Positions 1-64,000 of a stretch of 64,000 nt of DNA are shown here, piece after piece. The DNA lies in contig CAISZM010000003.1 of the NCBI GenBank assembly GCA_903889965.1, positions 54,834 through 118,833 on the forward strand, written 5' to 3'. This stretch comes from an uncultured Elusimicrobia bacterium (lineage in GTDB: Bacteria; Elusimicrobiota; Elusimicrobia; Elusimicrobiales; UBA9959). Within the stretch, counting starts at the first letter, position 1. The number at the start of each line of letters is the position of its first letter. The notes under the pieces are model-generated. The model searched no databases. It was not told the DNA's origin and saw nothing but the letters and a program-made list of their open reading frames with translations. The translations under genes and the position numbers were made by a program.

Positions 1-2
1 GC

Positions 3-944
3 AAAAATTTCAGGAAAGAAGCGGAAAAGCTGGGCTATCCCCTTATGATAAAGGCCGCGGCCGGAGGGGGCGGCAAGGGAATACGCATCGTCCGTGAAAG
101 CTCCAGGCTGGAGCCGGAGATGAAGATGGCCAAGTCCGAATCAAAGGCGGCCTTCGGCAACGACGAAGTATACTTCGAGAAGTACATAGAGCTGCCGCGC
201 CACATAGAGGTGCAGTTCGCGCGCGACTCGCACGGGCACACGCTGGCCTTCCCGGAGCGCGACTGTTCCATACAGCGCCGCCACCAGAAACTGGTGGAAG
301 AATCCCCCTCGCCGGCGGTTACAAAAAAACTGCGCGAGAGCCTGGAGACGGCTGCCGTCAAACTGGCCGAGACAGCCAACTACGTCGGAGTGGGCACGGT
401 CGAGTTCCTGCTGGACCAGCAGGGAAATTTCTACTTTATGGAGGTCAACACCCGCCTGCAGGTGGAGCACCCCGTCACGGAATTCATCACCGGCTTCGAC
501 CTGGTGCGCGAGCAGCTGCTGGCGGCCTCCGGCGAAAGGCTTTCATACACCGCCGGACACAGCGTTCCCTACCGCGGCCACGCCATAGAACACCGGGTGA
601 ACGCGGAGGATTTCAGCCGGAACTTCGCGCCCTCCATAGGCAGGATCGAGGAATGGCTGCTGCCCGGAGGGCCCGGGGTCCGCGTGGACACACACGTTTA
701 TGCCGGTTACGACCTCCCGATCTACTATGACAGCATGCTGGCTAAACTCATAGTCTGGGCCCCCGACAGGGCATCCGCGGTGGCCAGGTCAAGGCGCGCG
801 CTGGAAGATTTTAAGGTGAAGGGTGTAAAAACCACCATAGACGCCCATAAACTTATAGTGGAAAGCCCCGATTTCCAGGCCGGCAAAACGGATACCGGGT
901 TTATGGAAAGGCTGCTGGCCCCCGCGCAGCCGGTTTCCAAATAG
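3..944 (+). CDS. accC: Biotin carboxylase (acetyl-CoA carboxylase subunit), C-terminal part; 5' end lies outside the window
   Basis: The frame is open from base 3 (KNFRKEAEKLGYPLMIKAAAGGGGKGIRIV). It has the ATP-grasp glycine loop KAAAGGGGKGIR and MEVNTRLQVEHPVTE. The listed ORF 45..944 starts at an internal Met. Confidence 0.9.
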   Translation, partial: KNFRKEAEKLGYPLMIKAAAGGGGKGIRIVRESSRLEPEMKMAKSESKAAFGNDEVYFEKYIELPRHIEVQFARDSHGHTLAFPERDCSIQRRHQKLVEESPSPAVTKKLRESLETAAVKLAETANYVGVGTVEFLLDQQGNFYFMEVNTRLQVEHPVTEFITGFDLVREQLLAASGERLSYTAGHSVPYRGHAIEHRVNAEDFSRNFAPSIGRIEEWLLPGGPGVRVDTHVYAGYDLPIYYDSMLAKLIVWAPDRASAVARSRRALEDFKVKGVKTTIDAHKLIVESPDFQAGKTDTGFMERLLAPAQPVSK

Positions 945-962
945 GACGTTACGGACGGACGC

Positions 963-1430
963 ATGCTTACAAAAAAAAAGATAATCTCGCTAAAGCGAGC
1001 ACTGGCCCTGCGTTCCTCCCTGCGCAGGAAGGGTAAAAAGGCCGTTTTTACCAATGGTTGTTTCGATGTTCTGCACGCTGGGCATATCGCGTCGCTGGAA
1101 AAAGCCAGGTCCATGGGAGATTTCCTGTTCCTCGGCCTGAATTCTGACGCCTCGGTACGCCGCCTCAAAGGCCCCTCACGCCCCTTTAACAAAGCCCGGG
1201 ACCGCGCCATAGTGCTGGCCGCCCTGCAGGCGGTGGACGCGGTCGTCATCTTCTCGGCCGACACCCCCCGTGAGCTCATTAAAGCCCTTCGCCCCGATGT
1301 GCTCGCTAAAGGCGCCGATTACAGGCACGGGGCCGTTGTCGGAGCCGAATTCGCCGGGCGTGTGGCAATTATCCCCCTCCTCAAGGGACGGTCGACCACG
1401 GCGCTCGCGGCCAGGCTTTGCCGCGGCTGA
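963..1430 (+). CDS. hldC: D-glycero-beta-D-manno-heptose-1-phosphate adenylyltransferase-like cytidylyltransferase (RfaE/HldE domain II type, stand-alone)
   Basis: 155 aa. It has the HxGH nucleotidyltransferase motif in FTNGCFDVLHAGHI, followed by LGLNSDASVRRLKGPSRP and KGADY. No kinase domain is attached. Confidence 0.75.
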   Translation: MLTKKKIISLKRALALRSSLRRKGKKAVFTNGCFDVLHAGHIASLEKARSMGDFLFLGLNSDASVRRLKGPSRPFNKARDRAIVLAALQAVDAVVIFSADTPRELIKALRPDVLAKGADYRHGAVVGAEFAGRVAIIPLLKGRSTTALAARLCRG

Positions 1431-1539
1431 CAGCAATAAGCCGGCCTTCCTTGCCGGGCCGCAGTTCGGTTTTTTTGCCCCTGAAGCGGGTCCCCTCTTC
1501 CCCTTATCCCCCCTAATTTAATAAGATACTTTAAATATT

Positions 1540-2748
1540 ATGATCGACCTTTTTGAAAAATGCAGGAATTTCACCATTGCCCGGGAACTCATGGATTCGG
1601 GCATGTACCCCTATTTTAAAGCCCTGGAAACCGAACAGGCACCTGAAGTCACCATAAAGGGCAAAAAATTCATAATGTTCGGCTCGAACAACTACCTTGG
1701 CCTGGCCAACGACCCCCGGATGAAGAAGGCCGCCATAGAAGCCATCAGAAAATTCGGCACCGGCGTGGCCGGATCGCGCTTTCTCAACGGCAATACCATT
1801 CTGCACATGGAACTGGAGCGCAAACTGGCCGCCTTTAAGGGCCGGGAAGCCGCGCTCGTTTACGCCACGGGCTACCAGATGAACCTGGGTGTGGTGGCGG
1901 CCCTGGTGGGCAAAGGCGATTTCGCGGTGGTGGATAAGCGCGACCACGCCAGCATACTGGACGGTTGCCGCCTTTCGCAAGGCGAAGTGCGCCGCTTTAA
2001 ACACAATAACCCGGCTGACCTGGACCGCGTGCTTAAGGAAATAGGCCCCCACCACGGCAAACTTGTCATAGTGGACGGGGTGTTCTCCATGGAAGGAGAT
2101 ATCTGCCCACTTCCTGAAATATCAAAAGTGGCCAAGAAACACGGAGCGCGCCTGATGGTGGATGACGCGCACGCTACCGGGGTGCTGGGCAGGCGCGGCC
2201 ACGGCACCTGCGAACACTTCGGCCTGGACCGGAGGGACGTGGACCTTATAGTGGGCACCTGTTCCAAATCCCTGGCCTCCATCGGGGGCTTCGCCGCCGG
2301 CGACGAGGATATAATTCACTACATACAGCATATCTCCCGCTCAATGATCTTCTCCGCGGCCCTGCCGCCCTCCTGCGTGGCCTCGATCTCCAAAGCCATT
2401 GACATAATAGAAGAGGAGCCCCAGCGTATCAAAAGGCTCTGGGACAATTCAGGTTACCTGATGAAGCGCTTTAAGGAAATGGGCCTGAATACAGGCGGGA
2501 CACAGACACCTATAATACCTGTATTAATAGGCGACAATGAGAAGACCTTCACCCTGTGGCGCATGCTTTACGACAGGGGTCTTTTCACCAATCCAGTGGT
2601 CAGCCCGGCCGTGCCGCCCAGAAGCTCCCTGCTGCGCGTTGTGGTGACCGCCACGCATACCAGGGAACAGTTGGACCGGGCGCTTGATATTTTCGAGGGC
2701 TGCGTCAGGAAAGTCCTCAAGAAAAGGCCGGCGGCCCTGGTAAAATAG
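1540..2748 (+). CDS. PLP-dependent alpha-oxoamine synthase, serine palmitoyltransferase-like (BioF/Kbl/Spt family)
   Basis: 402 aa. Motifs seen are FGSNNYLGL, GSRFLNGN, RRFKHNNPADLDRVL, DDAHATG and the PLP-lysine context GTCSKSLASIGGF. From memory, the SRxLNG and RFxHN patterns resemble bacterial Spt more than BioF or Kbl. Confidence 0.8.
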   Translation: MIDLFEKCRNFTIARELMDSGMYPYFKALETEQAPEVTIKGKKFIMFGSNNYLGLANDPRMKKAAIEAIRKFGTGVAGSRFLNGNTILHMELERKLAAFKGREAALVYATGYQMNLGVVAALVGKGDFAVVDKRDHASILDGCRLSQGEVRRFKHNNPADLDRVLKEIGPHHGKLVIVDGVFSMEGDICPLPEISKVAKKHGARLMVDDAHATGVLGRRGHGTCEHFGLDRRDVDLIVGTCSKSLASIGGFAAGDEDIIHYIQHISRSMIFSAALPPSCVASISKAIDIIEEEPQRIKRLWDNSGYLMKRFKEMGLNTGGTQTPIIPVLIGDNEKTFTLWRMLYDRGLFTNPVVSPAVPPRSSLLRVVVTATHTREQLDRALDIFEGCVRKVLKKRPAALVK

Positions 2749-2806
2749 ATCCCGGGGCTTAACGTTCCCTCCATAACCGGCGCCGTTCATCCATCTGTAA
2801 AAATTT

Positions 2807-3919
2807 ATGCCTTTAGAAATCGTGGAAATACCGGAAAAAGACCTTGGCATTTTCGTAGACTACCCCTTCCGTCTTTTCAAGAACCACCCTTTCTGGGTCG
2901 GTGAACTTAAGCGCGACACGGTGCATTTGCTCGGTACCGGGCATCCCTTCTGGCGCCACGGAGAGCGTAAGCTTTTCATGGCCAAAAGGGACGGCCGCCC
3001 GGCGGGACGCGTGGCCGCTATAGTGAACCAGGCCCACAACAACTTCCACGGCGACAAAACTGGCTTCTTCGGCTTCTTTGACTGCGAAGACGACAAGGAA
3101 GCGTCCGGGGCCATGCTGGCGGCAGCCGGCGCCTGGCTTAAAGCCAAAGGGATGGACTCGGTGATGGGCCCGGTCAACCCCTCCTTCAACGAAACCTGCG
3201 GCATGCTTCTTGAGGGCTTCGACGGCCCGCCGATGGTTATGATGCCCTACAACCCGCCGTATTACCTGGAGCTGGCGGAGGCTGCCGGTTTCACAAAGGC
3301 AAAAGATCTGTACGCTTACCGCTGCCCTACGGCGGTGGGCTTCCCCGACCGTTTCGAGAAGATACTGGCCCGCATGAACCGCGACGGCAACGTGACCATT
3401 CACCTTGCGGACGTAAAGAACATCAACGCCGCCATCGGGGAAGTTAAGGACATTTACAATTCCGCCTGGGAAAAGAACTGGGGCTTTGTGCCCATGAGCG
3501 CGGAGGAGATGGACGACCTGGCCGGGGCGCTGAAGCCTATGCTCAAGCCGGACTACCTCTTTTTCGCGCGTGTCGACGGCAAACCGGCCGGTTTCTGCCT
3601 GCTGCTGCCCGACTTCAATATAGCGCTTAAGAACGTTCAGGGTGCTCTGGGCCCGCTGAACATACTGCCCTTCCTCTACCGCTTCTCTTTCAAACTCAAC
3701 CGCGGCCGCATGCTCACGCTCGGGGTAAAAAAGGAATACCGCAACCGCGGGATAGAACTGCTGCTGATAAAGCAAGCCGTAGTGGCCGCAAAAAAGATGG
3801 GCTGGGAATATGGCGAACTATCCTGGACGCTTGAAGACAATACGCGCATCAATAAAACCATAGAAGCCATAGGTTCCGAACTGTACCGCAAATACCGGAT
3901 ATTCGAGAAAAAACTCTAA
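2807..3919 (+). CDS. GNAT-fold N-acyltransferase-like protein (two-lobed, 370 aa)
   Basis: The C-terminal part LTLGVKKEYRNRGIELLLIKQAVVAAKKMGW fits the GNAT acyl-CoA binding motif A (R/Q-x-x-G-x-G/A type). The gene starts 58 nt downstream of the Spt-like gene on the same strand. Confidence 0.55.
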   Translation: MPLEIVEIPEKDLGIFVDYPFRLFKNHPFWVGELKRDTVHLLGTGHPFWRHGERKLFMAKRDGRPAGRVAAIVNQAHNNFHGDKTGFFGFFDCEDDKEASGAMLAAAGAWLKAKGMDSVMGPVNPSFNETCGMLLEGFDGPPMVMMPYNPPYYLELAEAAGFTKAKDLYAYRCPTAVGFPDRFEKILARMNRDGNVTIHLADVKNINAAIGEVKDIYNSAWEKNWGFVPMSAEEMDDLAGALKPMLKPDYLFFARVDGKPAGFCLLLPDFNIALKNVQGALGPLNILPFLYRFSFKLNRGRMLTLGVKKEYRNRGIELLLIKQAVVAAKKMGWEYGELSWTLEDNTRINKTIEAIGSELYRKYRIFEKKL

Positions 3920-4043
3920 AACCGGGCCGCGGGCCGCTATTGCCCCGTGTGGCGGTAGTCTCGCCATTTTTGTATCATATTTCCAGCGCCCGCATGATGC
4001 TGACTTTGACTTCGCGGTAAGCGCTTGCCTCAATGGAGAATTC

Positions 4044-4415
4044 ATGAAAGTTCTGGTTGTTGACGATAACGCCCTTATAAGGTCCATGGTAAAGGACTTT
4101 TTAACGGATATGGGCCACGAGGTGGTAGGAGAGGCCGACAATGGCAACGACGCCATAAAGCTTTTTGCGGCAACGCGGCCGGAACTTGTACTGCTGGACC
4201 TGATAATGCCCGGCAAGAACGGTATTGAAACGCTGAAAGAGATAAAGGCCATAGACCGCGGGGCCAGGGTTGTAATGGTAACCGCGGTGCAGCAGGACTC
4301 CGTAAGCAAGGACCTTCTCAGCAAGGGAGCCGCGGCGATACTGAACAAGCCTTTCATGTACTCCGAGCTCGAGGCTTTATTAAAGCCCGCGGACAAACTC
4401 CCCGGAACCATATGA
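4044..4415 (+). CDS. Single-domain response regulator (CheY-like receiver)
   Basis: 123 aa. It has VLVVDDN, the phospho-acceptor context LVLLDLIMPGKNG, and the T/K positions (MVTA, NKPF). A GGAG sits upstream of the ATG. Confidence 0.9.
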   Translation: MKVLVVDDNALIRSMVKDFLTDMGHEVVGEADNGNDAIKLFAATRPELVLLDLIMPGKNGIETLKEIKAIDRGARVVMVTAVQQDSVSKDLLSKGAAAILNKPFMYSELEALLKPADKLPGTI

Positions 4416-5014
4416 ATTCCACACCGGACCCTACGTTAAAAAACCTGGCCGAGACCAGCCTCGCCAAATGCATCGTGAGGATATCCAGGGTTTCGGCCGG
4501 AACCTGGCAGCTGCTGGGAGTGGATGTCTCCTCCGGGACCATCGGAGACGCGGTCAAACGCCACGATTTCAAGGACCCGGCCATTGCGGTGTATTTCAAC
4601 CGGCAGGGAACTTTCCCCCTGGCGGCGATGATGATGTTCGCCCCTTCCCAGATGGAATGCATCTCCAAATGCTTCACTGGACACTCCTTCCCCAGGGGTA
4701 AAACCACCACTATAGCGGAAGCGGTCATGCTGACGGAATTGGGTAATATCGTGCTGAACGCGCTGACGAACGGCCTTCTGAACGCTTTGAACAAAGGATC
4801 GCTTCCCGTCGGCCCCCTGTTCGTGGAGGGAGACGAGAGGCGTGTCACGGCGGAAATAGGGAAAGACATGAACCTGAAACAGGTATTCCGCATAATAACC
4901 GCCACGCTGGAACTCAAGTCCGACAAGTCCGCGGCAAGGAGCGAAGTGCTGGCCCTGCTGCCTGAGGAGCTCGCGATGGAGCTGGAGCTGCGGCAGCCGG
5001 CCGCCGAGTCCTGA
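4412..5014 (+). CDS. CheC/CheX-like protein (putative CheY-P phosphatase family)
   Basis: There is an ATGA overlap with the receiver gene. TELGN is followed by Pro exactly 23 residues after the Asn, which matches E-x2-N-x22-P of the CheC/CheX/FliY active-site consensus. Only one such site is present. Confidence 0.55.
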   Translation: MNSTPDPTLKNLAETSLAKCIVRISRVSAGTWQLLGVDVSSGTIGDAVKRHDFKDPAIAVYFNRQGTFPLAAMMMFAPSQMECISKCFTGHSFPRGKTTTIAEAVMLTELGNIVLNALTNGLLNALNKGSLPVGPLFVEGDERRVTAEIGKDMNLKQVFRIITATLELKSDKSAARSEVLALLPEELAMELELRQPAAES

Positions 5015-5062
5015 AGCTGCCTTCGTCCTCCCGCGCTGAATGAACCCCTTTTTATCCGCACT

Positions 5063-5090
5063 CCCGGCTCGCGGCGGCCGGGCTCTTTTC
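5063..5090 (+). terminator. Possible intrinsic terminator after the CheC-like gene
   Basis: CCCGGC (5063-5068) pairs with GCCGGG (5077-5082) around an 8-nt loop. CTCTTTTC follows the hairpin. The stem is short and the U-tract is weak. Confidence 0.35.
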
Positions 5091-5183
5091 CCGCCCGACA
5101 CCCTTTCCGATTGATCTGATCCTGTTTTTACCGCGCCCCGCATGAACTCCGCAAGCCCCGGACCGGAGGCGCAAAGGAAACAA

Positions 5184-6560
5184 ATGTTCGATAAGCTCCT
5201 CTCAATATACCGCCCGGCCCCGCATACGGACCGCCTGCCCAAAGAACAGCAGGCCCCGAGATATAAAACACTGCGCCTGCAGACGATGTTGTCTATTTTT
5301 TTCGGCTATGCCGGCTTCTACCTGGTGCGCAAGAATTTCTCGCTTGCAAAACCATACCTTATAAACCATTACGGCTTTTCCAAAGGCGATGTGGGCCTCA
5401 TTGCCACCGCCCTCGCCGTCTCCTACGGCCTGAGCAAGTTCGTGATGGGGAATATCTCCGACCGCTCCAACCCCCGCTACTTCATGGGCACCGGCCTGAT
5501 AATTTCAGGCCTCGTAAACCTCTTTTTTCCCACCTTGGCCGGCTCTCTGTGGGCCATGATCGCGCTCTGGTTCGCTAACGGCTGGGCGCAGGGAATGGGC
5601 TGGGCCCCGTGCGCGCGCACTCTGACGCACTGGTTCTCCGACGACGAACGCGGCACCAAGTTCGCCATGTGGAACGTGGCGCACAACGTAGGCGGCGGCA
5701 TAGTGGGCCCCATAATAAACGGCGCGCTTTCGCTTGCGGCTCTCCTGGGACTGGCCGCCCTGACCGGCGACGGCCTGCTGCCGTTTTTCCTCATTTTTTA
5801 TGTGCCGGCCTTTATGGCCATAGCTATGGGCATCCTGGTCATTATTTTCCTGCGCGACACGCCGCAATCCTGCGGCCTGCCTCCGATAGAGGAATATACC
5901 AACGATTATCCCGTCACCGGCGTGGCCGACCCCGAGCGCGAAATGGGCGCCAAAGAGATCCTTTTCAACCATGTTTTCAACAATAAGGCGCTCTGGCTTA
6001 TAGCCTTCGCAAATATTTTCGTCTACGTAGTGCGTTACGGCGTCCTAGACTGGGCCCCCACCTACCTGACCGCCGTTAAGGGCTGCCCAGCCGGCACGGC
6101 GCGCTGGCAGTTCTTCGTCTATGAATGGGCCGGCATACCCGGCACGCTCCTCGCCGGTTGGGCCAGCGACAAATACTTCCAGGGACGCAAGGGACCCGTT
6201 TCGGTGATCTGCATGGTCTTCGTCACGCTGGCCGTGTACGTCTACTGGAAGAACCCGGCCAACCGCTTCTGGGTGGATTCGGCATCCCTGTTCGTAATAG
6301 GTTTCCTTATCTACGGGCCGGTGATGCTTATAGGCGTAAGCGCGGTGGACCTGGTGCCGAAGAAAGCTGCCGGTACCGCGGCGGGCTTTACGGGCTTTTT
6401 CGGCTACATGTTCGGCGCGGTGATAGCGGAGGTGGGGATAGGGCGCGTGGTGGACCGCTGGGGCTGGGACGGCGGTTTTAAACTGCTGTTTGTCGCCTGC
6501 GTGCTGGCTACCATACTGCTGGCCATGACCTGGAACAAGCACCACGCCGCGGACCGGTAA
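5184..6560 (+). CDS. glpT: Glycerol-3-phosphate transporter (MFS, organophosphate:Pi antiporter)
   Basis: Near-colinear resemblance to E. coli GlpT as remembered: SIYRPAPHTDRLP, FFGYAGFYLVRKNF, SDRSNPR, RDTPQSCGLPPIEEY, PKKAAGTAAGFTG. The start is moved to Met15 (5184), which has an AAGGA 8 nt upstream. The ORF track starts at 5142. Confidence 0.9.
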   Translation: MFDKLLSIYRPAPHTDRLPKEQQAPRYKTLRLQTMLSIFFGYAGFYLVRKNFSLAKPYLINHYGFSKGDVGLIATALAVSYGLSKFVMGNISDRSNPRYFMGTGLIISGLVNLFFPTLAGSLWAMIALWFANGWAQGMGWAPCARTLTHWFSDDERGTKFAMWNVAHNVGGGIVGPIINGALSLAALLGLAALTGDGLLPFFLIFYVPAFMAIAMGILVIIFLRDTPQSCGLPPIEEYTNDYPVTGVADPEREMGAKEILFNHVFNNKALWLIAFANIFVYVVRYGVLDWAPTYLTAVKGCPAGTARWQFFVYEWAGIPGTLLAGWASDKYFQGRKGPVSVICMVFVTLAVYVYWKNPANRFWVDSASLFVIGFLIYGPVMLIGVSAVDLVPKKAAGTAAGFTGFFGYMFGAVIAEVGIGRVVDRWGWDGGFKLLFVACVLATILLAMTWNKHHAADR

Positions 6561-6851
6561 CCGGGGGCCCTTTAAATTTTAGGCGTTCATAAGCCCAGGT
6601 AACGGCAGGCCTGCACGTTCGCGGGTCCTGCCGGCGGACTGGAACGCGAAAACAGCCGCAGACGGGGGCTTTGTCGGCCACACCGTAGCCGCACCTCCCC
6701 GCCTCACCCTCGCCGCTATGCAAGGCTCGGGTTCCGGCAGGGTTTCGCTTATCCAGCTCCGCCGTCTCCCTGCTCCAATTATTCGCCTGCCGAAGAATAT
6801 TTAGAGCGGATGACGATGGATTTTTTTATAAGCAGGCTAATTTCATTCGGA

Positions 6852-6985
6852 GGGGCGGCGACGGTTTTGGGTTAGCAGGACCGTCTCGGAGGCCGACCTG
6901 GGCTTATCTGCGGTGGAGGCCGAGAGCCGGAGGGGCCGACGCGCTGGAGGACCCCGTTCCTGCGCTCCAAAACCGTTGGCGCCCC
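6852..6985 (+). other. 134-nt GGAGG-rich hairpin element (candidate structured RNA or cis-regulatory leader)
   Basis: 6852-6870 pairs with 6967-6985: 17 Watson-Crick pairs, 1 G-U and 1 mismatch over 19 positions. An inner stem pairs GCAGGA 6875-6880 with TCCTGC 6958-6963. Four GGAGG motifs lie inside the element and one at its 5' edge. No ORF explains the region. Confidence 0.35.
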
Positions 6986-7014
6986 GACTTCAAACCTCGC
7001 GGTTCATATAAAGC

Positions 7015-7767
7015 ATGAAAATATTTACTACTCTCATACAGCACACACGAAAAAGCCTATATTTATTCGCCACGCTGCTACTGGCGGGGACGGCGGCGCA
7101 GGCGCAGCAGAAAACGGTTAGTTTTTCTACGCGGGACGGCTGCCGCTTGGAAGCTTTCCACCTGCGCCCCTCCTCCGCGCCCTATGTCTTTATAAATTCC
7201 CACGGCCTCGGCTCCGACAAGAACGAATGGTCCCGTTTCCAGGAAAAACTAAAGGACGCAGGTTACGGCTACCTGTCGCTGGACCTGCGCGGCCACGGCG
7301 CCAGCCGCACCTGCGCCGGCAAGGAAGTTGATTACAGGGATTTCTCTGAAGCCGACTGGAATAATGTCTCCCGCGACATAGAAGCCGCGGCGGCCTGGCT
7401 GAGGAAGAAAGGCGTACCGGAGAAAAAGATGATCTTCTGCGGCGCCAGCATAGGGGCCAACCTTTCTTTAAAAGCCGCGGCTGAGGGCAGGTTAAAACCA
7501 GCGGCCGTAATACTGCTTTCCCCCGGGGTAGAATACGCCGGGGTAAAGACCGCGGAGAACTATATTTCGAAACACACTTTCAAGATCCTGGTAGCCGCCT
7601 CCGAAGACGACCCGTATGCCTGGCAGAGCTATATATACCTTTCCCGTTCCGCCTCCGAAAAGGGCCTACCTGCCGACTTTATAAACGGCGGCAGCGGCCA
7701 CGGCGTGAACATGTTCAAAACGCCGTCGGTGATCCCAGCCATCCTCACCTGGGTTTCCGGTATATAA
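7015..7767 (+). CDS. Secreted alpha/beta-fold hydrolase
   Basis: It has an N-terminal signal peptide (LLLAGTAAQAQQ), the nucleophile elbow GASIGAN (G-x-S-x-G), and a C-terminal GSGHG histidine region. Confidence 0.75.
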   Translation: MKIFTTLIQHTRKSLYLFATLLLAGTAAQAQQKTVSFSTRDGCRLEAFHLRPSSAPYVFINSHGLGSDKNEWSRFQEKLKDAGYGYLSLDLRGHGASRTCAGKEVDYRDFSEADWNNVSRDIEAAAAWLRKKGVPEKKMIFCGASIGANLSLKAAAEGRLKPAAVILLSPGVEYAGVKTAENYISKHTFKILVAASEDDPYAWQSYIYLSRSASEKGLPADFINGGSGHGVNMFKTPSVIPAILTWVSGI

Positions 7768-7769
7768 TT

Positions 7770-8513
7770 TTATTTGTCGGCGGTAAGTTTTTGTATGGCG
7801 GCGTTGGCGATGGTCAGGCCGAAGATGCCGGTGAGCGTGGGCAGGCTGCCCAGCGCGGCCCTCTTGCGGCCCTGTTCGAAATATTCGGTTTCCGGGTCCA
7901 CTTGGCGCTTTTTGCGCAGTTCCCCCACAGGTTCAAGCGAATAGACGCAGTCAAAATCCAGATGGGTGTTCTTTTTCCGGAGCAGCTGGCGCACCTTGGC
8001 CGCCAGGGGGCAGCCTTTGACCTCGCGCAGCGATCCCACACGCACGGCCGAAGGGTCGGTGCGCAGGGCGGCGCCCATCGAAGAGATGAGCGGCAGCCCC
8101 AGCTTTATCATCTCCGCGATCAGGCCGGCCTTAGGGCCCAAGGAGTCTATGGCGTCTATCACCAGGTCCGGTTTCCCCTCTAGTATGGCGCCAAAGGTAG
8201 CCTCGTTAGCGAACAAATTCAGCGCCTCCGCGCGGCAGTGCGGATTTATGTCCAGCACTCGCTCCGCCGCCAATTCAGATTTGTGCCGCCCCAGCGTGGA
8301 GCCCAGGGCGTAGAGCTGGCGGTTTATATTGCTGGCCCGCGTAACGTCAAAATCCACCAGCCGCAGGCGTCCCACCCCGGAACGGGCGAGTCCCTCCACG
8401 GCGTAGCTGCCGACGGCGCCAAGACCTACCACTGTGACAAAAGAGTTTTTCAGGCGCTCCAGTTTTTCTTCACCGATCATCAGCCTTATGCGCGCAAGCC
8501 TGTCTTCGTTCAT
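7770..8513 (-). CDS. tcdA: tRNA threonylcarbamoyladenosine dehydratase (ThiF/MoeB-type E1-like)
   Basis: The Rossmann motif VVGLGAVGSYAVEGLARSGVGRLRLVDFD is followed by NINRQ. The size (247 aa) is typical of TcdA/CsdL. Confidence 0.75.
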   Translation of the reverse strand: MNEDRLARIRLMIGEEKLERLKNSFVTVVGLGAVGSYAVEGLARSGVGRLRLVDFDVTRASNINRQLYALGSTLGRHKSELAAERVLDINPHCRAEALNLFANEATFGAILEGKPDLVIDAIDSLGPKAGLIAEMIKLGLPLISSMGAALRTDPSAVRVGSLREVKGCPLAAKVRQLLRKKNTHLDFDCVYSLEPVGELRKKRQVDPETEYFEQGRKRAALGSLPTLTGIFGLTIANAAIQKLTADK

Positions 8514-8557
8514 ATATATACCGCCGGTTTAGTCTGGTGAGACCGGACTTAAATATT

Positions 8558-9325
8558 TTACGCCGTCCGCGTGATCATGTCCCCTAAAAATTTATTCCCG
8601 TTCGCGAGCGAAAGCGCGGCTATTTCTTCAGCTGGCTTTCCCAATATGGCCGAAGCGGCCCCTACGATTGCCGCGATGCCGGCCGGCCCGCCGCGCCAGC
8701 CGGGCGCGTCCGCGTCGGGAGCTTCGGTCTCGAACAGCAGCCTGTCTGCCGGAACGGAAAGAAGCGCGCGCCGCAATTTTTCCCTTTTGGGGTCCATGAT
8801 CGCGCCGCCGAAAGAGAAGTAGCCGCCAAATTCGGTAAAGGCCGGAACCATCTCGGCCGGGCCGCCGTAAGAGTGGAACATAAAGGGCCCGGGCTGCTCG
8901 GACTTTATTATCTCTAGCATCCTGCCCCAGGCTTTTACGCAGTGCAGGCAGGCGGGGCGTCCCAGGGTTTTGGCCAGCCGCAATTGCGCCAGGAATGCTG
9001 ACTCCTGCCGCGCCTGGCCCGTGGCGTTCTGACCGCCGTCCAGGCCGATTTCCCCTACGCAGGAGGGGACGCTCCGCAGCAGGCCCTCCAGCTTTTCTAG
9101 CCAGCCGGGCGCGCCTTCCTTGAGGAACCAGGGGTGCAGGCCGAGGCCCGGCGTCACATTTTTATATTTCGCGGCCACGGCAAGGACATCGTCCCAGTCG
9201 GAGGGGCTGGTGCCGCAGCAGATAAGGCCTTCCACGCCTGCGGCCTCGGCCGCGAGCATGGCTTTAGCCAGTTTCTTTTCAGGACGGTAGTCCTGCAGGT
9301 GGTTATGGGCGTCGAAGAACTTCAT
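8558..9325 (-). CDS. TatD-family metal-dependent hydrolase
   Basis: It has the N-terminal FFDAHNHL (HxH metal site), later HS and FETEAPD-type motifs, and is 255 aa long. Confidence 0.85.
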   Translation of the reverse strand: MKFFDAHNHLQDYRPEKKLAKAMLAAEAAGVEGLICCGTSPSDWDDVLAVAAKYKNVTPGLGLHPWFLKEGAPGWLEKLEGLLRSVPSCVGEIGLDGGQNATGQARQESAFLAQLRLAKTLGRPACLHCVKAWGRMLEIIKSEQPGPFMFHSYGGPAEMVPAFTEFGGYFSFGGAIMDPKREKLRRALLSVPADRLLFETEAPDADAPGWRGGPAGIAAIVGAASAILGKPAEEIAALSLANGNKFLGDMITRTA

Positions 9326-9446
9326 CAGAGAAAGTCTACACCATAAACGCCGCCGCGGGCAACGCGAAGATGGCGGCTTTCATATCACTTTGTCAGGCGG
9401 GGCTTAATTTCATATTATAAATACGACGGTTTTTCTGGAGAATAAT

Positions 9447-10328
9447 ATGAAAACGATACTTTTCTTTGCGCTTCTCTCTTCCTTTACTCTGACCCATGCG
9501 GCGGATATAAAACTCCCCTTGGTTCACGGGCACCGCGGTACGCGCGGCACCCGCCCGGAGAACACCCTGCCGGCTTTTAACGAAGCCCTGCGCGTGGGCG
9601 TTAATGTCCTGGAAATGGATATGGATGTGACCAAGGACAATGTGGTGGTCATTTCCCACGAGCCGCAGCTGGTGCCGGAGCGCTGCCTGGCCCCTGACGG
9701 GAAACTCATGGATAAACAGGTGCCCATACATTCGCTGACGCTTGAAGAAGTAAAAAAGTACGACTGCGGATCGCTCCCTAACCCTAAATTCCCCCGCCAG
9801 GTTCCGGTGCCGGGCACACCTATCCCTACGCTGGACGAGGTTTTCTCACTGGTGGAAGCCTCGACCTACCCGGCCGCAGCGGCGGTGGAATTCAACATAG
9901 AAACAAAGATCTTCCCGGCCAAACCGGCGCTTACGCCGTCCCCGGCGGAATTCGCCGCCCTGGTGGCCGCGGTGGTTAAGAAGCACGGCATGGCAAAGCG
10001 CGTGATGGTGCAGTCTTTCGACGTGCGCACGCTGAAGGAAATAAAGAAGATAGCCCCGGAGATACGCACCTCCCAGCTCACCGACGATGATCTGCTGGAC
10101 ATAGTCCCGGCCCTTAAAGCCGCAGGCACCGACATCTGGAGCCCCAATTCCGAGTGGGTGACCCCCGAGGTGATAAGCGAAGCCCACGCAGCCGGCATAC
10201 AGGTGGCCCCATGGACGATAAACACTCCTAAAGAGTGGGATATGGCCATAGCGGCCGGCGTAGACGCCATTATAACTGACTACCCCGCCGACCTGATCGA
10301 ATACTTGAAATCCAAACAAATAAAGTAA
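9447..10328 (+). CDS. glpQ: Periplasmic glycerophosphodiester phosphodiesterase
   Basis: A signal peptide is followed by HGHRGTRGTRPENT, LEMDMDVTKD and the C-terminal GVDAIITDYP. These are GDPD-family hallmarks. Confidence 0.85.
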   Translation: MKTILFFALLSSFTLTHAADIKLPLVHGHRGTRGTRPENTLPAFNEALRVGVNVLEMDMDVTKDNVVVISHEPQLVPERCLAPDGKLMDKQVPIHSLTLEEVKKYDCGSLPNPKFPRQVPVPGTPIPTLDEVFSLVEASTYPAAAAVEFNIETKIFPAKPALTPSPAEFAALVAAVVKKHGMAKRVMVQSFDVRTLKEIKKIAPEIRTSQLTDDDLLDIVPALKAAGTDIWSPNSEWVTPEVISEAHAAGIQVAPWTINTPKEWDMAIAAGVDAIITDYPADLIEYLKSKQIK

Positions 10329-10370
10329 ACCTGTAAGCTTAACTAGCCTTCCAAGGTTCTTAGGCATAAT

Positions 10371-10405
10371 AAAAAACCGCGCCTTCTGATAAGGCGCGGT
10401 TTTTT
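10371..10405. terminator. Bidirectional intrinsic terminator between convergent genes
   Basis: A6, then stem CCGCGCCTT (10377-10385), a 5-nt loop, AAGGCGCGG (10391-10399), then T6. It sits between the glpQ stop and the stop of the minus-strand 191-aa gene. Confidence 0.85.
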
Positions 10406-10425
10406 ATAGTTTAGCCGGTGTATAT

Positions 10426-11001
10426 TTAAGGCTTGCCTTTGAAGCTTTTCGCCAGGCGCTCGAAAACAGGCAGGTACTGTTTATACACTGACTTGGGCGC
10501 GTAAAAATGCAGCGCATAAAACCCTTCCTTTGCGGGAATAAGGTAAAACTTTTCTATTATCTGCACAGTCTCTCCTGATGAGGCTTCAGGGTTAAGCGAA
10601 GTTTTAACCTCGCGGTCAAAAACGAATGCCTTGCGGCCACCTAATTTAATTTCATTGACGGCACTATACCTATCCTCAGTTTCTCCCCAGGAATCTTTAG
10701 AATTTTTGTCTATATAATCTTTATAGTTTTTAAAATAATTTCCACTATTTAGGTAAAAAGCCGCGTAGATTATTACCGGCGATTTATCCGCCCTCGGCCC
10801 GAGCAGTTCCAGTTGCAGAGTCTTATCACGCTTTTCCTTTTTAAGGTCCCGTTCCTGCTGCCAACCGGACGGCACATTGCAACTGAATAACTCGCCGTCC
10901 ATAGTAAAAACCTTAAAGGCGGCCACAGGCGCGGCTTTTTTAACCTCGCCGGAGAAGGCCGGCAGGCTGAGCATAAATAATATGGTCAAAATTTTACACA
11001 T
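10426..11001 (-). CDS. Secreted hypothetical protein (191 aa), last gene of the protease operon
   Basis: It has the signal peptide MCKILTILFMLSLPAFSG and a beta-rich mature part. The gap to the upstream HEXXH gene is 7 nt. Confidence 0.6.
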   Translation of the reverse strand: MCKILTILFMLSLPAFSGEVKKAAPVAAFKVFTMDGELFSCNVPSGWQQERDLKKEKRDKTLQLELLGPRADKSPVIIYAAFYLNSGNYFKNYKDYIDKNSKDSWGETEDRYSAVNEIKLGGRKAFVFDREVKTSLNPEASSGETVQIIEKFYLIPAKEGFYALHFYAPKSVYKQYLPVFERLAKSFKGKP

Positions 11002-11008
11002 ATATGCC

Positions 11009-12895
11009 TCAAAGCGCCGGCACTGCCCTTTTCTTGGCCTGGTAACCGGATTTTAAAACCGAGGCGGCCCAATCCTCGGCGCCGGCATAGTGCTCGTCGT
11101 AAAGGTTATTGTGCAGCAGATCGTCCTGTATCTTCCGCAGGGCCAGGGTCTTTATGTCGCCAGTTGAGCCGGCTATTTCCTGCGCGGACATGCGGCTCAC
11201 CTCCGACATATCTTTCGCGGAGTTATCCAAACCGGAAAGTTCCGCGGCCCCCATATTTTTACGCCGCGCAAGCTCTGTAGAAACAGCGGAGAGTATCTGC
11301 GAAGAAGCTGCTTCTAAAGAAGGCACACCTGAATAATACTGCTGACGAACGGTCACCCCAAATTCCTTCTGGTTTTTCTCAAAACTTTTAGAAAGCTCCA
11401 CCCTTTGCCTGGCGTAAGCGGAAGCTTTGTCCATGGTAAGGAACATGGATTTAAATTTCGGGTCCGAGTCACGCTTTTGGGAAGTGAACAACGCTTCCAT
11501 CGTATTGGACTCTATCTCGTCCTCCTGCGTGTAAGGCTTGTAAATTCCCGCCCTGGCGGCCCAGGAATGCTGAATCTGGTGGGTGGCCTCATGCACAAAA
11601 ACCGGGGCCACGTACTTGGAAAGTGCCGCCAGCTTAGCCTTGTCCTTAACCAAAGCGTCGGCGCTTACATTGTTCACGCGCATATACTGCTGCACCAGTT
11701 CGGAGTCCACCACTATCTGCCCGGTCGAGGGCTCGTACTTGGCGTAGCAGCCCTGGCAGGACTTTATGGCTATATCCAGCTTGGCGCCGCCGGAATAAAA
11801 AGCGGCAACCTTGTCGCCGGGGCTGGTGCCTTTCACCTCTTTTACAAGAGAGGTGCGCAGCATGCCGGCCAACAGCGCGTTATTCTGGAACGAGAGCGTC
11901 TCGTCGGGAAGCGAAGGGCCGTTGGGGCGCGGGAGTTTTCCGGCGCGGGACGGCCTGTTTGCGTCCACCTGGCGCTCAAGTTCCACCGCCCCGTTCTTGA
12001 CGTTGTGTTTGTCGAACATATTGCCCAGCAGGAGCATCTGCTGCTCCACCGGCAGGTCTTTAAGCGAGGTTGCCTGCGCCTCTGAAAGCTTGACCTTAAC
12101 CTCTTCGGCTGTTTTCATCTGGGAAAGATAGCGGTCCAGGCGGCCCCTGCCGGAAGCGTCCAAATAGCCGAAGATGGCCGCTTCGGAGAGCTTCTTCTGA
12201 AAACCCGCGGCGGTAGTGGTGGAGGAGTCCATCGTGGCGATCAACATATCTCCCGCTTTCTTAGCCAGATAATCGTTGCGTTCCTTAAGGGTCATCTCCC
12301 CCCAAAGGTTTTTCATGCCGGCCACGGACGTCTGGAAGATGACGTCGTTCTTGCCTATCACGGTAAAATAGGCGCCGGTGGAGTTGTAAACTATCCAGCC
12401 TCGCGAGTTGGGGTTGAAGGTGAAACCGTTAAAAATAATATCCCACTTTTTCACGGCACGCCCTATTAAATCCGTTTTTTCCCCCGAATAGGTCTTGTAT
12501 TTGGCGGCCCAGTCCAGCGTTTTTTCAGGCTCGGGCGCCAGGCCGACCTTGGCCAGGGCGCCGTCGGGCGTAAGACGCAGCGCAAGGGAAGAACTCAGGG
12601 CCCTTTCCCGGGAAGCGGGCCAGTTCGCGTCCAGCAGTTTTTCAAAATCGATTATAGCCGAAGCTTTGCCCTTTATGCCGGCTGCGCGGTCAGGCGCTAT
12701 CAGGGCGAGCTTGCCAAGCAGGTCGGCGTCGTCCATAAAATCCCTGGCGGCCGAGGGGCTGGCGGAACTTATCCCGGCCTCGAAACCCGCAAGGCGGGAA
12801 GACTCCTCCGCGGTCAGCTCCTGGGCAACAGCGCCCGCTGCCCAGGCCAAAACCAGGGCGGAGAATATCGCGGGGATAAGGCGTTTCCTGTTCAT
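11009..12895 (-). CDS. Secreted protein with HEXXH zinc-metallopeptidase motif
   Basis: The start is moved to Met28 (signal peptide MNRKRLIPAIFSALVLAWAAGAVAQE, with GAGG 5-6 nt upstream). HEATH is followed about 20 residues later by QEDEIE, a gluzincin-like spacing. The rest of the protein has no family that I recognise. Confidence 0.6.
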   Translation of the reverse strand: MNRKRLIPAIFSALVLAWAAGAVAQELTAEESSRLAGFEAGISSASPSAARDFMDDADLLGKLALIAPDRAAGIKGKASAIIDFEKLLDANWPASRERALSSSLALRLTPDGALAKVGLAPEPEKTLDWAAKYKTYSGEKTDLIGRAVKKWDIIFNGFTFNPNSRGWIVYNSTGAYFTVIGKNDVIFQTSVAGMKNLWGEMTLKERNDYLAKKAGDMLIATMDSSTTTAAGFQKKLSEAAIFGYLDASGRGRLDRYLSQMKTAEEVKVKLSEAQATSLKDLPVEQQMLLLGNMFDKHNVKNGAVELERQVDANRPSRAGKLPRPNGPSLPDETLSFQNNALLAGMLRTSLVKEVKGTSPGDKVAAFYSGGAKLDIAIKSCQGCYAKYEPSTGQIVVDSELVQQYMRVNNVSADALVKDKAKLAALSKYVAPVFVHEATHQIQHSWAARAGIYKPYTQEDEIESNTMEALFTSQKRDSDPKFKSMFLTMDKASAYARQRVELSKSFEKNQKEFGVTVRQQYYSGVPSLEAASSQILSAVSTELARRKNMGAAELSGLDNSAKDMSEVSRMSAQEIAGSTGDIKTLALRKIQDDLLHNNLYDEHYAGAEDWAASVLKSGYQAKKRAVPAL

Positions 12896-12902
12896 AACAG
12901 CC

Positions 12903-14300
12903 TCACTGCTCCTGTCCCAGTAAAATTTTAATAAGGTCATCCCAGAGCGAATCGCGGGCGAACATGGTTTCGTCATAGCTGGGATCGTATATCAGCTTGG
13001 GCACATAAACGGCGATACCCTTGGCCCGGGCATAAGACGGGCCGGGGCCGGTAGACTCGCTGGCTATCACATAGCTGCCTCCGTCAATGAAGCGCATGAA
13101 GGCAATGCCTTTGGCCTTGAGCTTCGGAGAAATATCGGGTGTATCTGTCACATTAAGCACGAAGTCATAAAGGTCGCGCGAGAGGGCGTTGTAGGCGCCG
13201 TCTTTATCGGGCTCGGCGTATTCAAAGGCCAGGGTCTTGGCCATGGCGGCCTTTAGCGCGGGGATATTGGCCGGCTTTTTAGCCTCCGCCACCCAGGTGT
13301 TAAGCGCCTTCACGAAATCGGCCGAGGCGGAAGTGCGCAGCGCCGAAAGGGTAGTTCCCTCTTTGGCGTCCAGCATCAGGCCGCCGCTGGCTTCGTAAAA
13401 ATCGTCGAATTTTTTAACCAGCATCCGGCTGAGCTGCTCAGGGGACATGCCGGGATCGGCGGTCAGGCCCGCCAGCACGGTATCATAAGGCAGACCCTGG
13501 CCGGGGACTATTTCCTCCGAACCGACCACGAAGTCGGTAACGTCCTTAAGCTCGTAGGCCACGCTGGCCATCTGCATAAGGCAGGCGTCGGTGTCCAGGA
13601 CATCCACTTTTTTCCCGGTGGCGGAGCGTATTTCTCCCAGCGCCATAGCTATCTGCTTGTTGCGTATGAAGTTGCGGGTCGTGTCGTCGTACGCGATGCC
13701 GAGTTCGGCGCCGGAATTATCGGCCCCGCCTATATCCAGACGGCCGGAGCCGTGGTTCCACAGTATAACCATCACCTTTTTGGCCGGGTAGCGGCGTATG
13801 GACCACTTTGCAAAATCCACGAGATGCTTCCAGCTCCCCATATCCGCGTTCGGCACTTTCACGGCCTGTGAAATTATATGCGTCACATCATGGTCACCCC
13901 TGACCAGGTCGGCCACGGGGTACTGCGTATCTTTCTGTACCAGGAAGCGCGCGGAGGTGCCCCTGTCGCGCAGCAGCCCCAGTTCTACAGCCACGGCCAC
14001 CTTATCGGTGGAGCCTACGGTCTCCATCTCGTTCACGTCCGCTACCGCTGCGGGCCAGAGATTATTGCGGCCGTTCACGAACACCAGCACAAGCCATTCC
14101 CTCTCGGCCGCGGGCACGGCGACGGGAGCGGGGGCCACTACAGCTGCCGGGGCTGAAACCGTGGGAGCTGTTACGCCAGAAGGGCACGCTGCGCGGGAGG
14201 GGAGATCCCGATAGAGGCTGTCAAAAGAAACATCCTGGGCACTTAAGCCCGTTGCAAGTGCGGCTATCGCCGCCAGAGTAACAAGGAGTGTTTTCTTCAT
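12903..14300 (-). CDS. Clostripain-like cysteine peptidase (family C11), secreted
   Basis: The start is moved to the ATG giving the signal peptide MKKTLLVTLAAIAALATGLSAQD. The catalytic His context is ILWNHGSG and the Cys context is LDTDACLM, typical of C11. Confidence 0.75.
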   Translation of the reverse strand: MKKTLLVTLAAIAALATGLSAQDVSFDSLYRDLPSRAACPSGVTAPTVSAPAAVVAPAPVAVPAAEREWLVLVFVNGRNNLWPAAVADVNEMETVGSTDKVAVAVELGLLRDRGTSARFLVQKDTQYPVADLVRGDHDVTHIISQAVKVPNADMGSWKHLVDFAKWSIRRYPAKKVMVILWNHGSGRLDIGGADNSGAELGIAYDDTTRNFIRNKQIAMALGEIRSATGKKVDVLDTDACLMQMASVAYELKDVTDFVVGSEEIVPGQGLPYDTVLAGLTADPGMSPEQLSRMLVKKFDDFYEASGGLMLDAKEGTTLSALRTSASADFVKALNTWVAEAKKPANIPALKAAMAKTLAFEYAEPDKDGAYNALSRDLYDFVLNVTDTPDISPKLKAKGIAFMRFIDGGSYVIASESTGPGPSYARAKGIAVYVPKLIYDPSYDETMFARDSLWDDLIKILLGQEQ

Positions 14301-14434
14301 AACAAGCCCTGCGATATTGTTGCTCACTGCTTGATCTTTATCAAAGGTCCTAGGTCCCGGCCGCCACTAGGCCCTAAGCCCTATCCGAACCCCGTTTGCT
14401 ATTATCATCGACGGTGCTGAAACACCTATAGTAT

Positions 14435-14468
14435 AGCAGACCCCCTTGACATGTCAAGGGGGTCTGCT
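14435..14468. terminator. Perfect 34-nt palindrome (hairpin), probable terminator or insulator
   Basis: AGCAGACCCCCTTGACA|TGTCAAGGGGGTCTGCT. It lies 20 nt past the stop of the 217-aa minus-strand gene and upstream of the C11 gene. No strong U-tract is present. Confidence 0.5.
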
Positions 14469-14488
14469 TAAGGAAGGCTCCGCTTATC

Positions 14489-15142
14489 TTATTTAAGCGC
14501 TTCGGCCGCGAAGATCTTGGCCTCTTCGATAAAAGCCGGCCAGCCGCTAACCGGCAGATGACCTTCGCGTTTAAAGAAGACGAAATACTTTCCCGAACCC
14601 TGAACGCGCAGGCCAAGGTTGCGCTCGAACCAGGCCGCCCGCTCCGGATTGAAGAACATGCGAACCGCCGCCTCGTCCGCGCCTGTCAGGCGGTATTTAT
14701 CGGAAAACAACGGGAATGCCGGCAGGTCTATATCCTTAAAGCCTATCATCTCCCCCACCTTGTAGATGAAAGATTCCGGCTTCAAATCGAAATTTGGCGC
14801 CAAGCAGGAGCATTCGATAAGCGCCAGCGTAAGCCTGTGGGCGGTGCTGTTCCGCCCGCCGCCCGTGGTATAACCGTAATCAAAAAAAGCGAACTGCCCC
14901 GCGGAGGCGGAGGTTTTGATCATATTGGAAGCCTTACGGGAATGACCGCGCTTAAAGATCTCAAGCCCCGTGGCTTCCAGTTCCGCCTGGGCCGGCCCCT
15001 CTTTAGAGAACAGCAGCCCGATCGAGGCGGCCAGGGCGGCTATCTGGGTCCGTCTTTTGTAATTCAAATACACCACTATCCCCACTACAGAGGCCGCGAT
15101 CGCCGCAAACGCTATAAAAGGGTATGCATGAGATATATTCAT
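14489..15142 (-). CDS. N-terminally membrane-anchored hypothetical protein (217 aa)
   Basis: One N-terminal TM segment (YPFIAFAAIAASVVGIVVYL) precedes a soluble domain. I recognised no family. Confidence 0.6.
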   Translation of the reverse strand: MNISHAYPFIAFAAIAASVVGIVVYLNYKRRTQIAALAASIGLLFSKEGPAQAELEATGLEIFKRGHSRKASNMIKTSASAGQFAFFDYGYTTGGGRNSTAHRLTLALIECSCLAPNFDLKPESFIYKVGEMIGFKDIDLPAFPLFSDKYRLTGADEAAVRMFFNPERAAWFERNLGLRVQGSGKYFVFFKREGHLPVSGWPAFIEEAKIFAAEALK

Positions 15143-15190
15143 TTATCCTCCCTAAAGAACCGCAGCGGCGAACAAGCCAGGCCGCAGCAG

Positions 15191-15472
15191 TTATTTTCCG
15201 CCGACGCCGCCGCTATCCGGGACAGCGAATTCTTCCCTGGCATTTTTCTCGTAAATAACTTTGGCCGCTTTAACTTTTTCCATCCGGGTCACCGAGACCC
15301 TTGCGTATTTGCCCGGTATCTCCAGCAGGCCTACGCTTTTTGCCGAACCTGTAGACGCCTCCGCGGAGAACTCCGCCCCGGCCTTAGGCTCGGGGATATT
15401 CTCCGGGGCCCTTTTCCTGCAGGCGGAAAAAACAGCGGCAATGACAAGAAAAGCCGTTACGCTCTTAAACAT
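15191..15472 (-). CDS. Small putative lipoprotein (93 aa)
   Basis: The signal peptide has a lipobox-like VFSAC. The ORF is short, so coding status is less certain. Confidence 0.5.
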   Translation of the reverse strand: MFKSVTAFLVIAAVFSACRKRAPENIPEPKAGAEFSAEASTGSAKSVGLLEIPGKYARVSVTRMEKVKAAKVIYEKNAREEFAVPDSGGVGGK

Positions 15473-15511
15473 GATCCCCCCACCCCTTAGCCTTGAACCG
15501 CGCTCTTCGTT

Positions 15512-16522
15512 TTAAAGCCTGGCTATACGCTCGGCTATCTGAACCGAATTAAGGGCCGCGCCCTTGTAAAGGTTATCGGACACTATCCAAAGCTGGAACT
15601 CATTAGCGCCGGTCCTGGCTTTGCGCAGCCGCCCGGCGTAAACGATCTCCGTGCGCAGCCCGTGCTCTAGCGGTGTGGGGTAATTTTCGGGTTTCCGGCT
15701 GAATTTCAGGCCGGGGGTACGGAGCAGCGCGCTTCTAAGCGCCGCCAGGGAACAGGGCTTGCCGGTCTTGAACCAGACGGCGAGGGAATGCCCCCGCAAG
15801 ATCGGAACGCGCACCGCGGTACTGCTTATTTTTATCCTCTTATCATTCCAGATCTTCTTCAGCTCGGCTTCCACTTTATTCTCTTCCACCGAATTGCCGG
15901 CGGCGTCGAAGCCCCCCACCTGCGGGAAAAGATTGAAGGCGATAGGGCGCGGGAAGACCCGTCCCTTCAGTTCCGGCACCGAGCCTTTTTTAAAATAGGA
16001 CTTCAGCTCCGATTCCAGCTGGCACATGGCCGCCTTGCCGGCGCCGGAAACGGCCTGATAGGTGGCCAGGCGCAATTCGGTGACCCCGAAACGGCGGTGT
16101 ATACCGGCAAGCGCCACGGCGGCCCCCGTAAGCGTGCAGTTGGGACCCGCTATAAGCTTACCGGAAGATTCAAGCTCCGCGCCGTTGACCTCGGGTATCA
16201 CAAGGGGCACTCCGGCCGATAGTCGGAAGCGGGAGGAATCGTCTATGCACCAGGTCCCGGAGGCGGCAAGCCGCGGCGCGAATTTTCCGGCGACCTCGTC
16301 GGTGGAAACGAAAAAAGCTATATCCGCCCTGCCGAGGGCGGAGAGCGAAGGCTTTACGCAGGGATATTTTTTCCCGCGGAAAATAACGTTCGCCGGCCGC
16401 TTTCCTGAATTGAAAGGGTAGAATTCCCTTACCGGGAAACGCCGGTTCTCCAGCAGCCGCAGAAGTTCCCCCCCCACCATACCGGAGGCCCCTACCACCG
16501 CGATATTAAATCCATTCGGCAT
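15512..16522 (-). CDS. asd: Aspartate-semialdehyde dehydrogenase
   Basis: It has VVGASGMVGGEL (NADP-binding), the active-site Cys context IAGPNCT, and is 336 aa long. Confidence 0.88.
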   Translation of the reverse strand: MPNGFNIAVVGASGMVGGELLRLLENRRFPVREFYPFNSGKRPANVIFRGKKYPCVKPSLSALGRADIAFFVSTDEVAGKFAPRLAASGTWCIDDSSRFRLSAGVPLVIPEVNGAELESSGKLIAGPNCTLTGAAVALAGIHRRFGVTELRLATYQAVSGAGKAAMCQLESELKSYFKKGSVPELKGRVFPRPIAFNLFPQVGGFDAAGNSVEENKVEAELKKIWNDKRIKISSTAVRVPILRGHSLAVWFKTGKPCSLAALRSALLRTPGLKFSRKPENYPTPLEHGLRTEIVYAGRLRKARTGANEFQLWIVSDNLYKGAALNSVQIAERIARL

Positions 16523-16545
16523 AATTTATACAGTGCGCGCCGCGG

Positions 16546-17574
16546 CTACTCCTCTTTTGCGGCCGCCGGCATGGCGGGCACGGTTATCTCTTTTGAGTAA
16601 CCGGTGTTCTCCAGGTTATCCTGCGCCGCCGCCCTCAGATAGAACAAATCCTTCGATACCTCGCCGCGGCCCAGGGTCCAGAAATACGGCGCTTTATACA
16701 GGTAGCCGGTCACGCGCTGCCAGTCGAACTTGTCGTAGGAAACCTCCAGCCAGGCCGCGCGCACGTCCTCGCCGATGGCGGCGAAGGAAACGCTTATTTC
16801 ATCCTCACCAAGTTCGGCCGAGAAGCCTTTCACAAGGACCTTGTACTCGTTCGCCGGCACCAGCTTAATGGCTATGGCCGGTTTGAGGCCGGAAATAGGT
16901 GTTTCGAGAACGCCGTCGCCCGACGGGGCATTTCCCTTTATGGAGCGGTTAAGCCAGACATCCTCCGCGGAGCTGTCGCCCATGGCGGCCGCCACTATCG
17001 GCGCGCTTGATGCGGAAGTAAAATACCTGGAGGAGGACCATAGCGCCAGGTAATTATCGGCCCCAGCCGATACGCGGGACAGCGGTATCTCCGCCCAAAC
17101 CCAGCTGGAGGAGTCCACCCCCGCAAGGGCGTCGTTGGGCAACGGCTCGCGGGGGATATCGGCCGCCTCCGTCAGAAAATAGGTGTGGTCAGAATTGAAG
17201 GTCGGCGACTGGTTAAGCGCCATATATATCTTGCCGGGTATGGGGGTGGTGTCCCAGGAGGCGGGCCACGACATTATTTTTGAGCGGCCCAGCTTGGCCC
17301 CGATAAAGGCTTTGGCGTAGCCGGCCGTGTCGACCGGAGGCAGCTTAACGATCCAGCAGTTGTTATACCCGACGTACCAGTCGGCGTGGAAGCCGCCGTC
17401 GGCGTAGAGATAGTATTTGCCGAGGTTCTTTTCAGGGGCGAAATAGACGGGCACCGGCGACTTGGCCGAAAATGCCGGCCCCCTGTCGCCCTCCGACGGC
17501 GCGGGCTGCGCGCGCGCCGCGCTTAAACCCGCCGCCAGGACGACCGCCGCGAAAAAATAGCGCATCATAACCAT
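16546..17574 (-). CDS. Secreted hypothetical protein (342 aa)
   Basis: It has the signal peptide FFAAVVLAAGLSAARAQ and a Trp/Tyr-rich beta-type sequence. I recognised no motif. Confidence 0.6.
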   Translation of the reverse strand: MVMMRYFFAAVVLAAGLSAARAQPAPSEGDRGPAFSAKSPVPVYFAPEKNLGKYYLYADGGFHADWYVGYNNCWIVKLPPVDTAGYAKAFIGAKLGRSKIMSWPASWDTTPIPGKIYMALNQSPTFNSDHTYFLTEAADIPREPLPNDALAGVDSSSWVWAEIPLSRVSAGADNYLALWSSSRYFTSASSAPIVAAAMGDSSAEDVWLNRSIKGNAPSGDGVLETPISGLKPAIAIKLVPANEYKVLVKGFSAELGEDEISVSFAAIGEDVRAAWLEVSYDKFDWQRVTGYLYKAPYFWTLGRGEVSKDLFYLRAAAQDNLENTGYSKEITVPAMPAAAKEE

Positions 17575-17579
17575 CTGTG

Positions 17580-18446
17580 TTACCTTTTTAATATTTGTGT
17601 TACCCTATCCAGATCGTCAAGCGAATAATAATGTATGGTAATTTTACCATTCTGCGGGCCCGGGCCGGGGCAGATCTCGACCTTTGTCCCGAGACATTTC
17701 TCCAGCGCCCCCTCAAGCTCCATCGTTTCCGGTGTCTTCCGGGAACCATCCCGCGGCACGCGCTGTGTCTTCGGGCGCGCATGAAAACTCTGCGCGAAAG
17801 CCTCAACTTCCCGAACTGAAAGTTTTTCCGCGACTATACGCTGAAAAGCCTCGCGGCGCTTGGCCGAGTCCGGTATCGAGATAAGGGCGCGCGCATGCCC
17901 CGCGTCTATCAAGCCGCCTTGTATCCCCTGCCTGATATCCTCGTCGAGCTCCAGGAGCCGCAGCGTGTTGGAAACGGCGGCGCGCGACTTGCCCACGCGC
18001 TTGGCTATATCGGACTGGGATACGCCGAAATTCTGCATCAACTCCCTGTAGGCCAGGGCCGTGTCTACGGCGTTCAGGTCCTCCCGCTGTATATTCTCTA
18101 TGAGGGACAGGGCGAGCTTCTGCTCGTCGTCCAGGTCCCTTTTCACTATCGCGTCTATTTCCGCAAGGCCGGCCAGCGCAGCGGCGCGGAGGCGGCGCTC
18201 CCCGGCTATAAGCTCATACTGATCCTCCCCGCTGTCCTTCCAGACAGAAATAGGCTGGAGAAGCCCCCGCTCCCGGATCGACTCGGCCAGCTCTTTAAGA
18301 GCCGCTTCTTCGAAATTGCGGCGCGGCTGATAGCGGTTGGGACGTATATTCCCCAAGGGTATCTTTTGGACTATGTTCCCGGAGATGTCGTTGTCATGTA
18401 CCTTCGTTATCAGGGAGTCAATACCCCTTCCTAAAGCTTTTCTCAT
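17580..18446 (-). CDS. parB: Chromosome partitioning protein ParB/Spo0J
   Basis: It has KALGRGIDSL, the ParB box GLLQPISV, and LIAGERRLRAA, followed by an HTH region. Confidence 0.92.
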   Translation of the reverse strand: MRKALGRGIDSLITKVHDNDISGNIVQKIPLGNIRPNRYQPRRNFEEAALKELAESIRERGLLQPISVWKDSGEDQYELIAGERRLRAAALAGLAEIDAIVKRDLDDEQKLALSLIENIQREDLNAVDTALAYRELMQNFGVSQSDIAKRVGKSRAAVSNTLRLLELDEDIRQGIQGGLIDAGHARALISIPDSAKRREAFQRIVAEKLSVREVEAFAQSFHARPKTQRVPRDGSRKTPETMELEGALEKCLGTKVEICPGPGPQNGKITIHYYSLDDLDRVTQILKR

Positions 18447-18472
18447 ATTATTCTCCTTAATTATCGGGATCC

Positions 18473-19312
18473 TCAGCCGCCCAGGTCATATTCCAGCTCG
18501 GCCTCTTCGTTTACGTAGAGGTCCGAATTTTTGTAAGAGGAAATATCCACCCCGCGCCGAGAGAGGAACTCCAGCGCCAGTTCCTTATAGGCGAGGGCCC
18601 CGCGGGAACTGGGGTCATAGACGAAGATAGGCTGCCCGAAGCTGGGGGCCTCCGCCAGGCGCACGTTCCGCGGTATGACCGTCTTATAAAGCCTGTCCCC
18701 ATAGTACTTCGCTATCTCTCCCCTCACCTGGTTGGCCAGGTTTATACGCGAATCGTACATAGTAACCACGCCGCCGTCTATTTTCAGCCCCGGATTCAGG
18801 GCCTGGCGGATCTTCTCGACGGTATTCATAAAATATGCCAGCCCCTCCATAGCATAATACTCGCACTGCACCGGGGTCATTACAGAGTTAGAGGCATTAA
18901 GGGCGTTCACGGTAAGCAGCCCCAGCGAAGGCGGGCAGTCTATTATAATGAACTTGTACATCCCGCGCACCTTGTCCAAGGACCTCTTCAGGACGGACTC
19001 CCGGGAAAATTCGCTCACCAGCTCTATCTCGGCGCCGGCCAGGTTATGGCTTGTCGGCACTATATCCAGCCACTCCACGGAAGTCTGATGTATAGCCGCC
19101 TCCACGGGAGCTCTGCCGCAGAGGACGTCATAAATGTTCTTATTGTTATTAGTTATGTCCACACCCAAACCGGAAGTCGCGTTACTCTGGGGATCAAAAT
19201 CAATTAGAAGTGTCTCATAGTCGAAGGCGGCAAGGGCTACAGCCAGGTTTATAGCCGTAGTTGTCTTCCCCACCCCCCCTTTCTGATTAGCTATCGCCAC
19301 TATTTCAGCCAT
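18473..19312 (-). CDS. parA: Chromosome partitioning ATPase ParA/Soj
   Basis: It has the deviant Walker A motif NQKGGVGKTTTAINLA. The start is set at Met11 (19312), with AAGGAG 5 nt upstream. The ORF-track start at 19342 lies inside the palindrome. Confidence 0.92.
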   Translation of the reverse strand: MAEIVAIANQKGGVGKTTTAINLAVALAAFDYETLLIDFDPQSNATSGLGVDITNNNKNIYDVLCGRAPVEAAIHQTSVEWLDIVPTSHNLAGAEIELVSEFSRESVLKRSLDKVRGMYKFIIIDCPPSLGLLTVNALNASNSVMTPVQCEYYAMEGLAYFMNTVEKIRQALNPGLKIDGGVVTMYDSRINLANQVRGEIAKYYGDRLYKTVIPRNVRLAEAPSFGQPIFVYDPSSRGALAYKELALEFLSRRGVDISSYKNSDLYVNEEAELEYDLGG

Positions 19313-19333
19313 ATACGCTCCTTGGCGTCCAAA

Positions 19334-19351
19334 TGTTTTCACGTGAAAACA
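19334..19351. promoter_or_regulatory. parS-like 18-bp perfect palindrome (copy 1), in the parA leader/promoter
   Basis: TGTTTTCACGTGAAAACA. It shares the central TTCACGTGAA and outer TGT/ACA with canonical parS TGTTNCACGTGAAACA, but has one extra T:A per half-site. Confidence 0.7.
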
Positions 19352-19557
19352 AATCCACCCTGATGATTTAACTATTCTATAGTTTTAACGCGTACAAGTC
19401 AAATGCCGCTCGAGCGCGCAGGCGGAAGAGCGGTCAGATCCATCCCGCTAAACAAACCAACAAACAACATGAGCCATGGCCCTAAAAATTCAATGCCCGC
19501 ATCGCAAACATCATTTCCAATGCGCGCCCGGCGCATCCCTATGCTCAGGATTTAACC

Positions 19558-19588
19558 AAAAAACAGCCCGGGAGCCGCCTCCCGGGCT
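19558..19588 (-). terminator. Intrinsic terminator for the DUF2089 gene transcript
   Basis: On the minus strand, stem AGCCCGGGA/TCCCGGGCT (19565-19573 / 19580-19588) has a 6-nt loop and is followed by GTTTTTT. Confidence 0.65.
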
Positions 19589-19621
19589 AAAAACACGCTT
19601 CATGGTATTTTTAAACCGATT

Positions 19622-19639
19622 TGTTTTCACGTGAAAACA
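19622..19639. promoter_or_regulatory. parS-like 18-bp perfect palindrome (copy 2)
   Basis: It is identical to copy 1 (TGTTTTCACGTGAAAACA), lies 288 bp away from it, and sits in non-coding DNA. Confidence 0.7.
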
Positions 19640-19743
19640 TCCCCGCCCCGCATCAGACTAAAGCTCAAGCGCTTAACAAATTCACGGACGCGGCACCCGC
19701 CACGCCCCAGCTAATATCGGCACGGAGGCATTTTCTGCCGCGT

Positions 19744-20112
19744 TCATTTTTCAAGGTTCTTCAGCAGCACTATCGCCTCACGGGCAGTTACCTCCCCCCG
19801 CTCCAACTTCTCTACGATCGCTATACGGCGCAACCTGGCCTCAGCCTGCACATTCCCCAACCCAAGCCTATTCAACAGGGAATCAAGCCGCCCCCTCACC
19901 GTGGGGTACGAAATACCCAGCCTTCGCCCCACTTCCTTAATACTGCCCCTTGACGCCAGAAAAATACGCAAGAACTTATCTTCCGCCGGCGTCAACTCCG
20001 CGAAATGAGGAAGATGAAAACTACCCTTCACTGTCGTATCACAGCCGGAACAGCGAAGCTCGGTAATCCGAACCTTCCCGCCGCATGCCGGACACTTGTT
20101 TGGAATATGCAT
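19744..20112 (-). CDS. DUF2089-type protein (N-terminal zinc ribbon + C-terminal HTH)
   Basis: The zinc ribbon is CPACGGKVRITELRCSGCDTTV. LTPAEDKFLRIFLASRGSIKEVGRRLGISYPTVRGRLDSLL follows, the architecture I associate with DUF2089. Confidence 0.75.
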   Translation of the reverse strand: MHIPNKCPACGGKVRITELRCSGCDTTVKGSFHLPHFAELTPAEDKFLRIFLASRGSIKEVGRRLGISYPTVRGRLDSLLNRLGLGNVQAEARLRRIAIVEKLERGEVTAREAIVLLKNLEK

Positions 20113-20429
20113 ATTATCAATCCGTGCCTCAATTTAATTAAGCCGCCTATCAAGATTGTTAAATAATAGCAGAATTTATATAAAGATTCAACAATATTTC
20201 ACAAAATGGGGGGGATAAGCTCCTAAAAATTTACAAGGGGGCCGCCAAAAATCCGCCGTGTACCCCGAAACACGAAACAAACCCCACCGTCTATCCCAAA
20301 AGCGACTATTCACTCGGCAGGGGGGGCAGCATTTCATGCCAACCCCGATGCCGCGCAATATCCACGGACCTGGCGGCAACCAATGCAACACCCGCCAAAG
20401 CGAACAGGCGACGCGGGAAAAAGCCGCCC

Positions 20430-20693
20430 TCAATCCCAACCCATTGAATCCATTTCATTGTCTATCGTCGGAGCGGAAGCCTCCGCGGCGACAAAACCCT
20501 TCACAGGCGGGGGCAAAACCGGCCGGGACACCGCCGAACCCAAGCCCCTCACAACCTCGGCGGAAACAGCCCAATTTCTCCCAAAACGCAACGCGGCCAA
20601 TTTACCATTCTTAACTTTCTTAAAAACCGCTATGCGGCTGATCCCAAGCATGGCCGCAACCTCGGGTATGGAATAATATTCTCTCTCCATCAA
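20430..20693 (-). CDS. Excisionase/MerR-type helix-turn-helix DNA-binding protein (87 aa)
   Basis: N-terminal YYSIPEVAAMLGISRIAVFKKVKNGKLAALRFGRNW fits the excisionase-family HTH pattern. The C-terminal half is low complexity. Confidence 0.65.
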   Translation of the reverse strand: MMEREYYSIPEVAAMLGISRIAVFKKVKNGKLAALRFGRNWAVSAEVVRGLGSAVSRPVLPPPVKGFVAAEASAPTIDNEMDSMGWD

Positions 20694-20699
20694 ATCATA

Positions 20700-20715
20700 T
20701 TAACTTATGTTAACC
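20700..20715. promoter_or_regulatory. Operator-like repeat TTAACTTATGTTAACC (copy 1)
   Basis: It contains two GTTAAC-type half sites 4 nt apart and lies 7 nt upstream of the HTH gene start. Confidence 0.45.
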
Positions 20716-20792
20716 ATTTTTGCAACCACAAAAAAATAAAACCATCCAAACCCCAATAACAGCAGCCCCGACAAACCAAGTCGGAAATTAAG

Positions 20793-20808
20793 TTAACTTA
20801 TGTTAACC
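20793..20808. promoter_or_regulatory. Operator-like repeat TTAACTTATGTTAACC (copy 2)
   Basis: It is an exact 16-nt direct repeat of copy 1, 93 bp away, in the divergent intergenic region. Confidence 0.45.
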
Positions 20809-20921
20809 TTTAGGATTAAAAACCAAAAATTAGCACAAAAAGCAGGGAAAAACCATGTTACTCAAGGGACTTGATGAATGGGTGCTGAAAATTTATATAC
20901 TATTAACACGGTTCCCACCAT

Positions 20922-21914
20922 ATGAGGATATTAATACTCGGCGGCACAAACTTTTTTGGAAAAGAGGCGGCCATACGCCTGCACAAGGCCGGCAATGACG
21001 TAACGATATTCTCAAGGTGCGCCCCTGTGGACGGCCTGCCGCTTGACATACGCCAGGCCCGGGGCGACCGTACCGTTGAGATAGATCTTTCCAGAATGGC
21101 GGTAGAGCCCTGGGACGCCGTGATAGACAACATCTGCTACACGGCGGAGGACGCGCGGAAAGCCATAAGGGTTTTCAACGGGAGAACCGGGCTATACCTC
21201 TTCACCTCGTCAGCCGCCATCTACTCCATCCTGGCCGGATCCTCATCCCCTTTCAGGGAAAAACAGGCGGAACTGCTGCCCCTTAGGGCTCCGCTTAAAG
21301 AGAAATACGCCTACAGCCTGGGCAAGTACGAAGCCGAGCGGGAATACCTCAAGGCCTACACTGAAACCAGATTCCCGGCGGCAATACTACGGCCGCCCGT
21401 CGTGATAGGCCCCAACGATCCCACCCTGCGCGCCTACTCATACTGGCTGCGGCTGGCCGACGGAGGACCGCTTTTCCTGCCGGGCTTCGCCTTCAACAAT
21501 CGTTTTCTTTTTTCCAGGGACGCGGCGCGCGCCCTGGAAGCGCTCATCTACGCCAAAGCGCCTCAGGGAAAAACCTACAACTTCGGGGATTCGCAGACCA
21601 TGACGCTGGACGATTTCGTCAGGCTTTCCGCGCGGATAATGCACCGGGAAGCGGAGATACTTTACCCCGAATACTCCTGGATGAAAGAGAACGGTTTTGA
21701 TTTCGCCGCCACGCCTTTTTCGATGGGGGGGGATTTCGTGCTGGATATTTCAAAAGCCGAAAGCGAACTTGGCTGGACATCCACCCCCGCGGCGGCCTGG
21801 CTGGAGGAAACGATTAATTGGTATCTTTTCAGCTATACAGGACCGGCGCCAAAGAACTACGCCTCCCGCAAAGCCGAAATGAGCCTGGTTGAAAAATGGA
21901 AAACGAAATTATGA
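20922..21914 (+). CDS. NAD-dependent epimerase/dehydratase family protein
   Basis: It has the N-terminal ILILGGTNFFGKE (GxxGxxG) and a YxxxK context (YSLGKYEAE). 330 aa. Confidence 0.8.
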   Translation: MRILILGGTNFFGKEAAIRLHKAGNDVTIFSRCAPVDGLPLDIRQARGDRTVEIDLSRMAVEPWDAVIDNICYTAEDARKAIRVFNGRTGLYLFTSSAAIYSILAGSSSPFREKQAELLPLRAPLKEKYAYSLGKYEAEREYLKAYTETRFPAAILRPPVVIGPNDPTLRAYSYWLRLADGGPLFLPGFAFNNRFLFSRDAARALEALIYAKAPQGKTYNFGDSQTMTLDDFVRLSARIMHREAEILYPEYSWMKENGFDFAATPFSMGGDFVLDISKAESELGWTSTPAAAWLEETINWYLFSYTGPAPKNYASRKAEMSLVEKWKTKL

Positions 21915-22522
21915 CAAAGGGCGAAAAGAATAACGCCGCAAAAGCCGGCAAGATAAAGATCTTCCTGATGGATGTCGACGGCGTGCTTACCGACGGCAAG
22001 ATGTACTACATACCCGGCAAGGGGAAGGAGATGGTGGAGTTCAAGTCCTTCCACTCGCTGGACGGGATAGGACTGAGGCTTCTGAACCAGTTCGGCATTA
22101 TCACGGGCGTAATAACCGGCCGCGAATCCCCCGGCACGGAGGAACGCGCTAAAAGCCTGGGCATGAGCTACGCGTACCAGGGTTTTCTTTCCAAGCTGGA
22201 CCCGCTGCGCCGCATACTGGCCGATACCGGCCTTAAGCCGGAGAACGTGGCATATATGGGTGACGACTGGACCGACATCCCGGTTCTTAAAATGGCCGGG
22301 CTTGCCTGCGCCCCGGCCAATTCGCAGGAAGAGGTGAAAACGGCGGCCGACATAGTGACGAAAAAAGAAGGCGGCATGGGGGCGGTACGCGAGGTGTGCG
22401 ATTTTATACTCAGGAGCCAGGGGCACTGGGAAACCGTAATGGGCTACGTCGAGACGGCGCACTGGCCGGAGATAAAAAGACCGCCGATGAAAATAGTCCG
22501 CGGATCGGGGGCAAAAAAATGA
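21896..22522 (+). CDS. kdsC: 3-deoxy-D-manno-octulosonate 8-phosphate phosphatase (HAD-IIIA)
   Basis: It has FLMDVDGVLTDG, ITGR, YMGDDWTDIPVL and the C-terminal GGMGAVREVCDFIL. An alternative start at 21911 would give an ATGA overlap with the epimerase stop. Confidence 0.85.
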   Translation: MENEIMTKGEKNNAAKAGKIKIFLMDVDGVLTDGKMYYIPGKGKEMVEFKSFHSLDGIGLRLLNQFGIITGVITGRESPGTEERAKSLGMSYAYQGFLSKLDPLRRILADTGLKPENVAYMGDDWTDIPVLKMAGLACAPANSQEEVKTAADIVTKKEGGMGAVREVCDFILRSQGHWETVMGYVETAHWPEIKRPPMKIVRGSGAKK

Positions 22523-22977
22523 AAAAGGCATTCCTTCTGCTGGCGGGTTTGGGGCTGCTGGCCTCCGCCGCGCCGCTGGCGGCCTTCGAGGACGACGGGT
22601 TGTCCGAGGCCGCGGTCTCTACCGACGCCGTAAAGAACGGCGACGAAGACGAAACACAGCCCCTTATACAGGAGAGCGACGAGGACCTTGCCGCCTTCGT
22701 AACCGATTACATCACGAAGGACATACAGTTAAAGGGCGCCTTTCTGCTGGAGGACAAACCCGCCCAAAAAGTGCTGAAACTTAAACTCGCTTCGGTGGAA
22801 CAAAAATCATCGAACGGGGATAATGACGTCAAAAAGATAAAGGCGCTCTTCAAGGACGCCGCCGGAAAGAAATATACGATAATTTTTCATGTCAGGCGCG
22901 GCACCTGGGGGGACCTGGATATTTTTAAAATAGAGATAGCGCCAGCGGCCCCGGCCGCGGCCAAAACAGGCCGGTAA
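22519..22977 (+). CDS. Secreted/anchored acidic hypothetical protein (152 aa)
   Basis: The start is moved to MKKAFLLLAGLGLLASAAPLAA, giving an ATGA overlap with the kdsC stop. An acidic linker is followed by a beta-rich C-terminal half. Confidence 0.55.
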   Translation: MKKAFLLLAGLGLLASAAPLAAFEDDGLSEAAVSTDAVKNGDEDETQPLIQESDEDLAAFVTDYITKDIQLKGAFLLEDKPAQKVLKLKLASVEQKSSNGDNDVKKIKALFKDAAGKKYTIIFHVRRGTWGDLDIFKIEIAPAAPAAAKTGR

Positions 22978-22978
22978 G

Positions 22979-23668
22979 ATGGATACCGGACTTTTAATTG
23001 CGGCCTTCGGCGCCGGCATAGCGTCGTTCTTCTCTCCCTGCATACTGCCGCTGCTCCCCGGCTACCTTTCGATGCTGTCCGGCTTTTCGGCCGGAGAAAT
23101 AATCAACGGGCACGCGAAGGTGGTGACCGGCAAGGTGGTCGGAAATGCGGTCATATTCATAGTCGGATTCACCCTGGCTTTCTCCATGATGGGGGCGGCG
23201 GCCTCCGGCATGGGAGCCCTGCTGTCCTCGCACCGGGACGCGCTGATGAAGATCTTCGGGGCGGCGCTTGTGCTGCTGGGCGCGCACATGTCGGGCCTCT
23301 TCAGTTTCCGCTTCCTCAATTACGAAAAACGCTTCTCCACGCGCGGGCTCACGCAGGGGGGGGCAGGGTCTTTCCTCCTGGGGTTCGCTTTCGCGCTGGG
23401 CTGGTCTCCCTGCATAGGGCCCATACTGGCCACAATACTTGGCATGGCGGCCCTGACCGGCACGGCGGCGAGGGGAATGGCGCTGCTCGCGGTTTATTCG
23501 GCCGGTATGGCGCTTCCGCTCCTGGCCGCGGCTTTCCTTACCGCCAGGTTCTTCACCCTTATGGCGCGCTTCCGCAAGCCGCTGCGCTATGTGAAGCTGG
23601 CCGCCGGCCTTATACTGGCCACAGCCGGAGTGCTCCTCTTCTTCGATAAACTGATGTTCGTAGCATGA
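22979..23668 (+). CDS. ccdA: Cytochrome c biogenesis/thiol-disulfide transporter CcdA (DsbD family)
   Basis: It has FFSPCILPLLPGY and a second WSPCIGP motif. The protein is polytopic, 229 aa. Confidence 0.85.
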   Translation: MDTGLLIAAFGAGIASFFSPCILPLLPGYLSMLSGFSAGEIINGHAKVVTGKVVGNAVIFIVGFTLAFSMMGAAASGMGALLSSHRDALMKIFGAALVLLGAHMSGLFSFRFLNYEKRFSTRGLTQGGAGSFLLGFAFALGWSPCIGPILATILGMAALTGTAARGMALLAVYSAGMALPLLAAAFLTARFFTLMARFRKPLRYVKLAAGLILATAGVLLFFDKLMFVA

Positions 23669-23868
23669 ATCAGATCCCTCTATTGCGCCGCCCGCCATGC
23701 CATATGGAATTGCGGCCAATATATACCCCTAAACCTGGCGGGAAGGGATGGATATTCCCTGACGTATTTTTGTTATCATAATACTGCAATTTACGCCAAA
23801 ACAGGCCAAGTTAGCCGCGCATTTTCGTGCCTTCTTCACGGCGATATTTCAGAACTGGAGATGCTCTA

Positions 23869-24756
23869 ATGTACTTAAGACTTTCATCAATAACCGGTTC
23901 GATATTAGCCCTCTTTTTCGGGGTACTTGGCCTTGCTTTTGCCCTGGGCATTGTAGGCTTCTATTGCCAGGAATGGGGCATTACAGGAACACGGAAGGGC
24001 ACCGCATGGGACCTGCAGTTTAATTTTAAGTATTTTTACACTTTGCGTTACAAGATACTCAGCCTCGGCGGGGTAACTACCCTCTCCCTGTCATCGGAAT
24101 TCAGTCGGCCGATAAGCGGGAGGCCCGGCGCCTCTCCAGCCCGCATCAACACCCTCTCGGCGGAAACGGCCGGCGGGGAGGCCACCACCATAACCCACCT
24201 TATTCCGTATGGGATGCCCGAACCCATTACCGCCTTCATTGATGGGATAAACACAAAACTTGGAACCCCGGGAATTGACAGTTTCGATGAAAAACTGGTT
24301 TTCGATCCGCTGCAAATGAGGGACATATTCCTTTATGTTTTCGGCTCCTTTGGATTAATATTCGGGGTTTTGACCGCTCTCTTCTTCTTCAACTTTATAC
24401 GGAATATATTCTGCCCGGTCTTTATAAACGCGGACAGCGGCAAAGTTGAATACCGCAACTCGCTGTACTCCGACGCAAAAACGGTTCCGGTGCAGGATAT
24501 TCGGAATTTTGAAGTCAGCCCCTACAGGGCCAGCGACTCCCCTGGATGGCTGAAAAAGGTCTTTGGCGAGGAAAGATTACAGAGGATGATGGAAGCACCG
24601 CAAAGAAAAAAATATCAGCCAGCCCTGGTCCTGAATTTTAAGGACGGCAGCCGGACGGCGTTCTACGGGGGACCGGCCAAAGAGGCTAAAGAGCAAGAGA
24701 TAGCGGAATCCCTGAACCGGGTCATAGGCGCCGAAAAGCGCCCGCCAAAGAATTAA
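23869..24756 (+). CDS. Hypothetical membrane protein (two TM regions)
   Basis: The start is set at the ATG with GGAG 8 nt upstream; the track start at 23827 is GTG. TM segments occur near the N-terminus and mid-protein. The region is AT-richer than its flanks. Confidence 0.5.
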   Translation: MYLRLSSITGSILALFFGVLGLAFALGIVGFYCQEWGITGTRKGTAWDLQFNFKYFYTLRYKILSLGGVTTLSLSSEFSRPISGRPGASPARINTLSAETAGGEATTITHLIPYGMPEPITAFIDGINTKLGTPGIDSFDEKLVFDPLQMRDIFLYVFGSFGLIFGVLTALFFFNFIRNIFCPVFINADSGKVEYRNSLYSDAKTVPVQDIRNFEVSPYRASDSPGWLKKVFGEERLQRMMEAPQRKKYQPALVLNFKDGSRTAFYGGPAKEAKEQEIAESLNRVIGAEKRPPKN

Positions 24757-24879
24757 GAGGCTGCTTTTACAGCTTCCCGGTAACGCCCCTGATCTTTAGC
24801 GGAAAAAAGAACTTATACCGCAGGATGCCGTGAAAAAAAGGGGGGGATACTATTGCCGCGGGGATTTACGCACGGTCAT

Positions 24880-25794
24880 TTACTTCGGCAATACTTTATC
24901 CGCGCCGTTTTGAGCCAGGGATTTTTTCAGCTCGTATGTCTTGCAGACGCAAAGGAACTCGTACAGCGCGTGCAGCCTGGCGAAGTAGTAGCCTTCCCAT
25001 CCGTCCAAGAAGCCCAACTGAACAACATATACATATAAGAACCTCAATAGCGGCCGCAAAGGCATATGTCTGCTGAGGTTTCTCAGCTTTCGTTTAACTC
25101 CGGTTTTATCGGCGGTGTTAGCCTTTGCGAAGGATTTTCGGCTATGATCTATCGCCACGCGGGCTTCCCAGTTAGAATATCGGTTATGCTTATTCACGAA
25201 AACGTCCACGGTAGGGAAGGCGTAGTGGTCTAGCCGGGAGCCTAGATACCCGGCCTTTCCCTTAAGGATGATATTTTCATGAACCTCGTTATCACCTGAA
25301 TCCGTCGCCATATCGGTAAGGGTTTCATAGCGGGCGAGGCCATGTTTGAACAGCCTTAATATCCAGTTGGGCTGGTAGGCATGTTTAAGCCATTTCCCCA
25401 TAAACATGAACCGCCGGTTAATGAAATATCCGTCGAATCCGCGGCTGTTGGAGCCGCAGACCTCGCGCAGTTCCTCTTCCGCGCCAGCCGGGAATGCCTC
25501 ATCCGCATCGAGTATAAGCACCCACTCATTGGATATGGGCAGGTTGTCTAGCGCCCAGTTTTTCTTTTTAGGGGAAATACCGGTAAATTTGAATTGAACG
25601 ACCTTGGCCCCGAAAGAACCCGCGATGGCCGCCGAATCGTCCGAACTTGCGGAATCGACTACGAATATCTCTTCCGCCCAGCGTACGGACTGAAGGCAGC
25701 GGGGCAGATTTTTTGCCTCGTTCAGAACGGGTATTATGACAGATAAAGGCACTTTCTTCACTTTATATTCCCCTGATTTTAGCGGCCAGACCAT
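24880..25794 (-). CDS. Glycosyltransferase family 2
   Basis: It has LSVIIPVLNEAKNL, VVDSASSDDS and LILDADE (DxD). Confidence 0.85.
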   Translation of the reverse strand: MVWPLKSGEYKVKKVPLSVIIPVLNEAKNLPRCLQSVRWAEEIFVVDSASSDDSAAIAGSFGAKVVQFKFTGISPKKKNWALDNLPISNEWVLILDADEAFPAGAEEELREVCGSNSRGFDGYFINRRFMFMGKWLKHAYQPNWILRLFKHGLARYETLTDMATDSGDNEVHENIILKGKAGYLGSRLDHYAFPTVDVFVNKHNRYSNWEARVAIDHSRKSFAKANTADKTGVKRKLRNLSRHMPLRPLLRFLYVYVVQLGFLDGWEGYYFARLHALYEFLCVCKTYELKKSLAQNGADKVLPK

Positions 25795-26117
25795 TCATAG
25801 CGGTCATGAGTGACATTACGGTTTTTTAAAAAAGATGTTCCGCATTTGTTGATGTCCTGCAATTCGGCTTTGTTTTGAAGGTCCACGCGGCAATTCCTGC
25901 CCACGGGACTTTTGCCGCCGGTATATTATATCTTATTGGAAATCAGGACAGTTTAGCGAGGGAAGCACCTCCGCTACCGTCTGCCCGGAACCCATATAAA
26001 CGGGGGAGCAAAGCCGCTGCAAAGTCCGCAATCTTACCGATAAACGGCCCGCGCCATGGCCAGGAACAAAGCTGGGAGCACTTCCTGTCAGCGGTACGGA
26101 TATATTAAGCCTCAAAG

Positions 26118-27521
26118 TCATTTATGGTCTAACTTAGCTGGCGCACCAGGCAGGACTGCCCGCTTATCGGGCGTCTTGCTCCCGGCAGGGGAATCCCCGC
26201 TCGTAACACTTTTAGCAACCTCCCGGGGTTTTGTCGCGGCAAGGCATAGACCGGCGCCGAATACCGCAAAACCCAAGATATTGGTCTGGCCGAATTGTCC
26301 CATCAGGACATTGGGCGCGCAGGCCCCAAAAAGCAGTATGGGCAGCATATTGTATTTACGCAGACTTTTGAAACTTTTAATGAACATAAAAAACACTATC
26401 CCTATCCGCAGGAGGATATAGGGCAGGCCAAACAATATACCTCCCTCCGCAAGACAGCGCATCCATTCGTTTTCAACCCACAAAACCCGCTTATCCCCCG
26501 TAAGCAACTGGGAAGCTGCGACAGTACCCATCCCTATGCCCACCCCAAGCAGAGGCGTTTCGTTCAGTGTCTTGTAGGCCTTTTGGAAATTACCGGTGAT
26601 GCGATCAAGGATACCAGCCTCTACGCCGCCGCCTTGTTCGAACCGCGCGCTGAGCACTTCGCTCCCCTCTTGAAATACGGGCATATATAGAACGGCTATT
26701 ACGAAAACGGCCGGGATCAGCAGGAATTTGAAAAACCTTATAAGGATCAGCGGCCGGACAATGACACTTCCCGCCGCGGCGCAAAGAACCATCACGGTTC
26801 CCACAACAAGGCTCCTGCTTCCTGAGACAGCCGCCGCGACCATAAAACTTATTCCCGCGAGCATAGCAAGGAACATGCTATACATCTTCTTTTCAGTGAT
26901 GCCATATACGAGAAAGGCGGCGGCCAAAGGGAAAAAAAGAGCCGGCCCCGTGCTGAAACTAAAAGTACCCGGGGGCCGCCCCTTTCCAAAGGCGGAGGCT
27001 AATTGGTCGTATTCACCGTTAACCCCCAGATTCCAGATACTGTATGGCCCGGATTGGAATTGCAGGACCATGAGAATGGCCATAGGGATAGACAGGAGAA
27101 GGAACCATTTTCCTATTTTCTCGACATCTTCCCGGGATAAGATCCTTGGCATGGCAAAAATAAGCGGAAGGTAAAGAAAATCCGCATGCAATCCGTACAA
27201 AGATACAAGAATATTGGTGGCAGGATTAATAAAGGACGAAAAGAAAGAAACGATGGCCAAGGCGATGAAGGCCGCCATATAATTATTGCTCGGCATCAGG
27301 CCGGCGCGGGAAGCCACAAAATAAAGCCACAGGAGCACAGGCGCCCTTACAAGCAGGAGCGGTTGGCTAAAGCCGGGGAACGCCCATTTCCTCAGGGCTC
27401 CTTCGAAAATGAGCAAAAGGAAAAAGAGCCATGTCAGGCGCTTAACCAGCCGTAACCTTCTTATCTTCGGATCAGGCCTTGCAGGCGCGGGGCCTGTTTT
27501 ATCCGCGGCTGTATTTTTCAT
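26118..27521 (-). CDS. O-antigen ligase/polymerase-like polytopic membrane protein (Wzy_C-type)
   Basis: It has roughly 10-12 TM segments, SGSRS followed by LLGVGIGMG, and a periplasmic loop ENEWMRCLAEGGILFGL. There is an ATGA overlap with the upstream GT4 gene. Confidence 0.65.
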   Translation of the reverse strand: MKNTAADKTGPAPARPDPKIRRLRLVKRLTWLFFLLLIFEGALRKWAFPGFSQPLLLVRAPVLLWLYFVASRAGLMPSNNYMAAFIALAIVSFFSSFINPATNILVSLYGLHADFLYLPLIFAMPRILSREDVEKIGKWFLLLSIPMAILMVLQFQSGPYSIWNLGVNGEYDQLASAFGKGRPPGTFSFSTGPALFFPLAAAFLVYGITEKKMYSMFLAMLAGISFMVAAAVSGSRSLVVGTVMVLCAAAGSVIVRPLILIRFFKFLLIPAVFVIAVLYMPVFQEGSEVLSARFEQGGGVEAGILDRITGNFQKAYKTLNETPLLGVGIGMGTVAASQLLTGDKRVLWVENEWMRCLAEGGILFGLPYILLRIGIVFFMFIKSFKSLRKYNMLPILLFGACAPNVLMGQFGQTNILGFAVFGAGLCLAATKPREVAKSVTSGDSPAGSKTPDKRAVLPGAPAKLDHK

Positions 27522-28759
27522 GGCCGAGCCCCGCCCAGTGCGTCCCGGACCGCAGCCACGATATCACTGTTATACCGCTGCCAGCCGCAAAGCGCCGCCT
27601 TCTTAACGGCTTGCGCGCTCATGTCGTCCAATCGTTCCCGGTCCATCAACAGTTCCAACTTTTCGACAATAGCTTCAGAAGAACGGATGGGCACGATAAA
27701 GCCATCAACTCCATCTTGGATGATGTCCGGACCGGCGGTGTTTGCCGTGGTTATCACCGGCAATCCCTGCGACATGGCCTCTAAGATCACAAGACCAAAA
27801 CCCTCGAATACAGATGGGAATATCAAAACATCGTGGCTTCGCATCTCTTTCAGAAGTTCTTCATGCGGCAAAGAGGGTATCCAGCGGTGACGTGACAGAG
27901 CGTCCTCCAGGGACTTGCAATACCCCAGGAAAAGCCTGGCGCCTACGACCGTCAACTCCACGCTGTCCCCCAATTTATCTACAGCCTTAAAAAGGTAGGA
28001 AAGGCCTTTGCGCTGTGTTAATAAGCCGACATACAACAAGCGAAGCTTTTTTTTACGGTCTTTAACCCCGGCCCCGACACAAGGGGCCGGCGCGCCGAAA
28101 TTTATAACTTTTATCAGTCCCTTAACGCCGGGCGCCATATCCAGGGTTCCCTTTACAAAACTCCCCGGGATAATGATAGTATCCGCCAGGCTAAGCTCCT
28201 CGTCTTTCCGCTCCAGTTTCTCCTTACTGTCGGAAAGTCCGGTCAGGGTCGGGGCCCATTCGGGTTCGAGCACCGCTTCTTCGGCGTAGATCTTCTGGGC
28301 AGCGCGGTAATAACCGATGGGAAGGTCGTAAATGCATTTTATGCCCCGCCTGCTGGCTTCCCTGAAAGTTTCAAGGGCTCCGTCTTCATAGGCATAAACG
28401 GCCTGCAGGTCCGGAAAATGACCCAGATTGCGCGAGACCCAGAGATCAAAATTACGATAGACCGCGTCTATGGATAAAACCCCGCGTTCATGCTTCATCA
28501 GGGAGTTTAATTTCAACCGTAAAGCCAGCAATCTGCAGGATTCTCTTAAAGGAAGCGTCTTTGTCCGGCTCAAAAGCTGGCCCGGGAAAGAACGTTTTTC
28601 CAAGATTCCGCGGATGTACGACGGAAGAAATCTGTTAAGCCAGGCCCCCGTATGCCAGGCGATGCACGTGTCAAACTCAGCCAGCAGATCTGCTTCCGCC
28701 AGGGCCAAAGCCGCACTGCGGACGAATTCATTTCCTGTCGGATGGCTTAAAATTATCAT
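27518..28759 (-). CDS. Glycosyltransferase family 4 (GT-B)
   Basis: It has the C-terminal PSVFEGFGLVILEAMSQGLPVITT (E-x7-E). The start is set at MIILSHPTGNEF, with GGAAGAG upstream. The track start at 28921 adds about 54 unlikely residues. Confidence 0.8.
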   Translation of the reverse strand: MIILSHPTGNEFVRSAALALAEADLLAEFDTCIAWHTGAWLNRFLPSYIRGILEKRSFPGQLLSRTKTLPLRESCRLLALRLKLNSLMKHERGVLSIDAVYRNFDLWVSRNLGHFPDLQAVYAYEDGALETFREASRRGIKCIYDLPIGYYRAAQKIYAEEAVLEPEWAPTLTGLSDSKEKLERKDEELSLADTIIIPGSFVKGTLDMAPGVKGLIKVINFGAPAPCVGAGVKDRKKKLRLLYVGLLTQRKGLSYLFKAVDKLGDSVELTVVGARLFLGYCKSLEDALSRHRWIPSLPHEELLKEMRSHDVLIFPSVFEGFGLVILEAMSQGLPVITTANTAGPDIIQDGVDGFIVPIRSSEAIVEKLELLMDRERLDDMSAQAVKKAALCGWQRYNSDIVAAVRDALGGARP

Positions 28760-29140
28760 TCCAGATCTCTTCCGACCATCCTCCGGAATACGTATACCTG
28801 TCATTGTCCCCCGCGACATGAATATGCGACCAAAACATTGAACACCGTATGATATCTGGACAGCCACACTGATTCTAACATTTTCCAAAAGAGGCTTGTC
28901 TGCAAAGTCTTCGAACAACACCCGCAGTTGACCCCGGCTTCAATCTTTTACGTATTTTACCCGCCTCCTAAGTGTATCCGGACTTCTCGGCTCACACCTT
29001 AAAATTGATTCCTAGGTCGAATAATTATAAAAATGTTAAGATTACGCCACGCGGCTTTTGGACGCAAAGCTGTTTCAGGCAATACGGATACTCGTCTAAC
29101 CGGAAATCGCGAGAGGGCCATTAAACAGCCGACAAATTCC

Positions 29141-30088
29141 ATGATGCATACTATCGTAATCAATAAATTGAAAGAACTGAAAGGGAAAAAAGTCTATTTC
29201 GAGCCGCTTGCCGGGAACAACGGCGACAATTTAATGAGACTGGGGGCCATGGTTTTATTTAAAGAACTTGGCTTAGACTTGGTTGATGATATTAGTAAAG
29301 CCGAAACTGTTGTGGTAAGCGGCAATGGCGATTTAACTATCCATCCGAAAAACAAGCCGATAGAAAAAAGCCTGTTGGGTTTGGCGCTATTAAAGTATAA
29401 AGATCTCCCCGTGATAGTTCTTCCCTGTTCCTGCATAGCCTCAAATGCGAAAAGGCTTTCAGATATATTTAATCTTCGTACCGGATCCACAACAATAATA
29501 GCCAGGGATGAAATATCTTATTCCCTTTTTCGAGAATTCGCCCCAGCCAATGTCGAAGTTTACGTTGATCACGACATGTCTTTCGCGTTAATCGGGAGTG
29601 ACTGGTTAAATGACGTGAAAAAGCGAATATCCAACAACAGTTTGTTGGTCGTTGAGAGATTCGACGCTGAAAGAGCTACAAAGCCGCCTGGTGTTTTCAG
29701 GATACCTGTTTTATTCAGATCTCTTGTTCCGAATAGCTTAAAAAATTTAATAAAGAAAAGGGCGCTTGGCGCCGTATATGGGAATACCCCTTTCGTTACG
29801 GAAGCGATCTCGAAGGCAAGGGAGCATTTTCCCTCTCTAAACTATAATGTCGTGAAAACCGGGGATATCAGCCTGCCCCAAAATTACAGTTTTGAATCTT
29901 TTGTCGCTGAGATAGCCAATGCTTCGGCGGTGGTATCCACCCGCATGCACGTATGTATTATGGCCGCTTTGTTGGGAAAACCCTTTATAGCAGTTCAGTT
30001 CGAGGGCGGCCATAAAGTGTCCGCTCTCTTCGAAAAATCATTGCAAAAATTACCAAATGCCAGGCTCTGGATAAAAAGACCCGTATAA
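29141..30088 (+). CDS. Polysaccharide pyruvyl transferase-like protein
   Basis: It has the N-terminal AGNNGDNLM and the C-terminal TRMHVCIMAALLGKPFIAVQF, the pattern I associate with CsaB/WcaK-type enzymes. The start is set at MMHTIV. Confidence 0.6.
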   Translation: MMHTIVINKLKELKGKKVYFEPLAGNNGDNLMRLGAMVLFKELGLDLVDDISKAETVVVSGNGDLTIHPKNKPIEKSLLGLALLKYKDLPVIVLPCSCIASNAKRLSDIFNLRTGSTTIIARDEISYSLFREFAPANVEVYVDHDMSFALIGSDWLNDVKKRISNNSLLVVERFDAERATKPPGVFRIPVLFRSLVPNSLKNLIKKRALGAVYGNTPFVTEAISKAREHFPSLNYNVVKTGDISLPQNYSFESFVAEIANASAVVSTRMHVCIMAALLGKPFIAVQFEGGHKVSALFEKSLQKLPNARLWIKRPV

Positions 30089-30132
30089 TGACACACGCAC
30101 CGCTAATATTCAGCCGCTTTTCATCAAATTAA

Positions 30133-31230
30133 ATGCTCCGCAACGAAAACCCAAAGCCTTCGATCCTGGTATTTGTCACCCGACACCTGCCTATAGGCGG
30201 TATAGAAAGCCATATCATCGGGTTTTGCCGTAATATGGCGCGGTCGGGCACGGCAGTGGACCTGATAGTGCTTAATTCCGAAATGCTGCCGGGAACTGAA
30301 AGGCTTTACAGGCAAACCTGCAGAAACGTTTACCTGGGAAGATTGAAACGTTCAAGATTGCGCCTGATATGGCTTTTCTTCATATGCATGAGGATCCGGC
30401 GCGTTAATTATACGGCTCTGTATACCAATGGTCAGGGTAAAAGCATCTGGTTTATCGCCCACCTTTTACGCGCCAAACTATGGGTGCATCACCACCACAC
30501 TTCCGGAGACGCAAGCGATCAGGCGACCTGGGACAAGCTATATAAAAAAGCGCTTTTAAAAGCGGACAAGGTGATATCATGCTCCCGCACAACCGCTGGA
30601 AACATGCGCCAATCACTTAAAAGAGACGTAGATGTTATGCCTCCCTTTTCCCGGAAACTTGCGGTGTTTCATCATAATTACCATGCCACTAAGTCAAAAT
30701 TAAATTTCGGATATTATGGCAGGCTTATACCGGAGAAGGGGATAGATCTGCTTTGCCGCCTTAGCGAAGACTGCAGATCCGAAAATATAGAATTTCATAT
30801 TTGGGGAGAAGGGAATCGTTACCCGCGGTCATATTTCACAAGATTTTCAAACTTAAAATACCATGGCACTTTTAGTGGTGAGTCTGAGCAGTCAAAGGCC
30901 GTTGGAATGCTAGATGCCTTCCTGCTGCTGTCAACTCATCCGGAGGGGTTGCCCGTTAGTTTATTGGAGGCGATGAGCGCGGGCCTTCCCTGGCTTGCGA
31001 CAGATAAAGGCGGAGTCTCAGATATTGCTTTTGATCCCGTATCTACAAGAATTTTATCTTCCGTGTCGAATTACTCTGAGGTGCTTAATGCGGTCGTGTC
31101 ATTCGCAAAAGATATCAGAGCCGGGATCGTTTCGAGAGAAAGCCAGATAAGTTTGTATGAAAAGAACTTTTCACCTCATGTGCTTCTGGCACAATGGGAA
31201 AGAGTTTTGGGTATAGATAGCCGGGAATAG
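30133..31230 (+). CDS. Glycosyltransferase family 4 (GT-B)
   Basis: It has YGRLIPEKG and STHPEGLPVSLLEAMSAGLPWLATDKGG (E-x7-E). Confidence 0.8.
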   Translation: MLRNENPKPSILVFVTRHLPIGGIESHIIGFCRNMARSGTAVDLIVLNSEMLPGTERLYRQTCRNVYLGRLKRSRLRLIWLFFICMRIRRVNYTALYTNGQGKSIWFIAHLLRAKLWVHHHHTSGDASDQATWDKLYKKALLKADKVISCSRTTAGNMRQSLKRDVDVMPPFSRKLAVFHHNYHATKSKLNFGYYGRLIPEKGIDLLCRLSEDCRSENIEFHIWGEGNRYPRSYFTRFSNLKYHGTFSGESEQSKAVGMLDAFLLLSTHPEGLPVSLLEAMSAGLPWLATDKGGVSDIAFDPVSTRILSSVSNYSEVLNAVVSFAKDIRAGIVSRESQISLYEKNFSPHVLLAQWERVLGIDSRE

Positions 31231-31306
31231 ATATTTTCGCTGGCGGGGCAGCGCATCGGACTTTTTCAACCCGGGAAGAATCTAAAAGCGGTCCGGGCTA
31301 CCCCGG

Positions 31307-32404
31307 CTATCGCAAGGCCCTGAGGATCGCCGCGAAAGCGGCGGCATGCGCCGCGAGATCATGCCCCCGGTACCACTTATAAGCATTGTCCGCTATCATC
31401 TGGGCTTTAACAATATCCAGTAGTCCTTCATTGCCCGCCGCCCAATAGTGCTCTCCGCCTAAGAGCCCGTCCACAACCCCGGCGCAGGCGCTGCTATTGA
31501 TCGGCAAAAGTCCGTGCGCGCAATAGGCGGCGAAAACACCCGACTTCCCGAGAAAATACGGATTGGCATCAGAGAATCCAGCCAGCGAAGCCGCCATTAT
31601 ATCGCTCACCGCCTGCGCGTTTAGCGCTCCGATCTCCCGGATCTTTAACCCGGCAGGGTTTGGCAATGTAATACCCGTCGACGGGCCGATGTCCATGACT
31701 TCTTCAATGCCAAGCTGCCGGCAGGAATCGATAACCCTCCCGAAGCCTCTCAGGTAGAGCCGTTTGCGTCTTGGCGCCCCGCCGAATATCACCATGCGCC
31801 GCGCGCGCTTATCCAAACGTGGCACGTCGCGCGGCTCACCGATATTGGAAAAAACCGGCAACGCCGGCACGCCGGAATGCACCCCCCCGCTCAAGAGCCC
31901 GATTTCGTCGCTATAAGATCGTTTGCTTGTAATACAGCGGTCGCTCATTTTCATCAAGCTTGCGGCTATCGATTGCTGGATAGGGGACAGCCAGAATTCG
32001 CTCTTCCACACCGGACCGGTGGCGTATATTTCATGGAACATCGTTATGGCTCTGGACGACGCGTCTCCCGATCTCCATTCGCGCAAGCCTTTGATAAGCC
32101 AGAATGGACAGCCCCGCCTTGCAAAGCCGTAGCCGCTGTAATGCAGCAATACCGGCACCCGGCAGGCCGACAGGGCCGCGGAGAGGTCTGAACCGGTGCG
32201 GGCGGACACTTTCCGGACGAGAAAGCCTTCCAGCTCCGGGGGGCCCTGCCAGGCGGGATCGCCGACAAGAAAGTTCGTGACGATCCCGAAATCCTCCCTG
32301 AGCTTCCGGGCAAGATTCAGGGCGTAATCTCCCAGGCCGTTTACAGAGGGCGGGAAGCCGGGCACGAGCTGAACAATAAATTTTGATCCGAGATTTTCTT
32401 CCAT
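31307..32404 (-). CDS. GT-B-like putative glycosyltransferase
   Basis: The N-terminal SVNGLGDYALNLARKL resembles the GT4/GT5 glycine-rich start, and the size and two-lobe layout fit. No clear E-x7-E motif is present. Confidence 0.45.
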   Translation of the reverse strand: MEENLGSKFIVQLVPGFPPSVNGLGDYALNLARKLREDFGIVTNFLVGDPAWQGPPELEGFLVRKVSARTGSDLSAALSACRVPVLLHYSGYGFARRGCPFWLIKGLREWRSGDASSRAITMFHEIYATGPVWKSEFWLSPIQQSIAASLMKMSDRCITSKRSYSDEIGLLSGGVHSGVPALPVFSNIGEPRDVPRLDKRARRMVIFGGAPRRKRLYLRGFGRVIDSCRQLGIEEVMDIGPSTGITLPNPAGLKIREIGALNAQAVSDIMAASLAGFSDANPYFLGKSGVFAAYCAHGLLPINSSACAGVVDGLLGGEHYWAAGNEGLLDIVKAQMIADNAYKWYRGHDLAAHAAAFAAILRALR

Positions 32405-32439
32405 ATCCGTGGCGGCCCCGTATCGTACGATTGACGCGG

Positions 32440-32638
32440 TTATTCCCCTCCGTGCGCGCGGTAAAGCAGCGTTTTGGCCGCGTTCTTAAGTTTAAACCGC
32501 ATCCCGGTAAACCAATAAAGAAGGGGGCCGAAGCCACGATTCATAAGCCAGGTCCTTGCATGCACCGCGAAGTTAAAGCCTCCCAGCTCCAGAAAAGCCC
32601 TCCTGGTTATAAGTGGGTATGCAGACCGCTGTTTTCAT
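32440..32638 (-). pseudogene. Relic of a family-2 glycosyltransferase gene
   Basis: MKTAVCIPTYNQEGF (a GT2 N-terminus) stops after 21 codons. The +1 frame continues FLELGGFNF..., which resembles a GT2 C-terminal region. The catalytic middle is missing. Confidence 0.35.
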
Positions 32639-33019
32639 GAGGATTTTCCCGTTGAACCGAACTGCCGGGCCTGGCGGCCTTTGACCGCCCAAAACTCCGC
32701 CGATCGCGGACTTAGCCGTTGCCGGAAAAACATACCTGCCGCGCGCAAATGGCTTATGAGCGCCAGAAAAGCGGAAAAACGTTTTGTCAGGTTCATTGTT
32801 TACGGTTCGGGGAACGTTCTGCCGACTTACGAAAAACAACAAGGCTATTTTACGACTTTTTATCGTATATTGGTGAAAAATGTACACTTCGTCTCTTTAT
32901 AACGGTGGATGTTCTTTCCGAACGGATCATGAACCCGCGGAATGGTACAATAACCGTGTAAAGATGAGGGATGAAACAAGTGGCGCCAGCCTATCGTAGC
33001 CTGCTTTACTGGAGAATGT

Positions 33020-33751
33020 ATGGGTCTTGCGAACGATCTTGAAAACTATATCAACAGAAAGAGACTTAAAAATAAAGATTTCACTATCATCTGCAACAAT
33101 TGCTACGCCGGATTTATATACAGCGAACTGGGCCTTATGTATACGACCCCGTTCGTCGGTCTCGGAATGTACACGCCCTGCTTTTTGCGGATGTTAAAAG
33201 ACCCGAAGCGATATTTGTCCGGTAAAATCGAGTTTATCAAAACTTCCATTTATCCGGAAAGGAATGAGATACGGAAGAACAACCCGTATCCTATCGGCCT
33301 GATAGGCGGGGATGCGGAAGTCCACTTATCACATTATTCCAGCGAGGCGGAGGTCAGGGAAAAATGGGCCAGGAGGATAGCTAGAATAAACTGGAACAAT
33401 ATTTTCGTGATAATGGATGACCGCCTGGGATTTGAAGTCAAATATCTTGAAGAATTCGACAGACTCGACTTTCCGCGCAAAATCTGTTTTACGAGCAAAT
33501 ATTATAAAGGCATTAAGTCCGCGGTCTGGTGCAGGGAATACGAGAACCAGGCCTCGATTGACGGCCCTTTTGTGTTCGTTAAAACGTCCAAAAATGACTT
33601 CGATATCGTGGAGTGGCTTAACGGCGGAGATATCCGTATCGGGTTTTGCCGGAAAATAATAAACCGCCTGTTTTCATGGATCCATCTGTTCGGGTATAAT
33701 GTCAGGATATTTTCCATGATCAGGGAACGGGCTTGCCGGGTAAAAAAATGA
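33020..33751 (+). CDS. DUF1919-type exopolysaccharide-locus protein
   Basis: FTIICNNCYAGFIYSELGLMYTTPFVGL is the N-terminal pattern I associate with DUF1919. A GGAGA sits upstream of the ATG. Confidence 0.7.
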   Translation: MGLANDLENYINRKRLKNKDFTIICNNCYAGFIYSELGLMYTTPFVGLGMYTPCFLRMLKDPKRYLSGKIEFIKTSIYPERNEIRKNNPYPIGLIGGDAEVHLSHYSSEAEVREKWARRIARINWNNIFVIMDDRLGFEVKYLEEFDRLDFPRKICFTSKYYKGIKSAVWCREYENQASIDGPFVFVKTSKNDFDIVEWLNGGDIRIGFCRKIINRLFSWIHLFGYNVRIFSMIRERACRVKK

Positions 33752-34671
33752 AAACATCTATATGTACGCTTTTTGAAAACGATTACCACCTTGGTCTGGC
33801 GGGACTGGCCAATTCCCTTTGCCGGCATGGGTACCGCGGCGTGATCTGGGCCGGCTACCGAGGTGAACTGCCGCCCTGGGCGAAACCATTAAAGGACTGC
33901 GGCGGGTACCATGAACTTTCAGTGGCGGATGGGTGCCGGCTCCGGTTCGTCCCTCTAAAGACAGCTCTGCACTTCTGCCTTTACAAACCAGCTTTCATGA
34001 TGGACCTGTTGCGGGCATATCCGCAGGAAATGGATGCGCTGGCTTATTTCGATCCCGACATCGTAGTTAAATGCGAATGGGCTTTCTTCGAAAAATGGCT
34101 TTCCCATGGCGTCGCACTTTGTGAAGACGTGAATTCCCCTGTTCTTGCCAGCCATCCGATCCGGTGCGAGTGGAAGAAGTATTTCGAACCGCACAACTTC
34201 AAGTTCAGGAACGACCTCGATCTCTATGCCAATTCCGGTTTTGTAGGCGTCCAGGCTAAAGATATATCCTTCCTGGAGGCATGGCAGGCCGTTATCGGTG
34301 TTATCGAAAAAATGCTGGGGATGCCCGATTCGCGCCAGTCCGCGCCGCGTCCATTTTTATTCGCGTCGCAGGACCAGGACGCGCTTAATGTCGCCTTGAT
34401 GTGCACGGAACAACCCGTGAGCCTTATAGGGAAAGAGGGCATGGATATCGTTTACGGCGGGTTCACGATGTCACACGCACTTGGAAGTCTCAAGCCGTGG
34501 CGGCGGAGATACGTACTGGACTTGATCTTAAAGCGGAAAGCGGCGGGCTTGGCGGATACCCAATACTGGAAATATGCCGATTCCCCTTTACACCCATACT
34601 CAGGAATATCGCTCCGTCTCAGAAAGGCGGACCTCCTGCTGGCTAAGATCTTAAGCAGGCTGATAAAATAG
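33748..34671 (+). CDS. GT8-like nucleotide-sugar glycosyltransferase
   Basis: There is an ATGA overlap with the DUF1919 gene. It has YFDPDIVV (DxD), NSGFVGV and QDQDALNVAL, which resembles the GT8 DQDxLN motif. Confidence 0.55.
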   Translation: MKTSICTLFENDYHLGLAGLANSLCRHGYRGVIWAGYRGELPPWAKPLKDCGGYHELSVADGCRLRFVPLKTALHFCLYKPAFMMDLLRAYPQEMDALAYFDPDIVVKCEWAFFEKWLSHGVALCEDVNSPVLASHPIRCEWKKYFEPHNFKFRNDLDLYANSGFVGVQAKDISFLEAWQAVIGVIEKMLGMPDSRQSAPRPFLFASQDQDALNVALMCTEQPVSLIGKEGMDIVYGGFTMSHALGSLKPWRRRYVLDLILKRKAAGLADTQYWKYADSPLHPYSGISLRLRKADLLLAKILSRLIK

Positions 34672-34715
34672 CCGACAGCGAACGCGGTAGTTTTGTCCGT
34701 ATAAAGAGGGAAATT

Positions 34716-35282
34716 ATGTTATTTCAGAAAGCCTTTTTCAGGCTGCGCGGCTATTTTTCCGTCGCGGCGTCGTTTTTGAGAAAATTATGGTGGAGTATGC
34801 AGGGTTTAAGGGTCGGAAAGGGGACAGTTCTGCCTTCCTGTAACATAACCTGGCCTCACCAGGTGAGCCTGGGAAACGATTGCCGGCTTGAACCGAACAT
34901 ATTTTTTAAATTTGACGGGCCCTGGAAGCCGGGCCCCTCTATTGTAATAGGGAACGATGTATTCATCGGCAGGGGGTGCGAATTCAATATCAGGGAAAAT
35001 ATCCACATAGGCAACAACTGCCTTATCTCTTCTGAAACCAAATTTATCGACCATAATCATGGCACCGAGATAGGGAAACCCATGAACCGTCAAGCCTGTC
35101 CAGGGACCCCGATAGTTCTTGAAGAAGATGTCTGGATCGGAGTTAATACGGTAATCCTAAAAGGGGTACGTATCAGCAAAGGCGCGGTAGTGGGAGCCGG
35201 GGCCGTGGTCACCAGCTCCATCCCTTCAAATGAGATATGGTGCGGCGTACCTGCCAAAAAGATCGGAGCCCGTAAGCCGTGA
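34716..35282 (+). CDS. Hexapeptide-repeat (LbH) O-acetyltransferase
   Basis: It has tandem hexapeptide turns (IGNDVFIGRGCEFNI, IHIGNNCLIS, VWIGVNTVILKGVRISKGAVVGAGAVV) and the C-terminal WCGVPAKKIG. Confidence 0.8.
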   Translation: MLFQKAFFRLRGYFSVAASFLRKLWWSMQGLRVGKGTVLPSCNITWPHQVSLGNDCRLEPNIFFKFDGPWKPGPSIVIGNDVFIGRGCEFNIRENIHIGNNCLISSETKFIDHNHGTEIGKPMNRQACPGTPIVLEEDVWIGVNTVILKGVRISKGAVVGAGAVVTSSIPSNEIWCGVPAKKIGARKP

Positions 35283-36904
35283 CGTGTATTATAGTACACG
35301 AACAGTACAATATCGGCCATATCTGTACCCGCCTGCAATGCGAGCGGGGACTCGGGGCTAAAACGGCATTCCGATGGATATCCGCGCACCAGGAGCGTGT
35401 CGATTACAGTTTTGCCGATCTTGACCGGGAATCCAGCAAGTTCTCCACCATCCTGCGGTCTCTCGGTTTTGCGCGCGGAGACATTCTGTTCACCTTCCTG
35501 CCCAAAATTCCCGAACAGTTCTTTTGTTTTTTGGGGGCATTAAAACTTCAGGCCATTTGCGGCACATTATTTTCCAGTTTTGGCGACGAAGCTATCGTGG
35601 ATAGGCTGGGAGATGCGGGGGCCAAAGGCCTGGTGACCAAAAAGAGCCTGCTTAAAAAGATAGCGCGCGTCCGCGGCCAGCTTCCGCAACTGAAATATAT
35701 AATCGTAGTAGATATTGAAGAACACATTTCAGATGATGTTCTTAGCTATCCTGCGCTGATGCGCAAGGCATCCTCCGATTTTACGGCCCCGCTGACCGCG
35801 CCCGATACCCCCTCTGTGCTGCACTACACCTCCGGTTCCACCGGCAAACCCAAAGGTGTGCTGCATGTTCACCGGAGCGTGCTGCACCAGAGCCGGACCG
35901 CGCGGGAAGTGCTGCAGTTGACGGGCTCCGATATTTTCTGGTGCACTGCCGACCAAGGCTGGGTTACCGGTACGGCTTATGGCATTATCGGCCCCTGGAG
36001 CCTCGGCATTACACAGGTCCACTACGGCGGCGGCTATGACGCCAAACTCTGGCTCGATCTTCTTGAAAGAGAAGCCGTTACCGTTTGGTACTCTGCCCCG
36101 ACCGCCCTTCGTATGCTGATGAGAGAAGACGCCAAGCTTTACATGGGTTATAAGCTGGGCTCGCTACGGCATATCTTCAGCGTGGGTGAGCCTCTCAATC
36201 CCGAAGTGATCAGCTGGGCGCGCGCCACGCTCGGAAAAAGTATTTATGACACCTGGTTCCAGACCGAAACCGGCGGCATCATGATCAGCAACCGTCCCGG
36301 ACTTGAGATCAGGCCCGGATCGATGGGGAAGCCGGTCAACGGGATCGAGGCCGCGATTATCGCCGATAACGGTGAAGTGCTCGGTAGCGGCCGGCAGGGA
36401 GCCCTCTGCCTGAAATCCGGCTGGCCGTCCATGTTTATCTCATATCTGAACAATGACACGATTTACAACCAAAAATTCCACCATGAGTATTACCACACCG
36501 GGGACACGGCGGTTCGTGACAGCGACGGTTATTACTGGTTCAAGGGGCGCAGTGACGATATCATAAACACCGCCGGTCACTTAATAAGCCCTTTTGAGAT
36601 AGAGAGCGCCCTGCTTGAGGTAGAAGAAGTTGCCGAAGCCGGAGTGATAGGGGCACCGGATGCTCTTCTGTTCGAAAAGGTGGTCGCTTTCGTCTGCCTC
36701 CACAAACAATATGACTGGTCCAAGGAGTTGGAAGTTAAGATTAGGCTTTATGTAAGCAATAAGGTTTCGTCAATGGCGACCCCGCAGGAGATCGCTATAG
36801 TTGATAGTATTCCCAAGAATAAAAGCGGAAAGATAATGCGGCGGGTCCTCAGGGCCCGCTATCTGGGGCAGGATGCCGGTGACATTTCCACAATGGAGGA
36901 TTAA
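35279..36904 (+). CDS. Adenylate-forming ligase, acetyl/short-chain acyl-CoA synthetase-like
   Basis: The GTG start overlaps the previous stop (GTGA). Motifs seen are YTSGSTGKPKGV, DTWFQTETGG, YHTGD, GRSDDIINTAGHLISPFEIESAL and KNKSGKIMRRVLRA. Confidence 0.85.
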   Translation: MTCIIVHEQYNIGHICTRLQCERGLGAKTAFRWISAHQERVDYSFADLDRESSKFSTILRSLGFARGDILFTFLPKIPEQFFCFLGALKLQAICGTLFSSFGDEAIVDRLGDAGAKGLVTKKSLLKKIARVRGQLPQLKYIIVVDIEEHISDDVLSYPALMRKASSDFTAPLTAPDTPSVLHYTSGSTGKPKGVLHVHRSVLHQSRTAREVLQLTGSDIFWCTADQGWVTGTAYGIIGPWSLGITQVHYGGGYDAKLWLDLLEREAVTVWYSAPTALRMLMREDAKLYMGYKLGSLRHIFSVGEPLNPEVISWARATLGKSIYDTWFQTETGGIMISNRPGLEIRPGSMGKPVNGIEAAIIADNGEVLGSGRQGALCLKSGWPSMFISYLNNDTIYNQKFHHEYYHTGDTAVRDSDGYYWFKGRSDDIINTAGHLISPFEIESALLEVEEVAEAGVIGAPDALLFEKVVAFVCLHKQYDWSKELEVKIRLYVSNKVSSMATPQEIAIVDSIPKNKSGKIMRRVLRARYLGQDAGDISTMED

Positions 36905-36906
36905 TA

Positions 36907-37143
36907 ATGGAATTACAGGACAGATTAAACAAGGTTTTCCGTGAGGTGTTCGATGAGGACGATATCAACATCACTCCCGGGACAACGGCAAATGATATAG
37001 ACGGCTGGGATTCCCTGTCGCATGTGAACCTGATCGTCGCTATTGAGACAAAATTCGGGATCAGGTTCTCCCAAAAGGAACTGCTTACATTTAAAAATGT
37101 CGGCGATATGCTCAACAGTATCCGCAGTAAGCTGAAACCTTGA
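36907..37143 (+). CDS. Acyl/peptidyl carrier protein
   Basis: 78 aa. The phosphopantetheine site is DGWDSLSHV. It starts 2 nt after the ligase stop. Confidence 0.85.
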   Translation: MELQDRLNKVFREVFDEDDINITPGTTANDIDGWDSLSHVNLIVAIETKFGIRFSQKELLTFKNVGDMLNSIRSKLKP

Positions 37144-37152
37144 CCCCGCATT

Positions 37153-38608
37153 ATGCCATTCAACTCTCTTCAATACTTCCTTTTTTTACCGTTCATTTAC
37201 CTGTTATTTTATTTTGCGGGCGACCGGACGCGGTGGTTCGTGCTGCTGGCAGCAAGTCTCCTGTTCTACGCGGCGTTGGATGTTCCTTACTTGCTGGCGA
37301 TTTTGACGCTGGTCGTCGTCACGACCTATTGCTTCGGCATATTCGCGGGGCGGGCTAAAACCACGAAGGGCAAACTGTGGATGTTATGGGGCGGAATAGC
37401 GGCTAATGTCCTTGTCCTGGTTGCCATGAAATATCTGCCTTTCGTCTCGGCAAACCTGAACGCGCTGGCGTCGCTTTTTTCCGTTAATGCCCAGATCCAG
37501 CCGGTCAAAGCCTTGGTTGCAATAGGGGTTTCTTTTTATGTTTTCCAGGCCATCTCCTATCTGATCGATATCTACCTTGAAATTACAAAACCGGAGCCGC
37601 ACTTGGGCTACTTCGCCCTATCCCTCGCATTTTTTCCAAAATTGCTGCAGGGGCCTATCGAGCGGTCCGGCGACCTGCTGCCGCAGCTGAAGGCGAAATA
37701 TGAGTTCAATTATGAGAATATGCGTTTTGGCCTGCTGCTGTTCGCCTGGGGGGCTGTTCAAAAAAGTTGTGATTGCTGACCGTCTCGGCCTCTTTGTTGA
37801 CGCCGTTTATGACAATGTCCACGGCTTCACTGGCTTGCCGCTGCTGGTGGCCACCTACGCCTATTCATTCCAGATCTATATGGATTTTTCGGGCTATACT
37901 GACATGGCGCTCGGCAGCGCGTGGCTTTTCAATATTAACCTGACACAGAACTTCAACAGTCCCTACCTTGCCGCGTCGGTGGCCGATTTCTGGCGGCGCT
38001 GGCATATCAGCTTTTCCCGCTGGCTGTTCGACTATCTTTTTAAACCTCTGCAGATGCATTGGCGCGACTGGAAGACCCTGGGTACCGCCGCCGCGCTTTT
38101 CGTCACCTTCCTTATTTCGGGGCTCTGGCATGGGGCAAGCTGGGGGTTTGTGGCGTGGGGGCTTTTGCACGGAGCGTATCTGGCCTGTTCCGTTTTCTAC
38201 AGGCCCTACCAGAAAAAACTGCATGCCACCCTGGGGCTTGCGAAAACCAGGCTTCTGGCCCGCTGGCAGATATTCGCGACATTTAACCTTGTAAGCTTCG
38301 CGTGGATATTTTTCAGGGCGAATAGCGGGCGGCAGGCTTTATATATTATTTCGCACATATTCAGCGATTGGCACTGGGCCCGCTTCAGATTCGATATTCC
38401 ATTCGAGCATGAAAATCTTGTTTTAACAGGACTATCTCTCCTGGGTTATTTTTTAATCACACATCACCTTACCGGGGGGAAAAGCATCCTGGATTTAAGC
38501 CGCACAAACGGATTTTACGGGTATCTCATGTGCAGCACACTGCTTTTAATGATTTTTTTATTAGGCAATTATTATCAAACTAAAAGTTTCATCTACTTCC
38601 AATTCTGA
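37153..38608 (+). pseudogene. MBOAT-family membrane O-acyltransferase (DltB/AlgI-like), interrupted by a +1 frameshift in a G6 tract
   Basis: ORFs 37153..37779 and 37700..38608 are the N- and C-terminal parts of one MBOAT. Deleting one G from 37748-37753 gives the continuous sequence FAWGLFKKVVIADRL. The catalytic His context WRRWHISFSRW is in the second part. Confidence 0.8.
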
Positions 38609-38723
38609 CCCATGAGAATATTAGTCCGGCAGATAATTCTTATCACATTGCCGACACTGATTCGTTTAAAGAGCTGATTGCAGACCCTGTCACGCGAAAA
38701 ACTTTGCGGATTTATGGCGGCAC

Positions 38724-39737
38724 ATGAAAAATAAAACTCTGATATTTATTTTCTGGACATTGCTCTGCGGATTGCTCCTTGCCGCTGTAGAAGATTACTT
38801 AAAAGTATGGGGCGAGGGGCGGCTGCCAGCGAATGTGATATACTCGGGATTAAAAAATGCCCCAGAAGTGTTAATTTTCGGGAACTCCAGGGCCAAGGCA
38901 GGGATAATACCCGAAGTTCTCCGGCCGGCATTTCGCAAGTCAGGATGCCGCAATGACCGGATTTACAATATTGCTATGGGCGGAACGAAGATATCGGTCC
39001 AATATTTCGTATTAAAAAAGCTAATTGGCACGGGGTGGAAACCGAAATATCTTATTTATGGCTTTGTTGATAACGAATTGACCCAAACCGATATTGCCAA
39101 TGATTATTCTCTGGCAGAGGTCATTCAGTGGCGCAATCTTGCGGAAGTGCTTGAGGCTGGCGGCTTTTCGTCGAAGGAGCGTGATGATGATATCGATCTG
39201 GTCTTTAGGAAACTGAGCCGTGTTTGGCGATATAGAGAAATCATACGCGATGTGCTTATTAAGCAATGGCTTCTCCATCAGAATGTGGCAAATGCGAAGA
39301 CAGACATGGGTCAAGATGGGTTTCAGGATTACAGGGATATTGTGCGCAAGACAACCGTAAAATTATTAAAAGTATCAGAAGGTGCGACTTTAACAGAACT
39401 GCGCCAAGACAATAAAGCCTGGGACTTCAAACCCGAGGGAACATATTTGGATAAGGTAGTGCAATTATGTTCCGCTAATAATATCAAGCTCCTATTTGTT
39501 CATATGCCGGTGACCGGGCTGCATAGAAAAGATATAAGCGGCGAGTGCGCCTGGTGCGGCGGTTATTCCAATAGTCTTCTGGGTTACCTCAAAAAAAAGG
39601 GGGTTGTGCTTCTTGATTTAAAGGATGCCGTCCCGGATGAAGATCTGCCGGATACCATGCATTTGTCCTTGGAAGGGGCTGGAAAGTTCTCGAAGATATT
39701 GGCGCAGAAGATCAGCGAACTGGGAATAGTGCCATGA
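38724..39737 (+). CDS. N-anchored DltD-like / SGNH-like protein
   Basis: It has an N-terminal TM anchor, a block-I-like FGNSRA (Ser), a block-V-like DTMHL (DxxH) near the C-terminus, and sits directly after the MBOAT. Confidence 0.5.
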   Translation: MKNKTLIFIFWTLLCGLLLAAVEDYLKVWGEGRLPANVIYSGLKNAPEVLIFGNSRAKAGIIPEVLRPAFRKSGCRNDRIYNIAMGGTKISVQYFVLKKLIGTGWKPKYLIYGFVDNELTQTDIANDYSLAEVIQWRNLAEVLEAGGFSSKERDDDIDLVFRKLSRVWRYREIIRDVLIKQWLLHQNVANAKTDMGQDGFQDYRDIVRKTTVKLLKVSEGATLTELRQDNKAWDFKPEGTYLDKVVQLCSANNIKLLFVHMPVTGLHRKDISGECAWCGGYSNSLLGYLKKKGVVLLDLKDAVPDEDLPDTMHLSLEGAGKFSKILAQKISELGIVP

Positions 39738-40504
39738 AAAACAACTTTATTATTCCAGGCCTGGGTTTTGCCCTCTCAATCGCGTTTACAGCACTTTATC
39801 ATGCCCTGCCATCCCTATCGGCCGCCATCAGCGGAGCACCCGCCCCTCCCCATAATCCCACTGCCGCTGGCGTGCGCCGGGATACCGTTTATCCGATCAG
39901 CAAGATCAATGTGGTCATGTTGGGCGATTCGCTGACATTTAACGCTAATTGGAACAGGTTAATGGGAAGGATGGATATAGTTAATCTGGGCGTTCCGGGG
40001 GATACGACTGCCGGCATTTTACAGAGGCTGGAATATGTGTACGACCTCCATCCGAAGGTCTGTTTCATTATGGGCGGGATCAATGATATTTCTTCAGGGA
40101 GGACAGAAGACGAGATTATGGGGAGTTACAAAACAATTGTGGCGGGACTTAAGGAACACGGCATCATTCCCGTCGTCCAATCGACCTTATGCACGGCTAG
40201 GGACAACCCTGAGGTCCTGCGGTTGAATAAGCTGTTGCGTTCCTATTGCGCAGCCAATGGTATCGAATATGTCGACCTTAATGAATACATGTCACGCAAT
40301 GGCAGATTAATCGGTGATTATACCTGGGATGGCGTCCATTTATCCGACGCGGGTTACAATAAATGGGAGGAAAAAGTCCTGCCGCTGGTAAATGAATATG
40401 CGGATCATCAGGAGCGCCCTGCCGGGGCGGTCATTACGCAGCCCACCCCCTCCAATGATATCCGGAGCGGCGCACCGTCCCAAAAGATGGGCGCTCGCAA
40501 ATAA
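39734..40504 (+). CDS. SGNH/GDSL esterase-acyltransferase, exported
   Basis: There is an ATGA overlap with the upstream gene. It has VVMLGDSLT (block I), LGVPGDT (II), GGINDI (III) and DGVHLS (V). Confidence 0.8.
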   Translation: MKNNFIIPGLGFALSIAFTALYHALPSLSAAISGAPAPPHNPTAAGVRRDTVYPISKINVVMLGDSLTFNANWNRLMGRMDIVNLGVPGDTTAGILQRLEYVYDLHPKVCFIMGGINDISSGRTEDEIMGSYKTIVAGLKEHGIIPVVQSTLCTARDNPEVLRLNKLLRSYCAANGIEYVDLNEYMSRNGRLIGDYTWDGVHLSDAGYNKWEEKVLPLVNEYADHQERPAGAVITQPTPSNDIRSGAPSQKMGARK

Positions 40505-40800
40505 CAGTCTCCATTCCCACGATTTTAAGATTTTCCGCCTTTTTCCCCGCAGTCGGGAGAAGGCGCGGAGCTCTCGCAAAGAACGGCCGGCAGCGTAAAT
40601 TCCCAAACAACTCCCGCAGCCAGGCCGCCGAAGCGTGCCCAGTTATCCGCGTAAGACGCCAGCATTCCCAGTGACACCTGGGAGATGCCCCATACCAACA
40701 GGCCCGCGCCTATGCGGCGGTGCGCAGGCGGACGACGGCTGTGTTCAGAGGTAATTTTCAGGTCGGGAACCGCTTGGATCGCTCACGCTGTAAACACGGT

Positions 40801-41433
40801 TCAGGGAACTTGCGCGGCCCCGTACGACTCTGACTGGCTCCAGCCAAAAGCCTCCGGGAACTCCGTATACGTAAGCAACTGAACCGCCGTTATCATCAGG
40901 AGGACAGCCCAAGCCATGTGAAATGAGCGGCGGCGCGAAACAAGATTCTCAGCCTTCAATATTACGGCCAGTATGAGGGTGGCGCACATCGGGGCGTGGC
41001 GGAACATCACCTGATGCCAAGCTTCTCCGTTCACGCGCCAGGCAAGCATAACGTACAGTACGCCGCATAAGGCAAACGCAAAAAGCGATGTGGCGACCCA
41101 GTTCCCGCTATTCCGGCCGGCCGGGTCCTGCCCGAGCCTGCTCAGACCCGCCGCGGCCAGAAGGCCCGCCATAGCCAGGAATACATAAAAGCCCCTGCGC
41201 GCGTCGAGGGCGGCGCTCATGCCATCGAGGCTCCATTCCCCCGGCATAGCGAATATTATGAACGGTATAGCGATAGCCGCGGCCAGCAGAGCCAGCGGTC
41301 CTATCAGCGCGGCGCCCCGGCCGGGCCGATCCATAGAATAAGCTTCGGCCGCACCCAGCACCAAAAACGCGGCTCCCTGCACCACGTGTATCAGCGTTGA
41401 GGCCCGGGAGAAACTGTCGTAATCAATGATCAT
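40801..41433 (-). CDS. Polytopic membrane protein (about 6 TM), hypothetical
   Basis: It has hydrophobic segments throughout. Its start overlaps the stop of the upstream 114-aa gene by 4 nt. Confidence 0.55.
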   Translation of the reverse strand: MIIDYDSFSRASTLIHVVQGAAFLVLGAAEAYSMDRPGRGAALIGPLALLAAAIAIPFIIFAMPGEWSLDGMSAALDARRGFYVFLAMAGLLAAAGLSRLGQDPAGRNSGNWVATSLFAFALCGVLYVMLAWRVNGEAWHQVMFRHAPMCATLILAVILKAENLVSRRRSFHMAWAVLLMITAVQLLTYTEFPEAFGWSQSESYGAAQVP

Positions 41434-41774
41434 TTTTTTCTTCCCTTTTTAACCCCGCCCCTCAGGTAAATATAAAGGCCGGCCAGCGCCGCGCCCACGA
41501 AGATCAACCACTGCGGTCTGAAAAAGCCGCTGTCCGGCGCCGTGGCCGGCGCTGAGGAAACCTGCACCGCGGCCGCGGCGGGAGCGGGGGCCGCCGGTCC
41601 CTTTTTCTCCGCGGCGGCGGCGCTGGCGGCGGCTTGAGCGGCTTCAAGGAAAGGCAATTGCTTTTTCGCGCCGTCCGAACAGGAACCTGAATTATTCTGG
41701 CAGTCGGCCGCGCCGGAGGGGGAGGGGAGGGCCGCGCAGAGCGGCAGAAGGAGGAGAAGAGCCGTTATTCTCAT
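41430..41774 (-). CDS. Ala/Pro-rich exported protein with C-terminal TM segment and basic tail
   Basis: A signal peptide and an AAxAA/PAPA low-complexity region are followed by WLIFVGAALAGLYIYL and RGGVKKGRKK. There is a 4-nt overlap with the nitroreductase gene. Confidence 0.5.
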   Translation of the reverse strand: MRITALLLLLPLCAALPSPSGAADCQNNSGSCSDGAKKQLPFLEAAQAAASAAAAEKKGPAAPAPAAAAVQVSSAPATAPDSGFFRPQWLIFVGAALAGLYIYLRGGVKKGRKK

Positions 41775-42325
41775 ATTTTATTGTATGAACCGAATTTTTC
41801 CATAAGTTTTCTCGGCCGCTGCGCCGGAGCCTCATCAGGGCTGCCCACGGCGATAAGGACCTCTATCCTGCGCCCCGGACCAAGACCCAGCGCCCTGGCC
41901 CCCGCTTTCGCCGCGAACCAGCCTATCCAGCATGTGCCCAGCCCCTGCTCGGCGGCCTCAAGCACGAAATGTTCCGCGGCTATCCCGATATCCATAAGGC
42001 GGAAATCGGTGCGCTGGACCTGGTTTCCCAGCCAGGCGCTGAGCTTTCCGGTGTCGGAAACCACCGCCACGATGACCGGAGCCGCGGCGGCGAACTTGCA
42101 CGCCGAATACACTCCGGAAAAAACCGCGCCGCAGAATTTTTCCTTAAGAGCCGGCTCGTCAACCACCACGAACCTGTAAGGCTGGGCGTTGCAGGCCGAC
42201 GGGGCCAGCCGCGCAGCTTCGAGGCAGAGATCAAGCTTAGTCCTGTCCACCGGGTCCGGCTTAAATTTGCGTATGCTGCGGCGCGCGGACGCCAGCGCGA
42301 GAAAGCGCGATTCAGACATAGCCAT
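41771..42325 (-). CDS. Nitroreductase-family flavoprotein
   Basis: It has RRSIRKFKPDPV, APSACNAQPYRFVVV and a later TCWIGWF region. 184 aa. Confidence 0.8.
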   Translation of the reverse strand: MAMSESRFLALASARRSIRKFKPDPVDRTKLDLCLEAARLAPSACNAQPYRFVVVDEPALKEKFCGAVFSGVYSACKFAAAAPVIVAVVSDTGKLSAWLGNQVQRTDFRLMDIGIAAEHFVLEAAEQGLGTCWIGWFAAKAGARALGLGPGRRIEVLIAVGSPDEAPAQRPRKLMEKFGSYNKI

Positions 42326-42416
42326 ATTTTATAATATAGAAAGACGATTTGGATTTGCTGAATTTAAAGATTTGATCGCTTCGGGCGATCCATACACGCA
42401 TTAACCGGATAAAAAT

Positions 42417-42749
42417 ATGAAAAATTGGGAAGAAGGCGTTAATTTTTCCGTTACAGTGTGCGACACCGGCGGAAGAATACTTAAGATGAACCGCAAAGCC
42501 GCGGAAACTTTCAAAATGACCGGCGGGGAAACCGCTGGCAAAGATCTGCTGGACTGCCACCCGGAACCGGCGCGGTCAAAATTAAAAAAAATGCTGGCCG
42601 CACCCTTCACCAACGTCTACACCATAGAAAAGAAGGGCTTGAAGAAACTTATCTACCAGACACCCTGGTACGAAGACGGCAAACCCGCCGGCCTGGTGGA
42701 GCTTTCTTTCGAGATCCCCGCGGACATGCCGCACTTTATCAGGAAATAG
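42417..42749 (+). CDS. Stand-alone PAS-domain protein (110 aa)
   Basis: The PAS-like core is VTVCDTGGRILKMNRKAAETFKMTGGETAGKDLLDCHPE. No output domain is attached. Confidence 0.55.
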   Translation: MKNWEEGVNFSVTVCDTGGRILKMNRKAAETFKMTGGETAGKDLLDCHPEPARSKLKKMLAAPFTNVYTIEKKGLKKLIYQTPWYEDGKPAGLVELSFEIPADMPHFIRK

Positions 42750-42807
42750 ACCCAATGCCGCCCGGCAGGCCTGCCGTTACCTTACAACAACCCTAAATAG
42801 ATATTGT

Positions 42808-44571
42808 TTACACCGCGCTGGAGCGCTGGAAGCGGCGGGCTATGTCGGCTGCGGAGAGGAAAAACAGCGTGGGGCGGCCATGGGGGCAGTGGTGCCCGTC
42901 TTTGGCTTTTTTCAGGTCTTCCATAAGCCGCAGGGCCTCCTGGGGCTTTACAAAATCGTGCGCTTTAATGGATTTTTTGCAGGCCATCGTGGCTATGATA
43001 TTCTTCTTTACGTCCTCAGCGGCTTTCTCCGGTTCGCCCAGCACTTCCGAAAGGTAGCCCAGAAATTCGGAGAAAGCGTTCTGCGTGAAATAAAAAAGGG
43101 CGGGGGCCGCGCGCAGAAGCGCTACCGAAGGCCCGCGCTGGTCGATCTCGAAGCCCGCCGTCTTCATCCAATCGCGCCATTTAAGCGCCGTTTCCATCTG
43201 CGAGCGTGAAAGCTCGGCCTCGAGAGGGACGAGCAGAGGCTGAACCTTTATAACCCCGGTGGAGAACTCTTCCAGGTATTTTTCGAACAACACCCTCTCC
43301 TGGGCCGCGTGCTGGTCAACGACCAGCAGGCCGGCGCCGCATTCGAACAGAAGGTAGCTTTTTGCCAGCTGGCCAAGATATGAAAGGTCCTGCCCCCGCC
43401 AGTCGGAGGGTACGGGGCCCGGGGCCTCCGCGCCGGCGGGGGAAAAGTCAAAAAGGCCCCCGGTTTCCGCCGCGGGCTGCGGCGGGGCCTGGGGCTCGCG
43501 ATAGCCCGGAACGTCGGAAACCGCAAATTTGCTCCCGCCGGCCTTCGTCCCCAGCTCTACGGCGGCGGTCTGTTTTTTCAGCAGCTCCTCGTAAACTGTG
43601 CCGGAAATAGTCTTAAATATCTCGTTCTCGGACGAGAACTTCACGTCCCTCTTCTGCGGATGCATGTTCGCGTCGAAGGCCCCCGGGTCCAGTTCCACGA
43701 ACAGGGCGCAGGCAGGGTGGCGGCCGGTCAGCATGTGGCCATAGCCCCGGTACAGCGCCTGCTTCAGCAGGGCTGACCCCACCGGCCGCCGGTTCACAAA
43801 AAAATGCTGGTTGACGCGCGTGGCCGCGAGAGCGTCAGGGCGCGAAACAAAGCCGTATACCGCCATGCCGGAAGTTTTTCCTTCCACACGCGCGAGGCCC
43901 GCGTAAATACTCTTCCCAAAGATAACGGAAGCGCGGCTTTTAAGGTTTTCCCACATGCCTCCGGGCAGGACCGGGAGGGAAAACATCTCGGAACCGTCAA
44001 TGACCAGGCGAAAAGCCGTACCCAGGTTCGCAAGGGCGGCCTCCTCCACGGTCTTTATGAGATGGGCGCGCTCGGCGGCGTCGCTTTTCATGAACTTGGC
44101 GCGCGCCGGGGTATTGAAGAACAGGTCCGCGGCCTCTATGGTGGTGCCTTTCACCGGCGGGGCGGGGATCTCGGCCGTTACACGGCCGCCCTCGCCCTCG
44201 ATCGCGAAGCCAAATTCGGAGCCGGCGGGGCAGGAGGACATTTTCAGGCGCGAAACCGCGAAGATGGAATATAGAGCTTCACCGCGGAAACCGAATGTGG
44301 CCAGTGAATAGATGTCCTCGAAGGAGTTAAGTTTGCTGGTGGCGTGGCGGCTCAGCGAGAGGCGCAGGTCCTCCCGGTCCATGCCGCGGCCGTCGTCGTG
44401 GACGCGTATCAGGCCGCGGCCGGCCCTCTTTATCTCTATCTCTATCCTGGAAGCGCCGGCGTCCAGAGAATTCTCGATAAGCTCTTTCAGCACGGAAGCC
44501 GGGCGCTCTATAACCTCGCCAGCGGCGATCTTTGAAATAACTTCTTCGGAAAGGACTTTTATTTCCGGCAT
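42808..44571 (-). CDS. mutL: DNA mismatch repair protein MutL
   Basis: It has IAAGEVIERPASVLKELIENSLDAGA, DDGRGM and the C-terminal dimerisation region. 587 aa. Confidence 0.93.
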   Translation of the reverse strand: MPEIKVLSEEVISKIAAGEVIERPASVLKELIENSLDAGASRIEIEIKRAGRGLIRVHDDGRGMDREDLRLSLSRHATSKLNSFEDIYSLATFGFRGEALYSIFAVSRLKMSSCPAGSEFGFAIEGEGGRVTAEIPAPPVKGTTIEAADLFFNTPARAKFMKSDAAERAHLIKTVEEAALANLGTAFRLVIDGSEMFSLPVLPGGMWENLKSRASVIFGKSIYAGLARVEGKTSGMAVYGFVSRPDALAATRVNQHFFVNRRPVGSALLKQALYRGYGHMLTGRHPACALFVELDPGAFDANMHPQKRDVKFSSENEIFKTISGTVYEELLKKQTAAVELGTKAGGSKFAVSDVPGYREPQAPPQPAAETGGLFDFSPAGAEAPGPVPSDWRGQDLSYLGQLAKSYLLFECGAGLLVVDQHAAQERVLFEKYLEEFSTGVIKVQPLLVPLEAELSRSQMETALKWRDWMKTAGFEIDQRGPSVALLRAAPALFYFTQNAFSEFLGYLSEVLGEPEKAAEDVKKNIIATMACKKSIKAHDFVKPQEALRLMEDLKKAKDGHHCPHGRPTLFFLSAADIARRFQRSSAV

Positions 44572-44583
44572 GTTGATCTTGCC

Positions 44584-45729
44584 TTACCGGGCCGGACCGG
44601 CTTTGGTCACGTAGTCGATGGCGTAAGTATAGCTGCCGAGGGAACCGGTTACGGCTGAACCTACTACGCCCATGGCGGCCGCATTTAAAGCGTCGCGCTT
44701 CTCCTCCATGGCCTTCTTGGCTTCGGTATCGAAGGTGAACGTTTCCGGGGACTGATAGGTCGCTATTGCCGCCGAAGGGATAACCCCGCCCTGCTGGTAA
44801 ATGTTAGCTACGAGAAAATCCACGCTGAAGGAATAGTCGCGCCCCTCGGGCCTCGCTATACTGCCGAGCGGCGGCACGCCGGCCTTGTTGAAAGCGGCAA
44901 GGCTCGCTCTGGAGGCGTTTAAAGCGTCCTTTTCGAAGGTGAATATTTCGCGGGAGTCGTAGCGGACCACGGCATACTGGGGACGGACCCCGTACTTGTT
45001 GGTTTTGACCGGGTACTCCACGGTCACGGCGTAATCCCCGTCCGGGCGCTTAACGGCCTTGCCGCGGATGGCGGGAACACCGGCATGCTGGAACATGGCC
45101 AGGTAGGCCGGGATATTATCCCGCGCGTCGCTTTCGAAGGTAAACTTCCCTCCGGTATAGTTATCGAACTTGATGTCGTATTCCTGCGTGGGGCGCAGGA
45201 CGTTCTTCTGCAGGTAATCAACGGCAAAGGCGCTGTCGTGGCCGACGGCATAAAGGTAGGAGCCCAGCACCACGACTCCGGCGGAGCGGAAATTGGCGGC
45301 GCAGGCGCCCATCTCCTCGGTGGCGTCGGCGGTCAGCCAGTAGGCTGCGCCGTTCCTGTAGGTCCCGGCCGTTACCGCGGACGGCAGGGCCGCGCCGTTC
45401 TTGACGGTGGGGAGATACTCTATGACAAAAGAATAATCATTGCCCAGCGGGACCACCCGGCCTCCCAGCGTGGTTATGCCGGCGGCTTTAAGCACGTTGA
45501 CGCGTACGTCCATGGCCGCTTTAGCGTCGTTCTCGAAAGTGAATACCTCGTCCGTGGTGTAGTTCGAGATGGTTACCCCCGGAGGGGTTACGGGAACGGG
45601 GAAGGACGGGGAGGGGATCTCGAGCTTCTTTATGACCGCGGAACTGACGTCGCCCAGGCCGGCGGCAGAAGAAAAAGCAGCGGCGCCGAATACAAGCAAA
45701 ACGGAAAAACCGGATATTGTCCTTATCAC
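44584..45729 (-). CDS. Secreted protein built from five tandem ~66-aa repeats (unrecognised domain)
   Basis: A signal peptide is followed by five repeats marked by FTFE/FTFD (residues 63, 196, 263, 331) or WLTAD (131). Each repeat ends in DYxFxV(E/D)(Y/F). Confidence 0.7.
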   Translation of the reverse strand: MIRTISGFSVLLVFGAAAFSSAAGLGDVSSAVIKKLEIPSPSFPVPVTPPGVTISNYTTDEVFTFENDAKAAMDVRVNVLKAAGITTLGGRVVPLGNDYSFVIEYLPTVKNGAALPSAVTAGTYRNGAAYWLTADATEEMGACAANFRSAGVVVLGSYLYAVGHDSAFAVDYLQKNVLRPTQEYDIKFDNYTGGKFTFESDARDNIPAYLAMFQHAGVPAIRGKAVKRPDGDYAVTVEYPVKTNKYGVRPQYAVVRYDSREIFTFEKDALNASRASLAAFNKAGVPPLGSIARPEGRDYSFSVDFLVANIYQQGGVIPSAAIATYQSPETFTFDTEAKKAMEEKRDALNAAAMGVVGSAVTGSLGSYTYAIDYVTKAGPAR

Positions 45730-45841
45730 TTTATACCTCCATGCCTGGCGGTCCTGAACCTTAATGGAATATGTTACAGGTTATCGAGGCGCCGCGACAG
45801 GGCCCGGAGGACCAGGCCGACCCGGGCCGTTCGGCCCAGCG

Positions 45842-48415
45842 CTATTTCAGGCGCCGCTTCCAGTCGGAAATGGCGGCAAGCGCCTCGAGCGGAGTTATAT
45901 TATCGGTGTCGCACATCTTCACCTCGTCCAGCACGGGGTGGCTGGAGAAGATAGGCAGCAGCGGGGTCTGGTCCCCGTCCGAGGCGTCCACGCGTATATT
46001 GCCCTTGGTTTCCAGGGTCTGGAGTATTTCCCGGGCGCGCTGTATGGCGGAGTCGGGAAGCCCCGCCAGCTGCGCTACGTGTATACCGTAGGACTTGTCC
46101 GCGGGACCTGCCGTTATCTTGTGCAGGAAAACCACCTCGGTCTTCCCTGAGGCGCTGGTCCATTCCTTGACCGCGATATTGCAATTCTTTATGCCCGAGA
46201 ACTTCTCGGCGAGCTCCGTAAGTTCGAAGTAATGCGTGGCGAACAGGACCTTGGGGCCTCCCTCCGGCCTGTAAAGATGTTCCACCACCGCCCAGGCTAT
46301 AGAAATGCCGTCGAAAGTGGAAGTGCCGCGCCCGACCTCGTCTAAAAGTATAAGGCTCCTGGGAGTGGCCAGCCGCATTATAGCGGAGGTCTCGCGCATT
46401 TCCACCATAAAGGTGGACTCGCCGCGCGCCATGCGGTCCTGTGCGCCGATGCGCGTCATTATGCGGTCAACGATGCCTATCTCCGCGGCGCGCGCCGGGA
46501 CGAAAGAGCCCATCTGCGCCATTATTACAGCCACCGCAGCCTGGCGAAGATACACGCTCTTACCGCTCATGTTGGGACCGGTGAGTATTATCGCGCGCGC
46601 GCCGCTGCCGCCAAGGTCGAGATCGTTGGGCACGAAGGTCCCGGCGGGAAGGAGGCGCTCGACCACGGGGTGGCGGCATTCCTCCACCTTAAGGACGTCC
46701 CCGGAATTAACATGGGGCCGGGAAAATTCGAAACGCACGGCGCTTTCGGCCAGCGCGAAAAAAACGTCCAGTTCCGCGGCGCCGGAGGCGTAGACCTTAA
46801 GCTCTGCCAGGCCCGCGCGCGCCTTTTCGCGCAATTCCGCGAACAGGTGGGATTCCAGTTTTGACATGCGCTCTTCCGCGCCGAGTATTTTATTTTCGAG
46901 GACCTTAAGCTCCTCGGTTATATAACGTTCGGCGTTTACGAGCGTCTGCTTGCGCACGAAATAATGAGGCACCTTGGAGGTGTGGGCCTTGGAAACTTCT
47001 ATGTAATAGCCGAAAATGCCGTTGTAGCCCACTTTAAGGGCGTTTATCTGCGTCTTCTCCCGCTCGCGCAGCTCTATCTCGGAAAGCAGCTTCTGGCTGT
47101 CGCGCCGCACGGACCGGAGTTCGTCCAATTCAGGGCTGTAGCCCTCGCGTATCACCCCGCCGTCGGTAATGCGCGCGGGAGGCGTCTCGGCAAGCGCCTT
47201 CTCCAGCTCGGAGCGCAGGTCGTTAAGAGCGCGTGAAACACCGTCAAGCCTGGAGGCGAGTTCCGGGGCGCACTCGAAGAAACCCGCCGAACTTAAAAGC
47301 AGCTTTAGGCGCGGCAGCTGGCCGAGGGCTTTCCGGACCGCGGCGAGGTCCCTGGGCGAGGCGCTGAGGTTAATTATGCGGCCCAGCAGGCGCTCTATGT
47401 CAGGTACCTGCGCGAGAATATCCCCCAGCTGCTCCCGGGCCTCGCGGTTCTCCGCGAGGAAGGCGGTGAAAGCCTGGCGGGTCTGTATCTCGCGCAGGTC
47501 GCAGAGCGGCTCAAGTATCCAGCGGCGCAGCAGGCGGGAACCCATGGAGGTCTTTGAAAGGTCAAGTACGCCCCAGAGGGTCTTGGAATCGTCTCCGTCG
47601 AGGGAGGTCACCAGTTCCAGGGTCCTTATGGCTGACTCGTCCAGCTGCAGGCGGTTGGACGGTTCGTAATAGGAGGGTGAAAACACCTCCTTCAATCCGG
47701 GCTGGGTCTGGCGGACGTAAGCGGTAGCCTCCAGCGCGGCCTTCATGGCAAACCTGTGGTTTTGCCATACAGGCTGGGCGGACCAGGCCTGGTCGTGGCC
47801 GTCCACGCGCGAGTATTCGGTGATAACCGCCGGAGAGAAATCCAGGCCGCGGGATCTTATCTCTTTGAGCGTCCTGGAATCGGCGATTATCTCGGCCGGG
47901 GCCGTCCGCGAAACTACGGCGAGCAATTGGTAAAGATCAGGGTCGTTAAGGTTCTGAGTGGCGACGAAGTCTCCCGTCGAAGCGTCGAAGGAGGCCAGGC
48001 CCCAGCCCACAATATCAAGGTGCAGCGCCACCAGATAGCTGGCGGAGCGGGGCCGCAGCAACTCGTCTTCCACGACAGTGCCCGGGGTTATGAGGCGGAC
48101 CACTCCGCGTTTAAAAAGCTTGGTCTTCCTGGCGTCGCCGTCGGGCCCCATCTGTTCGCAGATGGCGACCTTGTGCCCGGCGGCCAGCAGCCTGGCTATA
48201 TAATTCGAGGCGGCATGGTGCGGGACCCCGCACATCGGCACGCCCTGGCGCGCGGTCAGCGTGAGGCCCAGCTCGGCGCTGGCGGTCTTCGCGTCGTCGA
48301 AGAACATTTCGTAAAAATCCCCCAGCCGGAAAAAAAGCAGGGCGTGCGGATACGAACTCTTCAGGGATTGATACTGCTGCATCAGGGGCGTTTCGGGGGT
48401 TTCAACCTGGGTCAT
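45842..48415 (-). CDS. mutS: DNA mismatch repair protein MutS
   Basis: It has the N-terminal TPLMQQY and FYEMFFDDA, and the Walker A motif TGPNMSGKSVYLRQ. 857 aa. Confidence 0.95.
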   Translation of the reverse strand: MTQVETPETPLMQQYQSLKSSYPHALLFFRLGDFYEMFFDDAKTASAELGLTLTARQGVPMCGVPHHAASNYIARLLAAGHKVAICEQMGPDGDARKTKLFKRGVVRLITPGTVVEDELLRPRSASYLVALHLDIVGWGLASFDASTGDFVATQNLNDPDLYQLLAVVSRTAPAEIIADSRTLKEIRSRGLDFSPAVITEYSRVDGHDQAWSAQPVWQNHRFAMKAALEATAYVRQTQPGLKEVFSPSYYEPSNRLQLDESAIRTLELVTSLDGDDSKTLWGVLDLSKTSMGSRLLRRWILEPLCDLREIQTRQAFTAFLAENREAREQLGDILAQVPDIERLLGRIINLSASPRDLAAVRKALGQLPRLKLLLSSAGFFECAPELASRLDGVSRALNDLRSELEKALAETPPARITDGGVIREGYSPELDELRSVRRDSQKLLSEIELREREKTQINALKVGYNGIFGYYIEVSKAHTSKVPHYFVRKQTLVNAERYITEELKVLENKILGAEERMSKLESHLFAELREKARAGLAELKVYASGAAELDVFFALAESAVRFEFSRPHVNSGDVLKVEECRHPVVERLLPAGTFVPNDLDLGGSGARAIILTGPNMSGKSVYLRQAAVAVIMAQMGSFVPARAAEIGIVDRIMTRIGAQDRMARGESTFMVEMRETSAIMRLATPRSLILLDEVGRGTSTFDGISIAWAVVEHLYRPEGGPKVLFATHYFELTELAEKFSGIKNCNIAVKEWTSASGKTEVVFLHKITAGPADKSYGIHVAQLAGLPDSAIQRAREILQTLETKGNIRVDASDGDQTPLLPIFSSHPVLDEVKMCDTDNITPLEALAAISDWKRRLK

Positions 48416-48463
48416 AATGAAGAAAGCAACAAGCGATCAAAGGGGTCTGCGGCCGCCGGCGGC

Positions 48464-49444
48464 CTACGGCTCCTCCGTATATTGTATCAAAAGCTCTTTG
48501 GCCTCGTTAAGAGTTTTAAGCCGCATGAAAGAAGCCCTGGCCCCGGCGGCGCCCGGCAGACCCTTAAGCCAGTACCCGACAAGTTTTCGCGCGCGGGCCA
48601 ATCCGTGCTCCTCGCCGTAAATACCGGCGTTCAGCTCGAGGAAACGCAGGAAAAGCCTCATACGGGCCGCCTGGTCCGGCGCAGAGGGCGTTCCGCCGGA
48701 AAGGCCGGAAGCTATCTCCGAGAATACCGCCGGGTTAAAAACCGCTGCCCGGCCCACCGCCGCCCCGGCGCAGCCGGTTTCAAGTATGGCGCGCGCCCCG
48801 GCCGCGTTTTCCACCCCGCCATTGCCGAAAACCGGGATCTTGACCGCGGCGGCCGAAACGGCCATAGCCTCAAGGTTCACCGCACCGGTGTGGAACTGGG
48901 AGGCCGGCCTGCCGTGCAGCGTTATGGCTGCCGCTCCGGCCTCTTCGCAAACCCTGGCCAGCAGGGGCCCGAGATTTTCCCCGGCTGTCAGACCCACCCG
49001 GAATTTTACGGTCACCGGGACCGCGACGCTTTTGACGATGTTCGCCACGATATCCGCCAGCAGCGCCGGGGTTTTCATCAGCGCGGCTCCGGCCCCGGAA
49101 CGCATGACTTTTTTCATCGGACAGCCGGCGTTAACGTCCACAATATCGGCGCCCGCGCGCTCGGCGGCCTGCGCGGCCAGGGCCATAGAGGCGGGATCGG
49201 CGCCGAATATCTGTATGGCCGCCGGATGCTCTCCGGGCAGCAGCTCAAGCATTTTGAAGGATTTTTTGTTGCCGTATTTAATACTTTCCGCCGACACCAT
49301 TTCGGTGACGACAAGGCCCGCGCCGCCTTCGGCTGCCAGTATCCGGAAAGCCGCGCCTGTTATGCCGGCCATAGGGGCGAGGGCGAGGTTGTTTTTTAAA
49401 CGCAGCCGACCTATGCCGAGCGGGCGCAGAAGATCGTGTATCAC
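48464..49444 (-). CDS. dus: tRNA-dihydrouridine synthase
   Basis: It has LAPMAGITGAAFR, DVNAGCP (catalytic Cys context) and TLHGR. 326 aa. Confidence 0.85.
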   Translation of the reverse strand: MIHDLLRPLGIGRLRLKNNLALAPMAGITGAAFRILAAEGGAGLVVTEMVSAESIKYGNKKSFKMLELLPGEHPAAIQIFGADPASMALAAQAAERAGADIVDVNAGCPMKKVMRSGAGAALMKTPALLADIVANIVKSVAVPVTVKFRVGLTAGENLGPLLARVCEEAGAAAITLHGRPASQFHTGAVNLEAMAVSAAAVKIPVFGNGGVENAAGARAILETGCAGAAVGRAAVFNPAVFSEIASGLSGGTPSAPDQAARMRLFLRFLELNAGIYGEEHGLARARKLVGYWLKGLPGAAGARASFMRLKTLNEAKELLIQYTEEP

Positions 49445-50166
49445 GGATTCAGGGCGTAGTTGCCGTCGTGGGCGCTGGAAAAGTCGCGGGGGGCGCGCCT
49501 CAGCACCAGCCCCGTCTCCGAACCCGGGGCCCCGACCTTCCGCAGCACTTCCAGCTGGAAAGCCGCGGCCTTATCCTCGGCGTTGAATATGGCGTCCATT
49601 CCTTTGTAGTCGGCCCGGACCGGGTTGGCCTCGACTTTAAGATCGGCGCTCTGGCCGGGAGGGGGGGGCGTCAGGACCGCTTTTTTTTTGGCGTTAACCT
49701 CGTGCCAGGAATGCCAGGACTGATGGGCGATGATCCCCGCGCACCAGGTCAGGGAGCGGAAAGCCTGATCCGACGAGATGGCAGCCACCGAACGGCCGTC
49801 ATCCCTGTAAAATCCGGTCTTATCCTCGTTACGTATGACGCCCAGATTGTCCCTGATAAAAAGAAAGGTGTCGCGGTCGGCCATCCAGATAAGCTTAAGG
49901 GCATGTGTGACCTGGCTCTTGAACTCCGGCGAACCCTGTATGTCCAGGCCGCGCCCGGGGTCGTACGCCTCAGGCTGAACCGCCGCGGCTGGAGGAGCCG
50001 CCGGTTTTTCCGCGGCGGCCTCCGGCGCGCGGACCGCCTCGCGCCTTGAATATTGGGTGGCGCGGTCCGATACATAATACCAGACCACGGCCCCCATCAG
50101 CACCAGGGGCAAAAAAGCGAGCGCCCTGCTGGCGCGAAAGAATTTATGGTCCTTTATTTCCGGCAT
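49441..50166 (-). CDS. N-anchored hypothetical protein (241 aa)
   Basis: It has one TM segment (ALAFLPLVLMGAVVWYYV), a Pro/Ala linker, and a globular part with HQSWHSWHE. Its stop overlaps the dus start by 4 nt. Confidence 0.55.
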   Translation of the reverse strand: MPEIKDHKFFRASRALAFLPLVLMGAVVWYYVSDRATQYSRREAVRAPEAAAEKPAAPPAAAVQPEAYDPGRGLDIQGSPEFKSQVTHALKLIWMADRDTFLFIRDNLGVIRNEDKTGFYRDDGRSVAAISSDQAFRSLTWCAGIIAHQSWHSWHEVNAKKKAVLTPPPPGQSADLKVEANPVRADYKGMDAIFNAEDKAAAFQLEVLRKVGAPGSETGLVLRRAPRDFSSAHDGNYALNP

Positions 50167-50244
50167 AGTCCTAAAAACAGAAAGCGGAAACCGTAAAAAG
50201 CAAAAGCATTTTTCGTTTCCCGCTTTCGGTCCGCCGCCCAGGGT

Positions 50245-50646
50245 CTATTTAGAGGCTTTCAGGTAAGCCTTATAGAAAGCCTGCAGTTCGCTGTCGGCGT
50301 CCTGGAATTCCAGCACGTGCTTTTTGCAGCCGCGGCGCGAGCAGATCTGAACTTGGCCTCCGGCCTTCAGTTCAAAAGCTATCATCTGGGAGCCGCAGGC
50401 GTCGCACTTGCGGGTGCTCTTAAGGTCGGCCTTGCAGTGCGGGCAGCGGAAACCGGCCACTTTCCCTACTGGGATGTTCATATCCGTCTGCACCTTGTAA
50501 CTGCCGTAAAGAGAGCTGAGGTAAAGGGGGGCATGCTTGCCCGCGTAGGTAAGGTTAACCTCTATGGCCGGGGCGCTCTCCAGTTTATTTACGGCGCTCA
50601 TCAGGGATTTGCCGCAATGGGGACATTTTACTTGGATGCTTATCAT
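50245..50646 (-). CDS. Cys-rich double zinc-ribbon protein (133 aa)
   Basis: It has CPHCGK, CPHCKADLKSTRKCDACG and CSRRGCKKH cysteine pairs. Confidence 0.6.
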   Translation of the reverse strand: MISIQVKCPHCGKSLMSAVNKLESAPAIEVNLTYAGKHAPLYLSSLYGSYKVQTDMNIPVGKVAGFRCPHCKADLKSTRKCDACGSQMIAFELKAGGQVQICSRRGCKKHVLEFQDADSELQAFYKAYLKASK

Positions 50647-50765
50647 AGGAACCTCCAGAAAACCGAATAGACCGGGAGCGGCAGATCATGCGCATTTTCA
50701 GATGCGGCGGCGCCGGCGCCGCTGACCGCCCGCTGCTTGCCGTTTACGCCATTATGATACCAAAT

Positions 50766-52712
50766 TTACTCGTAACGCAGGGCTTCGATCGGGGAAAGAA
50801 GGGAGGCCTTCCGGGCCGGCCAAAAGCCAAAAACGATACCTACGCCTGCTGAAAAGCCGAAAGCGAGCCCCACGGAGAACGGGGAGATATAAATGGCCCA
50901 GCCGGAGAACTTGGACAGCAGCATGGAAGACCCGGCCCCGATAAATATGCCGAGCAGGCCGCCAATTACAGAGATGATTATGGCCTCGATCAGGAACTGC
51001 AGAAGGACCGCGCGCCGGGTGGCGCCAATGGCCTTCCTGAGCCCTATCTCCTTGGTGCGCTCGCTCACGCTGACCAGCATGATATTCATGATGCCTATGC
51101 CGCCGACGATGAGAGAGATGCCGGCTATTATGCCCAGCAGCGTGCTGAAGGTTTTTATGGTTCCGGTCAGCATGGTCTGCAGGTCGGCCATGTTCATGAG
51201 TGAAACGTCGTCGTCCTTGTAAGCCGGGATGTCGTGACGCTTGCGCATCAGGGCCTGTATGTTCTTCTGCACGTCGGGCATCAGTTTATAATCGGAAACT
51301 TCCACCCAGATGGAATCCACGTACTGCTTTCCCAGGAGAACCTTCATGGCGGTGCGCAGCGGCACCACGACCATATCGTCCTGGTCCTGAAACCCGGAGG
51401 CCCCTTTCATGGGCAGAACGCCGATGACGGTAAAGTTCTTCCGGTTGATCTTCATGGTCTTGCCTACCGGGTTCTCCTTGCCGAAAAGCTGCGTGGCCAC
51501 GGTCTGGCCCACCAGCGCCACTTTTTTCAGCGCCATGTCCTCGTCATCGGAGAAGAAGCGCCCGTAATACGGCTCGGCGTTGCGCATGGAGGCGTAAACG
51601 GACGTAACCCCGCTGACGCGGCTGCGGTAGTTCTGGGAACCGTAGACAAGCTGGGCGGAACCCTGCACATTGGAATCCGTCCTGGTCACGTTAGCCACCA
51701 GCTTTGGAAGCGCGGCGGCATCCTCAAGAGTCAGCCGGCTTACAGCGCCGCGGCCCAGCGACATCCCGCCCTGGCTTCGGTTGCCGGGCATGACGGCCAG
51801 GAGGTTCGTGCCCAGGGAGGACATCTGTTTCTGTATGGCCCGCTGAGCGCCGGTGCCCACCGCGAGCATGGCTATCAGGGCGCCGACGCCTATGATTATG
51901 CCGAGCATGGTCAGAAGGGAGCGGGTCTTGTTGCTGATGATGGAATTTATGGAAGAGCCCATGTTCTCCGCGACCTCGCGCCAGGAGAGGAAGAAGGATT
52001 TGGGGATCCTGAGGTGTGCGGTCGACTCTTTTTGAGAGGGCGCCTTTTTCGAGATATCCTCGATTATCATGCCGTCCTTCAGCTTGATGACGCGGTCGGC
52101 CCAGGCCGCTATATCCGGCTCGTGCGTGACGATGACGACGGTTATCCCCTGGTCGTTGAGTTTGCGGAAAATGCCCATGATCTCGTTGGACTGGTCGCTG
52201 GCCAGGTTGCCGGTGGGCTCGTCCGCGAATATTATCTTCGGGTTGTTTACCAGGGAGCGGGCTATGGCCACGCGCTGCTGCTGGCCGCCCGAAAGCTGGT
52301 TGGGCCGGTGGCCCATCCGGTCGGCCAGCCCCACCTGGGCCAGATATTTCCCGGCTTCCGTCGGGCGGGCTTTCTCCCCGAGGTAGATCTGGGGCAGGGA
52401 CACATTCTCGGCCGCGCTGATCCTGGGCAGAAGATTGAACTGCTGGAACACGAAACCGAGTATACGGGCCCGCAGGTAGGACAGTTCGACGTCGTCCAGG
52501 TCGGAGATCTCGCGCCCGAAAAGCTTATAGGAACCTGCTGTGGGCCTGTCCAGCAGGCCCAGTATATGCATCAGCGTGGATTTGCCGGAGCCCGAAGGGC
52601 CCATTATGGCGACGAACTCGCCCTCTTTTACCGAAAGATCCACGCCTTTAAGTATCCGCAGTGGCTCCCCGCCCATTTCGTATACTTTGGTTATACCTTT
52701 GAGTTCGATCAT
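50766..52712 (-). CDS. macB: MacB-type ABC transporter (fused ATPase + FtsX-like permease)
   Basis: It has GPSGSGKST, LSGGQQQRVAIARSL, a large periplasmic loop and four TM segments. 648 aa. Confidence 0.9.
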   Translation of the reverse strand: MIELKGITKVYEMGGEPLRILKGVDLSVKEGEFVAIMGPSGSGKSTLMHILGLLDRPTAGSYKLFGREISDLDDVELSYLRARILGFVFQQFNLLPRISAAENVSLPQIYLGEKARPTEAGKYLAQVGLADRMGHRPNQLSGGQQQRVAIARSLVNNPKIIFADEPTGNLASDQSNEIMGIFRKLNDQGITVVIVTHEPDIAAWADRVIKLKDGMIIEDISKKAPSQKESTAHLRIPKSFFLSWREVAENMGSSINSIISNKTRSLLTMLGIIIGVGALIAMLAVGTGAQRAIQKQMSSLGTNLLAVMPGNRSQGGMSLGRGAVSRLTLEDAAALPKLVANVTRTDSNVQGSAQLVYGSQNYRSRVSGVTSVYASMRNAEPYYGRFFSDDEDMALKKVALVGQTVATQLFGKENPVGKTMKINRKNFTVIGVLPMKGASGFQDQDDMVVVPLRTAMKVLLGKQYVDSIWVEVSDYKLMPDVQKNIQALMRKRHDIPAYKDDDVSLMNMADLQTMLTGTIKTFSTLLGIIAGISLIVGGIGIMNIMLVSVSERTKEIGLRKAIGATRRAVLLQFLIEAIIISVIGGLLGIFIGAGSSMLLSKFSGWAIYISPFSVGLAFGFSAGVGIVFGFWPARKASLLSPIEALRYE

Positions 52713-52752
52713 ATTGCTCGTCTCTCCAGCCGCCGTCCCGGGCCGATATAGC

Positions 52753-53724
52753 TTAATGCATGGCCCGGCCGGCGTTGCGGGGCATATTCGGCCTTGAAGG
52801 CATCAGGGGGTTCGAACCCTGGGCCTGCTGGGGCCTGTAGCTCTTGTCTACGTACATCACGGTATCCCCTTCTTCAAGGCCCTTTGTCACCTGCACCATA
52901 TCGCCCTGGTCTAGCCCGGTTTCTATCCTCTGGTAGACAGGTTTATTGTCCTTAAGATCGGTGATGACGGCGGTTTTGCCGGACGGATCCATGGTCACGG
53001 CGGCGGTGGGGATCAGGAGCGCGCCCGGCCTCTTAGCCACTTCTATCTTGATATTGGCGGTCATCTGCGATTTAAAAAAAGACGGCACATGGTCCGGACG
53101 TATCTTGACCGAGTAGGTAATGACATTGCTCTGGTTCGTGCCCTCGTCAAGTATCTGAAAAACCTTCCCGCTTACCGGCGCATCGGGATAGGAGTCCAGG
53201 ATTATCGAGGCCGCCTGGCCTTCCTTTACTTTGCCCACATCGGACTCGTCCACGTTGGCCTCAAGGATAAGCTTGTCGGAAAGGGCGAAGAGCACCGTGG
53301 ACTGCCCCACGGTCTGGCCTTCGACCACGTTCTTGAGTATTATGGTCCCGTCCAGAGGGGAGAGGATCTTCATCGGCTTGTACGTATCCTGCCAATGCTT
53401 GTACTGGTCGTCACCCAGGGCGCGGGCCGCGTCCAGGATAGCCGCCCTGTCCTGCGAGCTCATCAGCGCCAGCACCTGGCCGGCTTTGACGGTGTCGCCT
53501 TCCTGCACCAGGATCTGCTCGATCCTGCCGGAGGAAGAGGGGTCTATTTCCACGCGGTTGAGCGGCGCCACGGCGCCGGTAGTCTCCACGAACTCGGAGA
53601 TAGTCTTTGAGATCACCTCGAAGCTGGCGTACCGGACCTCTTTCGTAGCGGTCGCTTTCTTCCAGTAATATCCGCCGCCGCCGAGTATGGCGAGGACGAG
53701 CACGGCTATTAAAATTTTCTTCAT
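52753..53724 (-). CDS. macA: Periplasmic adaptor (membrane fusion protein, HlyD/MacA family)
   Basis: The start is set at MKKILIAVLVLAILGG, with GGGAG 6 nt upstream. It has lipoyl/barrel-type motifs (GDTVKAGQVLALM). Confidence 0.85.
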   Translation of the reverse strand: MKKILIAVLVLAILGGGGYYWKKATATKEVRYASFEVISKTISEFVETTGAVAPLNRVEIDPSSSGRIEQILVQEGDTVKAGQVLALMSSQDRAAILDAARALGDDQYKHWQDTYKPMKILSPLDGTIILKNVVEGQTVGQSTVLFALSDKLILEANVDESDVGKVKEGQAASIILDSYPDAPVSGKVFQILDEGTNQSNVITYSVKIRPDHVPSFFKSQMTANIKIEVAKRPGALLIPTAAVTMDPSGKTAVITDLKDNKPVYQRIETGLDQGDMVQVTKGLEEGDTVMYVDKSYRPQQAQGSNPLMPSRPNMPRNAGRAMH

Positions 53725-53797
53725 ATTGTTCTCCCTAAATAAACACAACCGCTTATCCGCAGATGCCATTGCGCATGGCGAAACGCAAACCCGCCCT

Positions 53798-55072
53798 TCA
53801 CTCCCCTTCCAGGCCTATACCGATCAGGCTTTCCAGGGAGATCTTGCTGGTATTTGCTTTCTTGAAATAGGACAGCTGGTTAAGCTGGGCGTCCACCAGG
53901 CTCTGTTCCGTCGTCTCCAGGTCTATGAAACTCATCTTGCCGGCCTGGTATTTTATCTGGGACTCTTTATATCTCTCCTCGTCCGCGTCCAGTATTCCGA
54001 CATTCACCAGCGCGTTGTCTTTGGCGTTAAGGAAATCGTTATACCCGCTGCGGATGCTGCTATCCAGGGAATTCTTCATGTCAGCGAGGGAGGCCTCGCC
54101 GCTTTTAAGCGCAAGGCCGGCCGCCTTGGAGTTGTTGGCGTAATAAGTTATGCCGCTGGAAAATATCGGCAGGTTAAGGCTCAGACCCAGCGACCACCCC
54201 CGCGTGGCGGGGAATTCGCTGCTCCCGGACCAGCCCACTGACTGGCTGGCGCTCAGGGTGGGGTACAGGTCGTACTTGGCGGAAAGCATATGCTCCTTCA
54301 GGCTCTCCACCCCCTTTTCCTGAGAAACGACCTGGGGGATATTATCGATTATTTTTTTCAAGTTCTCCGCGTCAAGGGTATAATCCGGCGCCGTAAGGGA
54401 GGCTATGGCCACTATCGGCCTTAGTTCCGAGAAACCCATACCATTCAGGAGGTCCAGCCTGGCGCTGTCCAGGCTGCGCTCAGCCTGGAGCACGTTCGAT
54501 TTTGACAGCTCGGCCAGGGCGGCGGAGTACATCATATTGCCGCGCGATTCCGTGCCGCTGTCATAGTCCAGTTTAACAAGCTGGGCGTTGTTGCCGCGTA
54601 TTACAAGGATCTTTTTCTGCGTGGCCACGTTTTCCTGCGCGTAAACCAGATTGACGAAAGCGGAGTACAGCGCCTGCCTCAGGCTGGCCGATTCCGCCCT
54701 GTAATCCGCGTCGGCCTTCTCGTAGGATATCTTCGAATTCCGGATGGAGGAAAGGGCCTTCAGGTTGAATATGGGTTCGCTGGCCGAAACGCCCGCGCTT
54801 ACCTTATTGGAGGGGGAGGAGGGATCCGTAGCGCTCCTGGTAACGGAATTGGAGATATTAACGGACGGCAGGTACGCGTTAAAACCCGCCTGATAAAGGT
54901 ACTTATATTGTTCTATGGCCAGTTTTCTGGCCTTCAGCCCCGGGTTATTGTCCAGGGCGGCGCGGACACAGTCCTTCCACGAAAGTTCAAGGGGCGGTTC
55001 GGAGGACGCCGGCGCGGCGAAAGAAAAGGCCGGAAACAGCATCAAAACGGGCAGCAGTATTTTTTTCATCAT
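53798..55072 (-). CDS. TolC-family outer membrane efflux protein
   Basis: It has a signal peptide and the two-repeat coiled-coil pattern typical of OEP/TolC. It lies upstream of macA-macB on the same strand. Confidence 0.85.
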   Translation of the reverse strand: MMKKILLPVLMLFPAFSFAAPASSEPPLELSWKDCVRAALDNNPGLKARKLAIEQYKYLYQAGFNAYLPSVNISNSVTRSATDPSSPSNKVSAGVSASEPIFNLKALSSIRNSKISYEKADADYRAESASLRQALYSAFVNLVYAQENVATQKKILVIRGNNAQLVKLDYDSGTESRGNMMYSAALAELSKSNVLQAERSLDSARLDLLNGMGFSELRPIVAIASLTAPDYTLDAENLKKIIDNIPQVVSQEKGVESLKEHMLSAKYDLYPTLSASQSVGWSGSSEFPATRGWSLGLSLNLPIFSSGITYYANNSKAAGLALKSGEASLADMKNSLDSSIRSGYNDFLNAKDNALVNVGILDADEERYKESQIKYQAGKMSFIDLETTEQSLVDAQLNQLSYFKKANTSKISLESLIGIGLEGE

Positions 55073-55173
55073 CAGCGTAACGCGGCCGGCCCCCTGTTTA
55101 TTGCAGGCCGCCCCTCCATTATATTACCTACCGGTAAGTATACAACATGCTGACCGGCTGGTCAATGAGCCCG

Positions 55174-56334
55174 CTATTTAAGCGCTTCCTGGCCCGAGAA
55201 ACTGCGCTCCAGCCTGAAGCCGGAGAGTATCTCCCTGTCCTCGGCCGAGGGCGAGCCGGCTATATAAGCGGCCACGGTTTCGCCCAGGCCGGGCCCGAGC
55301 ATGAAGCCCTGGCCGCACATGCCGACCTCAAGGACATACCCCTTAAGCCGCTCCGGGAAATCCACTACGGGGAACCCGTCCGGCGTCATGGGATAAAGCC
55401 CGCGCCAGGTGCGCCTCACTTTCAGGTTCGAAAGGCACGGCATCAGCGAGATCATGCGGCGGGACACCTCGGGAAGGAACTCCGAGGTTGAACGCCTGTC
55501 CGCGCCCCAGATGGGGGGCTGCGGGGTAAGGCAGAATACCAGCTGGCCCTCCGAATTCTGGTAAAAATAATAGTTCTTTGACCTGTCACCGGGACGTATA
55601 TCAACGACCATCGGCTCGAAGAAGCGCTCCACCGGTTCCGTTATTCCCGCCTCGTGGCGATCCGGGTTTACCGGCACCTTTATGCCGGCCAGTTCCGAGA
55701 CGGCCGCCGCCTGAGCGCCCGCGGCGTTCACTACCCATTTCGAGCTGTATCTGCCGCGCGGCGTAACAACTCCCTTTACAACTCCGTTCTCAACCAGTAT
55801 TTCCTTAACCGGCTCGTTAAAATTGAATTGCGCCCCCAGCGCGACCGCGCGCCGGAAAAAAGCGTTGACCGAAAGCAGGGGGGAGGCGGAACCATCATCA
55901 GGCGACCAAGTTCCGCCGCGCAGGTCTTTCCCGGCTATGCCGGGGACCAGCGAGTGAACCTTCTCCGGCCCGATCCAGTCTATGTTCAGGCCAAGGCCCC
56001 GCTGCACCTTCAGCAGTTCCTTTAATACGGCCTCGTCCCGCTCGTTATAAACGGGGAAGATATATCCGCCTTTGATCCAACCGATGTCATCGCCGTGCCT
56101 GCTCTTCCAGGTTGAGAATATCTCCAGGCTTTTCAGGCAGGCCTTTATCTTGGACGCGTCGGAATGCGTGGCGCGCACGCCGCCTATGGCGCATTTGTTC
56201 TGCCCCTGGCCGGGAGAGGCCGCGGCCTCCAGCACCAGCGTCTTCAGCTTGCGCCCGGCCAGCGACACGGCCAGCGTCGTGCCTATGCTCCCGGAACCTA
56301 TTATAATAACGTCGTAATCGTTTTTTTCGCTCAT
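55174..56334 (-). CDS. FAD-dependent oxidoreductase (DAO/sarcosine-oxidase-beta-like)
   Basis: It has the N-terminal YDVIIIGSGSIG dinucleotide motif and is 386 aa. It is paired with the upstream Fe-S flavoprotein. Confidence 0.8.
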   Translation of the reverse strand: MSEKNDYDVIIIGSGSIGTTLAVSLAGRKLKTLVLEAAASPGQGQNKCAIGGVRATHSDASKIKACLKSLEIFSTWKSRHGDDIGWIKGGYIFPVYNERDEAVLKELLKVQRGLGLNIDWIGPEKVHSLVPGIAGKDLRGGTWSPDDGSASPLLSVNAFFRRAVALGAQFNFNEPVKEILVENGVVKGVVTPRGRYSSKWVVNAAGAQAAAVSELAGIKVPVNPDRHEAGITEPVERFFEPMVVDIRPGDRSKNYYFYQNSEGQLVFCLTPQPPIWGADRRSTSEFLPEVSRRMISLMPCLSNLKVRRTWRGLYPMTPDGFPVVDFPERLKGYVLEVGMCGQGFMLGPGLGETVAAYIAGSPSAEDREILSGFRLERSFSGQEALK

Positions 56335-56389
56335 AAGTTTTTAAGGTCTACAAGCCTCCGATATTGCCCGCCGTTCGCGGCTGTAACTT

Positions 56390-58486
56390 TCAGAACCCGC
56401 TCCAGCCCGTTCCCTCCCCGTCCCTGCCCGCGCACTTAACGTTTGAGAATACACCGAGCGGCGCTTCCACGAAAAGCGGCCGCTTCGTAAAGGCGGTGAC
56501 CTCTTTGGGATCGACACCTTCGCTGCGGAATATGTTCATGAGCAGGGAAGAGCAGGTCTTGGAGCCGCAGGCGCCCATCCCCGCGCGCGTAACGGCCTTA
56601 AGCTGGTTAAGGTCGCGCATGCCGGATCGTATGGCCCGGCGTATCTCACCGAGGCTGACCCGCTCGCAGCGGCAGATGATCGTCTCGTCTTCGGCCCGGG
56701 CCAGGCCGGCGGGGGACCTGTCCCCTGTTTCGGCGGAATACAGCTTCAACGAGACGGCCAGGTCCGCCGTTTCAGGAGAGGCCTTTACCACCACTATCAT
56801 CGTGTTCTCCGCCTTGAAATCCTTCACGTCAATAACTTCGGCCTCCCCCAGGTCGGCCCCTTCCCAGCCCGTAAGCCGGACATTGTCGCCCTTTTTCACC
56901 AGGCCGCGCCCTATCTCGAAGGGCAAAGCCACGGACGGGTTCTTCGGGTCTTTGCGGTAGTCCACTATAGTCACGGCCAGCCCGGGACAGATCAGCAGGC
57001 ATTTAAAGCAGCCTATGCAGTCCCCGGAAAAGCGCGGAACGCTCATTATGCTGTCCCCGGACAGCTTTATGGATTTTTTAGGGCAGACGGTAACGCAGGG
57101 ATTGCAGGGGATCTCCTGGCGGCAGTGCAGCACGGGGTAAACAGTCTTTTGGTGGTCCTTAGCCTCCGGAGGCCTGGTGGCCCCCGGCCTGGACTTGAGC
57201 ACCTCCAGCCTGTCGAACCAGAACTGCGGCACCGGCGCGGCCATCACTCCCAGGCTCTTAAGCACCTTATGCGCCGTTATCTTTCCGCTGAACATGGCGG
57301 CCGAGGCTTCGGCTATTTCCTCCGCGTCGCCGCAGACGAAAGCGTTCATGCCGGCCTCCAGCGCCTGAGCCTGGAATTCGTCCACGGAATTAAGCCCCAC
57401 GGCTATCAGCAGGGTGTCCGCTTTAAAGGTCCTTTCCGTGCCGGGAAGCGGTTTGAAATTTCCATCGACGCCGGCTATGGTGACGGTTTCCAGCTCTTTT
57501 TTCCCGTCGGCCCGCAATATGGTGTGCCGGGTATAGACGGGCAGACCCAGGCGTTTTATTTTATCGGCGTGGACCTTGTAACCGCCGCACTGCTCCTGGG
57601 CCTCTATCAGGCCGACCACCTGTATTCCGGCCTGTACCGCGTGGTAAGCGGCGATCAGGCCCACGTTTCCTCCTCCGACGATGAAAAGCCTTTTCGAGGG
57701 ACGCACCAGGTCGCGGTTGACCAGGGTCTGGAAAGCGCCGGCGCCGTACACCCCGGGAAGGGTGTTCCCGGGGAAAGCCAGGCTTTTCTCCCGCGCGCCG
57801 GAGGCGCTTATAACGGCCCGGGGACGCACCAGGCAGTATTTATCGCCGCGCAGCACGCCGACTTTCTTGTCGGAGAAGACCGCCAGGCAGGTGGCGCTGG
57901 TCCAGGCTTTCACCGATGGATATTTTTTAAGCTCTTCCTCGAGCTTTTCGGCTATGTCCACCCCGCGTGTGCCGGCGTAGCAGTCTTCGACCGAACCGAA
58001 GAACTTGTGCGTCTGCAGGACCAGCTTTCCGCCGAATTTAGCCTTATCGTCTATTATAAGGGTGTTGACGTTCAGCTTGCCGAGCTCCGCCGCGGCCGCC
58101 AGGCCGGAAGGGCCGCCGCCGATTATAAGGGCGTCCACCTCAAGTTCTTCCACACCCCCGAAATCCTGCAGGCAGGTACCCAGAGGCAGTTTGGCCGCAC
58201 CGCGAAGGGTCTTGACCTCCATACCTTCCCGCACCGGGGTAACGCAGGATTTTACGGATAAACCGTCGGCTATGACGCTGCACTGGGCGCACTGGCCGTT
58301 GGCGCAGAAGATACCCTGGGGGCTGGAGTCCTTTTTATGATAACTGAAGATCTTTATCCCGTTGGCGTAGAGAGCGCTGGAGAGAACTTCTCCCTCCAGT
58401 GCCTTGCATTCCCTGCCGTCAAAAGTGAATTTTACCGTCCCGCGCTCTTCCGGCTGCAGAACGGGGTGGTCCTTTATTCTTTCCAT
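56390..58486 (-). CDS. Multidomain Fe-S flavoprotein (2Fe-2S + FAD/NAD(P) oxidoreductase + 2x[4Fe-4S] + BFD-like 2Fe-2S)
   Basis: It has CANGQCAQCSV..KSC, then IIGGGPSGLAAA and VGGGNVGLIAA, then CRQEIPCNPCVTVCP plus CIGCFKCLLICP, then CRCERVSLGEI..GMGACGSKTC. Confidence 0.75.
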   Translation of the reverse strand: MERIKDHPVLQPEERGTVKFTFDGRECKALEGEVLSSALYANGIKIFSYHKKDSSPQGIFCANGQCAQCSVIADGLSVKSCVTPVREGMEVKTLRGAAKLPLGTCLQDFGGVEELEVDALIIGGGPSGLAAAAELGKLNVNTLIIDDKAKFGGKLVLQTHKFFGSVEDCYAGTRGVDIAEKLEEELKKYPSVKAWTSATCLAVFSDKKVGVLRGDKYCLVRPRAVISASGAREKSLAFPGNTLPGVYGAGAFQTLVNRDLVRPSKRLFIVGGGNVGLIAAYHAVQAGIQVVGLIEAQEQCGGYKVHADKIKRLGLPVYTRHTILRADGKKELETVTIAGVDGNFKPLPGTERTFKADTLLIAVGLNSVDEFQAQALEAGMNAFVCGDAEEIAEASAAMFSGKITAHKVLKSLGVMAAPVPQFWFDRLEVLKSRPGATRPPEAKDHQKTVYPVLHCRQEIPCNPCVTVCPKKSIKLSGDSIMSVPRFSGDCIGCFKCLLICPGLAVTIVDYRKDPKNPSVALPFEIGRGLVKKGDNVRLTGWEGADLGEAEVIDVKDFKAENTMIVVVKASPETADLAVSLKLYSAETGDRSPAGLARAEDETIICRCERVSLGEIRRAIRSGMRDLNQLKAVTRAGMGACGSKTCSSLLMNIFRSEGVDPKEVTAFTKRPLFVEAPLGVFSNVKCAGRDGEGTGWSGF

Positions 58487-58725
58487 AAGAAGCCTCTCTA
58501 TAATGTGAACTCTGGCAGCGCAGCTTTCCCGGCTTTTTCAACTCATATATTACAATATATTTTAATTCCAGCACTTCCGCGCATCGGACCGGCCCATAGG
58601 GTCCATGGGGACACCGGGCCCATTGTCCCGAAATAGACGGGTCTTTGGCCTCATGTGGATACGGGGCCGGTATGCGATACTATGTAAGCTGGACGCGGTT
58701 TAAAGAGCCAAACAGGAGACATCTC

Positions 58726-59253
58726 ATGAAGATATTTATTCTGGCAGCAGCCATCGGGTTTTTATCAGCCGGTTTGAACGCAGCTGAAAACCTTAATTTT
58801 ACCGATGCAGCTTTCGCGCGGCAATTCACCGCCGCTCCCGGTTCAGCGGAGGTCAAAGTTCCGGAAGCTCCGGCGCCCGCAAGGCTCGGCCGCTACGTGC
58901 AGGTTTCCGGCTATGTCTCGCTCAGCGGCAACACCTATATCTCCGGCCCAAGCGGCGGCTATACCTCGGTCCCGATGTCCGGCTGGGCTTCCTTCAGGGA
59001 TTCCAGCGGCCAGATCCTCAGCAACAGCATGACCATAAACGTGTACGCCTCCGCCTGGATCCGCCCCAACCAGTATGTTTCCCAGATGGTAAATCCCTCC
59101 GTTTATGTCGAGTTCTACCGCCAGGGCAGGCCGGTCGGCTCAGCCACCATGACAGGCAGCATCACGGTCACCGGCTGGCCTTCCGGGAACTACGTTTCGC
59201 TCAGCGGCTACGGCAACCTTAACGGCTCCGTCTACGTGCAGGACCCGGAATAA
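58726..59253 (+). CDS. Secreted hypothetical protein (175 aa)
   Basis: The start is set at MKIFILAAAIGFLSAGLNAAE, with AGGAG 7 nt upstream. The mature part is a Ser/Gly/Tyr-rich beta-type sequence with an internal echo (VSLSGNTYISG / VSLSGYGNLNGSVYV). Confidence 0.55.
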   Translation: MKIFILAAAIGFLSAGLNAAENLNFTDAAFARQFTAAPGSAEVKVPEAPAPARLGRYVQVSGYVSLSGNTYISGPSGGYTSVPMSGWASFRDSSGQILSNSMTINVYASAWIRPNQYVSQMVNPSVYVEFYRQGRPVGSATMTGSITVTGWPSGNYVSLSGYGNLNGSVYVQDPE

Positions 59254-59326
59254 ACCGCCGGGGCCCGGCCCGCTCCCGCCCCACGCGGGGGAATTTAATT
59301 TATTTTTTTAGTATCATCTTCTGACT

Positions 59327-60226
59327 ATGCGCCTACTGGAAGGAAAAACGCTGTCGGCCGAAATACTCGGCGCTCTGCCGGACCGCATTGAAGCGGCGAG
59401 GCTGCGCCTGGGCAGACCGCCGTCCCTGGCAATAATCAATTATTTCGCCGACTCCCCCTCGTCGTTTTACGTAAAAAGGAAACTCTCCGCCTGCGGCAAG
59501 CTCGGCATCGCTGCGCAGCTTTTTTCACCGCGCGCCGAAGATGGCGCCGCGGCTTTCAGGACGCACCTGGCGCGGCTCGGGGCGGACGCGGCTTACGACG
59601 CGGTAATGATAGAGCGCCCGCTGCCGGAAGGCTTCGAGACGCTGGAGACCTGGGACGCTATCCCCGCCCATAAGGACGTGGACGGGCTTTCCTCCCTGAA
59701 TATGGGCAGGCTTTTCATTTCGAAGCGGTTCGAGGAGATAGAAAAAGGCGCCTTCTTTTCCCCCTGCACCGCGCTGGCCGTGGTTCGCCTGTTGAAATTC
59801 CACGGCATAGACCCGGCCGGGATGAATATAGCCGTAGCCGGACGCTCCGCCGTGGCGGGAAGGCCGCTGGCGCATATGCTTACGTCGCTTGACGCCACCG
59901 TAACCCTTTGCCATACGCGAACCCGGGACACGGCCGGGATATTCAAGGCCTCGGACCTGATCGTAACAGCGGCCGGCAGGGCCAGATGGCTCAAAAAAGA
60001 GATGCTGCGCCCGGGCACGACCGTTATAGACGTCGGGACCAACCTCGACGAGAACGGGAAACTATGCGGCGACGCCGATTTCGAGGATATTAAAGACAGC
60101 GCAGCCGCCATAACGCCGGTTCCCGGAGGGGTCGGCCCGGTAACGCTGGCCTGCCTGCTCGAAGCCGTGGTAAAAGCCGCGGAGCTGGCGCCCAAGACCG
60201 AAAGAGGGGAGATCATACTAACATGA
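59327..60226 (+). CDS. folD: Bifunctional methylenetetrahydrofolate dehydrogenase/cyclohydrolase
   Basis: It has the overall FolD layout, GRSAVAGRPLAHML, TLCHTRT and PVPGGVGPVT. Confidence 0.9.
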   Translation: MRLLEGKTLSAEILGALPDRIEAARLRLGRPPSLAIINYFADSPSSFYVKRKLSACGKLGIAAQLFSPRAEDGAAAFRTHLARLGADAAYDAVMIERPLPEGFETLETWDAIPAHKDVDGLSSLNMGRLFISKRFEEIEKGAFFSPCTALAVVRLLKFHGIDPAGMNIAVAGRSAVAGRPLAHMLTSLDATVTLCHTRTRDTAGIFKASDLIVTAAGRARWLKKEMLRPGTTVIDVGTNLDENGKLCGDADFEDIKDSAAAITPVPGGVGPVTLACLLEAVVKAAELAPKTERGEIILT

Positions 60227-60681
60227 ATAAAACTTTTACAGCGCTTCTGCCTTTGATCCTCCTTGCCGCGCTGAGCCTGCCCGCGGCGGCCCAGGACGAA
60301 GGATCGGACTCTCCCGAGGAAACGACGAATACCTCCGCGACAAACACCGCCGCCCCTGAAAAACCCGCGGTTCAGAAGCCGGAGGAGAAAAAGCCTGCGC
60401 CGAAAAAAAAGGCGGCCAAGACCACAAAAAAGGCGAAAAAAAAGAAGAAGACGGCGCCCGCGATGTCGGATTACAAGTTCCCCTCAACCGACAGCGTCCC
60501 CACATACAAGTTCGACAAAAAAGCCAACCCCATAATGAAACCGGCCAAAAAGTCTCCGGCCTCTAAAAAACCGGGGGCTTCCGTAAAATCGGCGCAGCCC
60601 GTCAAAAAACTGGCGCCTTCCAAGCCCATAGGCGAAGAAAACACAGAACAGCCCGCCCAGACACCGCCGGAAGGGGAATAA
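60223..60681 (+). CDS. Secreted lysine/proline-rich low-complexity protein
   Basis: There is an ATGA overlap with folD. It has a signal peptide and KKPAPKKKAAKTTKKAKKKKK tracts. Confidence 0.5.
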   Translation: MNKTFTALLPLILLAALSLPAAAQDEGSDSPEETTNTSATNTAAPEKPAVQKPEEKKPAPKKKAAKTTKKAKKKKKTAPAMSDYKFPSTDSVPTYKFDKKANPIMKPAKKSPASKKPGASVKSAQPVKKLAPSKPIGEENTEQPAQTPPEGE

Positions 60682-60840
60682 TGCCGGACCTGCCGGTAAA
60701 GCTTTACAATCTTCCTCCCTCGGTTCCGGCCGTAAAAATATTGCGGCCGCGCCGCGTGAAAACAGCAGGCTCGGGACCCGGCGTGTATAAAGATTTAATA
60801 AAGTGACCTGTCGGCGCAGCGCCTTCCAAGATCGACCCGA

Positions 60841-61590
60841 ATGGAAATCCCCAAAGAGTGGCATAGGACCTTTTTCAAGAACCCTTTTTATAACCCGGCC
60901 TCCCGGCCCGCCCTGGCCGCAGCCCCGGCAGAAGCCGCCTTTGTTCTCGCGCGGCTTAAATTAAAAAAGGGTTCCGCCCTGCTGGACCTTTGCTGCGGCC
61001 CCGGCAGGCACGCGGTTGAGTTCGCAAAGAGAGGCATGGCGGTAACCGGCTATGATTTTTCCAAAGAATACCTGAAAGAAGCCGCCGGACGCGCCAAGGG
61101 CAAGCACGTTTCCATCCGCCTGGTGCGCGGCGACATGCGCCGCCTGGGGTTCACACGGGAATTCGACGCCGCGGTCAACCTTTTCACCAGCTTCGGCTAT
61201 TTCCGCAGGTTCTCGGACGACATCAAAACCCTGAAAGGCGCGGCCCGGGCGCTCAAACCGGGCGGCCTGTTCCTGATAGACGTAGTGCACGGGGATTTCG
61301 CGCGCGCGAATTTAAAACGCAGGGACTGGGCATTGCTCGGCCGCTCTTACCACCTGGAGGAAACAGCCGCGGACGCCGACGGGATTTACAGCACCTGGAC
61401 GGAAATACCCGCGGGCGGGGGCAGGCCGGTTTCGAAAAGTTTTTTTACGCGGCTTTACAACAAGGAACGCCTCAGCGCGGCGCTGAAAAAATCCGGGTTT
61501 AAACCGCTCAAGTTCTGGGGGAATTTCAGGGGAGCGCCGCTCTCGGAAAAAAGCGACCGGCTCATCTGCCTGGCAAAAAAGATTCAGTAA
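60841..61590 (+). CDS. Class I SAM-dependent methyltransferase
   Basis: It has motif I LLDLCCGPGRH, then an acidic residue after beta-2 (GYDFS) and LKPGGLFLID. Confidence 0.8.
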   Translation: MEIPKEWHRTFFKNPFYNPASRPALAAAPAEAAFVLARLKLKKGSALLDLCCGPGRHAVEFAKRGMAVTGYDFSKEYLKEAAGRAKGKHVSIRLVRGDMRRLGFTREFDAAVNLFTSFGYFRRFSDDIKTLKGAARALKPGGLFLIDVVHGDFARANLKRRDWALLGRSYHLEETAADADGIYSTWTEIPAGGGRPVSKSFFTRLYNKERLSAALKKSGFKPLKFWGNFRGAPLSEKSDRLICLAKKIQ

Positions 61591-61982
61591 GCCCTGTCCA
61601 GGGCCCTTTCTATTTCTTCGGCTATAAAATCCACACGTTCGGTCTTCGAGAGCACATTGCGCACCTGGGGAAAGCGGGAAACCTCCGTGCGGCTGCGCTG
61701 CGTGAAATGGGTCGCGGTCAGCACGACCACGGGGATGGAGGCCAGGCGCGGATCCTTCTGGAACGCCTTCAGCATCTGTATGCCGTCAAAATCCGGCATA
61801 CCGATATCGGTCACCACGATATCCGGCCTGGACTCCAGGCACAGGGCTATACCCTGCAGGCCTGTATGCCCCACAGCCACGTCGTATTTGTCGCCCAGGA
61901 CTTCCTTAAGCAGGGCGGCGAACACCTCGTTATCCTCTACTATTAATATCCTCGTCCTTCCTTCCATATATACAGTATACAA
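61584..61982 (-). CDS. Single-domain response regulator (receiver only)
   Basis: It has ILIVEDNE, the phospho-acceptor context DIVVTDIGMPDFDG, and LTA...K positions. 132 aa. Confidence 0.85.
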   Translation of the reverse strand: MYTVYMEGRTRILIVEDNEVFAALLKEVLGDKYDVAVGHTGLQGIALCLESRPDIVVTDIGMPDFDGIQMLKAFQKDPRLASIPVVVLTATHFTQRSRTEVSRFPQVRNVLSKTERVDFIAEEIERALDRAY

Positions 61983-61990
61983 TACGCCGG

Positions 61991-62863
61991 CTATTTCGCC
62001 GCCGCCAGCTGGCCGCAGGCCGCAAGGATGTCGGAGCCCTTCTCGCGGCGCAGGTACGTCCGTACACCCGCCCCGATCAGTACTTTCTGGAATTCTTTGG
62101 CCCGCGCCTCACCCGAAGGCAAGAACTCCGAAGCAGCGGACCTGTTATAGGGGATAAGGTTTATTTTACAATCGATCCCTTCCACCAGCGCGGCCAGTTT
62201 CCCGGCGCAGCGGGGGGAGTCGTTGAGGCCGTCAAAAAGAACATACTCAAAGAACACGGAGTTGCGGGAGAGGCGGCAGTACTCGCGCGCCGCCGCCAGG
62301 ACCTCCGGCAGCGGATATTTTTTATCCATCGGCGCCAGGCCGGCCCGCTGCCCCGCGTCGGAGGTTACCAGCGACACGGCCAGTTTGACCTTGAGCCCGG
62401 AGGCGGCCAGCTCCTTTATACCGGGAACGATGCCGATGGTGGACACCGTCATTTTACTCTGCGGGAAATTGAAACCTTTCTGTTCAGAGAGGACGAGTAT
62501 GGCCCGTTTCACGTTTTCCCAGTTAAGAAAAGGCTCGCCCATGCCCATAAAAACCACGCTGGACAGCTTTCCGCCGGCCTCGCGGCGGCACGCTTCGAAC
62601 TGCGCCGTTATTTCGGCCGCGGTCAGATCGCGCCTGAATCCCAGCGCGCCGGTAGCGCAGAAACGGCAGCCGCAGGCGCAGCCGGACTGCGACGAAAGAC
62701 ACGCCGAAGCCCGGCCTTTGTTGAAAAGGGTCACGCTCTCGGCCGGAGCGCCGTCGTTAAATTTAAAAAGCAGCTTAGCCGTCCCGTCCACCGCGGACAC
62801 CCTCCTGCCCGCTATCCCGTCCGGAGCTGTTTTGTTGTATTGAGGTCCCTCGCCAGTTTCCAT
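61991..62863 (-). CDS. rlmN: Radical-SAM rRNA/tRNA adenine-C2 methyltransferase (RlmN/Cfr family), short N-terminus
   Basis: It has SQSGCACGCRFCATG (radical-SAM cluster), GMGEP, and the C-terminal catalytic Cys context ILAACGQL. It is only 290 aa. Confidence 0.8.
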   Translation of the reverse strand: METGEGPQYNKTAPDGIAGRRVSAVDGTAKLLFKFNDGAPAESVTLFNKGRASACLSSQSGCACGCRFCATGALGFRRDLTAAEITAQFEACRREAGGKLSSVVFMGMGEPFLNWENVKRAILVLSEQKGFNFPQSKMTVSTIGIVPGIKELAASGLKVKLAVSLVTSDAGQRAGLAPMDKKYPLPEVLAAAREYCRLSRNSVFFEYVLFDGLNDSPRCAGKLAALVEGIDCKINLIPYNRSAASEFLPSGEARAKEFQKVLIGAGVRTYLRREKGSDILAACGQLAAAK

Positions 62864-63052
62864 TTGCCCTATAGTATAAAAAATTTATCACCGTCTTTGG
62901 GCCGGCAGGCCGCGGGGCGTCCCGCCAAGAACACCGGACGGCGGAAGCCTTGGAGCTAAAAAAACGCTATACTGGTAGCCGTTCCCCATACGCCCCGGGG
63001 CCAAGGCCCGCGGCAGACTCTGTAAAAACCCATTTACCGGGATATCAAGAAC

Positions 63053-64000
63053 ATGACCGAATCCGCGAATGCCATCTCCATATTAGCTACGGGAGAACAC
63101 GTTATTCCGCCCGTCACCGGCAAGCAGCCCGGACGTTTTTCGAGGATGGCTAAAACCCCTTACTTCAGTTTGGCGCTGCTGGTGGGCTGCGGTATCTTCG
63201 TGAGCACCTATGCGCAGACCGGGGTCATCGGGCTTTACCCGCTGCGCTTTCTGCTCAAAGACAAGCTCGGGGAGGGCCCGCTGCGCGTCGCCCTCTTCAT
63301 GCAGCTGGCCGCCATGCCCTGGAATCTGAAGATCATCGCCGGCATAGTCTCCGACGCCGTCCCGTTCTTCGGGACCAGGCGCCGGCACTACCTGATATTC
63401 AGCAGTTTCCTGGCGGGGCTGCTGTGGCTGGCCTTTTCCGTTGTGCCGCCACGGTATACGCCTATGGTCATCATGGCGATCGCCATGAACATCGCTCTGG
63501 TATTCGTCAGCACCATCACCGGAGGGATACTCGTGGAAGGCGGCCAGAGCTTCGGCGTTACGGGCAAATTGAGCTCGGTGCGCGTGCTGGCCATGAATAT
63601 CGCCGGCCTCGGAGTTCCGCTGGGCGCGCTGCTGGCTACCCGCGCGCTGGGCGTTTCAGCCATGACGGCCGCTATACCCCTCTTCCTGCTTTTTTTAATA
63701 GCCGTTTTCCTGTACAAGGAAAAACCCGTAGCTAAACGCGACCCGAAGATCTGGAAAGGAATAATCTCCCAGCTTAAGATAGCCCTGAGCGCGAAAACCC
63801 TTTGGGCGGCGTCGGGCCTGCTCTTCCTGGTGCAGTTCGCCCCGGGTTTCTTAACGCCGCTGATGTTCTATCAGACCGACACGCTGCATTTCAGCGAGAA
63901 ATTCATCGGCCTCCTTACCTTCGTGGACGCGGTCGCGGGGGCCGCCGGGGCCTTCTTCTACGTCTATTTCTGCCGCCGCTTCCAGCTGCGCCAGCTCCTC
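63053..64000 (+). CDS. BT1 (folate-biopterin transporter)-type MFS transporter, 3' end outside the window
   Basis: The frame is open from 63026 to the window end. It has MPWNLKIIAGIVSD (the BT1-like PWxxKxxxGxxSD) and multiple TM segments. The start is either 63053 or 63146. Confidence 0.7.
   Translation, partial: MTESANAISILATGEHVIPPVTGKQPGRFSRMAKTPYFSLALLVGCGIFVSTYAQTGVIGLYPLRFLLKDKLGEGPLRVALFMQLAAMPWNLKIIAGIVSDAVPFFGTRRRHYLIFSSFLAGLLWLAFSVVPPRYTPMVIMAIAMNIALVFVSTITGGILVEGGQSFGVTGKLSSVRVLAMNIAGLGVPLGALLATRALGVSAMTAAIPLFLLFLIAVFLYKEKPVAKRDPKIWKGIISQLKIALSAKTLWAASGLLFLVQFAPGFLTPLMFYQTDTLHFSEKFIGLLTFVDAVAGAAGAFFYVYFCRRFQLRQLL

Follow-up and report, generated by a model that had tools for sequence, protein, structure and literature searches.

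The 454-nt gap that separates a transporter gene from a hydrolase gene in an uncultured Elusimicrobia bacterium carries a GGAGG-rich hairpin. We show here that this hairpin belongs to a scattered, folded repeat of about 150 nt, of which it is a diverged copy on the opposite strand, and that it is not an RNA dedicated to the hydrolase gene. A second copy lies upstream of it, on the plus strand, and we consider it probable (roughly 0.6) that the gap as a whole is an inverted doublet of an interspersed structured palindromic repeat, i.e., a non-autonomous element whose local effect would be incidental. The best reading of the family is that of a REPIN/ERIC-like interspersed palindromic repeat, apparently undescribed so far, which occurs in a groundwater and freshwater clade of Elusimicrobia. 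An earlier interpretation, made from the letters of this DNA (hereafter, the sequence-only reading), had proposed three roles for the hairpin: a sponging small RNA, a structured leader of the hydrolase gene, or a degenerate repeat element. The comparative data uphold the last of these and go against the other two.

The MFS-hydrolase locus and its insertion

The window is the whole stretch of DNA that was analysed (64 kb), and all the positions given below without a contig name refer to it. The gap and its flanks are composed as follows.

5142–6560, plus strand: MFS transporter gene, upstream flank of the gap (Pfam MFS_1, E = 1e-45)
6589–6606, plus strand: short inverted match to the apical part of unit B (16/18 positions, including an exact 12-mer)
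6618–6783, plus strand: repeat unit A, four helices, outer helix at about 6632–6764
6784–6840, no strand: inter-unit spacer, 42% G+C, sequence not conserved
6841–6988, minus strand: repeat unit B, the 134-nt hairpin of the sequence-only reading, a diverged family member
6996–7005, plus strand: flanking tail motif CTCGCGGTTC (GAACCGCGAG in the family orientation)
7015–7767, plus strand: alpha/beta-hydrolase gene, downstream flank (Pfam Hydrolase_4 and Abhydrolase families)

Downstream of the hydrolase gene, the minus strand carries a ThiF-family and a TatD-family gene. All the relatives found for the MFS protein (n = 17, 68–86% identity) come from Elusimicrobia MAGs, and the MFS-hydrolase gene order is retained in 13 related Elusimicrobia genomes. 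In 12 of these 13 syntenic relatives, the two genes overlap or are separated by 0–86 nt, the hydrolase start adjoining the MFS stop, against 454 nt in the window; because the spacer is short or absent in the relatives, the gap has to be considered as an insertion. The L001 genome has a spacer of 182 nt that contains unit A only and is homologous to window positions 6610–6770 only. At this locus, the hairpin-bearing part of the gap (about 6785–6995) is thus unique to the source organism. The databases contain no close relative of this organism, and since the next-best hydrolase is only 69% identical, there is no graded series for the hairpin at its own locus. Other assemblies of the source organism are identical to the window wherever they overlap it, and two other assemblies of the locus begin inside unit B, at positions 6863 (L019) and 6926 (an ENA contig).

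The start of the hydrolase gene is ambiguous. A 250-aa ORF begins at the ATG at 7015, while the public gene calls begin 132 nt downstream (near 7147). In the longer ORF, the N-terminus resembles a signal peptide, exceeds that of the relatives by 11 residues and is followed by the conserved QQKTV; the public call P0001 (206 aa, 100% identity) is made without this N-terminus. The ancestral start context, which abutted the MFS stop codon, was removed by the repeat insertion. On the other side of the locus, just upstream of the MFS gene (4354–5143), overlapping ORFs of about 200–268 aa are present on both strands, without any Pfam match.

Features of the gap

The features described by the sequence-only reading are present. 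The arms of the outer stem (6852–6870 and 6967–6985) are exact, with 19 nt forming 17 Watson-Crick pairs, one G-U and one G-G on the plus strand, and the inner stem pairs GCAGGA (6875–6880) with TCCTGC (6958–6963). GGAGG starts exactly at 6849, 6888, 6915, 6929 and 6946, and three of these motifs stand in the context GGAGG(GG)CCGA. The upstream half of the gap carries one exact CCTCC (6694) and several CTCC. With 100 GGAGG in 64 kb (0.16 per 100 nt), the hairpin is the densest cluster of the window, where no other stretch of 102 nt contains five of them. Neither the hairpin nor the GGAGGCCGA motif occurs a second time elsewhere in the window.

The inverted repeat of 12 nt that had been noticed between 6589–6600 and 6896–6907 is also exact and forms part of a longer match of 16 of 18 positions (6589–6606 and 6890–6907), a score that none of 500 shuffled sequences equals. 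The 6589–6606 segment matches the apex of unit B of the window and no other family member; it either arose by a local inverted duplication or is what remains of another B-type copy. A third, truncated copy of the family at 6561–6617 was considered and rejected, the only resemblance being this 18-nt match to the B apex, which no other member shares.

Folded as RNA, positions 6840–6995 reach −82.1 kcal/mol on the plus strand (z = −4.0) and −66.1 kcal/mol on the minus strand (z = −2.1). In the plus-strand fold, the final two G of every GGAGG are paired, the GGA is unpaired at 6888 only, where it lies in an internal loop, and none of the five motifs is located in an apical loop. A consensus scan of 6400–7200 revealed no promoter-like or terminator-like site, it being understood that Elusimicrobia promoters are poorly known. 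No match to a described family was obtained with Rfam 15 at gathering score anywhere in the window, and at permissive thresholds the gap, L064 and L001 sequences gave generic hairpin noise only (e.g., miRNA precursors and snoRNAs).

Several other origins of the gap were tried. A decayed coding sequence was rejected, as translated searches showed that the ORFs of the gap do not exceed 71 aa and have no Pfam match, and as the repeat units account for the region. A small ORF of a type I toxin-antitoxin system was also set aside, since the 21-aa ORF at 6810–6875 has no counterpart in L064, and a tandem or direct repeat origin is unsupported.

Motifs resembling Shine-Dalgarno sequences (GGAG, GAGG or AGGA within 20 nt upstream) precede about 12 of 52 crude ORF starts in the window. 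Many window ORFs have A/T-rich leaders instead, and the organism seems to place little reliance on Shine-Dalgarno pairing.

A dispersed family of structured repeats

We built two covariance models, i.e., R1 from two sequences (unit A of the window and the L001 spacer) and R2 from six copies (149 model positions), from which unit B of the window was excluded. The family sample comprises eight copies (including a truncated one) drawn from six genomes, and the E-values of the covariance models are rough. With R1, unit A scores 192 bits, and matches were obtained in L013 (3374–3524, plus strand, 84 bits), in L015 (1094–1224, minus strand, 82 bits) and twice in L064 (2–147, plus strand, 97 bits; 238–335, minus strand, 50 bits), together with a weak match to the hairpin of the gap on its minus strand (22 bits). 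With R2, unit A scores 135.8 bits and unit B, although absent from the training set, scores 40.2 bits (E ~3e-8). With the filters off, these two units are the sole window hits below E = 0.1, and 240 kb of unrelated viral DNA gave no match at E ≤ 0.1. A direct sequence alignment of A with B is not significant, and their homology is visible only via the covariance model. A third B-like copy was found in L012, where it is cut off by the contig end.

Copies of the family are located at three unrelated loci in six genomes, and two of these loci are filled in some genomes and empty in others.

MFS-hydrolase spacer: filled in the window (A and B) and in L001 (A); empty in 12 other syntenic relatives
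3' of a PilZ gene: filled in L064 (A and B) and in L013 (A); empty in the L001 genome and in L070
moaC-MOSC spacer: filled in L015 and L012

The idea of a degenerate repeat element was essentially right. The copies sit between co-directional genes, in either orientation relative to those genes. The same doublet, with A on the plus strand, a spacer and B on the minus strand, exists at two unrelated loci, over 371 nt in the window and 346 nt in L064. These two doublets are collinear over about 400 nt and the spacers between model hits are of similar length (57 nt in the window vs 51 nt in L064), while being unrelated in sequence. At both doublet loci, unit A is found alone in a relative.

Unit A of the window, which carries an insertion of 17 nt relative to the other copies, is presumably orthologous to the L001 copy in the same spacer, the orthology of copies sharing a spacer being assumed throughout. 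Unit A (6618–6783) and the L001 spacer have the same fold architecture, with 7 of 33 pairs changed on both sides and none broken. Unit B keeps helices 1, 2 and 4, the latter with a longer loop, and helix 3 (the CACACCGTG hairpin, CACACCGUG in the family) is degenerate or lost. Its helix 2 is made of GCAGGA and UCCUGC vs GCAAAAC and GUUUUGC in the other copies, and its minus strand retains GGA(G)CGC...GACGGUCCUGCUAACCC. The closest relative of unit B is the minus-strand copy of L064 (199–347); their outer stems differ and pair in both, 9 of 38 pairs being compensatory, and the two copies have common termini, CGGAGGGGCGGC...GCCCCGACT on the plus strand. The CTCGCGGTTC tail is conserved beside the B-type copies of the window, L064 and L012.

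More generally, the family has shared ends, GTCGGGG...CCCCTCCG, B-type copies being provided with a GAACCGCGAG leader. Around none of the copies was a direct repeat found that could be a target-site duplication, and the copies lack sharp boundaries. GTCGGGG is not over-represented when counted as a short motif dispersed in the DNA. The 86-nt MFS-hydrolase spacer of L013 (5384–5470) is G-rich and contains tandem GTCGGGG heptamers at 5438, 5445 and 5452 as well as similar TCGGGG units, GTCGGGG being also the 5' terminal motif of the family.

The density of copies is low, with two in the 64-kb window and none in an extra 45 kb or so from relatives. The two copies of L064, although from one genome, are only about 56–72% identical to each other, and the helix-4 subtypes (TATGCAAG vs TTACGCAAG) are shared across species and not within a genome, both coexisting in one genome. 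Because of this low identity and of these cross-species subtypes, the family has the look of old paralogues under constraint and not that of a recent burst. Some copies are incomplete, such as that of L015, in which helix 1 is deleted. Besides the two assemblies that begin inside unit B, the end of the L064 contig lies 1 nt outside unit A, and that of the L012 contig comes after exactly 54 nt of its copy, which is what an assembler with k = 55 would give at a repeat boundary. Such ends are expected for repeats or for insertion polymorphism, and these four contig ends at or inside copies suggest that further similar copies or an insertion polymorphism exist in those populations.

A transposase or RAYT-like ORF was sought in about 500 kb of part-genome DNA by tblastn with an approximate query and none was found. 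Scans of viral contigs yielded no real family match, and a metagenome scan with the stem cores of the hairpin (not with the family motifs) yielded 42 loci, all of them unrelated inverted repeats. An unrelated conserved element was observed in metagenome contigs, several of them titled as human-gut (L024, L028, L030, L032–L035, L037, L040, L041, L046, L048, L049, L052, L054, L059 and L061). It consists of perfect inverted repeats of about 29 nt (AAAACACGTTCTGATGACGGTTTTGGTAG) around an interior of about 90 nt, is near-identical across many contigs, and could be a terminal-inverted-repeat or an invertible element.

Fold, covariation and strand

The family unit, of about 130–150 nt, contains 29 pairs distributed in four helices with one branch point. 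Helices 1 and 2 constitute a long outer stem which encloses two small hairpins, i.e., helices 3 and 4. In the six-copy alignment, which was fitted to the model and hence favours structure, 98% of the pair cells are standard pairs and 16 of the 29 pairs are changed on both sides. None of 500 shuffles reaches the observed values, and sliding the 3' partners by 1–3 columns leaves at most four pairs that are changed on both sides. Two-sequence MAFFT alignments independently give the same covariation picture. When any two copies are compared, nearly all the pairs that differ have changed in a compensatory way, with few one-sided changes. The stems first described in the hairpin thus do covary in related genomes.

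The unpaired segments (loops and bulges) are as conserved as the paired ones. Loop and bulge sequences such as GAACGCAAAAC, CACACCGUG, GCUAUGCAAGC and GCUAAUCC are conserved across genomes whose MFS proteins are 68–86% identical to that of the window. In the family orientation, each copy contains two to five CCTC and two to five CTCC, vs about 0.75 expected, and zero or one of each of the complements GAGG and GGAG. Read on its minus strand, unit B contains five CCTCC, which are the five GGAGG of the plus strand. Thus, the GGAGG cluster and its GGAGG(GG)CCGA context are the complement of the UCGGcCUC-type segments conserved in the family, as seen in a minus-strand copy, and the same pyrimidine richness, in the plus-strand unit A, gives the upstream half its CCTCC/CTCC motifs. 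The number of GGAGG is not conserved, with two in the B copy of L064 vs five in unit B of the window.

The strand that is folded cannot be read from the pairing. Of the 153 pair cells of the family, 148 are Watson-Crick, one is G-U and two are A-C, and this near-absence of G-U and A-C pairs leaves no strand signal. The G-rich strand folds better in every copy, whatever its genomic orientation, so that base composition accounts for the hairpin folding better on its plus strand. The argument for a plus-strand RNA that the sequence-only reading had drawn from the single G-U pair of the outer stem thus fails.

Origin and maintenance of the doublet

We propose that unit A, on the plus strand, and unit B, on the minus strand, would have been inserted as a doublet, with a spacer of about 55 nt between their facing 3' ends, and that singlets may be the sites where one of the two units was lost. 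The family would then be, now or formerly, non-autonomous mobile or duplicative DNA, whose fold would be preserved at the level of DNA or on both strands. This could take place by two routes, i.e., through a transposase that recognises folded single-stranded DNA, or through the arm-to-arm correction of a quasi-palindrome. A covariation made of Watson-Crick pairs only fits a constraint on single-stranded DNA or on both strands, or quasi-palindrome correction, and is a poorer fit to selection on one RNA strand. At the locus studied here, the insertion split a formerly abutting MFS-hydrolase pair, and a read-through transcript would gain two very stable hairpins, possibly acting as barriers to processing or decay. 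Several observations stand against a mobile repeat. The copies of the window and of L001 differ by seven compensatory pairs with none broken, which suggests selection on the fold in place. The density is low, and neither a transposase, nor a target-site duplication, nor a near-identical pair of copies was seen in the DNA searched.

These observations are compatible with an alternative that we regard as possible and hold at a rather low probability, in which the unit is a structured small RNA encoded in several copies, which would be transcribed in the family orientation (unit A on the plus strand and unit B on the minus strand) and acting in trans. The conserved loops, together with a pyrimidine-rich, anti-Shine-Dalgarno-like single-stranded linker or tail (CCUC/CUCC), might for example pair with purine-rich ribosome-binding regions or bind a protein. 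The four covarying helices, the loops and bulges conserved across genomes, the compensatory changes between presumed orthologous copies, the helix-4 subtypes common across species, and the enrichment of CCTC/CTCC with depletion of GAGG/GGAG in the family orientation are all consistent with it, and the lack of any Rfam match means that such an RNA would be new. The unit of about 150 nt might accordingly represent a new structured RNA class in Elusimicrobia, selected by the host, with several paralogues per genome sometimes arranged in convergent pairs, a reading to which we give the same tentative credit; were it true, unit A of the window would be a functional gene and unit B its decaying partner. 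However, neither end of the unit has a conserved promoter or terminator, one G-U among 153 pairs is unusual for a constraint at the RNA level, contig ends coincide with copies, truncated or degenerate copies exist (unit B without helix 3, L015 without helix 1), and presence or absence varies at orthologous sites.

The two remaining explanations concern the gap itself. The one favoured by the sequence-only reading, namely that the plus strand of 6849–6988 is a functional RNA which titrates CsrA or ribosomes through its GGAGG or forms a structured leader of the hydrolase gene, now appears very improbable. The plus strand does have the more stable fold (z = −4.0 vs −2.1) and the highest GGAGG density of the window, and in both the window and L012 the B-type copy ends 25–35 nt before a start codon and is followed by the shared CTCGCGGTTC tail and an A/T-rich run. 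But the better fold goes with the G-rich strand in every copy and in any context, and the GGAGG, which reflect the CCUC/CUCC richness of the family, number two in the B copy of L064 against five here and lie in an apical loop in none of the five cases. A leader is contradicted by the absence of the hairpin upstream of all 13 hydrolase orthologues in the syntenic relatives and by homologues located beside unrelated genes in both orientations, the B copy of L064 facing the 3' end of a convergent gene. Moreover, 6400–7200 lacks promoter and terminator signals, a tblastn search for csrA with an approximate query gave no match in the window and sampled loci (a partial genome), and Shine-Dalgarno usage is weak in the source organism. 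It is similarly improbable that the gap is an invertible, phase-variable segment, in which the arms 6589–6606 and 6890–6907, or units A and B, would flip the DNA upstream of the hydrolase gene. In favour of it, the short inverted repeat has 12 exact nt and is non-random, the segment includes a spacer of relatively low G+C, and two independent assemblies break inside B, one on each side of the right arm (6863 and 6926). Yet the break positions do not match the repeat arms, four longer contigs share the orientation of the window, no recombinase gene was found adjoining the locus and no promoter-like site within the segment, and A and B are already explained by the repeat family. We therefore retain the inverted doublet of an interspersed palindromic repeat as our reading of the gap.

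Significance of the family

This case illustrates how a striking cluster of motifs can be a by-product, the five Shine-Dalgarno-like GGAGG coming from the reading of the wrong strand of a repeat. Such repeats can pass for riboswitches or small RNAs. They also break metagenome assemblies and disrupt operons; here, a transporter-hydrolase pair was separated and the start of the hydrolase gene left ambiguous. The family shows an unusually clean covariation and is apparently undescribed, in a phylum that is poorly studied and mostly uncultivated. If it is constrained at the RNA level, it would constitute a new structured RNA class; if at the DNA level, it would extend the doublet organisation of REPINs to much larger, branched units.

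Comparison with known systems

The hairpin resembles the CsrB/RsmZ-type small RNAs by its dense GGA-containing motifs in a structured region of about 140 nt. It differs from them in that these motifs lie outside hairpin loops and on the strand opposite to the family orientation, that their number varies between homologues, that the region is not conserved at its locus, and that no promoter or terminator of its own was found.

The ERIC (or IRU) sequences of enterobacteria are long imperfect palindromes of 127 bp which form a single long hairpin, and for which doublets are not defining. Likened by description and not by sequence, ERIC-type palindromes would be the closest to our family in size and genomic behaviour. 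In both cases, intergenic imperfect palindromes of similar size lie between co-directional genes in either orientation, are patchy at orthologous sites, present internal indel variants and are conserved in sequence between species. No sequence relationship is expected between them, and the single hairpin of ERIC contrasts with the branched unit described here.

Bacterial MITEs, such as the Correia elements (review PMC3184786), are likewise small, non-coding, hairpin-forming and often located between genes of one operon, and they give filled vs empty sites among related genomes, as observed here at the MFS-hydrolase and PilZ sites. In contrast with MITEs, a signature of terminal inverted repeats and target-site duplication is not definable in our family, its parent insertion sequence is not known, and the two copies of one genome (L064) are not near-identical (56–72%), although the contig ends at or inside copies suggest further similar copies or an insertion polymorphism.

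REPINs, or REP-BIMEs, and their RAYT transposases have been described in Pseudomonas and E. coli (PMC3116915, PMC3337134, PMC3333891). The comparison uses the properties of an inverted doublet, in which two repeat units are separated by a spacer whose length, and not its sequence, is conserved (PMC3116915). The differences lie in the size of the units (130–150 nt with four helices and a junction vs simple hairpins of 20–40 nt), in the fact that each unit folds here on itself and not with its partner, in the low density observed with no RAYT gene seen in about 500 kb (approximate query), in a head of the GTAG/CGTC type that is not defined here, and in the phylum. By analogy, REPINs would nevertheless be the closest described design (PMC3116915, PMC3333891): as in our family, extragenic palindromic units are arranged as inverted doublets with conserved spacing (57 vs 51 nt here), singlets occur where a doublet is expected, compensatory changes keep the hairpin, and hairpins are predicted to form in single-stranded DNA or mRNA.

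Follow-up and report, generated by a model that had tools for sequence, protein, structure and literature searches.

What is the function of the six co-directional genes that close a glycan-synthesis island in the window (the whole stretch of 64,000 nucleotides analysed here) of an Elusimicrobiota MAG, and which molecule would donate the acyl group that they appear to handle? All lie on the forward strand. A gene of a LbH acetyltransferase (34716-35282; Pfam Hexapep and Hexapep_2) overlaps by GTGA that of an Acs-like ligase (35279-36904; AMP-binding and AMP-binding_C), which is followed after 2 nt by the gene of a 78-aa carrier protein (36907-37143; PP-binding) and after a further 9 nt by that of an MBOAT; beyond a 115-nt gap lie the genes of an N-anchored SGNH protein (38724-39737; DUF1574) and, with an ATGA overlap, of an exported SGNH/GDSL hydrolase (39734-40504; Lipase_GDSL_2). 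The surrounding low-GC island contains GT2, GT4, pyruvyl transferase and Wzy-like membrane protein genes. Two co-directional upstream genes, one for a DUF1919 protein (33020-33751) and the other (33733-34671) for a protein of 312 aa without a family match, also precede the ligase gene in other assemblies and probably form one transcription unit with the cassette. An earlier, sequence-only reading had described the genes, their order, spacing and motifs correctly, had assigned all parts to families that Pfam and NCBIfam bear out, and was right about the neighbouring glycan genes and the diderm host; it erred in taking the MBOAT for a single open reading frame (ORF). We consider it probable, with moderate confidence, that the cassette encodes a carrier-dependent MBOAT-SGNH system which O-acylates a cell-surface glycan and joins a ligase and carrier front end, as in Dlt, to an MBOAT-SGNH back end, as in PatA/PatB and AlgI/J/X.

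The front end departs from Dlt already at the ligase, which in Dlt is DltA. The top NCBIfam match of the ligase is acetate--CoA ligase NF003313 (684 bits vs a cutoff of 729), all of its top 25 matches are acyl-CoA ligases and DltA is absent from them, the amino-acid adenylation domain model scores 150 bits (cutoff 317), and the AcsA-type structure 9g79 is matched with E 3e-144 and 46% identity. A profile comparison thus upholds the earlier view of an Acs-like, not DltA-like, enzyme, and inspection of the pocket residues shows a pocket of the Acs type; both argue against a straightforward homologue of Dlt or Alm moving D-alanine or glycine onto a surface polymer, even though the cassette follows the same four-part logic of ligase, carrier, MBOAT and DltD-like protein.

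The clade of the ligase nevertheless differs from genuine Acs. In the 84 sequences from which its signature and residue mapping were taken, the acetate-pocket residues Val310, Thr311 and Val386 (numbering of S. enterica Acs) and the catalytic Lys609 (Lys518 in the window, codon 36830-36832) are retained, while the fourth pocket residue, Trp414, is replaced by Phe in 80 of 84 (Phe327, codon 36257-36259). Arg526 has become Leu in 83 of 84 (Leu435, codon 36581-36583) and Arg584 is Ser, Ala or Thr in all 84 (Ser493, codon 36755-36757); the matching residues of B. subtilis AcsA, S. enterica Acs and 8rpk are Trp, Arg and Arg/Lys. Trp414 is 100% conserved among short-chain acyl-CoA synthetases (PMC6122825), and both arginines show high conservation in Acs and matter for its kinetics (PMC10455477). 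Arg526 touches the adenylate phosphate, not CoA (residue roles: PMC10455477, PMC6122825), and Arg584 touches only the 3'-phosphate of CoA (PMC10455477), a group that is missing from the phosphopantetheine arm of a carrier. From these sequence features we propose that the enzyme is a short-chain acid:[carrier protein] ligase. Enzymes that load carriers, such as DltA, retain an arginine at the position of Arg526, so that its loss marks a departure from Acs rather than a positive signature of carrier loading, and with 46% identity to a true acetyl-CoA synthetase the enzyme could still make acyl-CoA.

The carrier protein has a WDSLSH motif (37006-37023) with the predicted phosphopantetheine site Ser36 (codon 37012-37014). 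It scores 28.8 bits with Pfam PP-binding, stays under the cutoffs of generic ACP models and reaches just 21.5 bits with the DltC model; its best solved relative, 2LML (E 1.2e-20), is a 'putative acyl carrier protein' with the same motif. WDSL[ST]H was found in 57 of 77 carrier ORFs of related loci. A WDSLxH/N motif is reportedly known from GmACP3, a Geobacter carrier, for which long-chain acyl groups are said to have been proposed.

The cooperation of ligase and carrier is best judged from their distribution. A scan of GTDB species genomes returned 234 ligase relatives, the best 80 of which share the ligase signature, and in 69 of 78 related loci a carrier gene comes directly after the ligase gene, within a limit of 120 nt and at a spacing of 2-40 nt. 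Among the 69 loci with enough downstream sequence for MBOAT linkage to be counted, an MBOAT is present in 58; ligase, carrier and MBOAT are contiguous in 35, and in 19 an MBOAT lies elsewhere in the locus. The gene after the MBOAT almost always codes for an SGNH protein with an N-terminal anchor, 300-430 aa long and with a conserved Gly-x-Ser and His. The hosts belong to at least 10 diderm phyla and comprise Geobacteraceae/Desulfuromonadales, Omnitrophota, Verrucomicrobiota, Bacteroidota, Ignavibacteriota, Planctomycetota, Elusimicrobiota, Nitrospirota, Armatimonadota, Lentisphaerota and Alphaproteobacteria. The recurrence of the ligase-carrier-MBOAT order in dozens of loci from many phyla places the arrangement far beyond chance, and the complete genome of Citrifermentans bremense has a stand-alone operon of ligase, carrier, MBOAT and SGNH only. 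The conserved core comprises the Acs-like ligase, a WDSLxH carrier, an MBOAT ending in FxYxxF and a membrane-anchored SGNH protein of a DltD-like fold. The survey of gene order that had been suggested confirmed the linkage of ligase, carrier and MBOAT, whereas the LbH acetyltransferase and the second SGNH protein turned out to be rare; the system, whose proposed donor route had been thought unusual, is widespread.

These counts bear on an alternative explanation, in which the ligase would work as a normal acetyl-CoA synthetase providing local acetyl-CoA for an acetyl-CoA-dependent, PatA/B-like MBOAT-SGNH pair and for the LbH enzyme, with the carrier serving something else. Its high similarity to AcsA, the three retained acetate-pocket residues and the catalytic lysine agree with such a role, as does the name acetyl-CoA synthetase, under which databases and the publication on the G. 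metallireducens genome list such genes. Pairs of MBOAT and SGNH genes with the same architecture also occur without a ligase or carrier within 10 kb, as in the case of the closest relative of the window's DltD-like protein, and MBOATs with a fused motif studied to date use acetyl-CoA (PMC12148441); hence a carrier is not an obvious requirement of the MBOAT. However, the ligase falls under the NCBIfam equivalog cutoff, the Acs-conserved Arg526, Arg584 and Trp414 are substituted across the clade, the loci are of a glycan type and not of acetate metabolism (even relatives without an MBOAT have GT2, Wzy_C, WbsX and epimerase genes around them), and the ligase-carrier linkage in at least 10 phyla is hard to explain unless the two proteins cooperate. 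We therefore regard this explanation as unlikely.

The MBOAT of the window, which had been taken for one intact gene, is split between two ORFs, 37153-37779 (208 aa) and 37700-38608 (302 aa, in another frame), because a run of six G residues (37748-37753) contains one additional nucleotide. The last ~8 codons of the first ORF are out of frame, and the C-terminal part of the protein corresponds to 37754-38608. Removal of one G restores a protein of 484 aa, with the run of five (TGG GGG CTG, Trp-Gly-Leu) as the intact allele; the run encodes conserved Trp-Gly codons and varies from 3 to 6 in length across 33 homologues. It is possible, although less likely than not, that the frameshift is real and the system of this genome is a dead, non-functional remnant: the six-G allele with two gene calls occurs both in the window and on a 145,937-bp public contig, evidently the source of the window (halves P0002 and P0003). 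On the other hand, an otherwise identical intact allele (P0001, exactly the 484-aa protein) is present on two other public contigs, the extra G falls within a homopolymer, where assembly errors are typical, and no other split genes were found among those checked. Moreover, the two halves translate exactly to the intact protein, and so no further substitutions have accumulated. The question concerns activity in one strain, not the identity of the cassette.

The reconstructed MBOAT matches the DltB model TIGR04091 over residues 2-387 (167 bits vs a cutoff of 375), and its C-terminal part scores 67.7 bits with Pfam MBOAT. Alignment to the DltB structures 8jem and 6bug places the catalytic His of WRRWHIS (38003-38005) in register and stops at residue 388 of 484; the C-terminal part has two additional hydrophobic helices, and the protein terminates in FIYFQF (38588-38605), an instance of the FxYxxF acyl-shuttle motif whose mechanism has been defined (PMC12148441). 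A terminal FxYxxF is present in 63 of 72 MBOATs of related loci, the remaining nine being eight truncated sequences and one YIYFQF. In Dlt, by contrast, the shuttle motif resides on a separate DltX. A hydrophobic micro-ORF of 21 codons, MRILVRQIILITLPTLIRLKS, within the 115-nt gap (38612-38677, forward strand) is not DltX-like, since it lacks FxYxxF, and is probably not a gene. The Dlt and PatA/AlgI layouts are thus merged, as had been suggested, and more tightly than noted, with FxYxxF fused to the MBOAT.

The anchored SGNH protein has one N-terminal hydrophobic helix and contains Ser55 (GNS, 38886-38888), Asp310 (39651-39653) and His313 (DTMH, 39660-39662); in two independent alignments neither Gly53 nor His313 varies, and Ser55 reaches a conservation of 90% or more. 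It scores 27.7 bits with DUF1574 (cutoff 29.1) and matches the DltD C-terminus weakly (22.7 bits). The top Foldseek matches of its AlphaFold model (pLDDT 87.9) in the PDB are DltD structures 6pfx, 6o93 and 3bma (E 7e-6 to 3e-4), a moderate similarity with TM about 0.4. We take its fold as DltD-like and propose that it acts as the final acyltransferase. The MBOAT and the anchored protein match only DltB and DltD models in NCBIfam, which together with the Foldseek result would suit a Dlt or Alm homologue; but none of the DltB, DltC and DltD models comes close to its cutoff, the shuttle motif is fused and a separate DltX is absent, and the ligase is Acs-like, and we consider such a homologue highly improbable.

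The remaining genes appear to be accessory, and the view of them as cassette members does not hold for the module, as a LbH homologue is present in about 5-14 of 80 related loci and the exported SGNH protein has just 2 homologues in the 80. The LbH protein is predicted to be a hexapeptide-repeat sugar O-acetyltransferase of the WcaF/WbbJ/maltose-acetyltransferase type (WcaF 81 bits, WbbJ 75 bits, both under cutoff), and its best solved relatives are CoA-dependent O/N-acetyltransferases. The exported hydrolase (Lipase_GDSL_2, 87 bits; Ser66 in GDSLT, His202 in DGVHLS) is most similar among solved structures to the sialate O-acetylesterases 7pzg and 6njc (E 2e-18) and may serve as a second transferase or as an esterase with an editing role.

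LpxA and LpxD use acyl-ACP, and the acyl-carrier might likewise serve a cytoplasmic acyltransferase such as the LbH protein, or lipid A/LPS, next to an independent MBOAT-SGNH pair. The LbH gene overlaps the start of the ligase gene, and there are seven ligase-carrier pairs without an MBOAT in the locus, one ligase-carrier pair being followed by a LbH gene, so the acyl-carrier may have other consumers; Ramelot et al. 2011 give GmACP3 a putative role in LPS in their title. Against this, a LbH gene is near the ligase in a small minority of loci but an MBOAT in 58 of 69, the window's LbH protein resembles CoA-dependent sugar O-acetyltransferases, not LpxA/D, the Acs-sized ligase pocket is incompatible with long-chain acids, and the C. 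bremense operon contains nothing but the four core genes. This alternative seems to us quite unlikely.

According to the carrier-dependent O-acylation that we favour, the ligase would adenylate a small carboxylic acid, acetate or one atom larger, as suggested by its conserved adenylation motifs and Acs-like pocket, and would thioesterify it onto the phosphopantetheine of the adjacent carrier rather than CoA, as suggested by gene linkage and by the loss of two arginines conserved in Acs, of which one touches CoA. The acyl-carrier would dock at the cytoplasmic face of the MBOAT, whose invariant His would pass the acyl group to the Tyr of its own FIYFQF at the outer face, by analogy to DltB/DltX and PatA; from there it would move to Ser55 of the anchored protein, which, again by analogy, would esterify the glycan. 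The exported SGNH protein, similar to sialate O-acetylesterases, may trim or reposition the ester, and the LbH enzyme may add a separate acetyl group from acetyl-CoA in the cytoplasm. The extra G would knock out the MBOAT step in the window assembly, while others have the intact allele. Of the earlier interpretation, the Acs-like ligase, the merged layout, the diderm host and the glycan island stand, and the rarity and the intact MBOAT do not; the acceptor, assumed to be the neighbouring glycan, need not be so, because the C. bremense module stands alone.

We found no description of the four-gene module in the accessible literature; it is present, unrecognised, across many phyla, with its first enzyme routinely annotated as acetyl-CoA synthetase. 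If the proposed pathway is true, a surface glycan of a diderm bacterium would be acylated with an acetate-like acid via a dedicated carrier protein instead of acetyl-CoA.

The cassette at 34716-40504 lies on the forward strand and consists of six co-directional genes, which encode a hexapeptide-repeat (LbH) acetyltransferase (34716-35282), an AMP-binding ligase (35279-36904) whose best model is the acetate--CoA ligase NF003313, a carrier protein with a PP-binding domain (36907-37143), an MBOAT protein (37153-37779 and 37700-38608), an anchored DltD-like SGNH protein with sub-threshold matches to DUF1574 and DltD (38724-39737), and an exported SGNH protein of the GDSL hydrolase family (39734-40504). 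The ORF map bears out the tight packing described in the sequence-only reading, with a GTGA overlap, spacers of 2, 9 and 115 nt, and an ATGA overlap; all the motifs quoted there were found in the translated ORFs, and Pfam and NCBIfam agree on the families of all parts. For the MBOAT the family assignment stands and the single reading frame does not, as one extra G in a GGGGGG run (37748-37753) splits the gene into two ORFs. Removal of one G yields a reconstructed MBOAT of 484 aa, and exactly this protein is present on two other public contigs that represent the same locus in other assemblies, while the two halves are recorded on a 145,937-bp contig, evidently the window's own. Either an assembly artefact or a true strain-level knockout may account for the extra G. 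Genuine inactivation of the cassette copy in this strain, which is independent of the alternatives discussed below, appears to us possible but somewhat doubtful. A scan of JGI metagenomes retrieved neither the G5 nor the G6 allele, and no other frameshifted gene was found among the few candidates checked. The G run merely reflects conserved Trp-Gly codons (TGG GGN), its length in homologues ranging from 3 to 6, so nothing points to a dedicated phase-variation tract, and phase variation at this site was rejected as a specific mechanism.

The cassette constitutes the last part of a low-GC island (24800-40500; GC about 0.47-0.52, compared to about 0.57-0.60 in the flanks), which includes the whole glycan cluster, with a GT2 and two GT4 glycosyltransferases, a polysaccharide pyruvyl transferase, a DUF1919 protein and a Wzy-like membrane protein with 9-10 helices. 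The island is flanked by parAB and mutL/mutS and is therefore chromosomal. The host is a diderm of a poorly sampled lineage, since the named relatives of its MacB-like protein (50769-52712, reverse strand; 66-88% identity) all come from Elusimicrobiota MAGs. The ligase is nearest to genes of Omnitrophota and Geobacteraceae (81% identity), and its nearest relatives being in other phyla, together with the low GC content, suggests that the island was acquired horizontally. The DUF1919 gene and an unassigned gene for a soluble 312-aa protein (33733-34671, forward strand), both co-directional with the cassette, probably belong to the same operon. No Pfam match was obtained for the latter protein, for a soluble 365-aa protein (31307-32404, reverse strand), or for two proteins of 210 aa (with five hydrophobic helices) and 114 aa that are encoded on the reverse strand just downstream of the island (40801-41774). 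Promoter and terminator scans of the 32.3-41 kb region gave matches at chance level, and an Rfam scan of the 64-kb window gave none. The pyruvyl transferase gene (29033-30088) is located in the same island as the cassette, and the glycan may for this reason bear a pyruvyl ketal, next to an LbH-derived acetyl and a carrier-derived acyl group.

A ligase search over one genome per GTDB species returned 234 relatives, of which the best 80 (64-81% identical to the window ligase) were examined as loci. They originate from Geobacteraceae/Desulfuromonadales, Omnitrophota, Verrucomicrobiota, Lentisphaerota, Bacteroidota, Ignavibacteriota, Planctomycetota, Elusimicrobiota, Nitrospirota, Armatimonadota and one alphaproteobacterium; the module is thus widespread and no rarity. 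A carrier homologue starts at most 120 nt past the ligase stop codon in 69 of the 78 loci that have room for it. Among the 69 loci in which 1.9 kb or more of downstream sequence is available, ligase, carrier and MBOAT are contiguous in 35, the ligase-carrier pair is accompanied by an MBOAT elsewhere in the locus in 19, and the pair occurs without an MBOAT in the locus in seven; four loci possess an MBOAT and no adjacent carrier, and four possess neither. The gene on the 3' side of the MBOAT almost always encodes an N-terminally anchored protein of 300-430 aa. As a unit of conservation, the cassette holds for the ligase, carrier, MBOAT and anchored SGNH protein, and not for the LbH and second SGNH genes, which are rarely conserved among the related loci, so the core comprises four genes rather than six. 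In the complete genome of Citrifermentans bremense (AP023213.1, about 493,981-498,223) these four genes (ligase of 540 aa, carrier of 77 aa, MBOAT of 482 aa and DUF1574 protein of 308 aa) make up an operon of their own that lies in no glycan cluster. Four loci of Geobacteraceae/Desulfuromonadales (L015, L033, L037 and L054) contain two or three pairs of MBOAT and anchored SGNH genes beside a single ligase-carrier pair, which means that one acyl-carrier supply may feed several transferases with different acceptor sites.

The ligase carries the adenylation motifs YTSGSTGKPKG, QTETGG and SGKIMRR and scores 684 bits against NF003313, below the equivalog cutoff of 729. It aligns over its full length with AcsA of the B. 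subtilis type (PDB 9g79; 46% identity, E 3e-144) and is 36% identical to S. enterica Acs. DltA is absent from its top 25 NCBIfam matches, the other top matches being acyl-CoA ligases, and the amino-acid adenylation domain model reaches 150 bits against a cutoff of 317. Both the profile comparison and the pocket residues, which are those of Acs, uphold the earlier claim that the enzyme is Acs-like rather than DltA-type. Mapping of the S. enterica Acs residues onto 84 clade members revealed that Val310, Thr311 and Val386 of the acetate pocket are kept and that the catalytic Lys609 is invariant, while three other positions have changed: Trp414 is replaced by Phe in 80/84 members, Arg526 by Leu in 83/84 and Arg584 by Ser, Ala or Thr in all 84, the window ligase having Phe327, Leu435 and Ser493, respectively. 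Three aligned solved Acs enzymes have Trp at 414, Arg at 526 and Arg or Lys at 584. Trp414 limits the substrate to short chains and occurs in 100% of the short-chain acyl-CoA synthetases; with Phe in its place, the group installed may be slightly larger than acetyl, e.g. propionyl, glycolyl or lactyl. As deduced from its residues, the pocket points to acetate or to an acid larger by about one heavy atom and would rule out long chains, and it lends no support to an amino acid. In Acs, Arg584 touches only the 3'-phosphate of CoA and Arg526 steadies the thioester-forming conformation; both are highly conserved, and their mutation harms the CoA half-reaction (PMC10455477). The loss of Arg584 fits a switch of acceptor, because the phosphopantetheine arm of a carrier protein lacks the 3'-phospho-adenosine. 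The loss of Arg526 can be read as a release from the constraints of Acs and by itself would be no carrier signature; Arg is retained at this position in DltA and in NRPS adenylation domains. The source-given names in the 120 closest protein clusters are all 'acetyl-CoA synthetase', 'acetate--CoA ligase' or 'AMP-binding protein', and a systematic misannotation of the clade as acetyl-CoA synthetase is probable.

The carrier exhibits the serine in a DSL motif (WDSLSH, residues 34-39) and scores 21.5 bits against the DltC equivalog model, whose cutoff is 68; judged by its sequence, it appears to be a carrier protein and not a DltC orthologue. Its nearest solved relative is the 'putative acyl carrier protein' 2LML (E 1.2e-20), which has the same WDSLSH and is 62-75% identical to the carriers located directly 3' of the ligase in Geomonas and Desulfuromonadales loci. 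In 2011, Ramelot et al. reportedly presented GmACP3 (gmet_2339), a G. metallireducens protein, as a specialised carrier that has a WDSLxH/N motif, to which the window carrier would also conform, and a putative role in LPS; that work is said to have dealt with the carrier structure alone and to have proposed an LPS/lipid A role with long-chain acids, and it may already have remarked on part of the gene neighbourhood. We take Gmet_2339 to be GmACP3 and to adjoin Gmet_2340. In the G. metallireducens genome paper, Gmet_2340 was named acetyl-CoA synthetase and served as the basis of an argument for better acetate scavenging at low concentration. It is likely, however, that Gmet_2340 belongs to the carrier-linked ligase clade, and it may not be a metabolic Acs.

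In an alignment with DltB structures (E 4e-25), the invariant His of the WRRWHIS motif in the reconstructed MBOAT is matched with the catalytic His. The alignment ends at residue 388 of 484, and the last ~96 residues, which are absent from DltB, comprise two hydrophobic helices and end in ...SFIYFQF-stop; the TIGR04091 DltB model gives 167 bits against a cutoff of 375. An FxYxxF 'acyl-shuttle' motif, the Tyr of which is acylated in DltX and PatA, has been described in PatA, AlgI and WssH as a fused part of the MBOAT, carried by two extra helices (PMC12148441). The window MBOAT possesses the features of this type, namely the invariant His and the fused C-terminal FxYxxF on two extra helices, and the same terminus is found in 63/72 MBOATs of the related loci, the other nine being truncated (eight) or ending in YIYFQF (one). 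The merger of a Dlt layout with a PatA/AlgI layout, proposed in the sequence-only reading, is thus confirmed, in the form of a ligase and carrier next to a fused-motif MBOAT. The 115-nt gap, the one intergenic space of any size in the cassette, contains as its sole ORF a hydrophobic 21-codon micro-ORF (38612-38677; MRILVRQIILITLPTLIRLKS); it was considered as a DltX-like microprotein and rejected, as it lacks FxYxxF.

The AlphaFold model of the anchored SGNH protein, built from a 46-sequence alignment (pLDDT 87.9), has its top matches among solved structures in Enterococcus and Streptococcus DltD (E 7e-6 to 3e-4, TM about 0.4), with generic GDSL hydrolases ranking lower; the DltD HMM scores 22.7 bits against a cutoff of 150. 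Sequences in that alignment share only 11-20% identity with the window protein; all of them keep Gly53 and His313, and at least 90% keep Ser55. In the anchored partners of the related loci the anchor is followed by a Gly-x-Ser block, and Asp-x-x-His is often found close to the C-terminus; single members match AlgX, DUF1574, GDSL or DltD models. A word-index search for homologues returned the protein itself and one relative, and an exhaustive search returned three representatives below E 1e-30 and 285 weak relatives below 1e-3; the family appears to be fast-evolving. The exported SGNH protein most resembles sialate O-acetylesterases (E 2e-18), which suggests an editing esterase analogous to Ape1 of the PatA/PatB cluster, with an AlgX-like second transferase being also possible.

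The closest relative of the anchored SGNH protein (36% identity) is encoded on a probable cyanobacterial contig (L084:8437-11041), 3' of a 462-aa MBOAT that ends in QQFIYFQF, and neither a ligase nor a carrier was found within 10 kb of this pair. Because such a pair stands without them, the ligase-carrier pair looks like an addition to some MBOAT-SGNH pairs that are ordinary in other respects, and the L084 pair offers a natural comparison for finding out how an MBOAT becomes adapted to a carrier protein. It is also the main argument that the MBOAT might do without the carrier. On an alternative reading, the ligase is a true Acs and the system runs on acetyl-CoA. The ligase does share with AcsA its adenylation motifs, its catalytic Lys and three out of four residues in the acetate pocket; the clade differs from AcsA, however, in a score under the family cutoff, in the clade-wide changes at positions 414, 526 and 584, and in the linkage to a carrier gene, mostly in glycan loci, and we consider the acetyl-CoA reading unlikely. 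In another related locus (L029:4261-6894) the order is ligase, carrier and LbH acyltransferase, with the MBOAT absent from the locus, a hint that a cytoplasmic hexapeptide-repeat acyltransferase can draw on the acyl-carrier too. Consumption of the acyl-carrier by a cytoplasmic or lipid A acyltransferase, for which this order speaks, is in our estimate a shade less likely still; an MBOAT accompanies the ligase-carrier pair in the majority of loci.

With the Dlt system of Gram-positive bacteria (DltA, DltC, DltB, DltX and DltD), which carries out D-alanylation of teichoic acids, the module has in common an adenylating ligase, a small carrier, the MBOAT His, the FxYxxF motif, a membrane-anchored SGNH protein with a DltD-like predicted fold and a comparable order of ligase, MBOAT and SGNH genes. 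It differs in that the ligase is a relative of Acs with an acetate-like pocket instead of a D-alanine ligase, the MBOAT itself carries the shuttle motif, which in Dlt is supplied by a separate DltX, the DltB, DltC and DltD models all remain far below their cutoffs, and the hosts are diderms devoid of teichoic acids. Dlt-like systems in which a ligase and a carrier decorate the diderm envelope do exist, namely AlmEFG, which adds glycine to Vibrio cholerae lipid A, and the Bordetella dra locus; AlmE and DraA are DltA-type amino-acid ligases, and AlmG is an acyltransferase of the LpxL type that targets lipid A, and not an MBOAT. In spite of these parallels, a plain Dlt or Alm amino-acid system is highly improbable here, given a ligase pocket that offers an amino acid no support. 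The systems for O-acetylation of peptidoglycan (PatA/PatB, with Ape1), alginate (AlgI/AlgJ/AlgF/AlgX) and cellulose (WssH/WssI/WssF/WssG) resemble the module in the fused FxYxxF MBOAT, the adjacent SGNH partner, the diderm hosts and the surface-polymer target proposed here, and the extra SGNH protein of the cassette could correspond to their esterase (Ape1) or second transferase (AlgX). However, they have no ligase or carrier and use acetyl-CoA as the direct donor, whereas the module has a tightly linked ligase-carrier pair. MBOAT/SGNH pathways other than Dlt have been stated to have no carrier protein (PMC12148441), a generalisation that the module contradicts at the level of gene content. 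No published system of Acs-like ligase, carrier and MBOAT was found in full-text searches, which reached few subscription journals; Pseudomonas P482, considered as a described example, turned out to have an ordinary alginate cluster. The parts are all of known kinds and it is their combination that is new: Dlt-type feeding of a PatA/AlgI-type MBOAT by an Acs-derived ligase.

From direct data on gene content and linkage, on the conservation of motifs and residues, and on fold, we infer the chemical steps, the acid and the acceptor as follows. The ligase would adenylate a small acid and load it onto the phosphopantetheine arm of the carrier, the MBOAT His would hand the acyl group to the C-terminal Tyr, and the Ser of the anchored SGNH protein would take it over and esterify a hydroxyl of the glycan; the exported SGNH protein would edit the ester, and the LbH enzyme would put on a separate acetyl group in the cytoplasm. 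Carrier-fed glycan acylation by the MBOAT-SGNH pair is, in our opinion, the probable function of the module. With more reserve, and as a proposal to which we give slightly less than even credence, it may represent a third route, so far unrecognised, for the acylation of envelope polymers in many diderm phyla, in which an Acs-derived ligase, no longer serving CoA, makes the short-chain acyl-carrier that acts as cytoplasmic donor to PatA/AlgI-type MBOATs.

According to the current picture, MBOAT-SGNH acylation is of two kinds, Dlt with a carrier and a separate DltX, and the rest with acyl-CoA and a fused motif (PMC12148441). If our interpretation is true, the module is a natural hybrid that breaks this division, and feeding by a carrier protein is peculiar neither to Gram-positive bacteria nor to amino acids. 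One may then also ask why ATP and a dedicated carrier should be spent on a group obtainable from acetyl-CoA; insulation from the acetyl-CoA pool, or a group other than acetyl, are possible reasons. The wide spread makes the module more useful as a study system and less of a curiosity than it seemed from the window alone, and it can be tested in the culturable Citrifermentans, Geomonas and G. metallireducens, with the carrier-family structure 2LML already solved. The probable misannotation touches the published inference of acetate scavenging in G. metallireducens, which concerns one such gene and would need another look if Gmet_2340 belongs to the clade. If the third route is true, the 'acetyl-CoA synthetase' of Geobacter and many other genomes, used in arguments about acetate physiology, would be a glycan-decoration enzyme.
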